Positions 1-64,000 of a stretch of 64,000 nt of DNA are shown piece after piece. The translations under genes and the position numbers were made by a program. A model generated the notes under the pieces. It had not been told where the DNA came from. It saw only the letters and a list, made by a program, of their open reading frames with translations, and made no database searches. Origin of the DNA: Bugula neritina (lineage: Eukaryota > Animalia > Bryozoa); the NCBI GenBank assembly GCA_964035545.1, contig OZ037773.1, forward strand, positions 6,229,751 through 6,293,750. The letters are read 5' to 3'. How positions within the stretch are numbered: the first letter of the stretch is position 1; each line of letters opens with the position of its first letter.

Positions 1-956
1 TTATGAAATAAAGATCATAAAAGTAATGAAACAGTACAACATGTGGCTTAAATGCCTATAAATACTAAAAAAGACAATTGGACAACAGTTTTATGTGGCA
101 TATAAGTGTTATAAGATGAAAGATTTGCCAAATGATTGAAGATGCTTTGCCAACTATTATTTTGAGCTAGGTAGTTACCAGTCTGCCTGGTTGAATCATC
201 CTAGCTGCTGTGTAATTTTTTTTTTATATTTTCAGTCAAGAAGTTTTGCTCTTCAACTATGATTGTTGTGGCTATGTTTGCATTTTATATTGGGGAAGAG
301 CTTTAACAGCTTTATTTTCTTAGAATAGTTGGCATAGGCATTTCAATAATTTTTAACTATAATTGAACTGAGATGTCCTTTAAAATTATAAGTTCGTCGT
401 AAAGTAATGCACTATTAGTTATAGAGAAATATAACTATTAGTTAAACTATGTTATATTAGACTTAGCACTAATGAATAACTAATATAATATACCTGATAT
501 AATACAATGCATTATAGTTTCACTAATAATATAAAGAAGCCGTGTAGATCTAACATGAGACATCTTGAAAAGAAGCAAACTAATAACTAACAATTTACTT
601 CACAATGTATTTTGATTTATCTATACGAAGAATTGTGCTTTCTTTTCTTTTTTTGTTTTATTATATAATTATGTAAACTGATTTTACCCACAGTTAGTTC
701 ATCATTATTTAATTGCCTGCTGTAATAAAGATGCGTTTACACTAAATATGTGTATAAAATTTATCCACACACGCACACACACTCGTTTGCACACGCACAC
801 GCAACATGTACCAATATACACAAAACTCAGCAAGTATAACCTCACAATAAAGTCAATTTTTGAAGTTTTGAATGTCATACAGCTGTACACACATATATAT
901 ATATATAGAAAGTTCTAGAATACGTGGGAGACAACCCACAATGAGATCTCTTCTGT

Positions 957-3900
957 CTAACCATCGCGAGAAACTCTCATCACTATGTACTTCAAGGCTG
1001 TAGAAAATGTGAAATTCTCCCCTTCCCAGACTGCATTGTACTTGTCTGAATAACTTGAGTTAGCCAATCGGCCATTTAAGTTACACTTGAAACATTCTCC
1101 CTCTGCCGCATACCACCAGCCAGCTGTAACACAAGTATTCTATTAGTTGCAACTTGCATGGAGTTGTCTTCTTTTTGAAGTAGAAACTGAATTACTTAAG
1201 CAGATGAAAACCTTTGTTTTTTATCATTATATATATGCCTGATTTTATATTTGATCCGCCGTTTGCATGATAAATTACTTGTTTCTGTCAAGTTACCACC
1301 TTAATGAGAGAAACTTTTAAATAGTTGAGCATGTGTATCCATGCTAACATAGAAAGTGTTTTAAAACAATAGCCAGCACACCTTGTTTGCCTCACTAATA
1401 CTCAGTAGCAATTATTCTAATTGCAAAAAGGAATTCTTGCCTTAAAAAATATGAATCTAAAATCTAAATTAATAATAAGCTATTGAGATTTTACTTTGGT
1501 TTGCAAATAGCAGTGCAGGCATCATATAAATTTTGTTTCTAAACTTTTAATTTAATTTTGGTTAAATTTTAATTTAATTTAATGTTATGGCTTACTTCCA
1601 TATGTCTTTGAGCAGTTGTTGTTGTAGTTTGTTTTGTCGGAAGTAGAGAAAAAGTTGTCCTTCTCTCTGACATAAGACAGCGCATCACCAGCATTTCCTG
1701 TATAACCATCTACCTGTTAATTCAAGTGTGATACGTTATAAGGATTTCTAGCTGCAGACGTTACAGCTTTTAATTTTTTTTTGATGTAAAATGTATGTCA
1801 AAATTAGCATGAAACATTTAATTTACTCAGCAATTATAGCAAACTATTAAATTAATATTGTAAGGAATTTGTGTTATAGTGTATATATCGAACAGGCAAC
1901 TCCTTGTTTTACTACGTAGTATTTCACAAATATTAGAGGCGATGTAACTAGTCTAGTACACGCCTACTGATGCTCATACAATGGATATCTAGTTAACGAT
2001 AAGAAGGGGACTAACTAATTAGAGTTGATTGACAGCGCTCTTGGATTGCGCGCAGTTGAATAGTTAGGTTGCGTCTCTGTCTCTGTATAATTATGTAACG
2101 TTTTCCTTTGTATTTAGTTAGTCACTCTTGCATTATTCGTATAAATAAACTCATTCATACTCTAAGTCAGCAGCATTGCTTCTAGGATAACTACCCACAA
2201 TAAGTGAAGCACAGTTTCACAACAATATAAAGAAATAATGTATAAAACTTTTGTTGTTTTATAACAAGTATAATGACCTTCATCATCGTTACTTGACTAT
2301 AAATACTACTCACAAACAGTTGAAATAGGTAATATCTTGAAAGTAAACCAATCCTCGAGTAGTTTGCCATGACTTTCTCTCCATCCCAAGACTTCATTTC
2401 AATGTTTAGTTTTGCGTATTGTTTATTCATCAATTTGTAAATATAAATATTGCCTGAATCGAAAAACCAGAAGTATTTCAATTTACTAAATAGTTGCATT
2501 ATGCAACTTGTTTCAATACTAACTAATTTTTGAAAAGGTTTAAAACAAATAAATATATTGAAACCATATTAATTAAACTAGTTGAAAAATTAGAGAACTG
2601 AAAAAGATTGGTCTTAAACATATTAAAAGTCTTGTTAATTATGCAAGCTATGCATTTCTTTTAAATAGAAAACTTCAGAATAAAACATAAGCTCAAGTAG
2701 TTTTAATGAGATTATGAGTTAAAATTAAATAAGATTTACTAAAAATGGTAGCAGTAAATAAGCACACCTAATTTTAATTCAAACAAAATGTGTTGTATCA
2801 AGCTAAAGTGTGGGGAAGGTTTAAAAATATTTAGTATATCAATCATGTAGAATATTCATACAATTTCGTTCAATCGTTACAGGCAATGCTAAGAATGAAA
2901 GATAATTAAAGTTTTATGATCCAGGCCAGCTAGTGCCAAGAAGTTAGAAAATTAGGAGAAAAAATTTCTAATAATGCTACGTTTGTTTGGTTGTAAATTT
3001 TCTGAAGTCACTTTTTGCCAGCCATTACTTTCATACCGGTAAAAATAGAATTGCATTTTCTATAAAAAATATATATTTCAAAAATATAACCCCATATAGT
3101 GTAGTATAGAAAGTTTAATTTGAATATATTAGGCAAAATGAAGTACTTAAATTCGTATTTTTTATTTTTTATGATCTTGTATTTGTCCCCTTATATTCTG
3201 TAAAATAATTGCCACCACTGGGAATCGAACCCGAGTCCTCTGGCTTGCAAGCAAGTGTGCTACCATTGCACCACACTAAACACAACACTACATATACAAT
3301 ATAAAAAATATTTTACAATGATCAAAATAATTTGCTGGTTAAAATAAGTAAGTGACATCCAAAGATTTTTAATGATGCAAAATTAAACTGGAACTTAAAT
3401 AATTTAAATTAAATATTAAGATAAACTAAATTTTTAAACATTTTAATTTAAATTTCTAAATATTTTTTAAGCTTTTAAATTTAGGAGTTTTCCTCACCAA
3501 ACCAGTAATCTCCAGAGTAATTCCCAAAACCATGGTAGTAATTTATCCACTCTCTTCTGAAATCCACATCTCCATTCACTCGCTTTTGAATCACGGTCCA
3601 GCCATTTTCAGAGTCAAAATCACACCAGGCAGTTTGGCATTTGGTTGATCGAAAATAATAAGGGTTTTGAATTTTATACACTGCAGGCTGCTGAATCCCA
3701 AGCTCAAAAAATTCTTGGCAATCTAAAAGATTGTTATACAATATGCAGGTTTGTTTTTATAGTATTTCAACAGCAATATTTCTGAGATTATTGACCAGTT
3801 GGCAGACTATGAATTGTTAAAAAATGTATTATTGTTTTAAAAACTTGAAATCTACTTGGCAAGCTTTGAGAGGAATAAAAAGGGCTTTATATGACGTTGT

Positions 3901-5874
3901 TTGCAAATGAGATTTACAACACAATAATGAAATTGTTAGATGACGTCCTTGTCTTAAATATCAATAGTTTCGTCTAGCTTAAAACATTCTTCTTGGTTTA
4001 GAAACTTCACAGACTGAATGCTTTTAGCCTGTGAGCAGAAAACGTTTTTTGCTACATTTATGCCCTTTAAAAATACCATAAATTTACCAAATCATACAAT
4101 AAAAAACTGTTAAACTGTTATAATTGAAAAACATAATGTATCTATATAAAAAGGTAGTAATAATCTATCATAGGAAAATTATACACAAGCTATAGTAAAT
4201 GTATTCATGTTTTCCACATGTGAAAATATAGAGTGCAACAGCATAATATTATGATATCATGTTATATATTGTAGTATCACATATACTGTAATATTATGGC
4301 CACCTGTAGATTGATGACCTTTACATTGATTTCAGCAAATCATTTAAGCTAGATATGAATTGAAGCATGTCAATTTGAAACTGTTTAACAATTCAACTAA
4401 TTGAAAATGATAGTTCAAAAGCCTATAATATAATATTATTATTTCATATTTTTGAAATTGAAAGGAGTTTTATTTTTTAGCATTTGCAGACCTATAACTT
4501 TCCAAAACTAAAAGTAGATGCGGATTGAAAATTTTCTGATGGAATGCAGCAGTTTATAGCAAAAATGTGTTAAGCTTTATATCTTTAAAATTGCTGATGA
4601 ATATATTTTAACTGTCAGTGCGATTAGTTTTCAGCTATCAGATAGTTATGATCTGTAAATTATTTAGTCAATCATATGAGAATTAATTCAATTAATGACA
4701 TTTATGAAAATTTATTGGTTACCTCGTAGTCCAATTTCATTTATTTCAGGACAGTCATATTTTGCTCGGTCCTAAAAATATTCAATATAATATTCACATT
4801 GAATTCTGAATCTCACAAGAATAAAATTGGTTAAAAGCAAATACTAAAAGGAAGTGTCTACATTTTATATTACCGGAGAGTGTAAAGCACAAAGACTTTC
4901 GTAGTAGGTTAGGTTGTTTGGTGAAGTTGCAGACGTGTAGTTGAGTAGTGCAGACGCGTGTAACTCACAAATCTTGTCTTCTGAATCATATACCACAGCT
5001 TCACAGTAGTATTTATATCTCTGACAGGAAAGAGTGCATTCATTGGCAGTCTCACCTAAAATATTTATTCAAATGCTTGATGCAGCTCAGTACATAGAAC
5101 CATAACTTGCTGTTATATTTTACAAGTTGCATGCATAAAAGAGTTAACACATATTATAAGCAAGCACTGGTATTCAATTCTGTAGAAAAGTAGTAATATG
5201 GGAGTTGCATACTCCATGGCTTTGGATTGACGAGTACAAACTTTGTAGGTGCATTACAGAATTATTAGTAGTATTTTGCGCTCACAATTATAGATGACTT
5301 TTCGTGCTTTAGCAGAGTAATTGGCTGGGATTTCTGGCTGAGATACTTTTTTGTACATCTGACTGTTATAGAAACATCCTTTTAGCTCCCGTATCTCCTA
5401 GATAAGCATATATAATGTAAGCATATAATATAAGCATATAATATAAGCATATAATATAAGCATGTAATATAAGCATTTCTATAATGTTCCTCAGTATATA
5501 ACAAGTAGAACAAAAGTACTCTAAAACTGATTTGTTTTTCAATCTTTCATAATGCTGCCTTTTCAAAATAACTTTTGCCTTAGTTTTTAAATTTCCAGTC
5601 AAGTGTAGTTAGCATTTGCATTCGAAGATTTTAGAGCCATGACATGAATGCTGTTGGCACCATGTATAATATAATGGGCACACAACTTCTCATACAAATA
5701 ATATTATTGCACATTACTAACTGACCACTGGAAACATGTGTTATACGGTAATATAAACTGGGTGATGAAAAGTATAATAATTATATTAGAATACAAACGT
5801 ATCATATAATTTTAAATACTCACATAAATTATTACCAAGACAAATATAACATATCCCAGTTTACAAGAAGCCAT
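957..5874 (-). CDS. Fibrinogen-related protein (FReD) with N-terminal signal/anchor and PAN/Apple-like Cys domain; 9 exons, about 346 aa
   Basis: Phase-consistent GT-AG exons: 5824-5874, 5726-5757, 5286-5362, 4874-5055, 4723-4771, 3498-3722, 2314-2453, 1596-1713, 957-1123. Fibrinogen-domain motifs DCQE, WCD..GWTVIQKR.NG.VDF.R.W..Y..GFG...DYWFG, YTGNAGDAL, FST.D and GWWY...C...NLNG. Hydrophobic N-terminus MASCKLGYVIFVLVIIYFIL. Exon 4 reads ECTLSC..C..VVY....C.L...YYE..C. Confidence 0.88.
1859..2224 (+). mobile_element. Probable solo LTR (366 bp) in an intron of the FReD gene
   Basis: Begins TGT and ends ACA, flanked by a 4-bp direct repeat ATAT (1855-1858 and 2225-2228). GC-richer than the surrounding intron, with AATAAA near 2144. 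Unrelated to the LTR of the large array. Confidence 0.62.
3211..3280 (-). pseudogene. tRNA-derived sequence (SINE head or tRNA pseudogene)
   Basis: Minus strand GTGTGGTGCAATGGTAGCACAC...GGGTTCGATTCCC contains Pol III A-box and B-box matches, but the acceptor stem does not pair. Confidence 0.65.
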
Positions 5875-7609
5875 GGCGATAGAACTTTGCATGTGGTGGA
5901 CAAAAAGTGGAAGGCTGTTTTATATTGATTGCTAAGCATTGATTTTATTATAATCTGATAAATTTGCAATTTAAATTTTTTTTGGTGAGTTTTAAATTAT
6001 GCAGCCAGTTTTGTTTATAAGCATGCTTTTAGTTTTAACCTTACTTAGTAAACAGCTTGACTCTTTAAAAGTACTTCAAGGGTAATTGATCGTGAATTTT
6101 GCTTCAGCGTAATATAGTTGGATTAAATAGACTATTGAACATAAAGGACTCCTTTACGTCATATTATTAACTATTACAGTTATCATGCACTGTGTGCAAC
6201 ATAGCCTCAATTTGCATTTGTTATAATTATTATAATCTCAAAAATAAATGCCATATGCACACCTGGTTTTAGTTACAAGAGAAATAAACAAGTATATAAA
6301 GTAACTATTTCAATCTAACCTTGACTCTTTTCAATCATGAGATTATTTCAATTTTTTTATTTTACATTCCCCACACCTAAGCCATGCAACATGTTGAAAA
6401 CTATACGTCATGTGCCTCTGCATCATTTAAATAGTTTTTTATGAGCTCAAAAAAAAGTTAATCTAAATAGTATCTGATATGTTGCAGTATACAGCACCTT
6501 GGTTCTTTAACGTGCACCTAGTATAACTTCACCTTAAACCTAATTGACAATAATGTATTTTTTTGGCTTTGTTATATTTCCCTAGTAAAGTTACAGCTGC
6601 CTATAATGCAAAGTTTATACATATATTCCATGTTTTTGTCAACATGTAAAAATGACTTTACAACCCATGCAAGTTAGTTCTGCGTATTACTTTCATACTT
6701 AAGTTTCATTTTGATTGTGAACACGAAGAAGTTTTAGTAATCAAAGTTGAATGAACACTTAACTTTAGCTTTCATTGTAATTTCTGTAATTAGTATTACA
6801 ATAGTTTATAAGAAATAGAAATTCATTGAAATGCCAGCCTTCATGTGTTTCAGGGTTTATTGTTTATTGAGAATGTGTAATAGAGTTAATGTGGTTAATT
6901 TTTTCTTTTCCAATGACACCTAAAATACATTTGTTTTACAAGATAGTGTTATGATATAGTTGGTAAATATATGATAGCTAATAACATTCTTAAGCTTTAT
7001 ACAACAATGCTTATAAAACTCTATAAATATGATTAAAAGACTATTTTCAAAATACACAATTTTTCATAAGATTGTCCTAAAAGCATACGTTTTAATTAGA
7101 AATTGTCTGTTCAGATCATTATCTTGGTTTCAGTCAACAACTTTTTTTTGAGATTCAAAATGGCTACCAAGACTACGCCTGCAATAGGTGTTGTTGATAA
7201 CTTGATTATTGAGAAGTCCGTTGCCATGACTACTGGCTAGCCAATCGCCGTTTGACTCCTAAGATATCTTCTGCACTGCAATGTTGCTTAACCAAGTTCT
7301 TTATGAAAATATGTTCTTTTGGAATCTTCTTGCCATTTTGTTTTTTATCTAAAATGCACAAAAATCTACAATTAATATTTTGAAATTTTATTGTTATACT
7401 GGTTTTATCATTAAAATGAATACTTAGTACCCAAGTAGCAGTGTGAATTGTGCATTTGCTTACAAACTACATATATCTTTAAACTCAACAATCGTAACAT
7501 AACTTAATTTATCTTATGCCTCATCCACACAGTTTATGACAAAGCCTGTGGAATAAGATTATAAATATAACCATGTATGAACTACTTTTACATGTAAAAG
7601 CAAGTTTTC

Positions 7610-10600
7610 CTAATAACCTATTGTTGGAAAGACTTTGCTGTGAAGAAGGTCTTGGGATTGTGAGTTCTGATGTGCAATCGTCGGCTTACCACTGTCGTAC
7701 TCTGAGTCTGAACTTTCAGCAGATGGGGTTGAGCTGTCACTCCCTCCAGACTCACTGTGACAATTTCTGGTTCTCTCCGTCCGTCCTGCGGGTGAGAGAG
7801 AAATGGCATCCATTGATGACTCATCCAACAGATCAAAGCTCTCTGCTGTAGGTAAGTGACTCATACTGCCACCACAACTGGAGGAGATTTTCCTGCGCAG
7901 ACGTCCGTTGATTAACAATGAGTCAGCAGACTCTAGCCTTGAAAAGTCTAGAGATTTCCTTCTGTTGTGATGAACGTTCGTTTTTCTTCTTACTGCAGAC
8001 GCTTCATTGTTACTACCAGTGCCAGAGTACAAATCGGACATGGACAAGTTTGCGCGATACAGATGACTGTCTTTCAGTTTATTATGGCAGCCATGTTGTC
8101 CATGTTTTAAGTACCTTCTTTGTATAGGTAAAGTTTGGGTAGTAACCTGAAGTTGTTCCTTGCTGCTAGCTTCAAACAATTTATCAAAGTTTCTATTGAT
8201 GAAGTCACTGTAACAGGGTGAGTCACGAGGAGTGGGTGGAGTCTCTAAGGGAGCTTTCTCCTTTTTCTTCCACAGCGGAAGGCTGAGAACAAAGCCATTG
8301 ATTTTCTTTTTCAACTTTTTTCTCTACAAGTAAGATATGTTAATTATGCTATGATAGTGACATGCAAAGTGAAAATAATTGTGTTAAAATTAATTCTCGC
8401 TATATCAAAATTTTATGGCTTATCATGATTCATTTTTTGGTATGCATATGTGTGTGAAACTGTTCATCTCTAACAGCTGCAATTGAAAGCTTTGCCGAGA
8501 TTCGAATGCAAAATGCTTAGCATTTCAAAATGATGCAGCCATTATTAAATTGTATGCATAAAACCTTACCTTTGGCACCATCCCAAGTTCCGTGTAATAT
8601 CCGTCGGTCAACTTAGATTTTGAGCACAAGATTAGCTGCTTCAGCCCCACAATGCCTTGCTGTGAAAAAGCACTGGTGAAGATCTGGCCAATGCACTGAG
8701 ATTGAGTGACATCTATCAGCCGGTTTGGAGCAAAGTCATGCTCCTTCTTTAGTTTGTCGCACTTGTTGCCAATGACAACGATATCAGCATCAGCTGCAAG
8801 TGATATTAAGAAAACTATGAAAAACAGCTGTATATACTACAACCTAATACAGTGCTCCTTCTGTATCTCACTAAGCTAGGGGTCCCCCGAAACCTCAATT
8901 GGCGACATAGTAAAATACCAGACTTAGCTCTCAGATCTGTTAAATTTGGCCATTTTGTTCCTATGCACATATACATAAGCCACAGAATGGGAGTTTAAAC
9001 CATTCTCGTGACCTATGGAATTTCGTAAAAAAGAGAACCATGTGAACTATAGAAGAGTATTGTGAAATTACACAATACTATGATATGCGACACACCAATA
9101 GCTTATGAAGATTATGAATAATGTGTGTTACTCAACAACCACTATTCAAAGCAATCTCTTAATCCCGGATGATCTACAGTTAAGATGTGGCTTACCTTTA
9201 ATGTCCCGAACACCCTTTATTATGTTTTGTAGTGATTGCCGCCAATCAGGGGATGTGACATCATAAACCACGAGTACCAAGTGAGCTCTTTTCACAAACA
9301 GACTCTGCATGGCAGCGAATTCGTTCCAGGCAGCCGTGTCAATGATGTCTATTTGAAGGAACTGACCATCTACAGGAAGTAAGGATAAAACAATAGCATG
9401 ATGTAGCAAGAAGCAAATTATCACAAAACTCATCAAATAATACATTGTTGCGGTAATTAATCTAGATTATTTAATGTATTAGGAGGTATTCTACTACTTG
9501 AGGTAGTAGAGCACTAAATTCTTTACCTTTAGCAATAGTTACAAAAATGGGTCAACTGATTTTGATACTGTATCTTAAAAAACATGTGACTGAAGCTGAC
9601 ATGTGTTTGCTGGTGACATGTAAGTGCTAGCGGCATGTAACTGTTGGTGACATAAGACTGAAGGTGACATGGGACTGCATGTAACCTATGATGGCAGTGA
9701 CATGTGACTGTAAATGGCATGTGACTGTAGTTGACATGTGACTGTAGTTGACATGTGACTGTAGTTGACATGTGACTGCAGGTGCTTGAGCAGGTATTTG
9801 GAGCATAAATAAGCTATGTGGCAGAGATATGGTTTTAAGCAATTCGAAAGTAAAATACTGCTACAAAAACTTCTCAATTGTTATTTATTGAAATTCAAAT
9901 ATGAGATATTTTCAAACTTTCAAAAATCAAAATGCGTCAAGCATCTTAATTTTTTTGTAAATAGCGAGCAAATTTGAATAACTTTTGCATTCAAAAGAAG
10001 GTGAAACTTTAAACCTGAAACTATTGCAAAAAACCCTAAGCTAGGTATAGTATATCAATTGAGATTAGCCCAATTGTTCGGCGCCTCAGGTATGCATGCA
10101 TTACAGAATTATGGGACTCTTACAGGAGCCTCTGTAAATGCTAAATTATATCAGAAATAGCTGACATTTTGTTTTGCTACGATGCTTCATTAGCATGCAA
10201 ATGGCTGCCAGTCAAAGTTGTTTTATAATATTATAAATGTTTGTGTACTCAGGAGTTGCCCCTTCTCTTTACAAAACCACATAATCACAAGGCTTACCTG
10301 TGAAATTGTGATTAATTTACTAATATTCTACTTTTTGTATCAAAGAATATACTTTGTTTTTGGAATTTGGATTATAATTAAATAGTGTTGCTATTAGCTA
10401 TATGTTTAGTTTCTCTTCTTTGCTATAAAGTGTAAAACACAGAGCTAATTGATATTTACACTTACTGAAGATGTTATAGCTAGCTGTATATCAATCACAT
10501 AAAAGTATATAGACGAGGTTAGCTACGTCAACTAGTTCACCTGATTTGAGATAAGACAAAACATGTTTTCTTATCTTGTAGCCATCAGTATGTAAATCTT

Positions 10601-11518
10601 GTAGACCAGTGCAACATCAAAGCCTTACTTGCAAACATGGAAATTTTTATGCACATCAAATATGTAATAACGGCATTTAATGCAGGATTTTGCTGATACC
10701 ATCTCATCTAGATTGGAGAGAGTGGTTGCCATGAAAGAGTGGTTTTCACATTAACAAATAATCCAAACTTGTAGCTGTACAGGTATTTAGTTTATCAGTA
10801 ATAAAGTTTTTGTTTTTTCATAAATTGCAAGTTACCGCCTCAATATGATCACATGAATTCCAATTATTGCCCTACATTTCCTATTGTTTGTGTATAGATA
10901 CATATGTAAAATGTGTTGTAAATTTAAACAAGCAAAAATTAAAATTAACTTAATAAACTGTGTAATTTATTCTATAGTTGAGCAATTTAAATATTTTCTG
11001 ATATACAAAGTGAATATTTTGTTATTACATATTTCAATCACCTCATCACAGCATGAGTCAACCAGTATTGTTGATTACGTGCAATATTATGTTGGTTTAT
11101 TCCTTATATTGGAGTTATGTCTCTCGGTTTGAAGTGCTATTCAAGCATACTGATTTTTGAAACAACCAACATGTATTAGATTATAATTTTTCTTAAAATT
11201 ATCTTTATATATTGTGTGATGAAACAAACTGTTATGGTCACTAATTCTTAAAATATGATATATAAAATATAATATGACAACATATATATAATATCATAAT
11301 ACTATATGTATATATAATATATTATGTATATAATATTATATAGTATATATAATACTATAGGTACCTGTCATTTTCCATGTCATGTTGTAGCACTCATCTA
11401 TGGTGGGAGTGTAAGACGAGAAGTCTACTGGCTCGTCTATCAGTCTCTGTATTATACTAGTTTTACCTGCAGCCTTGCTACCCACAACTACAATAGTTCG
11501 AGTACCCTTATACCCCAT
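7610..11518 (-). CDS. Atypical Ras-family small GTPase (RASD/Di-Ras-like) with long Ser-rich C-terminal extension; 4 coding exons
   Basis: Phase-consistent exons 11365-11518, 9196-9369, 8570-8793, 7610-8323. Motifs: G1 GSKAAGKT, G2 YTPTI, G3 DTAAW, G4 NKCD, G5 TSAF. Confidence 0.85.
8850..9062. mobile_element. MITE family A, diverged copy in opposite orientation to the 35746-35952 copy
   Basis: Starts TA|CAGTGCTCC. Interior segments (tatctcactaagct, acataagccaca, acctatggaattt) are reverse complements of segments in 35746-35952. Confidence 0.7.
9586..9780. repeat. 17-bp minisatellite (GACATGTGACTGTAGTT-like), about 11 copies, in Ras-like gene intron 1
   Basis: Near-identical direct repeats at 9716-9780 with degenerate copies to the left. 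This explains the three overlapping spurious ORFs at 9529-9877. Confidence 0.9.
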
Positions 11519-12676
11519 ACTTCCTTCTTTATCTTGACGCTAAAAGGAATGAGAAAAGATAGCCATAACTTCCAGTTAGAATGCAATAAATTCTTGCCAG
11601 CTACGAGTTAGTCCGAGTTACTGTCTATTTTTAAAGTTTGTAGCTTTGGTAAACTTATTATTGATTGAATAGCATTATTTTTCAATCAAAATTAGCAACA
11701 TTAGAGTTATTATCATTACTCTACCTTCATAATTTTGTTTATTATAAAATGTCAGTGAAATTTACTTACAAACATTGCTTACTTCATAAGGTTGTATTAA
11801 GACTTACATAGAAACCACAACATAAATAAATATTATATACGTCACAAGAATAACTATTTTGGATACAAAGCAGCCAATCAGTAAATGGTTAACACAACAG
11901 TAACCAATTGCTGTTCACTTCTCTTATTTCTGCATTCTTGGCAGTTTCAATGAGGTCATAAACGACCAACCCTTTATAATGAAGTAACTGAATACAAATG
12001 CTGGTACATTCTACATTCTACGCACGTTGACATGACTTATACTTCAGTGACACTATCTAGTGCTATTGCAGCATTACTGTGAGAAAATAACTCCTGAGTT
12101 AACCATGATGACAGATCAATATTGCTGCAAGTGTTGAATATGAGATATTTTACTCACTTTTTGATTAATTGCCAGTTTATAATTTTTCTGCTGACACAGC
12201 TTTTTTCTAACTTATTTGAAAGTGTGAGACTTCCTAACTTGCTTTCCTATAGCTTTGGATTTAAACTCGCAGATTATTTTGTATATATAAAACAAAGTAA
12301 GTAAATTGCAAGTTTTATAGTCATATAAAACTGTCAGATGGTAGCAAAGCTTGAATTATTATTATGTAAAATAATGTTTGCCTTTAATGCATATAAGTGT
12401 AATAAATAGTAAAAACTTTAAATAGTTGCATCAGATGCTACCTGGCGTGTTTTTAATGTTGTAATAGCAAATAAGCTGCATGAATAAGTGTTATCAATTT
12501 ACTAAGAAGGGTTTGAAAAAATATTTACGAAGATTAATTCGATGTTGTAACTTAAATAACACTTCATTGGAATGTGGATTGAAAATACCCTTAAACCATA
12601 ACAGCAAAAATATTTACTGTGTAAAAACCTTAATTGTAATGGCAACATGGTGTTTAAGAGCTTCTTCTTAGAATAT

Positions 12677-12779
12677 AGGAGCATGCCTGTTCTGACACCA
12701 CCAATGGTCCCACTGGAGTACAAGCTCCTGACCTAGCGCTTATTAAACCAATGCTTTAACCAGTAGACCACGCTGCTTT
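12677..12779 (-). mobile_element. Degenerate copy of the tRNA-derived SINE family
   Basis: acaccaccaatgg...tgacct...taaccagtagaccacgctgctt resembles 49836-49921 (acatcaccaatgg...tgacct...taacccctagaccacggctgctt). Confidence 0.55.
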
Positions 12780-15764
12780 CAAAAAAGACCCCAAGCTATA
12801 CGCTATTCCTAGGTATACAATACTGCATACAAGGTACATGTAACAAAAGTAAGTGTAACTGGCAAGCATGCATATTTCTGTTTAAAGGTCAAAACCTAGA
12901 CGACATCAGTTTTATCATTTGTAATCTAGTTCAGCCTGAAGACCGGCAATTACCATTGATAGCTGTAAAAAATATACTAAAAATAATGATGGTTCTTCAA
13001 TTATTGAAAAATGACTATGATAAATATTGACTTTTTCATATATTATTCTAATTGTAATTCTGTAAAGAATAATCGATTTAGTTTAGAGTATTGTTTGCTC
13101 TGAGTTGCGTGTAGGGTCAAGACCTTGAAGAACATTTGTCTTGTTTATCTATGAGCAGTTGATTGATGTGTGAATTCACTAAATTTAAACAAACTGCAAT
13201 ACGTTGCAGTACCAGCATTCAAGGAAACATTCAACTTTTGTCTCACTATGCAGGGTCGTTTTAAACATCATATTTTAACTTTTGACGTGGGTGAATCTGA
13301 CATACTAATAGCATTATAATCATCTCATCAACATTCAAATAGAACCTCCCTAAAATATAAACAATGATATCTTGAGTCTAATATGTCCCAATTCTTATGT
13401 TGGTATCGCGTATCAGCATTATTAATCAATCATTGTTATAGCTTTTAGCCTTGACTGTCAGTATAGTGATCAAAATACATTATTATATTTTTTATTAATT
13501 GAGTTTTATTATATTATATCTATTATATATTATTGCTTAGCAGAAGGCTAAAAGTAATATTGACAAAAACGGTATTTAACTTGAAAGTTCTGCTAATGAT
13601 TGTAGTTTGCAGTCAGTGCTTTAGCTACTTTTCTTATTATTAATATTAGGAGCTCTCATTTGAGATTTCTTGAAGATTATTTTTAATTGTATTAAGACTT
13701 TGGATTAACAAAGAACCAATCATTGCACTCCATTTTATGACCACGCAATATTATGCATTTGGCTTACAGTTAGGAATTATATCTCAACTTGTGTGTGCGT
13801 CAGTGTGTGTACAACTAGTGTAAAAGCTGGTTTATGTGGGCGGAGGATGCAAATCCTTACCAGAGTACACAACCTTTCAGTTTTGAACTCCATTCTGTTA
13901 TTATGCAATATGGCACCCAACAAGACAATGTGAAATGGCAATGAACTCTTTCAAGTGTGTAAAACCCTGAATCACTTGTACCTGCAGCCAGTAAACTCAG
14001 CTTCTTGGTAAACAACCTACTTCATGCTAAAGTCTTTAGTTAACTCACATTAATTATACTTTGCTTCATTAAATCCTGCAGATTAAACTGCATATCCTCA
14101 CATTAGTAAGGGAACTATAATTACTACTTGTGCTCAACACTGCACCACTTGTATTCACAGAAAACTTGGTTCTCTCAATAGTATTACTACACCTAAACAG
14201 ATTGTGTCTGCTGTTCAACCACTTTACACGTTATTACTACACCTAAATAAAGTTCATCAGCTTTCCACCCACCAATACAATATTACTAAACCTTAGACAG
14301 TCCCCCACAACATTCTCATTACAACTCTTTCTGTTTGATCTCCTTGAGGTAGTTCATAACAACATAAGTTTAGAGTTTGGACCATCAATAGTCAAAGGTT
14401 TTCAAGTTTGAATAATAAAATTTATGAGCAGCTAATAGATTACTGAACAATATGATGCAAAAGTTAACTGCAGCGAAACAAAACTTGGTAAACTGTACTG
14501 GGAAAGAGTAAAGGTTTTTCACTATTTACTGCAAAATTTCATTTTTTATAGGATTTGCTATTATTAAATATTTCTAGTTTATTAAGAATTTTACACTTTC
14601 ATTAAACTAAAAGCATCCGCTTGCCAATTTATATGATAAAAGCAAAACTGCGAGCTAATATATGAGCAAATATTGCATAAGAATTTTTCAGAGATATAGT
14701 TTCTGGTCACACTAATAGAATAAGGAATACTAGAATTGCTATCACAATGTCCTCACTACTTCTAGCTCAAAGTTCAGGTGCTAAAACTCAAGTGCAATCT
14801 TTATTGAACTCTGAAGTACTTACATTTGTTTGCTCTTTCGGCAGAAGTACCCGTATGCAGCTGTAAATTCTATTTTTTCACACGTTGCTTCTCTCAAATC
14901 CTACAGCACTTCAATATACAGGAAGTCTAAAAGGAAATAAAATTTTGTATGCTGTAAGCTAAAGCCAGGCAGATTCTTAATACAAAGAAATTTTGTAATA
15001 CCATGGATTGATGAAAACAGCTACAGGATGGTAAATGCAAAGTTAAAAGAAAAAGGGCACCATTAGAGCTCCTACTATAAAATTAGCTGGACATCACAGC
15101 ATGCAGCAATTGTATATAAAAACTTTAGGCTATACATACATACAAATCTTGACGAAAATGATATTTTTACTATAGAGCACTAATAGTTTATTTTGTGCTG
15201 CTGAAATATGACCACATAGTTAAAATTCAAGTCTCGAAGAAATATTTATATTCATTCCAATTCAATTTCTACAGAAGTAATAGATTCTTACCTGCTAGTA
15301 CAGTAGTAAAGCAGTTACTGGGATGAGCTTATGTCTTATCCTCAATGATGAAGTTACGCATCAGCAACTCAGCAAATGAAGGCTCTATAAATTGTGCTCT
15401 TTTTAATACCTTTGATTTAGCACATTAGCCAATCAGATTGCTAGTTCACTTGTTCGAATTATGCTGCGGTTAGATTAGCATCAGATAGCACTATATTAAA
15501 TGTGGGATACAAAAACAATAATATAAGTTATGACAAGTCATATTGATGGCACAAAATTGGCACAAAAGATGTTTGAAGAAGTTGTGAAATAATTTCACAA
15601 GATATAAACTTTTTAGAATAAAATTTCTAAGGCCTAAGCTTAAAAGTGATGAAATGAAATAAAAAATCTACTCTTTAAAAAACTGCTTTCTATAGTCATT
15701 TATATGTCAGCAATTTGCATATTTTGATTATTTGTCTTCAGACTTGTTGAATAGTGTATAGTAA

Positions 15765-15825
15765 ATATAGTATATAAATACAGTATATATATATATACAG
15801 TATATATATACAGTATATATATACA

Positions 15826-15913
<88 letters not shown>

Positions 15914-16092
15914 TGTATATATATATACTGTATTTATATATATATACTGTATTTATATACAGTATATATATATAAATACAGTATATATATATATACAGTA
16001 TATATATATATACTGTATATATATACAGTATATATATATATACTGTATATAAATACAGTATATATATATATATACAGTATATATATATACTG

Positions 16093-16187
<95 letters not shown>

Positions 16188-16220
16188 TATATATACAGTA
16201 TATATACAGTATATAAATAT
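15765..16220. repeat. Complex (TA)n microsatellite interrupted by ACAGT/ACTGT units
   Basis: Long pure TA runs at about 15828-15912 and 16097-16184, with interspersed tacagta/tactgta units in both orientations. Confidence 0.95.
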
Positions 16221-17036
16221 GTATGTCCTTTTAGCTTAACCTATTAACAAATAAGTACTACTTACAGATGCTATGACTTCTCCCCCCTCGCCTCATGCAC
16301 AGTTTCACCCCCTTTATTCACTCCTTTCAATGAACTAGCTGCCAGGCAAATTGTAGTTATGAGTGAAAGCCCACAGAATTTGCTTGTCAAGTACACCAAG
16401 CAATAGTTAGAAAAATGGAGGTACACGTAAATGCAGTAGTAGAGAAATTGAGAAAAGCCTGGTGTTTTAGATTGGAAATGTAGCAAAAGAGTGGATATGT
16501 TTTCGAAAAAGTTTGAACCAAAATTCTCTAAGAAAGTTTAAGAACTTAGACTGTTGAAGTTTCTCCACTACTGCACATAAATGAAAAATAGTGTAAACTT
16601 TTGCATTATGGTTTATATAATTTTATTTTGGGATTTAAAAACAATTAATTAAATAGGCTTTATATTTTCTAAGATGTAATTAGATTATTATTTCACAAGA
16701 TGGTACTGCATTTAAAAAGTTTGAAGAGCATAGCGCTTTGATGAGAAAGATAAAACAGTTCTAAAACAGCTCTTGGAAGTTAAAAGCATTCTGATTATAA
16801 ACTTTTTGCATTACATCTGTTTAAGCTACTGTTCTTTATAGAAACTTTTGAATATATTGAAAATTGCTCACAGAGGTGCCAACTTTCACCTAACTCTTGG
16901 CTAGTTTGAAGTAACCAGTGTGCATTAACTCAAAACCCGGATGCCGGAAGCTCTAACTGAAGCTAATTATGTGAAACCAGGCAATGTAAAAATAGCATTA
17001 CCTTAGATACCACCTTTGTTACATTGCGTAACCATC

Positions 17037-17595
17037 TGTCACAAAACTGTTGGTAGCAGTGTGACGAGTTCGAAAAGTCTGGTAGTCAGAAGTATATAGA
17101 CAAGTAGCATACAGCTTGCTAATCCAGTTGTGAGTAAATAGAGTTGTGAATAAGTAGACTTTATTTCTCTAGTAAGATATGCACAGATGAATTTATAAAA
17201 ATGAACTCCAAGAATGAACTTATAAAAAGGAACTGCGAGAATAAACTGAACTGTAAACACAACTGCCTCAGTATTTATAGTAAACAAAAAGCTCTAGAAT
17301 ATTCTCAAGCATTCCAGTACAGAAGATTCTAGTAGAAAACATTCCCCACATGCCAATACTATTTATAGAAAATCAAAACAAAACAAAACATTGGAATTTC
17401 CATGGTTATTTCGCAATTATTGCGCAATACCTTGTTTACATTGCTGGGCAGTAGTTAACATGACTAACCAAAATAGTAACAATGAACAATGACCCATCTC
17501 TTTGATTAGTCTAGAATATTTATGAACATTCCTGTATAATCATTAGGAAAAACCTGGTAGGTCTATAGATATATGTACACTCAGAATTTGTGACA
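17037..17595 (-). repeat. LTR (3'-most LTR of the array), 559 bp
   Basis: TG..CA ends with 9-bp inverted repeat TGTCACAAA/TTTGTGACA. Minus-strand TATAAATA at 17360-17367 and 17272-17279, AATAAA at 17160-17165. Confidence 0.96.
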
Positions 17596-17596
17596 A

Positions 17597-17607
17597 CCCC
17601 CCATTCT
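17597..17607 (-). promoter_or_regulatory. Polypurine tract (also at +3876, +7752, +11628)
   Basis: Minus strand AGAATGGGGGG lies one base before the LTR start TGTCACA. Confidence 0.8.
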
Positions 17608-17641
17608 AAGAGAAATTATCTTGATCATTTCTCCTAACTAC

Positions 17642-17765
17642 TTAAAATTCTGAGTCAATTCGGCTTAGATAATCAGCTCCAACATTGTCCTTTCCTTTGA
17701 TTGACTCCACCTTTATTCTGAAGTTCTGTAAATACATAGCCCATCTCATCACTCTGCTGTTTCTT
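17642..17765 (-). pseudogene. Out-of-frame remnant of the RNase H C-terminus (repeated in each unit, ending at 21518, 25394, 29270)
   Basis: RNSRVMRWAMYLQNFRIKVESIKGKDNVGADYLSR matches the Ty3/Gypsy RNase H end consensus R..RW...LQ.F.F.I.Y..GK.N..AD.LSR. It lies in a different frame from the long ORF. Confidence 0.88.
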
Positions 17766-20700
17766 ACTGTACAGATCCAACAAATCATTTTGGCATTCTT
17801 CTCTTTCCTTATCGTGATCAATAATTCCAGCACCAGCAGCATCTAGAGTCATCACAGCTCCAACAGTCATAGAGTCGGTAGGTGTCTCCCGCTCAAAATA
17901 TTTCTTCAGCATGTTGGCATGGTATGTTCTCCTCTTCCCTCTGATGTTGATAATGTAGTCATTCAGTCTGACTTTCTCCTCAATATTGAATGGTCCTTGC
18001 CAATGCATCAGCAATTTATTTCCATCCGTAGGTAGAAGAATGAGCACTTTGTCACCAGGTTTGAAGTCTCTCTGCTTAGCTTTCTTATCAAAATAGTGTT
18101 TGTATCTTTTTTGACTGTCTTTTAGCGAAGCTAGTGCCATCTCCATCATGTCATCTAAACGCTCTCTCAATTCAAAAACATGTTGATAGCAGGTCTTGAC
18201 TTCATCGGCAGTGTCTTCTTTTGTCCAAAGTTGTCGCAGGATGTACATTGGTCCACGCACAGTTCTTCCATAGAGTAACTCGAATGGGGCGAAGCCTGTT
18301 GATTCCTGTGGGACTTCTCTATATGCAAATAGAGCTGCATTGATGAACCGATGCCACTGTCTTGGTTCTTTAGCACACAACTTTTTTAACATACTCTTGA
18401 GGGTTCCGTTGAACTTTTCCACAAGTCCATTGGCCATTGCATGGTATGGTGAGGTAGGAAGTTGTCGCATGTCAAGTAATCTGGTAAACTCTTTCATGTA
18501 GTCCGAGATGAATTGAGTTCCTTGGTCGCTTATCACCTCCTCTGGTATCCCAACACGACTGTATATGTCAAGCAGCGCTTCAGCTACAGTAGCTGAGTCA
18601 ATGTTCTTCAATGGTGTAGCTTCAGGATATCTTGTAGCATAGTCAACTAAAGTTAGGATGTAGCGGTGTCCTTTCTCACTTGGAGGGTTAATTGGTCCGA
18701 TTAGGTCTATTGCACATCTCTTGAATGGGGTGTCAATTAGTGGAGTTTCCTGTACTGGAACTTTCATGACTGAGCCTTTTTTCACCGTCTTCTGGCAAAT
18801 GTCACATGACTGACAGAAACGTACGACATCTCCGTTTAGTCCTGGCCAGAAGAAGTTGGAAAGCACTCTATCAGTGGTTTTCTTTACTCCTAGGTGTCCG
18901 CTCATTATGCAGTCATGAGCTTTCTGTAGAACTTCCTTCCTCAGTGAACTGGGTACCATGAGTTGTTTAACAGGTTTTACACTGACAGGCTTCGAGTCGG
19001 TGTACTCACGGTACAGAATCTTGTTCCTCACCACAAACCTAGTGGTGCATCCCTTTTTCTCCTTCACTTCTTTTGCATCGAAGAAACGTTCCAATGTGGG
19101 GTCATCCCTCTGCAGTCTGGCTATTTCATCTTTCCCTATACTTAATGGGTTAGTATTTGAATCAATCTTCAGTGGTTTGTCTCCTGACTTTTCCTTGACA
19201 GCCTGAGCTCTTGTGGTTACGGCGCAGTCCTTCCAGTTTTCCAGCGGCTGGTCAGCTGATCTCGCTCCATCCACATTCCCAATAAGCAGGTCACAAATCG
19301 TCTTGTCCATTACTGCAGCTTTGACGACTCCATTGTAAAATGGTGAGCGCACTGAGATAAGTGCCCACTGAGCCTCCTTAACACTTGCATCAGCCATCTT
19401 CAGATAAACTGATTCTCCAGTTAAGTGTTGAGGTTGCACATACTTTGCATTGACTACAATGCAACCACAGCCGGTGTCGCGCATTACAGTAGCTCGTTGG
19501 CCATTAACTTCCGCATCAAATATCGCTGTGCCCCCATCTTTGAATTTAGGTCCATTCTTGCAGACAGCAGCGTTGATAAACTTTTTACCATTAACTGTGA
19601 TTTCCGTAGGTTCTTCCACTTTAGATGAGATTCCTGGATCTGTGACCACAGTCTTATTCTGAGTAGTCGCTATTGCAGCAGCAGCATGCACTAACCTCCC
19701 ACCATACTTTCTGCAGTCTGAAGTATTGTGGTTGTTCATCTTGCAATGTGAACAGTGCTTCTTCCCTTGCCGTGGGCAGTTACGAGCAATGTGCGACTTA
19801 TCTTTGCAGATGAAGCATGCACCATCGCTTTTACTTCCTTGTTCAGCATCCATGCTATCGGCAGGCGCGTTTTCCATCCTTTTTGTATTAGTTTTCTTTG
19901 TCTTTGCTAGTTTCCTTCCACGAGCGTGCAAGAACAGTGACGCTGCATCACACATATCCTCACTGCTGTTGTAGGAACTTTGCTTTAAATGCACAGCTAG
20001 GTCGTCTGGGCATGATGATATAAATTGTTCAGTCGCCACTAGTTTGGCTATGTCCATGCCCCCTGAAAGTTCTACCCACTTGTGCACATAAGTTTCTATC
20101 CTAGTGAATAGTTGGGCAGGAGTTTCATCCTCGTAAGCTTCTGCCTCTCTGAGCTTTTTTTTGTAGCCCTCTTGAGTCAAGTTAAAGCGCTCCAACAAGG
20201 CTTCTTTGACTTTTTTATAATCTCTACGGTCGGTAGGTGATAACCGGATGTAAGCTTCTGTTGCTGTACCCCTTAGGTACTGACTGAGATGGTAGGGCCA
20301 ATCTCCCTTGTCCCAGTTACATCCTTCGGCAACCCACTCGAACCGCTCTAAATAGCTATCCATTTCGTCCACCTTCTCATCAAAGAATGGTATTTTTGGT
20401 TTTGGTTTGTTAGCTATTTCTAACCTGGTGCTCTCATGTCTTGAGTGCTCCAAACTTGTGTCAGCTTTCAGCTTTTCCATATCTAATTCATGTCGTTGTC
20501 TTCTCTCTTCTGCCTCCTGGTCAGCTTTAACCTTGAGTGCCATTGCCTCCTGATCAGCTTTAACCTTGAATGCCATTGCCTCCTGATCAGCTTTTATCTT
20601 CATCTCCATTAAGGCTTTCTCATTTTCTTGCCTGATCCTTTCCGCCTCACGCTCTAATCTCCGCTCCTCTCGGTCCTTTTCTTTTTCCTCTCGGTCCTTT

Positions 20701-20816
20701 TCTTTTTCTTCTTGTGCAGCAACAATGGGTAGGTTCTTTTCAACAAAAGCTACGAGCTTGTCATCCACCAGTCCAAGATCTTTACCCATCTGTGTCACTC
20801 TCTCCAACAACGCCAT
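17673..20816 (-). CDS. Gag-protease-integrase polyprotein lacking RT, copy 1
   Basis: N-terminal coiled coil; Gag core (YLERFE..A...W); two CCHC knuckles (CFICKDKSHIARNC, CSHCKMNNHNTSDC); aspartic protease RDTGC and DLLIGN; integrase HHCC (HDCIMSGH...CDIC), DDE (IDLIGP, ISDQG, VEKFN) and GPF motif. No YxDD RT motif. Confidence 0.95.
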   Translation of the reverse strand: MALLERVTQMGKDLGLVDDKLVAFVEKNLPIVAAQEEKEKDREEKEKDREERRLEREAERIRQENEKALMEMKIKADQEAMAFKVKADQEAMALKVKADQEAEERRQRHELDMEKLKADTSLEHSRHESTRLEIANKPKPKIPFFDEKVDEMDSYLERFEWVAEGCNWDKGDWPYHLSQYLRGTATEAYIRLSPTDRRDYKKVKEALLERFNLTQEGYKKKLREAEAYEDETPAQLFTRIETYVHKWVELSGGMDIAKLVATEQFISSCPDDLAVHLKQSSYNSSEDMCDAASLFLHARGRKLAKTKKTNTKRMENAPADSMDAEQGSKSDGACFICKDKSHIARNCPRQGKKHCSHCKMNNHNTSDCRKYGGRLVHAAAAIATTQNKTVVTDPGISSKVEEPTEITVNGKKFINAAVCKNGPKFKDGGTAIFDAEVNGQRATVMRDTGCGCIVVNAKYVQPQHLTGESVYLKMADASVKEAQWALISVRSPFYNGVVKAAVMDKTICDLLIGNVDGARSADQPLENWKDCAVTTRAQAVKEKSGDKPLKIDSNTNPLSIGKDEIARLQRDDPTLERFFDAKEVKEKKGCTTRFVVRNKILYREYTDSKPVSVKPVKQLMVPSSLRKEVLQKAHDCIMSGHLGVKKTTDRVLSNFFWPGLNGDVVRFCQSCDICQKTVKKGSVMKVPVQETPLIDTPFKRCAIDLIGPINPPSEKGHRYILTLVDYATRYPEATPLKNIDSATVAEALLDIYSRVGIPEEVISDQGTQFISDYMKEFTRLLDMRQLPTSPYHAMANGLVEKFNGTLKSMLKKLCAKEPRQWHRFINAALFAYREVPQESTGFAPFELLYGRTVRGPMYILRQLWTKEDTADEVKTCYQHVFELRERLDDMMEMALASLKDSQKRYKHYFDKKAKQRDFKPGDKVLILLPTDGNKLLMHWQGPFNIEEKVRLNDYIINIRGKRRTYHANMLKKYFERETPTDSMTVGAVMTLDAAGAGIIDHDKEREECQNDLLDLYSKKQQSDEMGYVFTELQNKGGVNQRKGQCWS

Positions 20817-20892
20817 AATGTCTCAACAACCGTTAATTAATCCTGTGTATACTCACGTTGTAACTAATAACTTCCCTGTGTGCGACTGAGAC

Positions 20893-20910
20893 TTCCCGGA
20901 GCAGCCCCCA
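20893..20910 (-). promoter_or_regulatory. Primer-binding site, tRNA-Pro type (also 24769-24786, 28645-28662, 32521-32538)
   Basis: TGGGGGCTGCTCCGGGAA, 2 nt after the LTR end; 15/18 match to the canonical tRNA-Pro PBS TGGGGGCTCGTCCGGGAT. Confidence 0.85.
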
Positions 20911-20912
20911 AT

Positions 20913-21471
20913 TGTCACAAAACTGTTGGTAGCAGTGTGACGAGTTCGAAAAGTCTGGTAGTCAGAAGTATATAGACAAGTAGCATACAGCTTGCTAATC
21001 CAGTTGTGAGTAAATAGAGTTGTGAATAAGTAGACTTTATTTCTCTAGTAAGATATGCACAGATGAATTTATAAAAATGAACTCCAAGAATGAACTTATA
21101 AAAAGGAACTGCGAGAATAAACTGAACTGTAAACACAACTGCCTCAGTATTTATAGTAAACAAAAAGCTCTAGAATATTCTCAAGCATTCCAGTACAGAA
21201 GATTCTAGTAGAAAACATTCCCCACATGCCAATACTATTTATAGAAAATCAAAACAAAACAAAACATTGGAATTTCCATGGTTATTTCGCAATTATTGCG
21301 CAATACCTTGTTTACATTGCTGGGCAGTAGTTAACATGACTAACCAAAATAGTAACAATGAACAATGACCCATCTCTTTGATTAGTCTAGAATATTTATG
21401 AACATTCCTGTATAATCATTAGGAAAAACCTGGTAGGTCTATAGATATATGTACACTCAGAATTTGTGACA
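20913..21471 (-). repeat. Shared internal LTR 2
   Basis: Same sequence as 17037-17595, with a PBS on one side and a PPT on the other. Confidence 0.96.
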
Positions 21472-21548
21472 ACCCCCCATTCTAAGAGAAATTATCTTGA
21501 TCATTTCTCCTAACTACTTAAAATTCTGAGTCAATTCGGCTTAGATAA

Positions 21549-24500
21549 TCAGCTCCAACATTGTCCTTTCCTTTGATTGACTCCACCTTTATTCTGAAGT
21601 TCTGTAAATACATAGCCCATCTCATCACTCTGCTGTTTCTTACTGTACAGATCCAACAAATCATTTTGGCATTCTTCTCTTTCCTTATCGTGATCAATAA
21701 TTCCAGCACCAGCAGCATCTAGAGTCATCACAGCTCCAACAGTCATAGAGTCGGTAGGTGTCTCCCGCTCAAAATATTTCTTCAGCATGTTGGCATGGTA
21801 TGTTCTCCTCTTCCCTCTGATGTTGATAATGTAGTCATTCAGTCTGACTTTCTCCTCAATATTGAATGGTCCTTGCCAATGCATCAGCAATTTATTTCCA
21901 TCCGTAGGTAGAAGAATGAGCACTTTGTCACCAGGTTTGAAGTCTCTCTGCTTAGCTTTCTTATCAAAATAGTGTTTGTATCTTTTTTGACTGTCTTTTA
22001 GCGAAGCTAGTGCCATCTCCATCATGTCATCTAAACGCTCTCTCAATTCAAAAACATGTTGATAGCAGGTCTTGACTTCATCGGCAGTGTCTTCTTTTGT
22101 CCAAAGTTGTCGCAGGATGTACATTGGTCCACGCACAGTTCTTCCATAGAGTAACTCGAATGGGGCGAAGCCTGTTGATTCCTGTGGGACTTCTCTATAT
22201 GCAAATAGAGCTGCATTGATGAACCGATGCCACTGTCTTGGTTCTTTAGCACACAACTTTTTTAACATACTCTTGAGGGTTCCGTTGAACTTTTCCACAA
22301 GTCCATTGGCCATTGCATGGTATGGTGAGGTAGGAAGTTGTCGCATGTCAAGTAATCTGGTAAACTCTTTCATGTAGTCCGAGATGAATTGAGTTCCTTG
22401 GTCGCTTATCACCTCCTCTGGTATCCCAACACGACTGTATATGTCAAGCAGCGCTTCAGCTACAGTAGCTGAGTCAATGTTCTTCAATGGTGTAGCTTCA
22501 GGATATCTTGTAGCATAGTCAACTAAAGTTAGGATGTAGCGGTGTCCTTTCTCACTTGGAGGGTTAATTGGTCCGATTAGGTCTATTGCACATCTCTTGA
22601 ATGGGGTGTCAATTAGTGGAGTTTCCTGTACTGGAACTTTCATGACTGAGCCTTTTTTCACCGTCTTCTGGCAAATGTCACATGACTGACAGAAACGTAC
22701 GACATCTCCGTTTAGTCCTGGCCAGAAGAAGTTGGAAAGCACTCTATCAGTGGTTTTCTTTACTCCTAGGTGTCCGCTCATTATGCAGTCATGAGCTTTC
22801 TGTAGAACTTCCTTCCTCAGTGAACTGGGTACCATGAGTTGTTTAACAGGTTTTACACTGACAGGCTTCGAGTCGGTGTACTCACGGTACAGAATCTTGT
22901 TCCTCACCACAAACCTAGTGGTGCATCCCTTTTTCTCCTTCACTTCTTTTGCATCGAAGAAACGTTCCAATGTGGGGTCATCCCTCTGCAGTCTGGCTAT
23001 TTCATCTTTCCCTATACTTAATGGGTTAGTATTTGAATCAATCTTCAGTGGTTTGTCTCCTGACTTTTCCTTGACAGCCTGAGCTCTTGTGGTTACGGCG
23101 CAGTCCTTCCAGTTTTCCAGCGGCTGGTCAGCTGATCTCGCTCCATCCACATTCCCAATAAGCAGGTCACAAATCGTCTTGTCCATTACTGCAGCTTTGA
23201 CGACTCCATTGTAAAATGGTGAGCGCACTGAGATAAGTGCCCACTGAGCCTCCTTAACACTTGCATCAGCCATCTTCAGATAAACTGATTCTCCAGTTAA
23301 GTGTTGAGGTTGCACATACTTTGCATTGACTACAATGCAACCACAGCCGGTGTCGCGCATTACAGTAGCTCGTTGGCCATTAACTTCCGCATCAAATATC
23401 GCTGTGCCCCCATCTTTGAATTTAGGTCCATTCTTGCAGACAGCAGCGTTGATAAACTTTTTACCATTAACTGTGATTTCCGTAGGTTCTTCCACTTTAG
23501 ATGAGATTCCTGGATCTGTGACCACAGTCTTATTCTGAGTAGTCGCTATTGCAGCAGCAGCATGCACTAACCTCCCACCATACTTTCTGCAGTCTGAAGT
23601 ATTGTGGTTGTTCATCTTGCAATGTGAACAGTGCTTCTTCCCTTGCCGTGGGCAGTTACGAGCAATGTGCGACTTATCTTTGCAGATGAAGCATGCACCA
23701 TCGCTTTTACTTCCTTGTTCAGCATCCATGCTATCGGCAGGCGCGTTTTCCATCCTTTTTGTATTAGTTTTCTTTGTCTTTGCTAGTTTCCTTCCACGAG
23801 CGTGCAAGAACAGTGACGCTGCATCACACATATCCTCACTGCTGTTGTAGGAACTTTGCTTTAAATGCACAGCTAGGTCGTCTGGGCATGATGATATAAA
23901 TTGTTCAGTCGCCACTAGTTTGGCTATGTCCATGCCCCCTGAAAGTTCTACCCACTTGTGCACATAAGTTTCTATCCTAGTGAATAGTTGGGCAGGAGTT
24001 TCATCCTCGTAAGCTTCTGCCTCTCTGAGCTTTTTTTTGTAGCCCTCTTGAGTCAAGTTAAAGCGCTCCAACAAGGCTTCTTTGACTTTTTTATAATCTC
24101 TACGGTCGGTAGGTGATAACCGGATGTAAGCTTCTGTTGCTGTACCCCTTAGGTACTGACTGAGATGGTAGGGCCAATCTCCCTTGTCCCAGTTACATCC
24201 TTCGGCAACCCACTCGAACCGCTCTAAATAGCTATCCATTTCGTCCACCTTCTCATCAAAGAATGGTATTTTTGGTTTTGGTTTGTTAGCTATTTCTAAC
24301 CTGGTGCTCTCATGTCTTGAGTGCTCCAAACTTGTGTCAGCTTTCAGCTTTTCCATATCTAATTCATGTCGTTGTCTTCTCTCTTCTGCCTCCTGGTCAG
24401 CTTTAACCTTGAGTGCCATTGCCTCCTGATCAGCTTTAACCTTGAATGCCATTGCCTCCTGATCAGCTTTTATCTTCATCTCCATTAAGGCTTTCTCATT

Positions 24501-24692
24501 TTCTTGCCTGATCCTTTCCGCCTCACGCTCTAATCTCCGCTCCTCTCGGTCCTTTTCTTTTTCCTCTCGGTCCTTTTCTTTTTCTTCTTGTGCAGCAACA
24601 ATGGGTAGGTTCTTTTCAACAAAAGCTACGAGCTTGTCATCCACCAGTCCAAGATCTTTACCCATCTGTGTCACTCTCTCCAACAACGCCAT
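21549..24692 (-). CDS. Gag-protease-integrase polyprotein lacking RT, copy 2
   Basis: Translation identical to copy 1. Confidence 0.95.
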   Translation of the reverse strand: MALLERVTQMGKDLGLVDDKLVAFVEKNLPIVAAQEEKEKDREEKEKDREERRLEREAERIRQENEKALMEMKIKADQEAMAFKVKADQEAMALKVKADQEAEERRQRHELDMEKLKADTSLEHSRHESTRLEIANKPKPKIPFFDEKVDEMDSYLERFEWVAEGCNWDKGDWPYHLSQYLRGTATEAYIRLSPTDRRDYKKVKEALLERFNLTQEGYKKKLREAEAYEDETPAQLFTRIETYVHKWVELSGGMDIAKLVATEQFISSCPDDLAVHLKQSSYNSSEDMCDAASLFLHARGRKLAKTKKTNTKRMENAPADSMDAEQGSKSDGACFICKDKSHIARNCPRQGKKHCSHCKMNNHNTSDCRKYGGRLVHAAAAIATTQNKTVVTDPGISSKVEEPTEITVNGKKFINAAVCKNGPKFKDGGTAIFDAEVNGQRATVMRDTGCGCIVVNAKYVQPQHLTGESVYLKMADASVKEAQWALISVRSPFYNGVVKAAVMDKTICDLLIGNVDGARSADQPLENWKDCAVTTRAQAVKEKSGDKPLKIDSNTNPLSIGKDEIARLQRDDPTLERFFDAKEVKEKKGCTTRFVVRNKILYREYTDSKPVSVKPVKQLMVPSSLRKEVLQKAHDCIMSGHLGVKKTTDRVLSNFFWPGLNGDVVRFCQSCDICQKTVKKGSVMKVPVQETPLIDTPFKRCAIDLIGPINPPSEKGHRYILTLVDYATRYPEATPLKNIDSATVAEALLDIYSRVGIPEEVISDQGTQFISDYMKEFTRLLDMRQLPTSPYHAMANGLVEKFNGTLKSMLKKLCAKEPRQWHRFINAALFAYREVPQESTGFAPFELLYGRTVRGPMYILRQLWTKEDTADEVKTCYQHVFELRERLDDMMEMALASLKDSQKRYKHYFDKKAKQRDFKPGDKVLILLPTDGNKLLMHWQGPFNIEEKVRLNDYIINIRGKRRTYHANMLKKYFERETPTDSMTVGAVMTLDAAGAGIIDHDKEREECQNDLLDLYSKKQQSDEMGYVFTELQNKGGVNQRKGQCWS

Positions 24693-24788
24693 AATGTCTC
24701 AACAACCGTTAATTAATCCTGTGTATACTCACGTTGTAACTAATAACTTCCCTGTGTGCGACTGAGACTTCCCGGAGCAGCCCCCAAT

Positions 24789-25347
24789 TGTCACAAAACT
24801 GTTGGTAGCAGTGTGACGAGTTCGAAAAGTCTGGTAGTCAGAAGTATATAGACAAGTAGCATACAGCTTGCTAATCCAGTTGTGAGTAAATAGAGTTGTG
24901 AATAAGTAGACTTTATTTCTCTAGTAAGATATGCACAGATGAATTTATAAAAATGAACTCCAAGAATGAACTTATAAAAAGGAACTGCGAGAATAAACTG
25001 AACTGTAAACACAACTGCCTCAGTATTTATAGTAAACAAAAAGCTCTAGAATATTCTCAAGCATTCCAGTACAGAAGATTCTAGTAGAAAACATTCCCCA
25101 CATGCCAATACTATTTATAGAAAATCAAAACAAAACAAAACATTGGAATTTCCATGGTTATTTCGCAATTATTGCGCAATACCTTGTTTACATTGCTGGG
25201 CAGTAGTTAACATGACTAACCAAAATAGTAACAATGAACAATGACCCATCTCTTTGATTAGTCTAGAATATTTATGAACATTCCTGTATAATCATTAGGA
25301 AAAACCTGGTAGGTCTATAGATATATGTACACTCAGAATTTGTGACA
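24789..25347 (-). repeat. Shared internal LTR 3
   Basis: Same sequence as LTR 1 at offset 2x3876. Confidence 0.96.
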
Positions 25348-25424
25348 ACCCCCCATTCTAAGAGAAATTATCTTGATCATTTCTCCTAACTACTTAAAAT
25401 TCTGAGTCAATTCGGCTTAGATAA

Positions 25425-28400
25425 TCAGCTCCAACATTGTCCTTTCCTTTGATTGACTCCACCTTTATTCTGAAGTTCTGTAAATACATAGCCCATCTCA
25501 TCACTCTGCTGTTTCTTACTGTACAGATCCAACAAATCATTTTGGCATTCTTCTCTTTCCTTATCGTGATCAATAATTCCAGCACCAGCAGCATCTAGAG
25601 TCATCACAGCTCCAACAGTCATAGAGTCGGTAGGTGTCTCCCGCTCAAAATATTTCTTCAGCATGTTGGCATGGTATGTTCTCCTCTTCCCTCTGATGTT
25701 GATAATGTAGTCATTCAGTCTGACTTTCTCCTCAATATTGAATGGTCCTTGCCAATGCATCAGCAATTTATTTCCATCCGTAGGTAGAAGAATGAGCACT
25801 TTGTCACCAGGTTTGAAGTCTCTCTGCTTAGCTTTCTTATCAAAATAGTGTTTGTATCTTTTTTGACTGTCTTTTAGCGAAGCTAGTGCCATCTCCATCA
25901 TGTCATCTAAACGCTCTCTCAATTCAAAAACATGTTGATAGCAGGTCTTGACTTCATCGGCAGTGTCTTCTTTTGTCCAAAGTTGTCGCAGGATGTACAT
26001 TGGTCCACGCACAGTTCTTCCATAGAGTAACTCGAATGGGGCGAAGCCTGTTGATTCCTGTGGGACTTCTCTATATGCAAATAGAGCTGCATTGATGAAC
26101 CGATGCCACTGTCTTGGTTCTTTAGCACACAACTTTTTTAACATACTCTTGAGGGTTCCGTTGAACTTTTCCACAAGTCCATTGGCCATTGCATGGTATG
26201 GTGAGGTAGGAAGTTGTCGCATGTCAAGTAATCTGGTAAACTCTTTCATGTAGTCCGAGATGAATTGAGTTCCTTGGTCGCTTATCACCTCCTCTGGTAT
26301 CCCAACACGACTGTATATGTCAAGCAGCGCTTCAGCTACAGTAGCTGAGTCAATGTTCTTCAATGGTGTAGCTTCAGGATATCTTGTAGCATAGTCAACT
26401 AAAGTTAGGATGTAGCGGTGTCCTTTCTCACTTGGAGGGTTAATTGGTCCGATTAGGTCTATTGCACATCTCTTGAATGGGGTGTCAATTAGTGGAGTTT
26501 CCTGTACTGGAACTTTCATGACTGAGCCTTTTTTCACCGTCTTCTGGCAAATGTCACATGACTGACAGAAACGTACGACATCTCCGTTTAGTCCTGGCCA
26601 GAAGAAGTTGGAAAGCACTCTATCAGTGGTTTTCTTTACTCCTAGGTGTCCGCTCATTATGCAGTCATGAGCTTTCTGTAGAACTTCCTTCCTCAGTGAA
26701 CTGGGTACCATGAGTTGTTTAACAGGTTTTACACTGACAGGCTTCGAGTCGGTGTACTCACGGTACAGAATCTTGTTCCTCACCACAAACCTAGTGGTGC
26801 ATCCCTTTTTCTCCTTCACTTCTTTTGCATCGAAGAAACGTTCCAATGTGGGGTCATCCCTCTGCAGTCTGGCTATTTCATCTTTCCCTATACTTAATGG
26901 GTTAGTATTTGAATCAATCTTCAGTGGTTTGTCTCCTGACTTTTCCTTGACAGCCTGAGCTCTTGTGGTTACGGCGCAGTCCTTCCAGTTTTCCAGCGGC
27001 TGGTCAGCTGATCTCGCTCCATCCACATTCCCAATAAGCAGGTCACAAATCGTCTTGTCCATTACTGCAGCTTTGACGACTCCATTGTAAAATGGTGAGC
27101 GCACTGAGATAAGTGCCCACTGAGCCTCCTTAACACTTGCATCAGCCATCTTCAGATAAACTGATTCTCCAGTTAAGTGTTGAGGTTGCACATACTTTGC
27201 ATTGACTACAATGCAACCACAGCCGGTGTCGCGCATTACAGTAGCTCGTTGGCCATTAACTTCCGCATCAAATATCGCTGTGCCCCCATCTTTGAATTTA
27301 GGTCCATTCTTGCAGACAGCAGCGTTGATAAACTTTTTACCATTAACTGTGATTTCCGTAGGTTCTTCCACTTTAGATGAGATTCCTGGATCTGTGACCA
27401 CAGTCTTATTCTGAGTAGTCGCTATTGCAGCAGCAGCATGCACTAACCTCCCACCATACTTTCTGCAGTCTGAAGTATTGTGGTTGTTCATCTTGCAATG
27501 TGAACAGTGCTTCTTCCCTTGCCGTGGGCAGTTACGAGCAATGTGCGACTTATCTTTGCAGATGAAGCATGCACCATCGCTTTTACTTCCTTGTTCAGCA
27601 TCCATGCTATCGGCAGGCGCGTTTTCCATCCTTTTTGTATTAGTTTTCTTTGTCTTTGCTAGTTTCCTTCCACGAGCGTGCAAGAACAGTGACGCTGCAT
27701 CACACATATCCTCACTGCTGTTGTAGGAACTTTGCTTTAAATGCACAGCTAGGTCGTCTGGGCATGATGATATAAATTGTTCAGTCGCCACTAGTTTGGC
27801 TATGTCCATGCCCCCTGAAAGTTCTACCCACTTGTGCACATAAGTTTCTATCCTAGTGAATAGTTGGGCAGGAGTTTCATCCTCGTAAGCTTCTGCCTCT
27901 CTGAGCTTTTTTTTGTAGCCCTCTTGAGTCAAGTTAAAGCGCTCCAACAAGGCTTCTTTGACTTTTTTATAATCTCTACGGTCGGTAGGTGATAACCGGA
28001 TGTAAGCTTCTGTTGCTGTACCCCTTAGGTACTGACTGAGATGGTAGGGCCAATCTCCCTTGTCCCAGTTACATCCTTCGGCAACCCACTCGAACCGCTC
28101 TAAATAGCTATCCATTTCGTCCACCTTCTCATCAAAGAATGGTATTTTTGGTTTTGGTTTGTTAGCTATTTCTAACCTGGTGCTCTCATGTCTTGAGTGC
28201 TCCAAACTTGTGTCAGCTTTCAGCTTTTCCATATCTAATTCATGTCGTTGTCTTCTCTCTTCTGCCTCCTGGTCAGCTTTAACCTTGAGTGCCATTGCCT
28301 CCTGATCAGCTTTAACCTTGAATGCCATTGCCTCCTGATCAGCTTTTATCTTCATCTCCATTAAGGCTTTCTCATTTTCTTGCCTGATCCTTTCCGCCTC

Positions 28401-28568
28401 ACGCTCTAATCTCCGCTCCTCTCGGTCCTTTTCTTTTTCCTCTCGGTCCTTTTCTTTTTCTTCTTGTGCAGCAACAATGGGTAGGTTCTTTTCAACAAAA
28501 GCTACGAGCTTGTCATCCACCAGTCCAAGATCTTTACCCATCTGTGTCACTCTCTCCAACAACGCCAT
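25425..28568 (-). CDS. Gag-protease-integrase polyprotein lacking RT, copy 3
   Basis: Translation identical to copy 1. Confidence 0.95.
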   Translation of the reverse strand: MALLERVTQMGKDLGLVDDKLVAFVEKNLPIVAAQEEKEKDREEKEKDREERRLEREAERIRQENEKALMEMKIKADQEAMAFKVKADQEAMALKVKADQEAEERRQRHELDMEKLKADTSLEHSRHESTRLEIANKPKPKIPFFDEKVDEMDSYLERFEWVAEGCNWDKGDWPYHLSQYLRGTATEAYIRLSPTDRRDYKKVKEALLERFNLTQEGYKKKLREAEAYEDETPAQLFTRIETYVHKWVELSGGMDIAKLVATEQFISSCPDDLAVHLKQSSYNSSEDMCDAASLFLHARGRKLAKTKKTNTKRMENAPADSMDAEQGSKSDGACFICKDKSHIARNCPRQGKKHCSHCKMNNHNTSDCRKYGGRLVHAAAAIATTQNKTVVTDPGISSKVEEPTEITVNGKKFINAAVCKNGPKFKDGGTAIFDAEVNGQRATVMRDTGCGCIVVNAKYVQPQHLTGESVYLKMADASVKEAQWALISVRSPFYNGVVKAAVMDKTICDLLIGNVDGARSADQPLENWKDCAVTTRAQAVKEKSGDKPLKIDSNTNPLSIGKDEIARLQRDDPTLERFFDAKEVKEKKGCTTRFVVRNKILYREYTDSKPVSVKPVKQLMVPSSLRKEVLQKAHDCIMSGHLGVKKTTDRVLSNFFWPGLNGDVVRFCQSCDICQKTVKKGSVMKVPVQETPLIDTPFKRCAIDLIGPINPPSEKGHRYILTLVDYATRYPEATPLKNIDSATVAEALLDIYSRVGIPEEVISDQGTQFISDYMKEFTRLLDMRQLPTSPYHAMANGLVEKFNGTLKSMLKKLCAKEPRQWHRFINAALFAYREVPQESTGFAPFELLYGRTVRGPMYILRQLWTKEDTADEVKTCYQHVFELRERLDDMMEMALASLKDSQKRYKHYFDKKAKQRDFKPGDKVLILLPTDGNKLLMHWQGPFNIEEKVRLNDYIINIRGKRRTYHANMLKKYFERETPTDSMTVGAVMTLDAAGAGIIDHDKEREECQNDLLDLYSKKQQSDEMGYVFTELQNKGGVNQRKGQCWS

Positions 28569-28664
28569 AATGTCTCAACAACCGTTAATTAATCCTGTGT
28601 ATACTCACGTTGTAACTAATAACTTCCCTGTGTGCGACTGAGACTTCCCGGAGCAGCCCCCAAT

Positions 28665-29223
28665 TGTCACAAAACTGTTGGTAGCAGTGTGACGAGTTCG
28701 AAAAGTCTGGTAGTCAGAAGTATATAGACAAGTAGCATACAGCTTGCTAATCCAGTTGTGAGTAAATAGAGTTGTGAATAAGTAGACTTTATTTCTCTAG
28801 TAAGATATGCACAGATGAATTTATAAAAATGAACTCCAAGAATGAACTTATAAAAAGGAACTGCGAGAATAAACTGAACTGTAAACACAACTGCCTCAGT
28901 ATTTATAGTAAACAAAAAGCTCTAGAATATTCTCAAGCATTCCAGTACAGAAGATTCTAGTAGAAAACATTCCCCACATGCCAATACTATTTATAGAAAA
29001 TCAAAACAAAACAAAACATTGGAATTTCCATGGTTATTTCGCAATTATTGCGCAATACCTTGTTTACATTGCTGGGCAGTAGTTAACATGACTAACCAAA
29101 ATAGTAACAATGAACAATGACCCATCTCTTTGATTAGTCTAGAATATTTATGAACATTCCTGTATAATCATTAGGAAAAACCTGGTAGGTCTATAGATAT
29201 ATGTACACTCAGAATTTGTGACA
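28665..29223 (-). repeat. Shared internal LTR 4
   Basis: Same sequence as LTR 1 at offset 3x3876. Confidence 0.96.
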
Positions 29224-29300
29224 ACCCCCCATTCTAAGAGAAATTATCTTGATCATTTCTCCTAACTACTTAAAATTCTGAGTCAATTCGGCTTAGATAA

Positions 29301-32300
29301 TCAGCTCCAACATTGTCCTTTCCTTTGATTGACTCCACCTTTATTCTGAAGTTCTGTAAATACATAGCCCATCTCATCACTCTGCTGTTTCTTACTGTAC
29401 AGATCCAACAAATCATTTTGGCATTCTTCTCTTTCCTTATCGTGATCAATAATTCCAGCACCAGCAGCATCTAGAGTCATCACAGCTCCAACAGTCATAG
29501 AGTCGGTAGGTGTCTCCCGCTCAAAATATTTCTTCAGCATGTTGGCATGGTATGTTCTCCTCTTCCCTCTGATGTTGATAATGTAGTCATTCAGTCTGAC
29601 TTTCTCCTCAATATTGAATGGTCCTTGCCAATGCATCAGCAATTTATTTCCATCCGTAGGTAGAAGAATGAGCACTTTGTCACCAGGTTTGAAGTCTCTC
29701 TGCTTAGCTTTCTTATCAAAATAGTGTTTGTATCTTTTTTGACTGTCTTTTAGCGAAGCTAGTGCCATCTCCATCATGTCATCTAAACGCTCTCTCAATT
29801 CAAAAACATGTTGATAGCAGGTCTTGACTTCATCGGCAGTGTCTTCTTTTGTCCAAAGTTGTCGCAGGATGTACATTGGTCCACGCACAGTTCTTCCATA
29901 GAGTAACTCGAATGGGGCGAAGCCTGTTGATTCCTGTGGGACTTCTCTATATGCAAATAGAGCTGCATTGATGAACCGATGCCACTGTCTTGGTTCTTTA
30001 GCACACAACTTTTTTAACATACTCTTGAGGGTTCCGTTGAACTTTTCCACAAGTCCATTGGCCATTGCATGGTATGGTGAGGTAGGAAGTTGTCGCATGT
30101 CAAGTAATCTGGTAAACTCTTTCATGTAGTCCGAGATGAATTGAGTTCCTTGGTCGCTTATCACCTCCTCTGGTATCCCAACACGACTGTATATGTCAAG
30201 CAGCGCTTCAGCTACAGTAGCTGAGTCAATGTTCTTCAATGGTGTAGCTTCAGGATATCTTGTAGCATAGTCAACTAAAGTTAGGATGTAGCGGTGTCCT
30301 TTCTCACTTGGAGGGTTAATTGGTCCGATTAGGTCTATTGCACATCTCTTGAATGGGGTGTCAATTAGTGGAGTTTCCTGTACTGGAACTTTCATGACTG
30401 AGCCTTTTTTCACCGTCTTCTGGCAAATGTCACATGACTGACAGAAACGTACGACATCTCCGTTTAGTCCTGGCCAGAAGAAGTTGGAAAGCACTCTATC
30501 AGTGGTTTTCTTTACTCCTAGGTGTCCGCTCATTATGCAGTCATGAGCTTTCTGTAGAACTTCCTTCCTCAGTGAACTGGGTACCATGAGTTGTTTAACA
30601 GGTTTTACACTGACAGGCTTCGAGTCGGTGTACTCACGGTACAGAATCTTGTTCCTCACCACAAACCTAGTGGTGCATCCCTTTTTCTCCTTCACTTCTT
30701 TTGCATCGAAGAAACGTTCCAATGTGGGGTCATCCCTCTGCAGTCTGGCTATTTCATCTTTCCCTATACTTAATGGGTTAGTATTTGAATCAATCTTCAG
30801 TGGTTTGTCTCCTGACTTTTCCTTGACAGCCTGAGCTCTTGTGGTTACGGCGCAGTCCTTCCAGTTTTCCAGCGGCTGGTCAGCTGATCTCGCTCCATCC
30901 ACATTCCCAATAAGCAGGTCACAAATCGTCTTGTCCATTACTGCAGCTTTGACGACTCCATTGTAAAATGGTGAGCGCACTGAGATAAGTGCCCACTGAG
31001 CCTCCTTAACACTTGCATCAGCCATCTTCAGATAAACTGATTCTCCAGTTAAGTGTTGAGGTTGCACATACTTTGCATTGACTACAATGCAACCACAGCC
31101 GGTGTCGCGCATTACAGTAGCTCGTTGGCCATTAACTTCCGCATCAAATATCGCTGTGCCCCCATCTTTGAATTTAGGTCCATTCTTGCAGACAGCAGCG
31201 TTGATAAACTTTTTACCATTAACTGTGATTTCCGTAGGTTCTTCCACTTTAGATGAGATTCCTGGATCTGTGACCACAGTCTTATTCTGAGTAGTCGCTA
31301 TTGCAGCAGCAGCATGCACTAACCTCCCACCATACTTTCTGCAGTCTGAAGTATTGTGGTTGTTCATCTTGCAATGTGAACAGTGCTTCTTCCCTTGCCG
31401 TGGGCAGTTACGAGCAATGTGCGACTTATCTTTGCAGATGAAGCATGCACCATCGCTTTTACTTCCTTGTTCAGCATCCATGCTATCGGCAGGCGCGTTT
31501 TCCATCCTTTTTGTATTAGTTTTCTTTGTCTTTGCTAGTTTCCTTCCACGAGCGTGCAAGAACAGTGACGCTGCATCACACATATCCTCACTGCTGTTGT
31601 AGGAACTTTGCTTTAAATGCACAGCTAGGTCGTCTGGGCATGATGATATAAATTGTTCAGTCGCCACTAGTTTGGCTATGTCCATGCCCCCTGAAAGTTC
31701 TACCCACTTGTGCACATAAGTTTCTATCCTAGTGAATAGTTGGGCAGGAGTTTCATCCTCGTAAGCTTCTGCCTCTCTGAGCTTTTTTTTGTAGCCCTCT
31801 TGAGTCAAGTTAAAGCGCTCCAACAAGGCTTCTTTGACTTTTTTATAATCTCTACGGTCGGTAGGTGATAACCGGATGTAAGCTTCTGTTGCTGTACCCC
31901 TTAGGTACTGACTGAGATGGTAGGGCCAATCTCCCTTGTCCCAGTTACATCCTTCGGCAACCCACTCGAACCGCTCTAAATAGCTATCCATTTCGTCCAC
32001 CTTCTCATCAAAGAATGGTATTTTTGGTTTTGGTTTGTTAGCTATTTCTAACCTGGTGCTCTCATGTCTTGAGTGCTCCAAACTTGTGTCAGCTTTCAGC
32101 TTTTCCATATCTAATTCATGTCGTTGTCTTCTCTCTTCTGCCTCCTGGTCAGCTTTAACCTTGAGTGCCATTGCCTCCTGATCAGCTTTAACCTTGAATG
32201 CCATTGCCTCCTGATCAGCTTTTATCTTCATCTCCATTAAGGCTTTCTCATTTTCTTGCCTGATCCTTTCCGCCTCACGCTCTAATCTCCGCTCCTCTCG

Positions 32301-32444
32301 GTCCTTTTCTTTTTCCTCTCGGTCCTTTTCTTTTTCTTCTTGTGCAGCAACAATGGGTAGGTTCTTTTCAACAAAAGCTACGAGCTTGTCATCCACCAGT
32401 CCAAGATCTTTACCCATCTGTGTCACTCTCTCCAACAACGCCAT
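29301..32444 (-). CDS. Gag-protease-integrase polyprotein lacking RT, copy 4
   Basis: Translation identical to copy 1. Confidence 0.95.
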   Translation of the reverse strand: MALLERVTQMGKDLGLVDDKLVAFVEKNLPIVAAQEEKEKDREEKEKDREERRLEREAERIRQENEKALMEMKIKADQEAMAFKVKADQEAMALKVKADQEAEERRQRHELDMEKLKADTSLEHSRHESTRLEIANKPKPKIPFFDEKVDEMDSYLERFEWVAEGCNWDKGDWPYHLSQYLRGTATEAYIRLSPTDRRDYKKVKEALLERFNLTQEGYKKKLREAEAYEDETPAQLFTRIETYVHKWVELSGGMDIAKLVATEQFISSCPDDLAVHLKQSSYNSSEDMCDAASLFLHARGRKLAKTKKTNTKRMENAPADSMDAEQGSKSDGACFICKDKSHIARNCPRQGKKHCSHCKMNNHNTSDCRKYGGRLVHAAAAIATTQNKTVVTDPGISSKVEEPTEITVNGKKFINAAVCKNGPKFKDGGTAIFDAEVNGQRATVMRDTGCGCIVVNAKYVQPQHLTGESVYLKMADASVKEAQWALISVRSPFYNGVVKAAVMDKTICDLLIGNVDGARSADQPLENWKDCAVTTRAQAVKEKSGDKPLKIDSNTNPLSIGKDEIARLQRDDPTLERFFDAKEVKEKKGCTTRFVVRNKILYREYTDSKPVSVKPVKQLMVPSSLRKEVLQKAHDCIMSGHLGVKKTTDRVLSNFFWPGLNGDVVRFCQSCDICQKTVKKGSVMKVPVQETPLIDTPFKRCAIDLIGPINPPSEKGHRYILTLVDYATRYPEATPLKNIDSATVAEALLDIYSRVGIPEEVISDQGTQFISDYMKEFTRLLDMRQLPTSPYHAMANGLVEKFNGTLKSMLKKLCAKEPRQWHRFINAALFAYREVPQESTGFAPFELLYGRTVRGPMYILRQLWTKEDTADEVKTCYQHVFELRERLDDMMEMALASLKDSQKRYKHYFDKKAKQRDFKPGDKVLILLPTDGNKLLMHWQGPFNIEEKVRLNDYIINIRGKRRTYHANMLKKYFERETPTDSMTVGAVMTLDAAGAGIIDHDKEREECQNDLLDLYSKKQQSDEMGYVFTELQNKGGVNQRKGQCWS

Positions 32445-32540
32445 AATGTCTCAACAACCGTTAATTAATCCTGTGTATACTCACGTTGTAACTAATAACT
32501 TCCCTGTGTGCGACTGAGACTTCCCGGAGCAGCCCCCAAT

Positions 32541-33099
32541 TGTCACAAAACTGTTGGTAGCAGTGTGACGAGTTCGAAAAGTCTGGTAGTCAGAAGTATA
32601 TAGACAAGTAGCATACAGCTTGCTAATCCAGTTGTGAGTAAATAGAGTTGTGAATAAGTAGACTTTATTTCTCTAGTAAGATATGCACAGATGAATTTAT
32701 AAAAATGAACTCCAAGAATGAACTTATAAAAAGGAACTGCGAGAATAAACTGAACTGTAAACACAACTGCCTCAGTATTTATAGTAAACAAAAAGCTCTA
32801 GAATATTCTCAAGCATTCCAGTACAGAAGATTCTAGTAGAAAACATTCCCCACATGCCAATACTATTTATAGAAAATCAAAACAAAACAAAACATTGGAA
32901 TTTCCATGGTTATTTCGCAATTATTGCGCAATACCTTGTTTACATTGCTGGGCAGTAGTTAACATGACTAACCAAAATAGTAACAATGAACAATGACCCA
33001 TCTCTTTGATTAGTCTAGAATATTTATGAACATTCCTGTATAATCATTAGGAAAAACCTGGTAGGTCTATAGATATATGTACACTCAGAATTTGTGACA
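32541..33099 (-). repeat. LTR 5 (5'-most LTR of the array)
   Basis: Same sequence as LTR 1, followed directly by the TSD CCATC. Confidence 0.96.
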
Positions 33100-35745
33100 C
33101 CATCTTTAATCTGGTTCGGAGAGAATAAGCTGCTGAAAGTATGAAATGGAATCTCTGTTATGCGGATGAAGTGACAGATAAACTTTGAGACGAGACATGT
33201 GTACATTGTGACTGATTTATGAGAGCCTGTACCACAGCGTGCTGCTACCCTGACTTTCTGCAGTGGCCCACATTTGCGAGGATTTGCGGTTAGCTGTATC
33301 ACCTTGCGCTAATCTCTGCTTTGCACAGCAACAACAACTTCAACGCATTATTACCTCTATTGACATTAGCTTGCGCTTTATTTCCATCTATTTTAAGCTA
33401 ATCCACCAGAATTGCATTTGACAGAATGGTACGGGAATGTCCCAGTTTAACGATCTGCTGATGCTATTTATAACTGCTAATATTATATCCACCCGCTGTA
33501 GATATAGCCTGAACTGTGATATTTTTAAGCTTTGCAGTTGATCAATCATTATTATAATTATTATGATATTTTTTTTCAATCAAAATACTAGACAGTTGAT
33601 TGTAAATATGATGGCTTTAAGTTCCCAGTAGTGACTGCTGGTATCTCAAACACAACTTGCATTTATTGAACTTGTTGAAGTTGGTAACTTGGTGCTGACA
33701 GCTTCAGTTATTGTAGCATAAGAGCAATTATAAATAGTTGCTTTTGCTGACATCACCACTACCGGATGTCTGGCCTTGAGGTAACATATATGCCAAGGCA
33801 GGTTCTCCCTTTCTCAAATAGCCAGTGTTGGTAGTTAAAGTATTGTTACGTGACAGCACTCTGAATGTAGAGCTTCAGCCAAATGATAGTATTATTGTTA
33901 TTCAGAAGAAGAGCAAGTGATAGTCATCAGATGCAATATTATATAATATATATTGTCATTTAGGCAGCTCTAACAGTACAATGATGTATCGTTATATTAT
34001 ACAGTGCTATGGTGTACAGTGTCAATAGGTCAGTATACTATTTCACAATAACACAATGGATATTCAGTGGTAGGAGATTTCACAGTTCGTGTCAAACTTT
34101 TTGCCAACACCAAAGCCCTGTAAGTTCATTTCAGCAGTAATAGGGAAGAGAAGGGCACATGATAAGAGGTTTTTGATAAATCTTCTGCTACTCAAATTGT
34201 TCAGCCATTTTAAAATACTCCTGATAAAAGGCATGCCTAGTCACCTACACTGCGGTTTCATTGGCTAAGACAATATGCATGTTAGCCAATTTTCTGCATG
34301 TGCAGTTTATTGAAATTATATAATACTTAATACTATAAAACCAAGAAATTAAAAAGGGTTTCACAAAACTCGCAATTAAGAGAACAACTACTAAAATATT
34401 CAATTTCTTACAACTAATTATTGAGTGCAGATAACTCCATCAAACAGTTTTATAATGAAGATTTTGCAATTTACATTTGCAAATTTATTCATTTTAAACT
34501 TCACACGAATGTGGTTATGTCTCATATCAGTCAAGAGTTCACCTGGTCTTATGTACACAAAGCATGTCCTGGTTAGAACTGTTTGCATGATTTAAATATC
34601 CAAATGTACAAATTTCTTCATGGGAATTAATTAATCTGCAGCGACTTATTCACTAACAATTAAATTCAATCAAATATATTGAAAATCTAAATTAAATAAT
34701 AAGAATTTTATCATATTGCAACATGTAAATTATGATACTCTAAAAGTTTGGTTGAATTGCAGAGAAATTGTCTCTTTTCATAATAAATTTTATCTAAAAC
34801 ACTGGTTATGATTATTTTTTCAGTTTTACAAGTAGATATTTACAAAAGTAGCTAAACAACATTATCAGTGATAGGACAATAGTTAATTATTTGGTGATTC
34901 AAATCTTTAACTTAGCAAACTTTTTGGATTCAATCAAACTAATCTTTTTAAAAAACCTCATGTTTTGTAGCTATTGTCATTTCCTGGTTGCCTAAAACTA
35001 CGAAAATGTTTTGGTTGTAGGATTATATTAATCATATATTTATGTACTGATATATTGCAACAACGTAATATAGTATATATTCATTTAGTTCACAAGGTAG
35101 AAAATAAATTACACGATGAATAAAGTTGAGCAGAAATATTAACTGAAATTACTGTAAAATATTCAAACATCTTTAATGCAGCATAATTAAATGGTTCTTT
35201 ACTAAAAACATATATGACAACAGTAATACTGTTTCTTTTTTTTGACAGAAAATAACAATTAGCTAAGTATAAATCTAAAATTTATACAGATAATATAAAT
35301 TAGTAGGGACAAAAAATATGTTGAAACTCAATTGTAATAAATTCAAAATCTCAGGTAAAGGAACTGCATTACATAAATTAGATAATCTATACATTTCAAT
35401 CTATAAATTATAAATTATAAATAAAGTTGATGATATAATTATTCTAGAATTGTGTGTGTTAGTAAAAACATAAATTTAGTAAAATAACATGGAAATCTTG
35501 CAGAGCATAACTTTGATTTTATCTCCAAGAAATTCTAACTATTTAAAACTGTAAACCAAATAATTTTTGCAAAAATAACACAGCCAAGGAGAGCTAGAGA
35601 CCAAAAAATAGCTTCAATTTTTGAAAATGGGTAAGGAACACAAAAATAGAACTTAGATATAGAATAATTAAATAGACAACATACTGATTATACACTAACA
35701 TTGAATTGAGAGCAAAAGAATACATAAATACAATAAATAGTTATA

Positions 35746-35952
35746 CAGGGCTCCCTCCATATGTTACAGATATATTTATCACAAAATTCCATAGGTTACG
35801 AGAAAGGCTTGGAGCCCCATTTTGTGGCTTATGTATGTGTGTATAGGGACAAAATAGTCGAATTTAACGAATCCATGAGTTAAATCTGGTCTTCTTCATG
35901 GGTTGACGTTTCAGGACCCGCAGCTTAGTGAGATATGGAGGGAGCCAAAATG
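35746..35952. mobile_element. MITE family A (Tc1/mariner-type ends, TA flanks)
   Basis: Perfect 14-bp inverted repeat GGCTCCCTCCATAT (35749-35762) / ATATGGAGGGAGCC (35933-35946). Ends are TA|CAG ... TG|TA. A second copy lies at 8850-9062. Confidence 0.8.
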
Positions 35953-35984
35953 TATAAATACAATAAATAGTTAGACATAAATGT

Positions 35985-36660
35985 TCACATGCGAGACAAC
36001 TCCTTCTCTAAAATATCACCCCACGTGTTTACATCCAGTTGGTACTTTCTAGAATAAAGTCGGGAGTCCTCTGGGTGACAGATAGAACTGAAAGTGCCTC
36101 TCAGCCACTGCTGTTTGTAGGCAGCTGCACCATAGTTCTTCACAAAGTGATGCTAAAAATAGATTCTACCTGCTTAGAACATATTGTAGCAAAATGGCTC
36201 TCTGCCATAGAGTCGTATTAGATATACAGGCACATTTCAACTGCTAGGAGTTTACAAAAGAGAAGTTGTTCTCTCTTGAAATTTTAATTTATCACCAATA
36301 CTCAGTATACATATAAGCCTACAAGTGCAGTGCAACTTAAGTGCTTAAAATTTTAAACTTCATAACACAAATATGTTTAAATACACTCATTGATACATAC
36401 TTTATTTTCTTATAGATGATATTAAAATGCTTTTGACAAAAATTACATGCACAATTCTGATTTACCTTCCACGTTGAGAGTTCTAGGTTAGCCTTAGGTA
36501 TTCCAAACACAGAGCATTGATACCTCCATGTTATCCAGCTGTTGTTAATAAACTCACGGAAATATTTATTGACTGAACTCAAGGAAACCAAACTTTTCAC
36601 ATCCAGCAAAAGGACAACCTTTTCAATTATTTCAACAGGGAGCTTCTCGAAATATTGCAT
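35985..36660 (-). CDS. FBXO48: F-box only protein 48-like; 2 coding exons
   Basis: Exon 36466-36660 encodes an F-box (LPVEIIEKVVLLLDVKSL..LSSVNKYFR). It joins in phase 0 to 35985-36152, HHFVKNY...KQQWLRGTFSSI...LDVNTWGDILEKELSRM*, which resembles the FBXO48 C-terminus (W..G..S.I...D..TWG.ILE.EL.R). Confidence 0.8.
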
Positions 36661-39058
36661 GGATTGGCATATACTAGTATTCGTCTAAGACAAGAGTCCT
36701 TATCAAATATCTACAAAATCAATGTTCATCATAAACTAAATATACTTACTGTAGTTGTGATTTTATCTGCTTTAATTGTAACCATTTTCCAGGTTATTAC
36801 CACAACACTTAAGCTGTAGGGTTCAAGCTAAAACATCTTTCATTATTATCACTATTATAATACAGTTTATAACACTGTGTTACAAGCATCAAAAAGATAG
36901 CTTAAACACTTGTTTTTATTACCTTTGACCTTTTGCAGTGAATAAGAACATAATGCTATATGCTATATTACTAGCTTCTAATAAATGATACAAAGTATCG
37001 AGAATATTGTTGTTATTAAAAGGTTTTATTATTCTTTAAGTTTATGTAAGAGAGAATTGGCAAAACCGGTCAGTTAGAATTGGAAACTTAACCAATAACA
37101 AAAAACCGGCTGATCACAGATTGTTTATTAGTCATACTTGAAATACTTTTTTATTGAACAGTAATATGACCGGCGATGAATATGCATAATAATTTAATTT
37201 TTGTTAGTTTGCTATTTAGAAAACCTGACTGAGATACTTTAAATTATGCTAATTTTCAGTTAGAAATTAAACTATATTTTAGTAAAATATTTGGAAAATA
37301 TGAAAGGTTAGAAATTTTAATTGATTCAATTACTGCCATTAGTCCATTACATACTTGTTTGAAAAATAATATGTTTTTTTTAATACCGAGTCCAACAAAT
37401 TAATTTTAAATTTATGTGGATACATTAAATGATTGATAGTACCACCAGTAGTAGAAATAGAGCTGATTTAGTGCAGTAGTACAAGCAGTACTACAAGTTA
37501 CTGTTACTGAGTAATACTATTAGTATTACTATTGCTATTAGTATTAGTCACCAGTCACCACAAGTATGTAAAATCCTATTGTTACTAAACACAGCAGTCA
37601 CAAAATGTCTCTGTCCCTGTATTGATAAATTTTGACAACTAATCTTGATAAAAAATAATGCAACTGATTGACATTGACTATAGTTTTTATTGGCTATCAC
37701 TATTACTATTAGTATTAACATTACTATTAGTAAAACTATAAGATTACTGATTACTGATTAGGTATATCAAAATGAATATTCATATACACTCACAATGGGC
37801 ACGGTATTTCAGTTTCAATTTTTTACACTTGATGTTATTGAAGAAATCAACTAACTAACTTTAGATATTTATATTGACAAGTAAAAAAACAGCTAAAACA
37901 TGCTTCTAGTTTACCTTTTTGCAAATCCTTGTGGTATTTTACTATTTAAAAACTTGGAATGTTTTCTTTTTTCTCTAACGCTCCAAGAAACTTTAAAAAC
38001 TACTATGTCATTTCCGTTATTAGTAGCCTGAAGTCTGAATATTTTATATATTTAGTTTGGAGGAGGGCTCTAATTTTTGCTCAACTTGTTCTAACTCAGA
38101 ATCTAGAAGATTGTAAAGTTCTTGCCTTTATAAATCGTAAAAATATGTTTATTTAACTAGTTATATAAAAGCCTTTACCAAAACGCACAAAAATTTCAAG
38201 CGACTACTATTATTTTAATTCTACAAAAAATTCTGTTACAAAATATACATTTGATTTTCATTATCATTATGCTGCCTGATTTTATTTTGTGCTGGTGCTG
38301 AATTATTTATATAACCAATTGATTAGTATCAATGATGATTGTACTAATAATTTATAATTATTATTGTAAAATTAGCAATGTCTATTATGCTAGCTATGGT
38401 CTAACTCTATGTCTAAAACTTTATTCTATTGTATTTGTTATACATAGACTGATAGAGTTAGTGAGTACTGAGTAACTTAGTCTTATACTATAGTTATACT
38501 TATGTCTTATTGTTTTATAATTATAATAATTATTTTTATTGATAATTATTAATTATATATTTTGAATATTTAGATTTGACGTTGTATTCAATGACCATGT
38601 TGATGTTCATGCTGAATAAAACTTGTTTTTAATTTTACTTAACAAGTAGCAACTTGCTGTCGCCAGTGGCATTATGATTATATAAACATATTGAATATTG
38701 ATAATAATATAAATATTACTTTATCATTATATTTATGGTGCCAATCAAACCGCTACCAGTTCCTGACCATTAGTGATTAGAGTTTAGGTGCATGTGCTGA
38801 AATTAAGACAACTAACTAGAAAGTCAAAGTAGTTAGGTTTTGTTTTTGTGAAGTAGAAAATTCAGTGAAGAGGTTTTGTCTAACGTCTTATACTATGAAT
38901 GCAAAAATTTATTAGGAATTTTTTAATATATTTATTTTAGTTGAAAACTAAAATTAGTTGTTGATTGTAGCAGTAATTTGATGTGTTTTTATTGGTAATT
39001 GTTGTCTAATGACCTCTAGCGGATTTTTCATTTTTTAGCAAGGAGCCAAGGTGTCACA

Positions 39059-39635
39059 ATGAATATGACATACAATCAGGGTAAGTTCAAGCCGAAGCCT
39101 CCTGATAAAGGCAGCTTCCCACTAGATCATACTGGAGCATGCAAGCTGGCTAAAATAGAGTGAGTTTGCTAAATGTACTGAAGATGTCTTTAGCCACATT
39201 TTATTTATATGGTAACCTATTGCAGAAATATACTATCTTGGTGTTTGCCCGATCACAAGTTTCCATCAGTTTCATACGTTTTAAAGGTAGTTTAATGCAA
39301 GGTATTGCAAGGTATTAATTTGATGATTTAGAAAAGCAAAATGTTAAAGCAACTTTTTATTTACTTTTCAAAAATTGCTTGTTGAGTTGAGCTATACAAA
39401 TTTCAGTGCTTTGAGAATGAAACATTTGACTTGTAGTTATATGAGCTGTTTGCGACGATCTGACTTGGATAACTCGGCTTGTCGGGAGCTGTCAAAGGCG
39501 TACCTCAAGTGTAGAATGGAGAACAATCTAATGACTAAAGAAGAGTGGAAAAACCTGGGCTATAAAGATGACACTAAAACAGCAGCTACTGAAAGTAGTG
39601 ACAAGACTGACAGTACTGCTTCCAGTAAATCATGA
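39059..39635 (+). CDS. COX19: Cytochrome c oxidase assembly factor COX19 (twin CX9C)
   Basis: Exon 39059-39159 reads [29 protein letters not shown]. Exon 39437-39635 reads YMSCL...[27 protein letters not shown]. Phase-2 GT-AG intron. Confidence 0.93.
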
Positions 39636-40734
39636 GGTTTAATTTTGTAGAGCTAAAATGTAATCAAATTATTGTTATTTTTATTGGAAAGGTTTACCAA
39701 TCCTAGACTAGCTCTCAGATATAAATGACAATGAACTGCCATACTTCTACAAAACTTATTTATTTTTGCGATGGCTTTTGTTTTTGACATCTCAACCTGA
39801 CTTTCTAACCATCTAACTAACACAACTTCTGCCTAAGACTGAAAAAAATTTTCTTTTGTTGAGAGAAAATATAAAATAGAGGAAAGTGCATGGGAACTGA
39901 TGGAAGTTGTTCAATAACGAAGTCTAATTCAGATATAATCATAAGTTATTCTCGCCTGTTGAAGTGGTATATGTTGGAATTCTTTATAACTAGTGTTAGA
40001 AGCTAAGACCTTGTGCCTCACAGGCTATTTAACTATGGTTTGCTTTACATAACTTAATAAATATATTGCTTTAAAAGAACTGCACATTTGACAAAATCAA
40101 CTCAACAAATATCACAAATGTTTGTTTACTTTGCTATATTTTCTGCTATTAAAACATACAAATGAAATTGCTTTCTCCTCAACTTTTCACTATTATTATA
40201 TATAATATGCTGGTTTAGTTCTCAGACTTGGTCTAATGAAACTTACACTAATAATATAATGAACCTGCTTCACAGTTGACTGGTTCACACTTATATAAGG
40301 GCTATGGCAGCTGATCGCATCAACTGCTGTTGGTTATGGTTTGATTTCAGTATCCAAATTTTAATGCAACAATCTGACACTGATTACCATGGTAACTATG
40401 ATTACCATGAATTATTAATACATAGCATATCATCAACTGCTATGGAACTAAACTATATTATTATTACCTTAATAATTTATTCAACAGATATAATAAGTTT
40501 TATAATCAACTCAAAAAAGAGAACAAAGTAAAAAATATGTTTATAGTTACATAATTATTTAAAAATGATATTAACTCATAATGTTTCAAAGCTTAGCAAA
40601 ACATGAAGAAATTTAGGTTTGGTTTATAAAAACATATCTGAGCTTACTCTTGCGATTTAGTCTACAAAAAAAGAATAAAATGCAGTACTGTAGACGCGAG
40701 TTTAAATCAGTGGATAATTTGGGAAGATAACTCT

Positions 40735-43700
40735 TTAGGATGTATGATTGGTGCTCGCTTCAGTATGAGGGGACAACTCTTGAGCTTGTTGTAACTTGAA
40801 GCTACTTAGTCTGTGCTCCAAATCCAATTGGTCAAATGCAGGGGACGAGTGCAGGTCTCCCCCACACTCACTATTGTGAGGTGTAAATATGTGCTGACCA
40901 TGCACATCATCCGCTGGGGCTAGAAAAGAACAACCACAACATAATCCACAAAATATTATAGCAAGACGTAAGTTGTTGAAAAGTTTATAAAATGCTGCAG
41001 ATTTCACTTACAAACATCTCCCGTGTCCCCAGCTAGTGGAAGCTTCTTCTGTAACATCCTAGACACCATCTCTCGGCTGTTGAAGGAAGGAAGATGGTGC
41101 TCTAAAGGAGCAAACTTATCAACAAAGGAGTTGGCTGGAGTGAAGGGACAGGAGTTGTGTCCACTATTACCTTCCGAGCTGAGCACATCACCAGTACTAG
41201 AATCTTCTGTGTGGTCTGATGCTATAAGAACACAGAAATCAATTTGATGATGCAACATTTTATTCATCTGGTAATATAATGATGGAAGCATTAGTTGATG
41301 ACAATGAAATTAGTTATGTAAAACCGAACAAAATCTAAATCTGATCAAACTGAAGTCAGTTTAGTTGATATAACATCAAAACAGTTATTTTAATAGAAGT
41401 TGTTTCTATTTAATCTAAAGCAAATTGCTGTTATGAAAAAGCTCGCTTCAGTATGAGGGGACAACTCTTGAGCTTGTTGTAACTTGAAGCTACTTAGTCT
41501 GTGCTCCAAATCCAATTGGTCAAATGCAGGGGACGAGTGCAGGTCTCCCCCACACTCACTATTGTGAGGTGTAAATATGTGCTGACCATGCACATCATCC
41601 GCTGGGGCTAGAAAAGAACAACCACAACATAATCCACAAAATATTTTAGCAAGACGTAAGTTGTTGAAAAGTTTATAAAATGCTGCAGATTTCACTTACA
41701 AACATCTCCCGTGTCCCCAGCTAGTGGAAGCTTCTTCTGTAACATCCTAGACACCATCTCTCGGCTGTTGAAGGAAGGAAGATGGTGCTCTAAAGGAGCA
41801 AACTTATCAACAAAGGAGTTGGCTGGAGTGAAGGGACAGGAGTTGTGTCCACTATTACCTTCCGAGCTGAGCACATCACCAGTACTAGAATCTTCTGTGT
41901 GGTCTGATGCTATAAGAACACAGAAATCAATTTGATGATGCAACATTTTATTCATCTGGTAATATAATGATGGAAGCATTAGTTGATGACAATGAAATTA
42001 GTTATGTAAAACCGAACAAAATCTAAATCTGATCAAACTGAAGTCAGTTTAGTTGATATAACATCAAAACAGTTTCTTTAATAGAAGTCGTTTCTATTTA
42101 ATCTAAAGCAAATTGCTGTTATGAAAAAGCAAAACAAAAACTAATTCAATGTAGTCACATGACCAGAGAAACATTAAGTGACGTGAGTAACTCAACACAA
42201 TAAGGGGCAAATTTCTATAATATAAAACTTCGTATAAATCTTTTAAAGCATTGCCATGTCAGCCTTTCATAATTGTTTTGCAAAATTGAATGAAACAAGG
42301 TTCTTGTCTTATTTTCATGATTAGAAATATTTGATCTTTAGCTGAGAAAGAAGACAACTTCAAATAACTTTTAGATAATAATGTAGGCAGTATTCTCTAG
42401 ACAATGTATTTAGCTATCAGTCTTATTGTAAATTGATTTGAGAAATCTCCTAGCAAACCAAAAACCTACTAAGTTTATTTTTCTTGATCATGATTCGTTT
42501 CACCATCTCCGAATTGTTAAAGCTGGGTAGATGCGGCCCGAGGGCGTCAAGCAGGCTGGCGTCTTTGTAAGAGTTGGGCGGAGCCTCCACGTAAAATATC
42601 GGATTGGGTGTGTGGTTCCCGGAATTTTCATGGCTAAAAACAACATGTATGCTATCTCTGAAAATATCTACTTTCACCACTCCTGAGGTAATACATTATT
42701 TATGATGATATACGGTGAATTAGAACAACTAAAAAAATTACAATCCAAAATACTGTTACCACCCTTATTATGAATACATACATTGAGGAGATCAGGCTAA
42801 ATATTTGCCAACAAATATTTTATAAAAGGCTTAAAGAATTTTGGGAAATAAAAATGTCACTCAATTAAAACAGCATAAAAATAAAAGTTGAAACCATGAC
42901 TATAAAGTGGGGAGATAAATCCCTATGCTGTTCAGCTACATAACAACTGTCCTAAACAAACAAGAGTGGAACTGTTATAACATTGAGAGACGACCTCAAT
43001 TCAGTAGCATAAGAAGAACAATAGAAGCCAAGAAACGGGCCCAGTACAAGTATATGACCTTAGCTAGAATTCCGGCGTGCTTGCTTCAGTCTAATACTAC
43101 AAGAAAACACACTGACTATTTCTATTTGAGGTACACATGCTAAGATTCACAAAGTACCTGGAATTAAACTCTGGCACTGGACTTTCCATAATAGATGGTG
43201 TGCCTGGAGCGGACAACTCCAAACTGAATGTCAGTTGATCTGAGTCAGCCCTGAGCTTAGTCATCATGTCACTGGCAGTGATAACCTGCAGAAACCCTTT
43301 GATCTTTGGCCGAATCTTTAAAATATAATTAAATATAAAGTTTAAATAATTATAAATATAAAATTAAATGTAAAGTTTAAATAATTATAAAATTTAGACA
43401 TATAATTTAGTTGAATAAAAGAATTACAAAAATTACCATATACGAGTATAAATTTGAGTGGTTGAAAAAAAATTAAATTTTAAAAATTAAAATAATTCCA
43501 ATATTCTGCAATAAATTGAAGTATTATTTAATAGATCTACAGATACACTCTGTTGAATACAAATGTATATCTTGAGCTATGCTTCAGATTGAAAACCTCA
43601 ACATAAAGACTAGTAACTAAGTTTGACCCCTGCATATTAGAATATTATGTGAAGTTTGTAAGCAAAACTGTTTCTATTTGTGTAACAAACCAAATCTGAT

Positions 43701-46700
43701 TGAGCATAAAAAGCAAAGTGTGTAACAAACCTGTTTTCGAGATATTTTAATGTTGAGAAACTTTCGCACAACAAAGTTTTCGGATACAGAGATATCCTGA
43801 GTTGGAGTGAAGTTGAGATCAGGATCTGAGTCGATCAGTTCCGTGAGCTACCAACAATATTATATAATAATATACATATTGATATATCACATAACAACAT
43901 ACATATTGATATATTACATAAAATATACACATTGATATATTAAATAACAATATACATATATATTGTTATATTATATACAATATACATATTGATATATTAT
44001 ATAACATATTATACATATTGATATATTACAGATTAATATATACATTGATATATTAAATAATAATATACATATTGATATATATTTCATAACATACATATAT
44101 TTATTGATTGATATATTATATAACATATAAATACACATATTAATATATTACATACCATATATGTATCATATATTAAACAACACATTTATATATTTATTTA
44201 TAATAAGGATAAAACAATAGGCAAGACTAAATAATTAAGCACGAGATAGGTGAGAATAAAAAATTAAGAATAATTTTTATATGGCAGCAAAATGCAGCAG
44301 CCAAAAACTTATATAAATCCTCAAACAAAGGTGCTGTTCCTTATTTTATCCACAAGTGGTCGCTTACCGCAGCTCTGAGAGGACCTTCTCTCGTATACAT
44401 GATGAAATGTTTAATAGTAGTCCCGCCTTTCTCACCACTGCACAATACAATCAGAATGGAGGCGGAGTTAGCAGTCAAAACTTTGCTGCATGCACCAATC
44501 ATGTCTTGCCTTTTTAGGAATGCCTGCAACATAATATTAGATGAGAGGATGTTAAAACCACCAATAGAGGTACCAGCATATCAACAGTTACTGTTTCAGG
44601 GCTTGTCCCATCATTAGCACAATATAGGGCAAGGATTGTCTCCCTTACTGTACTTTAAACATTAAAATGATTAAAATAAAGCTTTATTGCTCTAAGAAGT
44701 TATTCAACCAAGTAAAGGCCAACAGACTCTAAATTAGCTGCTTGGCAGTGTTTGGACACTTGACTCTGATTGGGCAACGCTTGATAGGAAGGAAAGTTGC
44801 TACAGCTGACTTGCTAGGAGATGAAGAGAAGAAAACTTCTGCTGTCTACCATCTCCACTAACATATAACACTCTAGTAAGAATTTACCTGCTTATGAAGA
44901 ATTTACCTGCACACTCACCTGTATGCCTACATTCAGTGAGCTCATAATGACGCAAGTAGAAGACACAGTGAATGACTTCATATCCTTCTTGAGCAGTTGT
45001 TCCGTGGACAGGGCTAAACGAGCAACACCATGGAACACAGTTAGGCTATTGATTAGCAAGTTAACTGACAAAAGTACACAGTATAACTTCTACATCAATA
45101 CCAGTTAAGGCACCTCAAGCTAAATAGTCTGAGTGAAAAACAGACATACACATACTTTAGTTGAAAATAGCGTTCTATTCCTAAAATATTAATCAATTTC
45201 AAAGTAAATATTATTCACTTTCTTGAGGCCAATCTTAATTTATACCAAGTCAGCAATAAAATGCCGAAAGAAAATTTCAACACCTGAATAATTTATGAGC
45301 ACAAGTCAAGGTTTAGACTGAGTACCATCTCACCGGCAACGTCCTGTTTAGCTGCACTTATAGAGTTGAACACTTGATGTCGGTCGGAAATGTCAAGGTT
45401 GAATTCCTCCTCTAACTTCTCCACCATGGCTACGTCGAGTGGCTTTACTTTACCGGCTTCTGGGGACAGACAGATACTGTCTCCGAGGATGGTACCTGAT
45501 GATACAACAGAAAGATCCCTAAACCCATTTACTTGTAGCTTTACTTGTAGTCCAAGATGCTAAGTTACAGACTTTTATACCTGATTGTCTGAAAACTTAA
45601 TAGAAAAAAGTATGTTAATAAAACAGGCTGTATGTTTTATCCTTCGTTTAGTTCTAACAATTTTCGCAAGCTTTATAAAATTTATAGATTTCCAACTAGC
45701 TGAAGCCAGAAACTTTGTGCCTCTAACACTTCGCACTATAACAATAGTTTTTCTTTCAGATGTTTGGAATGAAGAATTACAGCTCAGAGAAACTTTCTTC
45801 CATCAATCTTACGTAACTCATCGGGCAAAACACAAAATCCAAGACAGACTTACATTTTCAATTTAGTAAGCAATTGCATAGTCTAAGAAAAGACACATAG
45901 TCCAATAATGAAATGTTTATCACTGAGTGTACTGCAATGAGATATATTATTGCATCCACTGACCTCTCAATAGATGCCCCAGTGTCTGTGAATATACTGT
46001 ACCGTGTCTTTCATAGAAGAGATCAGTGATAAGAGAACAACAAGAGCCAACAGTCTCTATTCTCATAAACATTCTACAGAAGATACGAAACATTTTACAG
46101 TATATTCTATAGTCTATAGTCTAGAATCTAGATGATACAGTATACAGTATATTCTACAATCTAGATTATATGTATTATATACACAAAACATTATACAGAA
46201 TACTATTATATGATGTATATTACATACTGTATAGTGTATAGAATATTCTACATAGTATATAAATCACACAAGTTTATTGTCACTATCCCTGTGAGAAACC
46301 CCCCTGATGGAAAGGGTTGTCATTTTTTCTATTTTATATAGTGTATACTAGATACTATATAGGATAGTGCGTTCTACATAGCATAAAAGCTATACAGTAT
46401 GATTAGCTCCTATAGTAATCAGTACAACTGACTGCCACTGGCTATACTGCCTCATTTACTGAAATGATATTAAAGCCATCAGCCTTTTCTTAAACCTCAG
46501 AATGATACAAGATTTCACAGTGTATTATGTTCATATACACAATGTCCTTTGTGCCAGCTTCTACAGTTTGAGCCTGCAGATAGTTGGAGAAATTGCCAAG
46601 CTGTTATTATGTCACGGGGAGGGGGTAGAGTAGTGGAGCCCCCCCCCACCCGCATTACTATTCCAGCAAATACTATTGGCTACTGCTGATTACTTACAGT

Positions 46701-48187
46701 CTAGTATTAAGCAACACAACAATGCAGTCTCTGCCTTCACATACAAAAAACAGCAAGTTATTTATTTCTCATAGTTTCAATGTCAAAATTCTTAGCTGCT
46801 ACATAAACTTTTTAGTTCAAAGCCATCCAACTACATCTTGGATACACAAATACAACTAAGGCACTAGTGGGAGATGAAAGTTACACAGACCTTGCTTATC
46901 CATGCACCTAATTCACTGTGGACTCATAGCCAATCACACATAAGCTTTTATCAGTGAGAGACGCTATGATTGGCCATGAGACATGGAAAGACAGTGAGAA
47001 TAAGTCATACTTACTTATTATTGAGAAGACAATCCCTGTGATGATGATCTACTATTGACACTACCCTGTTTGTCATATCAGCTTGACTGTCAGTCAGTAC
47101 GTTGTGGTCTACCAGGTGGATATTAAACGTGTGACCTTCACCTTGTCTGAGAGTGTGAAGGTCATCGATGAATACGAGATCTGATTGGGTGATAGCATAA
47201 TTGCTAAGGAGGAAGACAACTTCTGTTTTAAGAGTATAATCAGCGCGTGGAACATTGAGTACTGGTATGACTGAATGCTTGTTCTCTCTCTACAATCATA
47301 ACTCCCTCTGCTTATAACTACATAAGATGTCTTTTACTAACCAAGTGAGACTATATATTTTATTTATCGACCAAATTCATCAACTTAGTAGTACAGCTGC
47401 AGTACTTAGACAAATTATCAGGTCTGGTGAGAGAAATCTGAGCTCATAACATGATATTACTTCTTAGCCCTATAATCAAATGTTACGACACTTTTAATTA
47501 TCAGGTTGCTCCCTTTATAATGCATTTACTTCTGAACTGATTATGTAACTACTTCATAAATCTACCAACACTATAGGAACAACATTCTAATAGTTGGACA
47601 CAATTCAACAAAACAGATGCAGTGAAACAAATTTCGTAGGTTAAAAAAATATGGTACGATTTTTACCTGCAGAAGAAAGGCATAAGCTATGGCGCCGACA
47701 GCAGAATCTAAGTCACATGATTCGTTACCCAGTACTATCTCCAGGCAAGCCTAAACAATGACAAGACAACATGTGACATACAAGTATACTGTAGACCTAT
47801 ACCATGTACTGCATACCATCATGTACTGCATACCATGCCATACTGCATGATATCTAGAGTTCATTGTATAGAAACACACATGTAAATAATGTGATCAACA
47901 TAATATCAAAGTGTTATGCTTTGTTGAGTCATTCACATGACTCTAAGAATAGAATTGGCAAGAGACACGTATATGCAGATTATCATAAGACCAAAACATT
48001 GGATTATATCAACTGCCAGATGCCATGCTAATGAAATTCCCACTGTTGAAAAATAAACACATATCTAGTAGATTAACTTGCTACATATACAGACGAGTTT
48101 GCTGAAAATGTTAAATAAACTTACACCATCCAGGCATGCTTGAGCAAAGGTATCTTTTCGACTGTGTATAAAATCCTGGAAGTCCAT
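40735..48187 (-). CDS. PRUNE1: Exopolyphosphatase PRUNE (DHH family), multi-exon; last two exons duplicated
   Basis: Exons include 48125-48187 (start), 47667-47750 (VLGNESCDLDS), about 47015-47289 (PVLNVPRADY, LVDHN, IVDHH), about 45960-46075 (VGSC), about 45330-45495 (TILGDS), about 44920-45010 (LLKKDMK), about 44370-44525, about 43730-43847 (SRKQ), about 43158-43317, 42470-42633, 41700-41909 or 41012-41221 (PFTPANSFVD, similar to the PRUNE1 C-terminal PxTPxNSxVD), and 41390-41607 or 40735-40919. Confidence 0.88.
40753..42128. repeat. 688-bp tandem duplication (40753-41440 and 41441-42128)
   Basis: Duplicated ORFs are offset by 688. About four substitutions seen by eye. GC microhomology at the junction. 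Confidence 0.95.
43855..44165. repeat. Degenerate AT-rich minisatellite (core TACATATTGATATATTA) in a PRUNE intron
   Basis: About ten recurrences of the core at roughly 25-30 bp spacing. Confidence 0.8.
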
Positions 48188-49721
48188 TGTCTAGTATGTT
48201 TAGTATTTAGTAAACATTCTGCATAGAAAATAGTAATTGTTTACATTTCAGTGTAAAACTAACAGCATAAGTATTGCACTAACTGCATGCGTAGTAGTAC
48301 TTTACTTTATAGTTGTTTTCTACTTCCTAGTAGTGCGCTACGAAAGTAGTAGTACATAGTACTACTGTGTAGTAGTACTACAGAGTACTACAGAAGTAGT
48401 AGTGGGGCAGTGAAGGTAATATGGACTGATACACTAGTGCATAAAGTAGTACACTAGTGTATAGTAGTGTACTAGAGAAGTAGTAGTGTAGGGTACTATG
48501 GACTAGTACACATCTGTATAGTAGTACACTGCTTTAGAGAAGAGAAGCTACTATCAGAAAACCAACATAATTTCTTCCAACTTTGCCTGAAAATTCATCC
48601 GTTTATTTTGGGTGTATAAAAAGTAGCTGAATAAACACAAGCTGCATATTTCATAGGAAGTAATGGGTTGCAGAGATGGCATGAGCAAGCTTCTGTTGCT
48701 AAAAGATTTTCTTTTAATTAGCTAAATAAGCCGAGGACACAATTCCAAAGCATTTGTTTTACACGAGCAGAAATGAGTGAATTTTTACTAAAATTAATCG
48801 ATAATATGTGGCCACTGGCCATTAGATACTGTGTGGTCAGTTGAATAGGCTGTGTGAATTTCATCTACTATGAGCAGTCTGCAGTCTACACATTTGCCAA
48901 ACATTAGCTATCAGTATCAGATAAGATATGGAAAGAATATAATGTCTATTATACCTCCACATTTATCCTATCATATTATAGTCACATAGTATAAAAACTA
49001 AGGTACTTGGCTTGTTACTAAAACTTCTACATTAAAAGAATGAAAACAATAACTTCTATCGGAATCTAAATGCTGGTACTACAAAACAAAAATCATTATT
49101 CCTTTGAACATTATATTAAATACTTAAAACTTAGAATGAAATATCATGGATTTTATAGCAAAAATATGATTGCAATTATTCTCGAATTGGAATAACTTTT
49201 TCTATACCTATAGTAGCCTAACAATGCAGTAGCAGCAGAGTATATGACTATCACAACATTATGTGTGAGTATTAGTTAATATTGCCAAGAATAGATGCAT
49301 AACATTACTTATTAGTTTACAAACTTATAAAAGATATAAACTTTATAATTAAATCATTATATCCTAATAACTTATAGTCATAATAGTTATGTAAATAAAG
49401 TAACATTATATTTATATGTTTGTTATAGTAATGTAAATGTTTATGAACATAAAAAGACACTGTTTTGTGAGCCTAACAGTAAGACTAATTTAAATAACAT
49501 TAAAAGTAGGCATTTACACAACATCTAAAAAGTTAGGTAAATGATGAGAGAAAAATAATCATTATCATAAAATTATAATTTCTCACTGACTTATAAAAAA
49601 ACACCCACTAACTGTTCAGTAATTTTTGAGCAATTGTATCACTTGAAAGTTTAAGCACCTAGATTTATTGCATGAGCTTTTCAATTACATCAGTGCCTTT
49701 TGCTTACACTAACTCACGAAA

Positions 49722-49920
49722 GTTTATAGTCGCTATCCCTGTGAAAAATCCCTGATGGAAAGGGTTTTTGTTAAATCGGGCTAAGGACTTATTTAAATGA
49801 GGCACAGGAGCAATTATGACTGGATACTCTTCCTAACATCACCAATGGCCTTTGTCGGGGCTCGAACCCATGACCTTGTGTTTACTAGGCAAACGCTCTA
49901 ACCCCTAGACCACGGCTGCT
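49722..49920 (-). mobile_element. tRNA-derived SINE, best-preserved copy (about 200 bp)
   Basis: Minus strand: A-box GTGGTCTAGGGGTTAGAGC, B-box GGTTCGAGCCC, body GGTGATGTTAGGAAGAGTATCCAGTCATAATTGCTCCTGTGCC, tail CCCTTTCCATCAGGG...GATAGCGACTATAAAC. Related copies or fragments at 12677-12779, 46272-46320, 56707-56812 and 57881-58066. Confidence 0.85.
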
Positions 49921-50761
49921 TACACTAACAATTATTATTATAACTAGTGTCAGTACTACCATCTGATCTCAGCCAACTTTGATGACAGTCTAAGAGGGGA
50001 CATTAAAATGAGTAGCAAATGGAAGCAAAAACCGGTGATGGTAGCTCACTAATGAAAATCAGCATGTGTAATAATCAACTCAAACTCAGTTACTAACTAA
50101 GTTTGAGATACATTTTTATTCATTTTATTCCAACATAACATAATGGTACTTTAACATAAATATCAATTAATGAGCTAGGTGCCCGTCTATTGATCAACTA
50201 CTAGTACTGAGCAGTAGTACTACTAATACTAATACTACTAGTACTACTACTAGTAGAGTACTACTAGTACTACTAGTACTCAGATCACATCAAATTATTT
50301 ATTTCTGCTAAGCGCCTTTTAACAGATGCATATTCATATTGCACAGGAACTCTTCAATGTAATACTTTTTTATATACAACTTGGATTTTTCTCTTTCCTA
50401 GTACTATTAAACCTAATATTACTACTAGTATTAGTAATCAAGTAAGTAAAACTAAATGTAAATATGTAATCAAAATTAATTGATTAAATTTAATTTCAAG
50501 ACTCAATTTCGATTCGAGTAATTAATTTGAATTACTGTTTCAAGCATTGATTGTTTAAATTTTAATTTATATTTACTTTTAGTATTTAATAGCAATACTA
50601 ATAGTAATACTAATACTAATAGTAGTAGTAATACTAATAATAATATTACATTAATATATTTACTATTTAGTTTTACTAATATATTTATATTTACTCTTAC
50701 TCTTAGTATATAATAATAATAGCAATACTAATACTAATACTAATAGTAATAGTAATAGTAA

Positions 50762-51070
50762 TACTAATAGTAATAGTAATACTAATACTAATAGTAATTA
50801 ATAACTATACGTAATTATAATTATTATAATCATAATGTTAATCATAATCATAATGATAATGATATGTAATACTTATAGTTATACTAATACTAAATAACTA
50901 ATACTAATACTAATACTATTAGTATTAGTATTAGTTATTTAGTATTAGTATAACTATAAGTATTACATATCATTATCATTATGATTATGATTAACATTAT
51001 GATTATAATAATTATAATTACGTATAGTTATTAATTACTATTAGTATTAGTATTACTATTACTATTAGTA
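50762..51070. repeat. Perfect AT-rich palindrome with 154-bp arms and a 1-nt centre (50916)
   Basis: Left arm tactaatagt...ataactatacgtaatt...ctaata, centre c, right arm tattag...aattacgtatagttat...actattagta. Symmetry was checked at the ends, the centre and internal landmarks (50811/51021). Confidence 0.9.
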
Positions 51071-51947
51071 ATAGTAATAGTAATAGTAATACTAATAGTA
51101 ATAGTATCACTTTTACTTTTAGATTTTTAGTTATTAAATTTAATATTTAGGTAGGGTAATTATAATATTATAATTATAATAATTATAATTATTAAACTGT
51201 GATATTGATTATCAACTAATAACGATAATCACGGTGATTATAATACTAATACTAATAGTAATAGTGGCAGCGAGACGAACTTGTTTACTGTTTTTGCACC
51301 TTTCTACAAATACAATTAGACTGGTACCCATCAAAACATAAGCATGAAGTTTACAACTGTCGTTTGTTATCAAATGTCATATGCGAGTTCGGCGCAGACT
51401 ATTATATGTAGGCGTGGCTATAGAGCTGGTCAACATTATTTGATTGGGTAGTTAGGTGAAAGTAAATAACTCCCAGTGTAGTTGAGGATGAGATGCAAAA
51501 ATTTAGACACTATTGTATAATAATATGCACTTTATATCAAATAACTATGAAGATTGTTTTTCAGGTAACATTTTATGCAGCAGTTTTGGCTCATCTCAAT
51601 TTTTTTTTAAAATTATCATAAGGCAATTATTAACATACAATGCAATAATATTGTAATACACAACATAATAACATTATTAGGCACCCATGTTTTACAAGTG
51701 TTTTAAGCATACTAAATGTCCTATCTAATGGTAATAGATTCACTTTAATTTTATAGGCAATAATGATCCTCCTCCTACCCAGCTTTTCTTTGCCATATCA
51801 GAGAATATTGGTTTCAAAATTGTTTGCAAAAAGGTTCCTCATTAAATATAGCAGATTTCATATACAAACAGTTATAAATTTTATGTATTACCTTACTTTA
51901 GTTATAAAGGAAATTAAAATTGATCAAAAATTGCTTCTCAGGTTGAG

Positions 51948-51952
51948 AAAAA
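51948..51952 (-). terminator. Pol III terminator (T5) for tRNA-Ser
   Basis: TTTTT four nt downstream of the tRNA 3' end on the minus strand. Confidence 0.75.
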
Positions 51953-51956
51953 GATA

Positions 51957-52038
51957 CGACGAGGATGGGATTCGAACCCACGCTCCCAGAGGGAAATGGA
52001 TTAGCAGTCCATCGCCTTAACCACTCGGCCACCTCGTC
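51957..52038 (-). tRNA. tRNA-Ser(GCT), 82 nt
   Basis: GACGAGGTGGCCGAGTGGTTAAGGCGATGGACTGCTAATCCAT...GGTTCGAATCCCATCCTCGTCG. Full cloverleaf with long variable arm, anticodon GCT. Confidence 0.97.
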
Positions 52039-53206
52039 TTATGAGCAAATAGCCTCTCAGCTGCATTATTATTTAAAAATCAGGTTTTGGCAAAAATTTT
52101 CTCAAGATGTTTTTATAAAATTGTGACTTTCATGAAGTCTAGTAAATATTGCAAGAGTTTGTGATCCATATTGTTATTATTATACATATGAATTAGATTA
52201 TCATAACAAACACGTTATATAATATTGTTCATTGGCTGCAGCAGAAAACACAACAATGTTTATTCTTCATTGCTTTAAAAGAACTAAAGGTAATGCTGGT
52301 CATATTTATTCAACAAATCTTCTAAAAAGCTGTTAAAATGTTCATGCCTACATGAATCTGAAAGTTGATGACTAACCAATCTATAGCAGCAACTCATGGC
52401 CAATTCAATGTTTTGCTGTACTTCACACCTTTACATACATTCAACTACAGCCGTATGTACAACCTACTCAAAACCAGTCATTTGATTAATACACATAGAA
52501 AAGGCAGCAGGATATGCATTTGCTTTTATTTTTTATTCAACTTTTCTTTCACTTTGCACAAAAAAACAGATCTTATTGAAAAACAGTACATATTTATTGC
52601 ATACATATAATGATAGTAAATAAAAAAGAAAGTTAATTTAAATTATTATAGGCCAATATATCAAGAAATTAAAGTTTGTTTGCCACCACAGAGTGCCCAA
52701 ATACGTTGGCTAATTTTAATAAAGATAAAACTCTGACCAGAATGTCTGACTAACACAGCCTTAGAGAAACTAGCTAAGATCTTGCAAGCTGTGGGATCCA
52801 CACACCCCCTCCCATCAATTGCATGCCTGTATAAACTAGTTACCTTTTTTAAATAATCAGAAAAATTTAGTAGTAATTTTATGTTGACTGGTAGCATATT
52901 CTAGGCGGTTAACAAACTTGTAATTTCAGTAGATTTATCTTAATATCACACGAATAGTAGAGATATAGTTCACACAAAACAAGCAAAATAATAATAAATA
53001 AGATATAAATGTTTTTCCAGATCAAACATTATGCAGGCACTAGGCCACTAGGCGACCAGCATTATGCGAAAAAAATCAAACATTTTTATACATAATGATC
53101 AACAATTATTATAGAAACATGAATCAATTCTACAGGTTAATAATAATTATAATAAAATATCAGCTGTAAGCCATCAGTTTTAAACCATGGTAAACAAAAT
53201 ATACCT

Positions 53207-53657
53207 TGAGTACATAGTGAGACTGAGTACATAGTGAGACTGAGTACTTAGTGTCACTGAGTACTTAGTGTCACTGAGTACCTAGTGATACTGAGTACTT
53301 AGTGATACTGAGTACTTAGTGATACTGCGTACATAGTGATACTGAGTACATCGTGATACTGAGTACTTAGTGTCACTGAGTACTTAGTGAGACTGAGTAC
53401 TTAGTGAGACTGAGTACTTAGTGTCACTGAGTACTTAGTGAGACTGAGTACCTAGTGATACTGAGTACCTAGTGAGACTGAGTACTTAGTGATACTGAGT
53501 ACATAGTGATACTGAGTACTTAGTGATACTGAGTACCTAGTGAGACTAAGTACTTAGTGATACTGAGTACATAGTGATACTGAGTACTTAGTGGGACTGA
53601 GTACTTAGTGAGAATGAGTACTTAGTGAGACTGAGTACCTAGTGATACTCAGTACCT
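53207..53657. repeat. 17-bp minisatellite (TGAGTACTTAGTGAGAC-like), about 26 copies
   Basis: Uninterrupted direct repeats with variant positions (tacAt/tacTt/tacCt; gag/gat/tc). Confidence 0.95.
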
Positions 53658-54245
53658 ACAAAAGTGGGTTTATTTCCAAACGAAACTCCTAGATCACTGA
53701 GCAAAATCTAAGAGCAAGGACTCTAGTCATAACACTATTAACATAATATCAAAAGCAAAAGCTAACAAAAATAAATCTAACGCCGTTGTCACTCGAATAT
53801 ATTATAGATATAATAAACATAATAAAATGTACCAGGTGGAATGATGAATGTGCATATAAAGTCGAGTGGCATACATATGAAACAGAAAAGCACACAAACC
53901 TAAAGTAACTGTAGGTGTTTTACAGCAAATAATTTCGTAAATCTTAAAACTAATACCTGACAAGCCAAAGAAGTTTTATAGCCCCAAACAAAGACGCTGC
54001 AAGAAGTAAACTCTTCGTGATTCTAAAAGGTGCTTGCATGCTTAATAATGACAAGATACTATTTTATAGAAAGAGTGGTGTAGAGTGCAGGTACGTTTAG
54101 TTACTACATATCTACCTGCGTTAGGCTACACATGTATATCCTGCAGAAAAAAGGTAGAACTGCATCAGTAACCGAAATGTAGTTTCGGTACTTGATTATG
54201 CATTATGATATTTATTCGGAGTTGTCTGCACAATGTAACTACTTT

Positions 54246-57200
54246 TCATACTTTAGTGCCAGGGACAGCAGTTTGAGAGGCAGCTTGGAGTCTGGCTTGA
54301 GCTTTCTTGAATCGCTGACCCAAGTATATTTTACCGAAAAGTGATATGAATACAACTATGATCCCGAGAACTCCGAGCATGCCCACTGTGTGTCCGTATA
54401 TGAAACAGGATAGTAAAATGGCCAAAGCTACAAGATATATAATATTCTTCAGTTACTGCTTCCAAGAGAAGTATTGGGCCAAGTGGAAATAGCTGTATTT
54501 ATTTAATTAGCGAAACTCATGTTAAATCATCAAGTTTAAATAACAGAGTTGGGTTAAATGACCTTGTTAAATAATTACATCAATTCAATAGTATCTTAAT
54601 AAAAAAAATTTAAAGTGGACCTCTAAATAATAATTGTACTCATGCTACAGTTTTTAGGCATGATAAAAAGCAAGTTTCCCAACACATTATTCTCATAATA
54701 ATGATAAAAGTAAGTATAAGAGTTTGCGTTGACTTGAAAATTGTTAACTAGCAACGGCTTTCTAAAGCATACTAGGAATATTTTTCTAGAATGTTCTATA
54801 CTTACCCATTCTTATGGTCATAATGATGATAAAGGTGACTGGACCAAACTGACTGATGGTGTAGTATATGAAGAGCTGTCCAGTGGCGGAGGTGATGGAA
54901 AGAATGGAGGAATGAAGCATGAATGCCGGGTATCTGTGGATAGAAAAGACAACTCTTATTTAATTAACAAAGATGCAATTCATTATTGAAAAGCTAATAG
55001 GAGCAGAAATTTGTTGGACATGTGAAGAAATGTTATTCTTGCAATCAGATATAAAACATGAAATAACAAATATAAATTTAATAGCCTACAAGCAAACTTT
55101 AGTCTATTCTGAATCTTATAACAGTATAATAGTAATCTAGCAACACTGAAATAAGCTTTTATTATCTCTATTAATATTTTTAGTAACTAAGCAAACTTCT
55201 ATAGAGTATACTGCATCTATATAGAGTATACTATATCTATATAGAGTATAGCGCATAGAGTATACTGCATCTATATAGAGTATAGCGTATAGAATATACT
55301 ATACAGAGTATACTGTATAGAGTATATTATATAAAGGGTTCACATACACAACTAATAAGTAAAGTAGCTAGTGTATCACCTGAGCATAAAGTCGATATTC
55401 TCAAAGAAGCTGCCTTGCTCTATGAGACTGATGGATGTAAAGAGACATGAGAATAAGTTTACTCCAGTCATCATCTGTACTGAGCTCATCTTATACTGAC
55501 TGAACAGCTCTCCTTGCCAGTTAGACGTGAAACTGTCAAACGCCATGTAACCTGCAATACAGTGTAACCTGCAATACAGTGTAACCTGTAATACAATGTA
55601 ACCTACAATACAGCGCAACCTGCAATACAGTGTAACCTGCAATACAGTGTAACCTGCAATACAGTGTAACCTGCAATACAGTGTAACCTGCAATACAGTG
55701 TAACCTGCAATACAGTGTAACCTACAATACAATGTAACCTGCAATACAGTTAGTTACAATACAGTATAATATTGCATAATCTACACACCCTTGTATTTAG
55801 AAGGCTATAGCTGAGCCGAATACATTTATATGGTAAAATGACAATAAGAATTGTCATACCTATCATAAGGATAACTCCTGAGAATGAAGTTTCAGCCGCG
55901 GAACTCTTAGCGTGGTCGCTACCACCCGTCTCGTGGTCAGAGAAGAGAAACAAGGCTACACCGGCTGACAACATGGCCGCCGTCACGTACTCGTAAAGCT
56001 GGTAGGTTTTATTACCAACAATTTTACCCATCAGCATGACGGGAATTACCTGCATAGAAAATATACATGTATAATGTCAACCAGTGACCTAATAGAATGC
56101 GAGTATAATAAGATGTAGTTGGTAGAATACTAGGTTCTAAGTTTACATTCTACTGCTACTACTGCTACTACTACTACTGCTACTACTGCTACTACTACTA
56201 CTACTACTATTACTACCACTACTACTACTATTACTACTACATAGCACACTGACCTTAGAAGCTTTACACAGCACTTGTGTAGGAAAGCTAACAAACTTGA
56301 GAGCCTCATATTGGAACCAGCTGCTCATAATGTTACTGAAGGAGCAGTAGGAGTATTTGAAGAGGGGGCTGGTGTGACGCGGCTGTCGGACTACCTGCAG
56401 CACCACCCAGCCTATGACTAGCGCCAACACTCTATTTATAAACACCAGGAACTGGGAGTTCTTGAACAACTCACCTGCGCATACAAGTAGGTAAATGACA
56501 GGTAAACGAACCAGGTTAACGACAGGTAAATGGATATACTCATCAGAGTAGAGTAATAAGACAACCTTTAAAGGTTGACAGTTTTTATTTGGAATTTATT
56601 ATACTGATAAACTAGATGCTGTGTAACTAAAACAAAATCTCAAGTGTTCTTGAGTTGCATTAAAAGACAAACCCCCTTATCCATGTTGTAATTAATCTAG
56701 CATTAGTTTATAGTTACTATATCTCCCTTGATGGAAAGGGTTGTTTTAAAGCGAACTAAGGATTACTATTCTTATTATGTGTGGCACAAATATGACTGGA
56801 TGCTCTTCCCATCCATATGTTGGAAATGGCTAATGTATATTATGTTAATCTAACAAAAAGTAGTGCCATCTCCAGGCAATTGACTGTCCCATTACAGTGC
56901 AGGCGTGGCTCATTAATGAGTGTAATTAAAGCTACACAGATTAAGCCAACTTGTAACTACAAAATGGTTCTATAAGCAGCTCCGAGTTGGGGGTGACTGA
57001 GTGCAGAAGTTTGCGGTTCTCCAGTTTGAGTTGGGGGAGGCAATTTATACCCCCAAATACGGACTCAAGAACCGCAAACTACTGCACTCAATCACCCCCA
57101 ACTCGGAGCTGCTTATAGAACCCTTCTGAAGCTACAGTAATCACTTCCCATTTCGCATAGATAAATGAATCCATTTGAATAAAATGAGCACCAACTTCAA

Positions 57201-59654
57201 CTACCACATTTATTATAGACAAGTTAGTCCAATGCCCAAAGCCAAGTTATTTTGAAGCTAAGGCTGTATAGAAAGTATAGAAAGTCGTCATTTAGGGCAA
57301 TAGATTAAGTTATTTTACCATGAAATACCTTCAGGGAGGGGCTACATCTATGATAATTAGAAAACTTGCTCAGTTCATGTTTATATGTTTTTTAAGACAA
57401 GCATTCACACTTAGAAACAGTGTGAGACAATGAATTTTTTGATTTCAGAGCTCAATTTCACACACACAATACTCTGCTAAACAGAGAAACAGTGAAAGGA
57501 GGAGTAAACAATAATTCAAAAACTTTGCATCTGTTCTTGTATACAGTGACATTAACAAACATTGCTAGGTAATAGCAAAACCCAGACACTGCACTGTGTA
57601 TCTAGAGTATAGACTGTACCTTCCAGATTAGTAGCTGATGTATACTTGTGCGCCATTATCCGCTCCTGTAGCAGGCCCCATGTCAAATAGGAAACCTGGA
57701 AAGAATGAGGACAGCAAAGCTTTATATGTGACTCATTTGATGACACATGACGGAATGTTCTGGACACTTCAAACGCTGCGTTGAGCAGATTTCGGCTTGT
57801 CAATATTCTGAAGGTCTGTTAGTCGGAAGGCCCGAAGATGTATACAGTTAAGATGTTCAAATAACGTATATAAATTACGAGTTGGGTAGTGGTTAGAGCG
57901 TTAGCCTAACAAACATGGGGTCAGTGGTTCAAATCCATACACCGTCTGTGATATTACGAAGTATTTAGTCATTATAATTGCCCCTGTGCCACATTAGAAC
58001 AACCCATGACCTACTCTAAAAAACCTTTCTATAAGGGGTTTTCAAAGGGCTAGCGACTATCAACTCATTTGAGTATATATATAATATATATAACATATAA
58101 TATATATAACATATAATATAAATATATTACATATTTTAAATATTATATATAAATATATAATATATTGTATATTTATTAATTATATATTATTTATATTATA
58201 TATTTCTTTACATTATATAGAATTCTTTTATATTTGTTAATATATAACTATAAATAAACCACGTCTGCAGACGCCACAAAAAAGTCAGCGTCTGTTAGAG
58301 CTGCTGCCGAGACTCAACTTACCTGAAGACCGACGAAGCAGAATGATAATAAAGCCGCATTCTGGGCAAAGCTGCGTTCAACCTTAGGAGGAGGTCCACC
58401 TTCTTCAACTTCTGAGATTTTATCTCCCGGGTTTACGGGGTTACCGAATACACACATAGTCACCACTTTAGGCGCACAGCCATCTGAGGTAAACAACGTG
58501 AATAGCTTACAAATAAGAAAACCTCAGAGTGATATTTTGCCACCTTGAAACTTCAACGGCAACGCAGTAGTCTTTTAGTCTTTCTACTTAAAGTCAGTAT
58601 ATATTCAAGAATCACTAAATATCAAGAGAATACAACTCTTTTGGCAGAAGGTTAATGGCCTTGAACTTGACCTATATATAGCAAACTGTATGAGCAGTAA
58701 CAGGACGCAAAAATCATGTGTCACCGAATTACTCCCCCAGTTTAATGAAACAACAACCCTGCAGTTCATAACTGTATTTCATACAAATAGTTAAATTAAA
58801 ACAAAAATCAGAAACATGGTAGCAGAAGATTTATGGTAATTATTTGAAAATTAAACGTCTGTAATGTGCTAATACCCCACCAACTAAAACCATTTTCACA
58901 AGGACAAATACACTAAATATATATGTCAATAACTAATAGTCAATAAATAACAGTAAATTCTGTTAGAATAACTTATCTTAGTAAGATTGGATAATTAATA
59001 TTTAACACTATACATAAATGTTGCTTGTGGGATTCATCGTCTCAAATGTACTCCGTAAAATATTGGTTAAAACAGAAAATGGGAAAACTAGCTTTCATTA
59101 CTACATAATTTTCAAATAGGAGATGAGAATAAATGGTTTATTGAATAGCTAATTATGATATGTAAACATTGCACTGAAATACTTCCCATCTTTATAGTCC
59201 TATCACTTGCTTATTTGGACAGTGATAAGCACATCCACAGACTAGAAAGACAATCTCATTGTATATTCACATAATTCTTATCAAATACCAAGAACACTCG
59301 TACTTTATGCTAGCTTACAGTGTTAGTCAGTCACCCTTGTCAAACATTACTATCTCAAAGCCACTACGCACTCATCACTACACACTTATCACTACGCACT
59401 CATCACTACACACTCACCATGTTTCACTCACCTCTATGTGTTTCATTGTATTTTATCTTCCTGAAATACTGAATGAGAAAGTAGCCTGGTATTAGTATGG
59501 TGGCATAACCAAGCTGGTTCATAAGGAGACGCAAAATCCACGAGTCAGCGTATCCTGCTGGCATCACCTTCTCAGCCAAGTCAGCAGAGGACGAGCCGAT
59601 ACACAGTATCCAGAGGGTCAGCACTGCTGTGATTATGTGTAAACTAGACATCAT
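54246..59654 (-). CDS. SLC35B2: Adenosine 3'-phospho 5'-phosphosulfate transporter 1 (PAPST1/slalom); 8 coding exons
   Basis: Exons 59432-59654, 58323-58483, 57620-57695, 56254-56474, 55860-56049, 55380-55551, 54806-54933, 54246-54427. Motifs [81 protein letters not shown]. Confidence 0.95.
55546..55749 (-). repeat. 12 x 17-bp tandem repeat spanning the SLC35B2 intron/exon 6 boundary
   Basis: Plus-strand unit TGTAACCTGCAATACAG reads CTGTATTGCAG|GTTACA on the transcribed strand. The last unit supplies the acceptor at 55552/55551. Confidence 0.93.
56952..57136. mobile_element. Foldback/MITE-like element (family B) in an SLC35B2 intron
   Basis: About 55-bp near-perfect inverted arms GGTTCTATAAGCAGCTCCGAGTTGGGGGTGA..GAGTGCAG.AGTTTGCGGTTCT and their reverse complement, extendable with mismatches to TGTA...TACA. 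Confidence 0.8.
57881..58066 (+). mobile_element. Diverged full-length copy of the tRNA-derived SINE
   Basis: AGTGGTTAGAGCG...GGTTCAAATCC...ATAATTGCCCCTGTGCC...TAGCGACTATCAAC is collinear with the reverse complement of 49722-49920. Confidence 0.75.
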
Positions 59655-59799
59655 TCTACCTGTATGCAAGGATTACAAGGAATTAATAATAATATCTTAT
59701 AAAGACAGAACCACATGATGGGTTGATGAGACTGAGAGTAAAAAGTTGGGCTGCTGTAAAAATAGAATCAAACCCTGAGCAGTTTTTTCATCAATTAGC

Positions 59800-60300
59800 T
59801 CTTAATACTAATACTAATAGTAATACATTTAGTAACACTCATTAGTAATAGTAATACTAATAGCAATACTAATAGTAATACTAATACTAATAGTAATAGT
59901 AAATCACTAAATGTAATACTAATTCTAATTGAGTAATAGTAATACTTATACTAATACTAATAGTAATAGTAATACTTAAAGTTAATACTAATACTAATAC
60001 AGTATTACTAATAGTAATAGTAATACTAATACTCAAAGTTAATAATAATACTAGTGACACTGACAGTGTCACCACTACTCAACTAGTACTACTACTCATA
60101 CTGTACAGTGTGAGACTGAGTGTAGTCAGTGTACTACTCTGTACTCACAGTCACTGTCTAGTACTAGTACAGTACTACTACTAGTAGTAGTAGTGAACTA
60201 GTACTAGTGATGCTAATCGTAATACTAATTACCAATTAGCATTACTATGTCTGTTACTATTAGTATTAGTACTACTATTAGCAATACTAATAGTAATAGT
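59800..60300. repeat. Low-complexity TAATAC/TAGTAA/TAC repeat tract
   Basis: Visible 3- and 6-bp periodic tract; source of the spurious ORF 59887-60075. Confidence 0.85.
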
Positions 60301-60369
60301 GAATGTTATACTAAGAACAAAATGAAATCAAATAAATAAAAAAATATTAAAAATATACTATGCACAAAC

Positions 60370-63819
<3,450 letters not shown>

Positions 63820-64000
63820 GTAAGCTTCTGCCTGATAGATTCAACTGTTTGGTTTCTAATTATACTTTCATTTTGCAGTTACTCAGCTTTGCTATGGAGA
63901 GTGATTTCTGTGGAGTTCAATGTTCAACTGGTCAATAACCAATCGTCTTCGACTCAATTTATCTCAATCCAATTCTTGCATCTTGATTCTTTATCTACAA

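Follow-up and report, generated by a model that had tools for sequence, protein, structure and literature searches.

A four-unit shared-LTR tandem of a reverse transcriptase-less Ty3/gypsy element in the assembled genome of Bugula neritina

The window analysed here is a 64,000-nucleotide stretch of the assembled genome of the bryozoan Bugula neritina (GCA_964035545.1, contig OZ037773.1, positions 6,229,751 to 6,293,750), and all positions below are those of the window unless stated. The assembled sequence from 17037 to 33099 has the form LTR-I-LTR-I-LTR-I-LTR-I-LTR, where LTRs of 559 bp alternate with internal regions (I) of 3317 bp at a period of 3876 bp, for an array length of 16,063 bp (4 x 3876 + 559). 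The element is oriented on the minus strand. The five LTRs (TGTCAC...GTGACA, 559 bp each) start at 17037, 20913, 24789, 28665, and 32541. In element orientation, LTR 1 (17037..17595) ends unit 1 as its 3' LTR and is the outermost 3' LTR of the array, and LTR 5 (32541..33099) is the outermost 5' LTR. LTR 2 (20913..21471) serves unit 1 as 5' LTR and unit 2 as 3' LTR, and LTR 3 (24789..25347) and LTR 4 (28665..29223) are shared in the same way. Internal regions 1 to 4 occupy 17596..20912, 21472..24788, 25348..28664, and 29224..32540, respectively.

The junction sequences contain one target-site duplication (TSD) for the entire array, the 5-bp CCATC found at 17032..17036 on the left and 33100..33104 on the right. 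The internal junctions are clean, each being a single intact 559-bp LTR with neither extra bases nor an additional TSD. When the window was compared with itself at an offset of 3876, there were 0 mismatches from 17037 to 29223 (12,187 positions). The array thus combines n internal regions with n+1 LTRs, one TSD, and junctions free of filler, which is the make-up of a shared-LTR tandem, and its four-unit structure is confirmed at the level of the assembled sequence. The first-pass annotation had described this arrangement with correct coordinates and numbers throughout; its exact period, its sharing of each internal LTR between two units, its single TSD, and its report of no nucleotide differences, which had come from spot checks, all held.

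Unit 1 carries a Gag-protease-integrase open reading frame of 1047 aa (17673..20816, minus strand), and identical 1047-aa frames lie at 21549-24692, 25425-28568, and 29301-32444, also on the minus strand, in agreement with the identical translations noted earlier. The frame encodes Gag (a SCAN-like capsid and two CCHC knuckles), protease (DTG), and integrase (H2C2 and rve). Pfam matches were obtained for Integrase_H2C2 (3e-20) and rve (9e-12), the SCAN-like capsid match fell under the curated cut-off, and inspection of the translation showed the DTG motif and two CX2CX4HX4C motifs. The gag-PR-IN content proposed at first pass was therefore borne out. No RT or RNase H domain was found in the protein by the Pfam search. 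A purine-rich tract, AGAATGGGGGGT, adjoins the 3' LTR as the PPT (17596-17607 in unit 1, minus strand). The PBS of unit 1 (20893..20910, minus strand), which recurs every 3876 bp, lies 2 nt from the LTR and is an 18-nt perfect complement to the 3' end plus CCA of the host tRNA-Pro(CGG), for which a matching gene is present at G000:C2:7716150-7716221. Each unit retains a PBS, a PPT, and an LTR on either side. The element accordingly shows the hallmarks of an LTR retrotransposon, with TG...CA direct repeats, a short TSD, PBS, PPT, and Gag-PR-IN domains.

Relatives elsewhere in the genome retain the missing domains. Compared with the copies L002, L003, and L024, the array unit has a deletion of ~1.3 kb that takes out RT/RNase H; its junction (about 17753-17761 in unit 1, minus strand) shows an overlap of about 9 nt. 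The autonomous relatives L002 and L003, whose proteins share 96% identity with that of the array over residues 1-1028, have one Gag-Pol frame in which IN (residues about 614-792) lies upstream of RT (1110-1275) and RNase H (1333-1468). This Gag-PR-IN-RT-RH order is Gmr1-like, and the same placement of IN before RT/RNase H is described for Gmr1-like Ty3/gypsy elements in PMC8220671, which cites Goodwin and Poulter. The array unit differs from those elements in having lost RT and RNase H, and its place in the clade is a provisional one based on domain order. The element also has the features of a non-autonomous LTR element, being without RT, keeping its cis signals, and occurring in at least 40 copies that share one internal structure. 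Judged from its sequence, the array unit is an RT-less non-autonomous Ty3/gypsy derivative, Gmr1-like by the domain order of its autonomous relatives.

The family comprises roughly 90 candidate copies. All 13 dispersed copies examined were ordinary two-LTR insertions with 5-bp TSDs, and LTR pairs were identical in 11 of these 13. Every sampled copy was distinct, and the family pool is diverse. Between the array unit and its nearest relative, copy L001, there are 9 internal differences and, per LTR, 7 substitutions and an 11-bp indel, and other family copies diverge at dS 0.05-0.09. The Gag-PR-IN frame of the array is intact and evolves under purifying selection. The family is both highly active and very young. 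The earlier proposal of one integration with very recent amplification fits this picture, as the two LTRs match exactly in nearly all dispersed copies. Matching 5-bp TSDs flank five solo LTRs of the family, so LTR-LTR homologous recombination acts on this family. No other I-LTR-I junction, whether of a dimer or a trimer, was found among the 40 scored of 218 candidates.

Both flanks of the array are single-copy in the assembly, apart from an (AT)n tract, and a search of the same assembly with both flanks found no alternative haplotig of the locus. In the public run X7, the junction between LTR 5 and the right flank lies within one unbroken 2775-nt contig at flank depth. Depth over the element in this run was 3,000-45,000 compared with 124 over the flank, the element figure reflecting the entire family rather than the array alone. 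The public runs were used as Logan k=31 contigs, in which LTRs are collapsed and a single element and a tandem yield the same graph, so these contigs do not separate the two. A contig of run X1 has 81 unaligned letters that may be left-flank sequence, in which case they would demonstrate an empty-site allele. A protein search of contigs found no independent assembly on record encoding the 1047-aa protein, and an exact 22-nt pattern for the empty-site allele had no match in metagenome contigs.

These data bear on whether the array could be an assembly artefact, with the locus holding one LTR-I-LTR or some different unit number, the periodic repeat having been mis-built and its identity produced by consensus or polishing. 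Zero differences over four units would be equally expected from mis-assembly, the I-LTR-I linkage rests on the assembly because k=31 contigs collapse the LTRs, and the array is the family's sole one among the 40 scored of 218 candidates. However, the complete LTRs at both ends, the perfect TSD, the unique flanks, and the LTR/flank junction in run X7 argue against an artefact, and identity between units is unsurprising in any case, given the identical LTR pairs of 11 of 13 dispersed copies. Long-read assemblers usually collapse identical tandem units rather than expand them, so the real unit number is more likely to be at least four than to be lower. We consider an artefact unlikely on balance.

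Tandem transposable elements are known to arise when two copies insert at the same target (PMC5932611), and the array might in principle reflect repeated independent integrase insertions, at the same site or nested. Such events would leave a TSD or two abutting LTRs at each junction, and the single intact LTR at every internal junction, with no extra TSD, leads us to reject this origin.

The reading that we favour, with about even chances of being correct, is one integration followed by unequal LTR or unit exchange. An RT-less Gag-PR-IN element would have been mobilised by the reverse transcriptase of autonomous relatives acting in trans, and integrase would have inserted it once at the array site, generating the CCATC duplication; integration by the family integrase fits the 5-bp TSDs at 13 of 13 dispersed copies. 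The 5' LTR on one chromatid or homologue would then have paired out of register with the 3' LTR on its partner, homologous exchange between them giving LTR-I-LTR-I-LTR, and with 3.9-kb units in tandem, more unequal exchange could have led to four units (or more, if the assembly under-counts). We infer both this order of events and the exchange mechanism. Exact periodicity, clean junctions, and the single TSD favour exchange, as do the five solo LTRs, the single-copy flanks, and the LTR 5/right-flank junction in run X7. The units are identical and every other copy is different, which favours one integration with unequal exchange: copying of one resident unit would predict identity, and cDNAs drawn from a diverse family pool would not. 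In Drosophila, unequal LTR exchange is accepted as the principal source of shared-LTR tandems (PMC5932611). Against exchange, the array may itself be mis-sized or mis-built, at least two successive exchanges are needed, too recent for any substitution in 16 kb, and no family dimer or trimer was seen among the 40 scored of 218 candidates.

The candidate mechanisms listed at first pass (unequal LTR-LTR exchange, re-insertion or rolling-circle copying of a one-LTR circle, and integration of concatemeric cDNA) left out the experimentally shown recombination of cDNA into a resident copy (Tf1/Ty1; PMC11042837). Element cDNA could join a resident copy by homologous recombination, by Rad52-type single-strand annealing, or as a one-LTR circle, or multimeric cDNA could be integrated in one step. 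Both routes have been shown experimentally. Tf1, integrase-less as well as wild-type, forms single-LTR-separated tandems at resident copies, and natural isolates of S. pombe carry single-LTR-separated Tf tandems, mostly of identical elements (PMC11042837). For Ty1, cDNA multimers and multimeric arrays are reported (Bryk et al. 2001, as cited in PMC7524711). The high activity of the family makes cDNA plentiful, and the single-step version would account for four units without dimers elsewhere and for the complete LTR ends and normal TSD, as for an integrase-inserted multimer. On the other hand, the pool is diverse (the nearest copy differs at 9 internal sites plus LTR changes), so all three extra donors would have to share the resident lineage, and the family, of roughly 90 candidate copies, yielded no other array among the 40 scored of 218 candidates. 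A cDNA-mediated origin is possible but doubtful, and the specific case in which a trans-mobilised, RT-less element was inserted as multimeric cDNA in one step seems more doubtful still. The sequence by itself is compatible both with exchange and with cDNA routes that start from transcripts of the element itself.

If single-step multimer insertion were true, the array would be natural metazoan evidence for a Ty1-type multimer pathway, and new arrays could arise from the read-through RNA of existing ones, leading directly from retrotransposon to satellite. If the array is physically real, it is a clean, zero-age shared-LTR tandem in a non-model animal, with its ends, TSD, and all cis signals intact, in a family that also has solo LTRs, the other product of LTR-LTR recombination. 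It could then serve as a natural starting point for measuring rates of expansion, contraction, and satellite seeding. The suggestions that it is a copy-number-variable cassette or a nascent satellite are speculation, given one locus with four units and no other family array among the 40 scored of 218 candidates; retrotransposon-derived satellites form long arrays of tens to thousands of units and usually occupy several loci or lie in heterochromatin.

Yeasts, plants, Drosophila, and bivalves already provide documented cases of shared-LTR tandems and of the candidate mechanisms, and the array leaves present understanding unchanged. The first-pass view that such tandems are best described in plants, TRIMs, and a few model organisms understated their frequency in animals, as most Drosophila LTR families form them (PMC5932611). 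Tandems in D. melanogaster populations likewise have one LTR between elements (McGurk and Barbash 2018, PMC5932611); these young, polymorphic tandems are ascribed to ectopic recombination between LTRs and have been proposed as satellite seeds (PMC5932611). The Drosophila tandems, most of them dimers of autonomous elements, were inferred from junctions in short reads (PMC5932611), whereas the array here is an assembled, four-unit tandem of a non-autonomous element in another animal lineage. Units are also separated by a single LTR in the tandems of Tf1/Tf2 in S. pombe, which in natural isolates include multi-unit ones (PMC11042837), and in Ty1 arrays of S. cerevisiae (PMC7524711). In the yeasts the mechanism shown is Rad52-dependent cDNA recombination (PMC11042837; PMC7524711). 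Compared with the yeasts, the identity of the units against a diverse family pool leans toward exchange between resident copies. Cassandra/TRIM arrays of plants likewise have n internal domains and n+1 LTRs and are non-autonomous (Kalendar et al. 2020, PMC7215508), and they show copy-number variation and read-through transcripts (PMC7215508). Cassandra has no coding capacity and sub-kilobase units (PMC7215508), whereas the unit described here is 3.9 kb long with an intact Gag-PR-IN frame.

Aligned against its own sequence shifted by 3876 bp, the window showed 0 mismatches across the 12,187 positions from 17037 to 29223, and the repeat therefore extends from 17037 to 33099. These 16,063 bp (4 x 3876 + 559) consist of five long terminal repeats (LTRs) of 559 bp each (TGTCAC...GTGACA; starts at 17037, 20913, 24789, 28665, and 32541) and four internal regions of 3317 bp, one between each LTR pair, with the element on the minus strand. 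The duplicated target site, CCATC, lies at 17032-17036 before the first LTR and at 33100-33104 after the last, while each internal junction is a single intact LTR with 0 extra bases and 0 further duplications. Small internal repeats detected by Tandem Repeats Finder come back every 3876 bp. The self-comparison and the LTR, target-site duplication (TSD), and junction sequences thus bore out every number in the first-pass annotation, which had described a four-unit tandem with shared LTRs. Repeated or nested integrase-mediated insertion was ruled out by the clean internal junctions.

Each unit contains one ORF of 1047 aa on the minus strand (17673-20816, 21549-24692, 25425-28568, and 29301-32444). 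Pfam searches of this ORF identified Integrase_H2C2 (3e-20), rve (9e-12), and a sub-threshold SCAN-like capsid match, but found no reverse transcriptase (RT) or RNase H domain; the translation also shows two CCHC knuckles and a DTG protease motif. In element orientation, an 18-nt primer-binding site starting 2 nt past the 5' LTR is the perfect complement of the 3' end of tRNA-Pro(CGG) plus CCA, and the matching tRNA gene is present on another contig of the same genome (G000:C2:7716150-7716221). The purine-rich tract AGAATGGGGGGT adjoins the 3' LTR. TATA-like motifs and one sense AATAAA were located in the LTR by pattern matching only. Within the gag coding region, a 33-bp tandem repeat of 2.5 copies (20511-20594 and each +3876 repeat) encodes a repeated KADQEAMA motif.

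The window is located at G000:C9:6229751-6293750 in a 216-Mb assembly, which holds at least 40 dispersed copies with the same 3.3-kb RT-less internal region (95-98% identity), and the frame is open in nearly all of the approximately 44 RT-less copies scored. ORF length across family copies is 1040-1053 aa, and some relatives have longer frames of 1486-1496 aa. Three autonomous relatives of 5.6-5.7 kb encode a single Gag-PR-IN-RT-RNase H frame of 1486-1493 aa (L002:1822-7489, L003:2554-8180, and L024:1871-7567); L002 (5668 bp) and L003 (5627 bp), both with that domain order, share 96% identity with the array protein across residues 1-1028. Among Ty3/gypsy elements, having integrase upstream of RT is the hallmark of the Gmr1 group (PMC8220671), and all three relatives are Gmr1-like in this domain order. 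Relative to the autonomous elements, the array unit has approximately 1.3 kb deleted, taking out RT and RNase H, and the flanking alignments overlap by approximately 9 nt at the deletion junction. Alignment across this junction is contiguous in all RT-less copies, which suggests a single origin of the deletion. Among 12 RT-less ORFs, mean dN was 0.011 and mean dS 0.066, and the ratio of 0.17 shows a lineage whose Gag-PR-IN is maintained by purifying selection and whose RT is borrowed from others. The LTRs closest to that of the array are those of L024 (99%), but for the internal region the best match is the dispersed copy L001, which hints at recombination between lineages.

All 13 dispersed copies that we fetched (L001-L013) are ordinary LTR-I-LTR elements, where I is the internal region, with matching 5-bp TSDs. 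The LTR pairs of 11 of them are free of mismatch and gap; the L002 pair has 6 gap columns and no mismatches, the L003 pair has no mismatches, and the L012 pair has two. One LTR of L008, otherwise ordinary, carries a 758-bp insertion (L008:5720-6998). Even so, the copies diverge from each other by several percent. The family is thus a set of diverse lineages, all very recently inserted, so complete identity inside the array is unsurprising by itself. Between an array unit and the nearest other copy, L001 (C9:7.88 Mb, TSD GGTGT), there are 9 internal differences, and each LTR adds 7 substitutions and an 11-bp indel. At each of five single LTRs (L018-L022), matching 5-bp duplications lie on either side (GTAAA, AATAG, GACAG, TTGAG, and ACAAT, respectively). 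These are solo LTRs, which remain when LTR-LTR recombination, here operating on the family, deletes the rest of an element. Beyond the three I-LTR-I junctions of the window, none was found among the best 40 of 218 candidates (full-length match to an I-end+LTR+I-start query).

Ectopic LTR recombination is the textbook model for tandems with shared LTRs. Such tandems are frequent in most Drosophila LTR families, generally via LTR recombination (McGurk and Barbash; PMC5932611). In S. pombe, Tf1 cDNA forms tandems separated by single LTRs through Rad52-dependent single-strand annealing, with ten among natural isolates, and yeasts, bivalves, and plants are named as carriers (Li et al.; PMC11042837). 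PMC7524711 cites both multimeric arrays and cDNA multimers for Ty1, and arrays of Cassandra TRIMs in plants reach 12 or more units (PMC7215508). The Bugula array belongs to this already known kind; its particulars are four units with zero divergence, a unit that is coding yet RT-less, and a Gmr1-like parent.

Three routes yield exactly this structure: unequal exchange, cDNA or circle recombination, and integration of multimeric cDNA. We favour the first, to which we give an even chance: one integration at the site would have been followed by unequal LTR-LTR exchange and then by further unequal exchange between units. Copying of a resident unit predicts four identical units, and the solo LTRs show the family undergoing LTR-LTR recombination. 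Recombination of cDNA or a one-LTR circle into a resident copy, or integration of a pre-formed multimeric cDNA, is unlikely by comparison, since these routes give identical units only if all donors came from the array's own lineage; the four units are identical and each other sampled family member is distinct. Given zero differences in approximately 11.6 kb of duplicated sequence and an assumed 10^-8 to 10^-9 mutations per site per generation, we infer that the amplification would be younger than approximately 10^4-10^5 generations, a bound that gene conversion could relax. The earlier proposal of one integration with very recent amplification is partly supported, and the four units are confirmed as assembled sequence.

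An assembly error is, in our estimate, as unlikely as the cDNA-mediated routes. Ten public runs hold the sequence, all as Logan k=31 contigs in which the LTR copies collapse, so that a single element and a tandem share one circular path and the contigs cannot prove I-LTR-I linkage. We compared them with a stretch covering unit 4, LTR 5, and 2.1 kb of the flank to the right. In run X7 (2023, same organism label), one 2775-nt contig (depth 124, one difference) runs unbroken from 30 nt inside LTR 5 into the flank, so this junction occurs in the X7 data, and the contig shows no empty-allele branch there. X7 may be the sample behind the assembly and hence not independent support, and its element depth of 3,000-45,000 sums over all family members, so a copy number specific to the array cannot be read from it. 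Run X1 (2016, labelled a symbiont metagenome) contains a 561-nt contig matching the right flank at approximately 96% from exactly 33099 (33099-33574), with 81 more letters upstream that are unlike the LTR. The base preceding CCATC is A in the left flank and LTR end alike, so an empty-site allele would start aligning exactly at 33099; the contig fits such an allele in another individual or lineage, which is unproven. An exact 22-nt empty-site pattern had no match in metagenome contigs, a search with the 1047-aa protein found no independent assembly, and the assembly has no second haplotig of the locus. Long-read assemblers generally collapse identical tandem units more often than they expand them, so four units would more probably be a minimum than an overcount.

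Both flanks are single-copy in the assembly, apart from a 460-bp (AT)n tract at 15765-16224, situated 0.8 kb to the left of the array; comparable tracts gave matches at many genomic sites on both strands. ORF fragments at 9146-9445, 36337-36660, and 55376-56469 appear exon-like, their translations judged by eye, and presumably resemble a Ras-like small GTPase, an F-box protein, and a nucleotide-sugar-transporter-like membrane protein. From this reading, the array seems to be intergenic or intronic. The minus strand at 40735-41979 contains near-identical ORFs in two consecutive pairs (90-101 aa and 95 aa), approximately 655-690 bp apart, which suggests a local tandem duplication of approximately 0.7 kb.

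Follow-up and report, generated by a model that had tools for sequence, protein, structure and literature searches.

A run of tandem retrotransposon units in the 64-kb stretch of DNA analyzed here (the window) raises the question of how an element that lacks an enzyme it would need to replicate itself, as judged by Pfam and tblastn, came to occupy this site, and whether it is a defective copy that arose once or a parasite that moves on the reverse transcriptase (RT) of its relatives.

Architecture of the array and its reading frame

On the minus strand of the window, five 559-bp long terminal repeats (LTRs) alternate with four 3317-bp internal regions, and all the LTRs are identical, as are all the internal regions. 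Self-comparison of the window gave 100% self-identity at a period of 3876 bp over 16,063 bp. This period is exactly one internal region plus one LTR, with neighboring units sharing their inner LTRs, and no variant tells the four units apart across 16 kb. The structural features are given below.

17037..33099, minus strand: whole tandem structure, five LTRs and four internal regions (period-3876 self-identity of 100%)
17032..17036, no strand: left copy of the target site duplication (TSD) CCATC, on the 3' side of the element, abutting the outermost LTR
33100..33104, no strand: right copy of the TSD CCATC, on the 5' side of the element, abutting the outermost LTR
17037..17595, minus strand: 559-bp LTR (TGTCAC..GTGACA), the 3' LTR of unit 1 (blastn)
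17596..17606, minus strand: polypurine tract (PPT) GAATGGGGGGT, directly 5' of the 3' LTR (read directly)
20893..20910, minus strand: primer-binding site (PBS) TGGGGGCTGCTCCGGGAA, 2 nt past the 5' LTR (read directly)

The other LTR copies (20913-21471, 24789-25347, 28665-29223, and 32541-33099) bring the number at 100% identity by blastn to five. Within the LTR, an AATAAA lies at position 431, and there are also TATA-like motifs. The element therefore has all the structural features of an LTR retrotransposon, namely, direct LTRs, TG..CA ends, a PBS, a PPT, and a TSD. A previous reading of this DNA, made from the sequence alone (the sequence-only reading), had proposed that all cis signals were kept, and we found the LTR ends, PBS, PPT, and TSD intact. 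The PBS is tRNA-Pro-like, resembling that of murine leukaemia virus. The flanks of the insertion have a G+C content of 32% and carry Ras-like, F-box, and UAA-transporter-like exons and a tRNA-Ser. We do not regard the contig as human, given this base composition, the recent arrival of a Gmr1-like element, and the marine invertebrate origin of the nearest named relatives.

The 5-bp TSD is found at both outer ends of the array only, with none between units, and both the shared inner LTRs and the single TSD around the whole are those of a tandem LTR retrotransposon. Since one TSD encloses five LTRs and four identical units, the four units are one insertion amplified in place and not four transpositions. 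Tandem LTR structures with retained TSDs have been documented as common (PMC11899658, PMC13570524). At this locus, a single integration duplicated CCATC, and amplification in place then raised the number of internal units to four, through either unequal recombination between LTRs or the insertion of one-LTR circles at homologous sequence.

The perfect identity of indistinguishable units over 16 kb would also be expected if the array, or its copy number, were produced by the assembler, which might have over-expanded one LTR-internal-LTR element or taken in reads from circular or rolling-circle DNA; only one unit would then exist in the genome, with the deletion described below unaffected. The contig of one relative (L003) is a circular permutation of an element and shows how an assembler can handle such repeats. 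However, the outer LTR boundaries of the array are clean, the 5-bp TSD matches, and single-insertion tandem LTR structures are common in long-read assemblies (PMC11899658), and we consider such an artefact unlikely.

Each of the four amplified units carries the same long open reading frame (ORF), with the following domains.

17673..20816, minus strand: Gag-protease-integrase (Gag-PR-IN) ORF of unit 1, 1047 aa, uninterrupted (ORF call)
21549-24692, 25425-28568, and 29301-32444, minus strand: identical ORFs of the other units (offsets +3876, +7752, and +11628)
19713..20171, minus strand: Gag SCAN-like domain and zinc knuckles together (Pfam and direct reading)
19920-20171, minus strand: SCAN-like C-terminal domain of the Gag capsid (Pfam SCAN, 22.5 bits, cut-off 27)
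19776-19817 and 19713-19754, minus strand: two CCHC zinc knuckles (motifs read directly)
19278..19517, minus strand: retropepsin-like protease with DTG at 19470-19478 (aa 447) (weak Pfam gag-asp_proteas match, E 0.023, plus DTG and LLIG motifs)
17898..18956, minus strand: integrase with H2C2 zinc domain, DD35E core, and GPF/SH3 C-terminal domain (Pfam and motifs)

Pfam matched the ORF to Integrase_H2C2 (3e-20) and rve (9e-12), with weak matches to SH3_Tf2-1 and retropepsin. By direct reading, both knuckles are C-x2-C-x4-H-x4-C (aa 334-347 and 355-368), and the integrase shows H-x6-H...C-x2-C at aa 634-674, the catalytic D704, D764, and E800 (D-x35-E), and GPF at aa 941. All the motifs that had been attributed to the 1047-aa ORF, from the two CCHC knuckles and the DTG protease to the full integrase, could be read in this way. 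The SCAN score of the ORF is below the 27-bit cut-off, whereas those of the relatives P0001 (33.1) and P0005 (35.7) are both above it. We take the C-terminal capsid domain of Gag in the Gmr1-like clade to be related to the SCAN domain (the Gmr30 link); our literature search found no paper linking Gmr30 with the SCAN domain. The ORF ends in a 24-aa out-of-frame tail, encoded at 17676-17747, and only 77 bp of the internal region lie past it. Its openness is no evidence of selection, because with five identical LTRs there has been no time for decay.

Relatives and pol order

The closest full-length relatives are proteins of 1466-1489 aa with about 80% identity to the ORF and the order Gag-PR-IN-RT-RNaseH. 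In P0001, P0002, P0005, and P0009, Pfam places rve at approximately aa 640-790, RVT_1 at approximately aa 1030-1270, and RNase H after it, and in the window, tblastn places the tail of pol downstream of the integrase. The integrase-before-RT order proposed in the sequence-only reading is thus that of the full-length relatives. No protein in a collection of 15 billion exceeds 81% identity to the ORF; the relatives found by protein search come from molluscs, a bryozoan, a coral, a hemichordate, and Ciona. Two full-length relatives, L001 and L003, carry the exact PBS 18-mer and the same LTR terminus, and their LTR bodies have diverged. The nearest relatives are at a dS of about 1, and the dN/dS of about 0.08 against L001 and L003 is uninformative on selection after the deletion, because it reflects a long autonomous history at that dS. 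Several other short relatives simply stop after the integrase; another, P0067, was rejected as an RT-less form, its RT sitting in the next ORF.

An integrase upstream of the RT, in the pol order PR-IN-RT-RH, is the hallmark of Gmr1 (PMC8220671). On sequence grounds, we identify the element as a very young, internally deleted Gmr1-like Ty3/gypsy LTR retrotransposon, placed there by pol order. With the Gmr1-like clade it shares a gypsy-type integrase (H2C2, rve, GPF/SH3), a single gag-pol frame, LTRs, PBS, and PPT, a 5-bp TSD, and, in its closest full-length relatives, the integrase upstream of the RT; a SCAN-like Gag is a candidate further likeness. In contrast to the clade, the window copy lacks the RT, retains just 39 codons of the pol tail, has no placement in an RT phylogeny, and is not autonomous. 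The features of Ty3/gypsy are found both in the window (H2C2, DD35E, and GPF) and in the relatives, which have RVT_1 and RT_RNaseH and not RVT_2; a copia element was rejected on this RT family, on the gypsy-type H2C2/rve integrase, and on the Gmr1-like order. A deletion between PR and IN in an element of canonical gypsy order was also rejected, since the relatives have the integrase upstream of the RT and are collinear over aa 1-995.

Loss of the RT and the deletion junction

Pfam found no RVT or RNase H family in the ORF, and tblastn with an 80%-identical full-length relative found the RT absent from the entire 64-kb window, which likewise holds no autonomous partner with an RT. DNA alignment against L001 and L003 put the loss at 1307 bp, covering the RT and RNase H and sparing only the last 39 codons of pol, with two features marking the break.

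17753..17762, minus strand: deletion junction on a 10-nt microhomology AAACAGCAGA, where the left and right parental alignments meet
17645..17761, minus strand: remnant of the pol C terminus, the last 39 codons after RNase H (tblastn, 100% aa identity to P0001 aa 1427-1465)

The remnant lies in a frame other than that of the ORF, with its stop at 17642-17644. The sequence-only reading had seen no RT in the unit and had asked for an HMM scan; the Pfam scan and tblastn bear it out. It had also described some 40 C-terminal codons of RNase H in another frame, of which the 39 codons of the pol tail are the counterpart, and a junction near 17760-17775, which agrees to within about 10 nt with the position given by the alignment. 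The junction is common to all four units, which are 100% identical, in agreement with its proposal that the deletion predates the local amplification. A template switch by the RT at the 10-nt microhomology is the most likely cause of the deletion. Compared with L001, the remnant has 11 nucleotide differences, and every one is synonymous when read in the former pol frame. This makes the deletion recent, with no sign of a long independent history.

There is a substantial probability, somewhat short of even, that this is a one-off copy that was dead on arrival, with a deletion born in the inserting reverse transcription or by slippage after integration, with no mobilization past or future, and multiplied by local recombination only. 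Reverse transcription routinely gives rise to deletions at microhomologies, the identical LTRs and the undecayed, purely synonymous remnant date the deletion as very recent, and one insertion with one TSD accounts for all four units. In addition, no other copy was found in the collections searched, which evidently do not include the host genome: the junction was absent as a 35-mer from metagenome_contigs and as a 27-mer from viral_contigs, and exact-protein and cluster look-ups gave no record of the exact protein among the 15 billion. Related loci in metagenomes amounted to one 69%-identical Gag fragment and two distant matches. The same collections yielded neither a second locus with the junction nor a full-length partner with the same LTR, which counts against mobilization in trans. 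However, because these collections evidently lack the host genome, the absence of further copies is uninformative, and RT-deleted forms of related families do occupy several loci, as described below.

The remnant also bears on whether the four ORFs could be clustered host genes that arose by domestication of a retrotransposon, with a co-opted Gag-PR-IN. The ORF is long and open, and vertebrates have co-opted both SCAN-like Gag domains and gypsy integrase domains. Nevertheless, the LTRs, PBS, PPT, and TSD are intact, the LTRs are identical, the out-of-frame pol remnant is still present, and no orthologue above 81% identity was found in the protein collection. The intact ends, the remnant, and the lack of a close orthologue therefore indicate a fresh insertion and not an old conserved gene, and we regard domestication as highly improbable.

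RT-deleted relatives, mobilization in trans, and known systems

RT-deleted forms were found in other organisms, retrieved by a query favoring integrase-retaining proteins. In Littorina saxatilis, the same junction peptide occurs on three chromosomes in contiguous ORFs (P0036, P0043, and P0044), and the LTRs at the P0036 and P0043 loci (L012 and L013) are 100% and 99.1% identical. A full-length partner in this genome (L015) has 100% identical LTRs, the TSD GACTG, and a PBS and PPT identical to those of the RT-deleted copies. The ENA assembly ERZ25072293 holds three dispersed RT-defective copies (L009, L010, and L011) with unrelated flanks and the same two deletions, LTR-to-LTR identities of 97.5-98%, and open ORFs of 1018-1080 aa, together with a 92% identical full-length partner (L014). 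One deleted structure is thus present at several loci, on three Littorina chromosomes and on three ERZ25072293 contigs, and in both cases the genome also contains an autonomous partner with the LTR, PBS, and PPT of the deleted copies. A further RT-less element, L004 (P0018), has 99.7% identical LTRs and the TSD AATTT. Six independent deletions in the set examined start within about 40 residues of one another, a clustering that is subject to the ascertainment bias of the query. We found no paper in our literature search that links Gmr1 with non-autonomous derivatives.

The deleted form has coding sequence for Gag, protease, and a full integrase, along with its LTRs, PBS, and PPT, but its own products would not suffice to reverse transcribe its RNA. 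From what is established for the replication of LTR elements, it would be copied only in particles that also hold the RT and RNase H of a full-length relative. Its polyprotein may co-assemble with that of the helper, Gag would package its RNA, which the helper RT would copy from the shared PBS, and the cDNA would be inserted by either its own or the helper's integrase. The sequence-only reading had proposed a semi-autonomous element of this kind, borrowing its RT, or a defective-interfering one, and the RT-deleted relatives lend the proposal support. Because related elements repeatedly show RT-deleted Gag-PR-IN forms accompanied by helpers, we put at about even the chance that the window form is, or belongs to, a lineage actually mobilized in trans.

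With its assembly and enzymatic domains intact by sequence, the RT-less polyprotein could also poison the particles of a full-length relative, instead of or besides being mobilized by them, and thereby act as an interfering or copy-number-control element. Four promoter-bearing tandem units could in principle supply a high dose, but nothing in the sequence sets such interference apart from plain parasitism, and we consider this role improbable.

We tentatively suggest, at somewhat less than even odds, that the integrase-before-RT layout of Gmr1-like elements repeatedly yields a distinct class of semi-autonomous parasites. In these, one deletion, within the IN-RT linker or immediately past it, would remove the RT and leave Gag-protease-integrase open, and full-length partners would supply the RT for their spread in different animal phyla. 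The window element would then be a newly arisen case.

Non-autonomous LTR elements are usually described as losing everything (TRIM, LARD) or all but Gag (TR-GAG). A form in which protease and integrase persist and just the RT and RNase H are gone indicates what an element can leave to others. Should these forms spread, they offer a natural test of whether the integrase or Gag prefers the RNA that encoded it and of whether particles allow free sharing of the RT. The pair in Littorina saxatilis, a full-length element and a dispersed RT-deleted subfamily, lies in a chromosome-level assembly (GCA_037325665.1), which opens this idea to purely computational tests. For annotation, the window holds one insertion and not four, and the element is not autonomous.

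Among known systems, the element would by analogy work like the mouse IAP 1-delta-1 proviruses, which are partly deleted, trans-complemented, and highly active (PMC6466679). Both have an internal deletion, an open frame with part of the machinery, and the cis signals kept (PMC6466679). Movement of IAP 1-delta-1 needs the proteins of full-length copies (PMC6466679), and the window element is presumed to be alike in this. In IAP 1-delta-1, the deletion takes part of gag and pol and gives a gag-pol fusion, whereas in the window element the RT and RNase H are cleanly lost on the 3' side of an intact integrase, a loss that only the integrase-before-RT order allows. The two also differ in that IAP 1-delta-1 is highly active and the mobility of the window element is putative.

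The plant TR-GAG, LARD, and TRIM elements likewise keep LTRs, PBS, and PPT with incomplete coding capacity, and TR-GAG elements have been termed semi-autonomous for keeping Gag (PMC13570524). Unlike the window element, in which the protease and the complete integrase are open and whose host is not a plant, they also lose the integrase or keep only decayed pol fragments. The array itself appears to be an ordinary tandem LTR structure, with common inner LTRs, one TSD around the whole, and a single-insertion origin (PMC11899658, PMC13570524). Such structures have been described mainly in plants, whereas the window array is built from a metazoan-type element in which every unit is RT deleted.

Structure of the tandem array

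The element repeats with an exact 3876-bp period across 17037-33099, without a single mismatch in 16,063 bp (4 x 3876 + 559), and since this repeat contains five identical 559-bp LTRs, it forms an array laid out as LTR-I-LTR-I-LTR-I-LTR-I-LTR in which the inner LTRs are shared. The features of the array are as follows.

Five copies, minus strand: LTR, 559 bp, TGTCAC..GTGACA, 100% identity
17032-17036 and 33100-33104: TSD CCATC, adjoining both outer LTRs, with none between units
17673..20816, minus strand: Gag-PR-IN ORF of unit 1, 1047 aa
20893-20910: primer-binding site (PBS) TGGGGGCTGCTCCGGGAA, two nucleotides past the 5' LTR
Directly 5' of the 3' LTR: polypurine tract (PPT) GAATGGGGGGT

The array is a single integration that was later amplified in place, rather than the outcome of four transpositions, and both events are very recent because all five LTRs are identical. 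Tandem LTR structures that keep their TSD are frequent and arise from single insertions (PMC11899658; PMC13570524). From what is understood of LTR-element replication, the simplest origin would be unequal exchange of the 5' LTR with the 3' LTR; alternatively, one-LTR circles, whose size is exactly that of the 3876-bp period, may have entered by homologous insertion.

The array lies between host genes in an AT-rich window (flanks, 32% G+C; element, 41%), and 0.8 kb away, at 15765-16224, is an (AT) microsatellite with about 220 copies. The following host features were annotated.

7610-9771, minus strand: Ras-family exon, then a 234-aa serine-rich ORF
36337-36660, minus strand: F-box exon
51957-52038, minus strand: tRNA-Ser(GCT)

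Twin minus-strand ORFs at 41004-41291 and 41692-41979 (region 40735-41979) give identical weak DUF1091 matches, indicating that about 688 bp have been duplicated locally. Two 17-nt tandem arrays, at 53207-53655 (26 copies) and 55546-55750 (12 copies), adjoin a UAA-transporter-like exon at 55750-56055 on the minus strand. An ORF across the second array has an Antistasin-like Pfam match (E 1.1e-07, 32.7 bits against a 21.2-bit cut-off) in which no single stretch passes alone, and this match may be repeat driven.

Coding content and the pol deletion

The 3317-bp internal region is nearly all one ORF. In Pfam, Integrase_H2C2 and rve scored above the cut-off in this ORF, a SCAN-like Gag (22.5 bits against a 27-bit cut-off) and the retropepsin and SH3_Tf2-1 matches fell below it, and no RT or RNase H family was found, as the sequence-only reading had anticipated; tblastn likewise found no RT anywhere in the 64-kb window. 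Direct motif reading identified two CCHC knuckles, DTG, the HHCC zinc motif, GPF, and the integrase catalytic residues D704/D764/E800, with a spacing of 35 residues. The element lacks RT and RNase H and keeps Gag, PR, IN, and its cis signals, and the earlier observation of an RT-less element was borne out in every particular. That the ORF is open is uninformative because the element is so young. The PBS is similar to that of murine leukaemia virus, which is a tRNA-Pro primer site.

A protein search returned full-length relatives (P0001 and P0002, 1466-1489 aa) with 77-80% identity to the window ORF; P0001 aa 1-995 and the window ORF are collinear. In Pfam these relatives show SCAN-Gag, H2C2, rve, RVT_1, and RT_RNaseH in that succession, with the integrase upstream of RT, the order that had been proposed from the sequence. 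The coiled N-terminal region of Gag carries in-frame tandem expansions at 20511-20594 and 20665-20712 (33 nt x 2.5 and 21 nt x 2.3), coinciding exactly with 22-aa and 7-aa gaps in P0001.

Alignment of the unit with L001 and L003, the relatives' DNA contigs, breaks off at the junction and in each contig resumes 1307 bp later. The left and right parental alignments join on AAACAGCAGA, at 17753-17762, within about 10 nt of the 17760-17775 first proposed; the parental sites are AAACAACAGA on the left and GAACAGCAGA on the right. As 1307 is not divisible by three, the ORF enters a new tail of 24 aa and then stops, and the old pol frame is kept for 39 codons (17761..17645) whose protein is 100% identical to P0001 aa 1427-1465, the RNase H C terminus that had been noticed surviving in another frame. 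Judging by LTR-element replication, the simplest origin of such a microhomology deletion would be a template switch during reverse transcription.

The 39-codon remnant and L001 differ at 11 nucleotides, and every one of these differences is synonymous when read in the old frame (dN 0, dS 0.84); the remaining ORF has a dS of about 1.1 and a dN/dS of 0.08. The remnant thus evolved as coding pol for essentially the whole divergence, relative to which the deletion is recent. With a divergence at a dS of about 1, L001 and L003 are distant cousins rather than the parent, and there is hardly any alignment between their LTR bodies and those of the window element; the 18-nt PBS (L001:33-50; L003:1202-1219), the final 8 nt of the LTR, and the 2-nt spacer are identical in all three. 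L003:1-6058 is circularly permuted, running from the 3' end of pol through an LTR and gag..pol to the start of an LTR, and represents either an assembly with collapsed LTRs or a further tandem.

The junction had no match in metagenome_contigs or viral_contigs, a search for loci with the protein as guide turned up no close copy of the element, and the protein collection held neither the exact window protein nor anything more than 81% identical to the ORF. These results are uninformative as to other copies because the host genome evidently lies outside the collections.

RT-deleted relatives and their full-length partners

Several shorter protein matches are true RT deletions and not ORFs ended by a stop. 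In Littorina saxatilis (GCA_037325665.1), P0036, P0043, and P0044 are contiguous, intron-free ORFs on three chromosomes with one common junction peptide, placing the RT-deleted subfamily on at least three chromosomes. The two copies fetched (L012:1980-7451 for P0036 and L013:1578-7146 for P0043) are about 98% identical, with LTR pairs 100% and 99.1% identical, respectively. A full-length copy, L015:1947-8276, has a 1524-aa ORF, 100% identical LTRs, the TSD GACTG, and the same PBS and PPT as the deleted copies, to which it is 95-97% identical except for a 720-bp in-frame gap. L012 has identical LTRs yet is flanked by GAAAG and CCTTC with no matching TSD, which suggests recombination between copies.

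Three RT-defective copies in ENA assembly ERZ25072293 (L009, L010, and L011) lie on separate contigs with unrelated flanks and are 97.5-98% identical from LTR to LTR. Two deletions common to them take out most of RT and part of RNase H; the ORFs that are left are open, 1018-1080 aa long, and without an RVT_1 match, and full-length L014 from the same assembly is 92% identical over the 5' LTR and Gag-PR-IN. Their retained RT-C-terminal/RNase H tail shows only about 70% protein identity to L014, against 95% for Gag-PR-IN. L004, the locus of P0018 (1019 aa), has 99.7% identical LTRs, the TSD AATTT, and a tRNA-Pro-like PBS, and has lost roughly 460-480 pol residues in frame, from parental aa about 1010/1027 to 1488. 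P0067 was rejected as RT-less: it is a normal element whose RT lies in the following ORF.

On the P0001 scale, the start points of six independent deletions fall at aa 977-1015, just past the integrase, a clustering that may partly reflect ascertainment since the query favoured IN-retaining proteins, and they end at 1210 to 1452, the Littorina end shifting by about 19 residues through the overlap of two alignments.

Comparison with known elements

Judged by integrase type and the domain order of its relatives, the window element is classed as Gmr1-like Ty3/gypsy; an integrase upstream of RT is the feature cited to set Gmr1 apart from other gypsy elements (PMC8220671). It is a non-autonomous, partly coding LTR element, a known kind, and by the logic of LTR-element replication it would depend for its copying on a full-length relative that provides RT and RNase H within the particle they share. 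The interpretation first offered, a semi-autonomous element borrowing RT or a defective-interfering one, is partly supported. Within the incomplete literature searched, no paper was found on Gmr1-like elements giving rise to RT-less derivatives. Taken alone, the locus is ordinary biology for a defective element; what deserves following is that Gag-PR-IN forms accompanied by helpers recur in this clade. The closest analogue in how it works is mouse IAP 1-delta-1, which is partly deleted, trans-complemented, and still coding (PMC6466679). The window element differs from TR-GAG, LARD, and TRIM elements in having kept its protease and integrase (PMC13570524).
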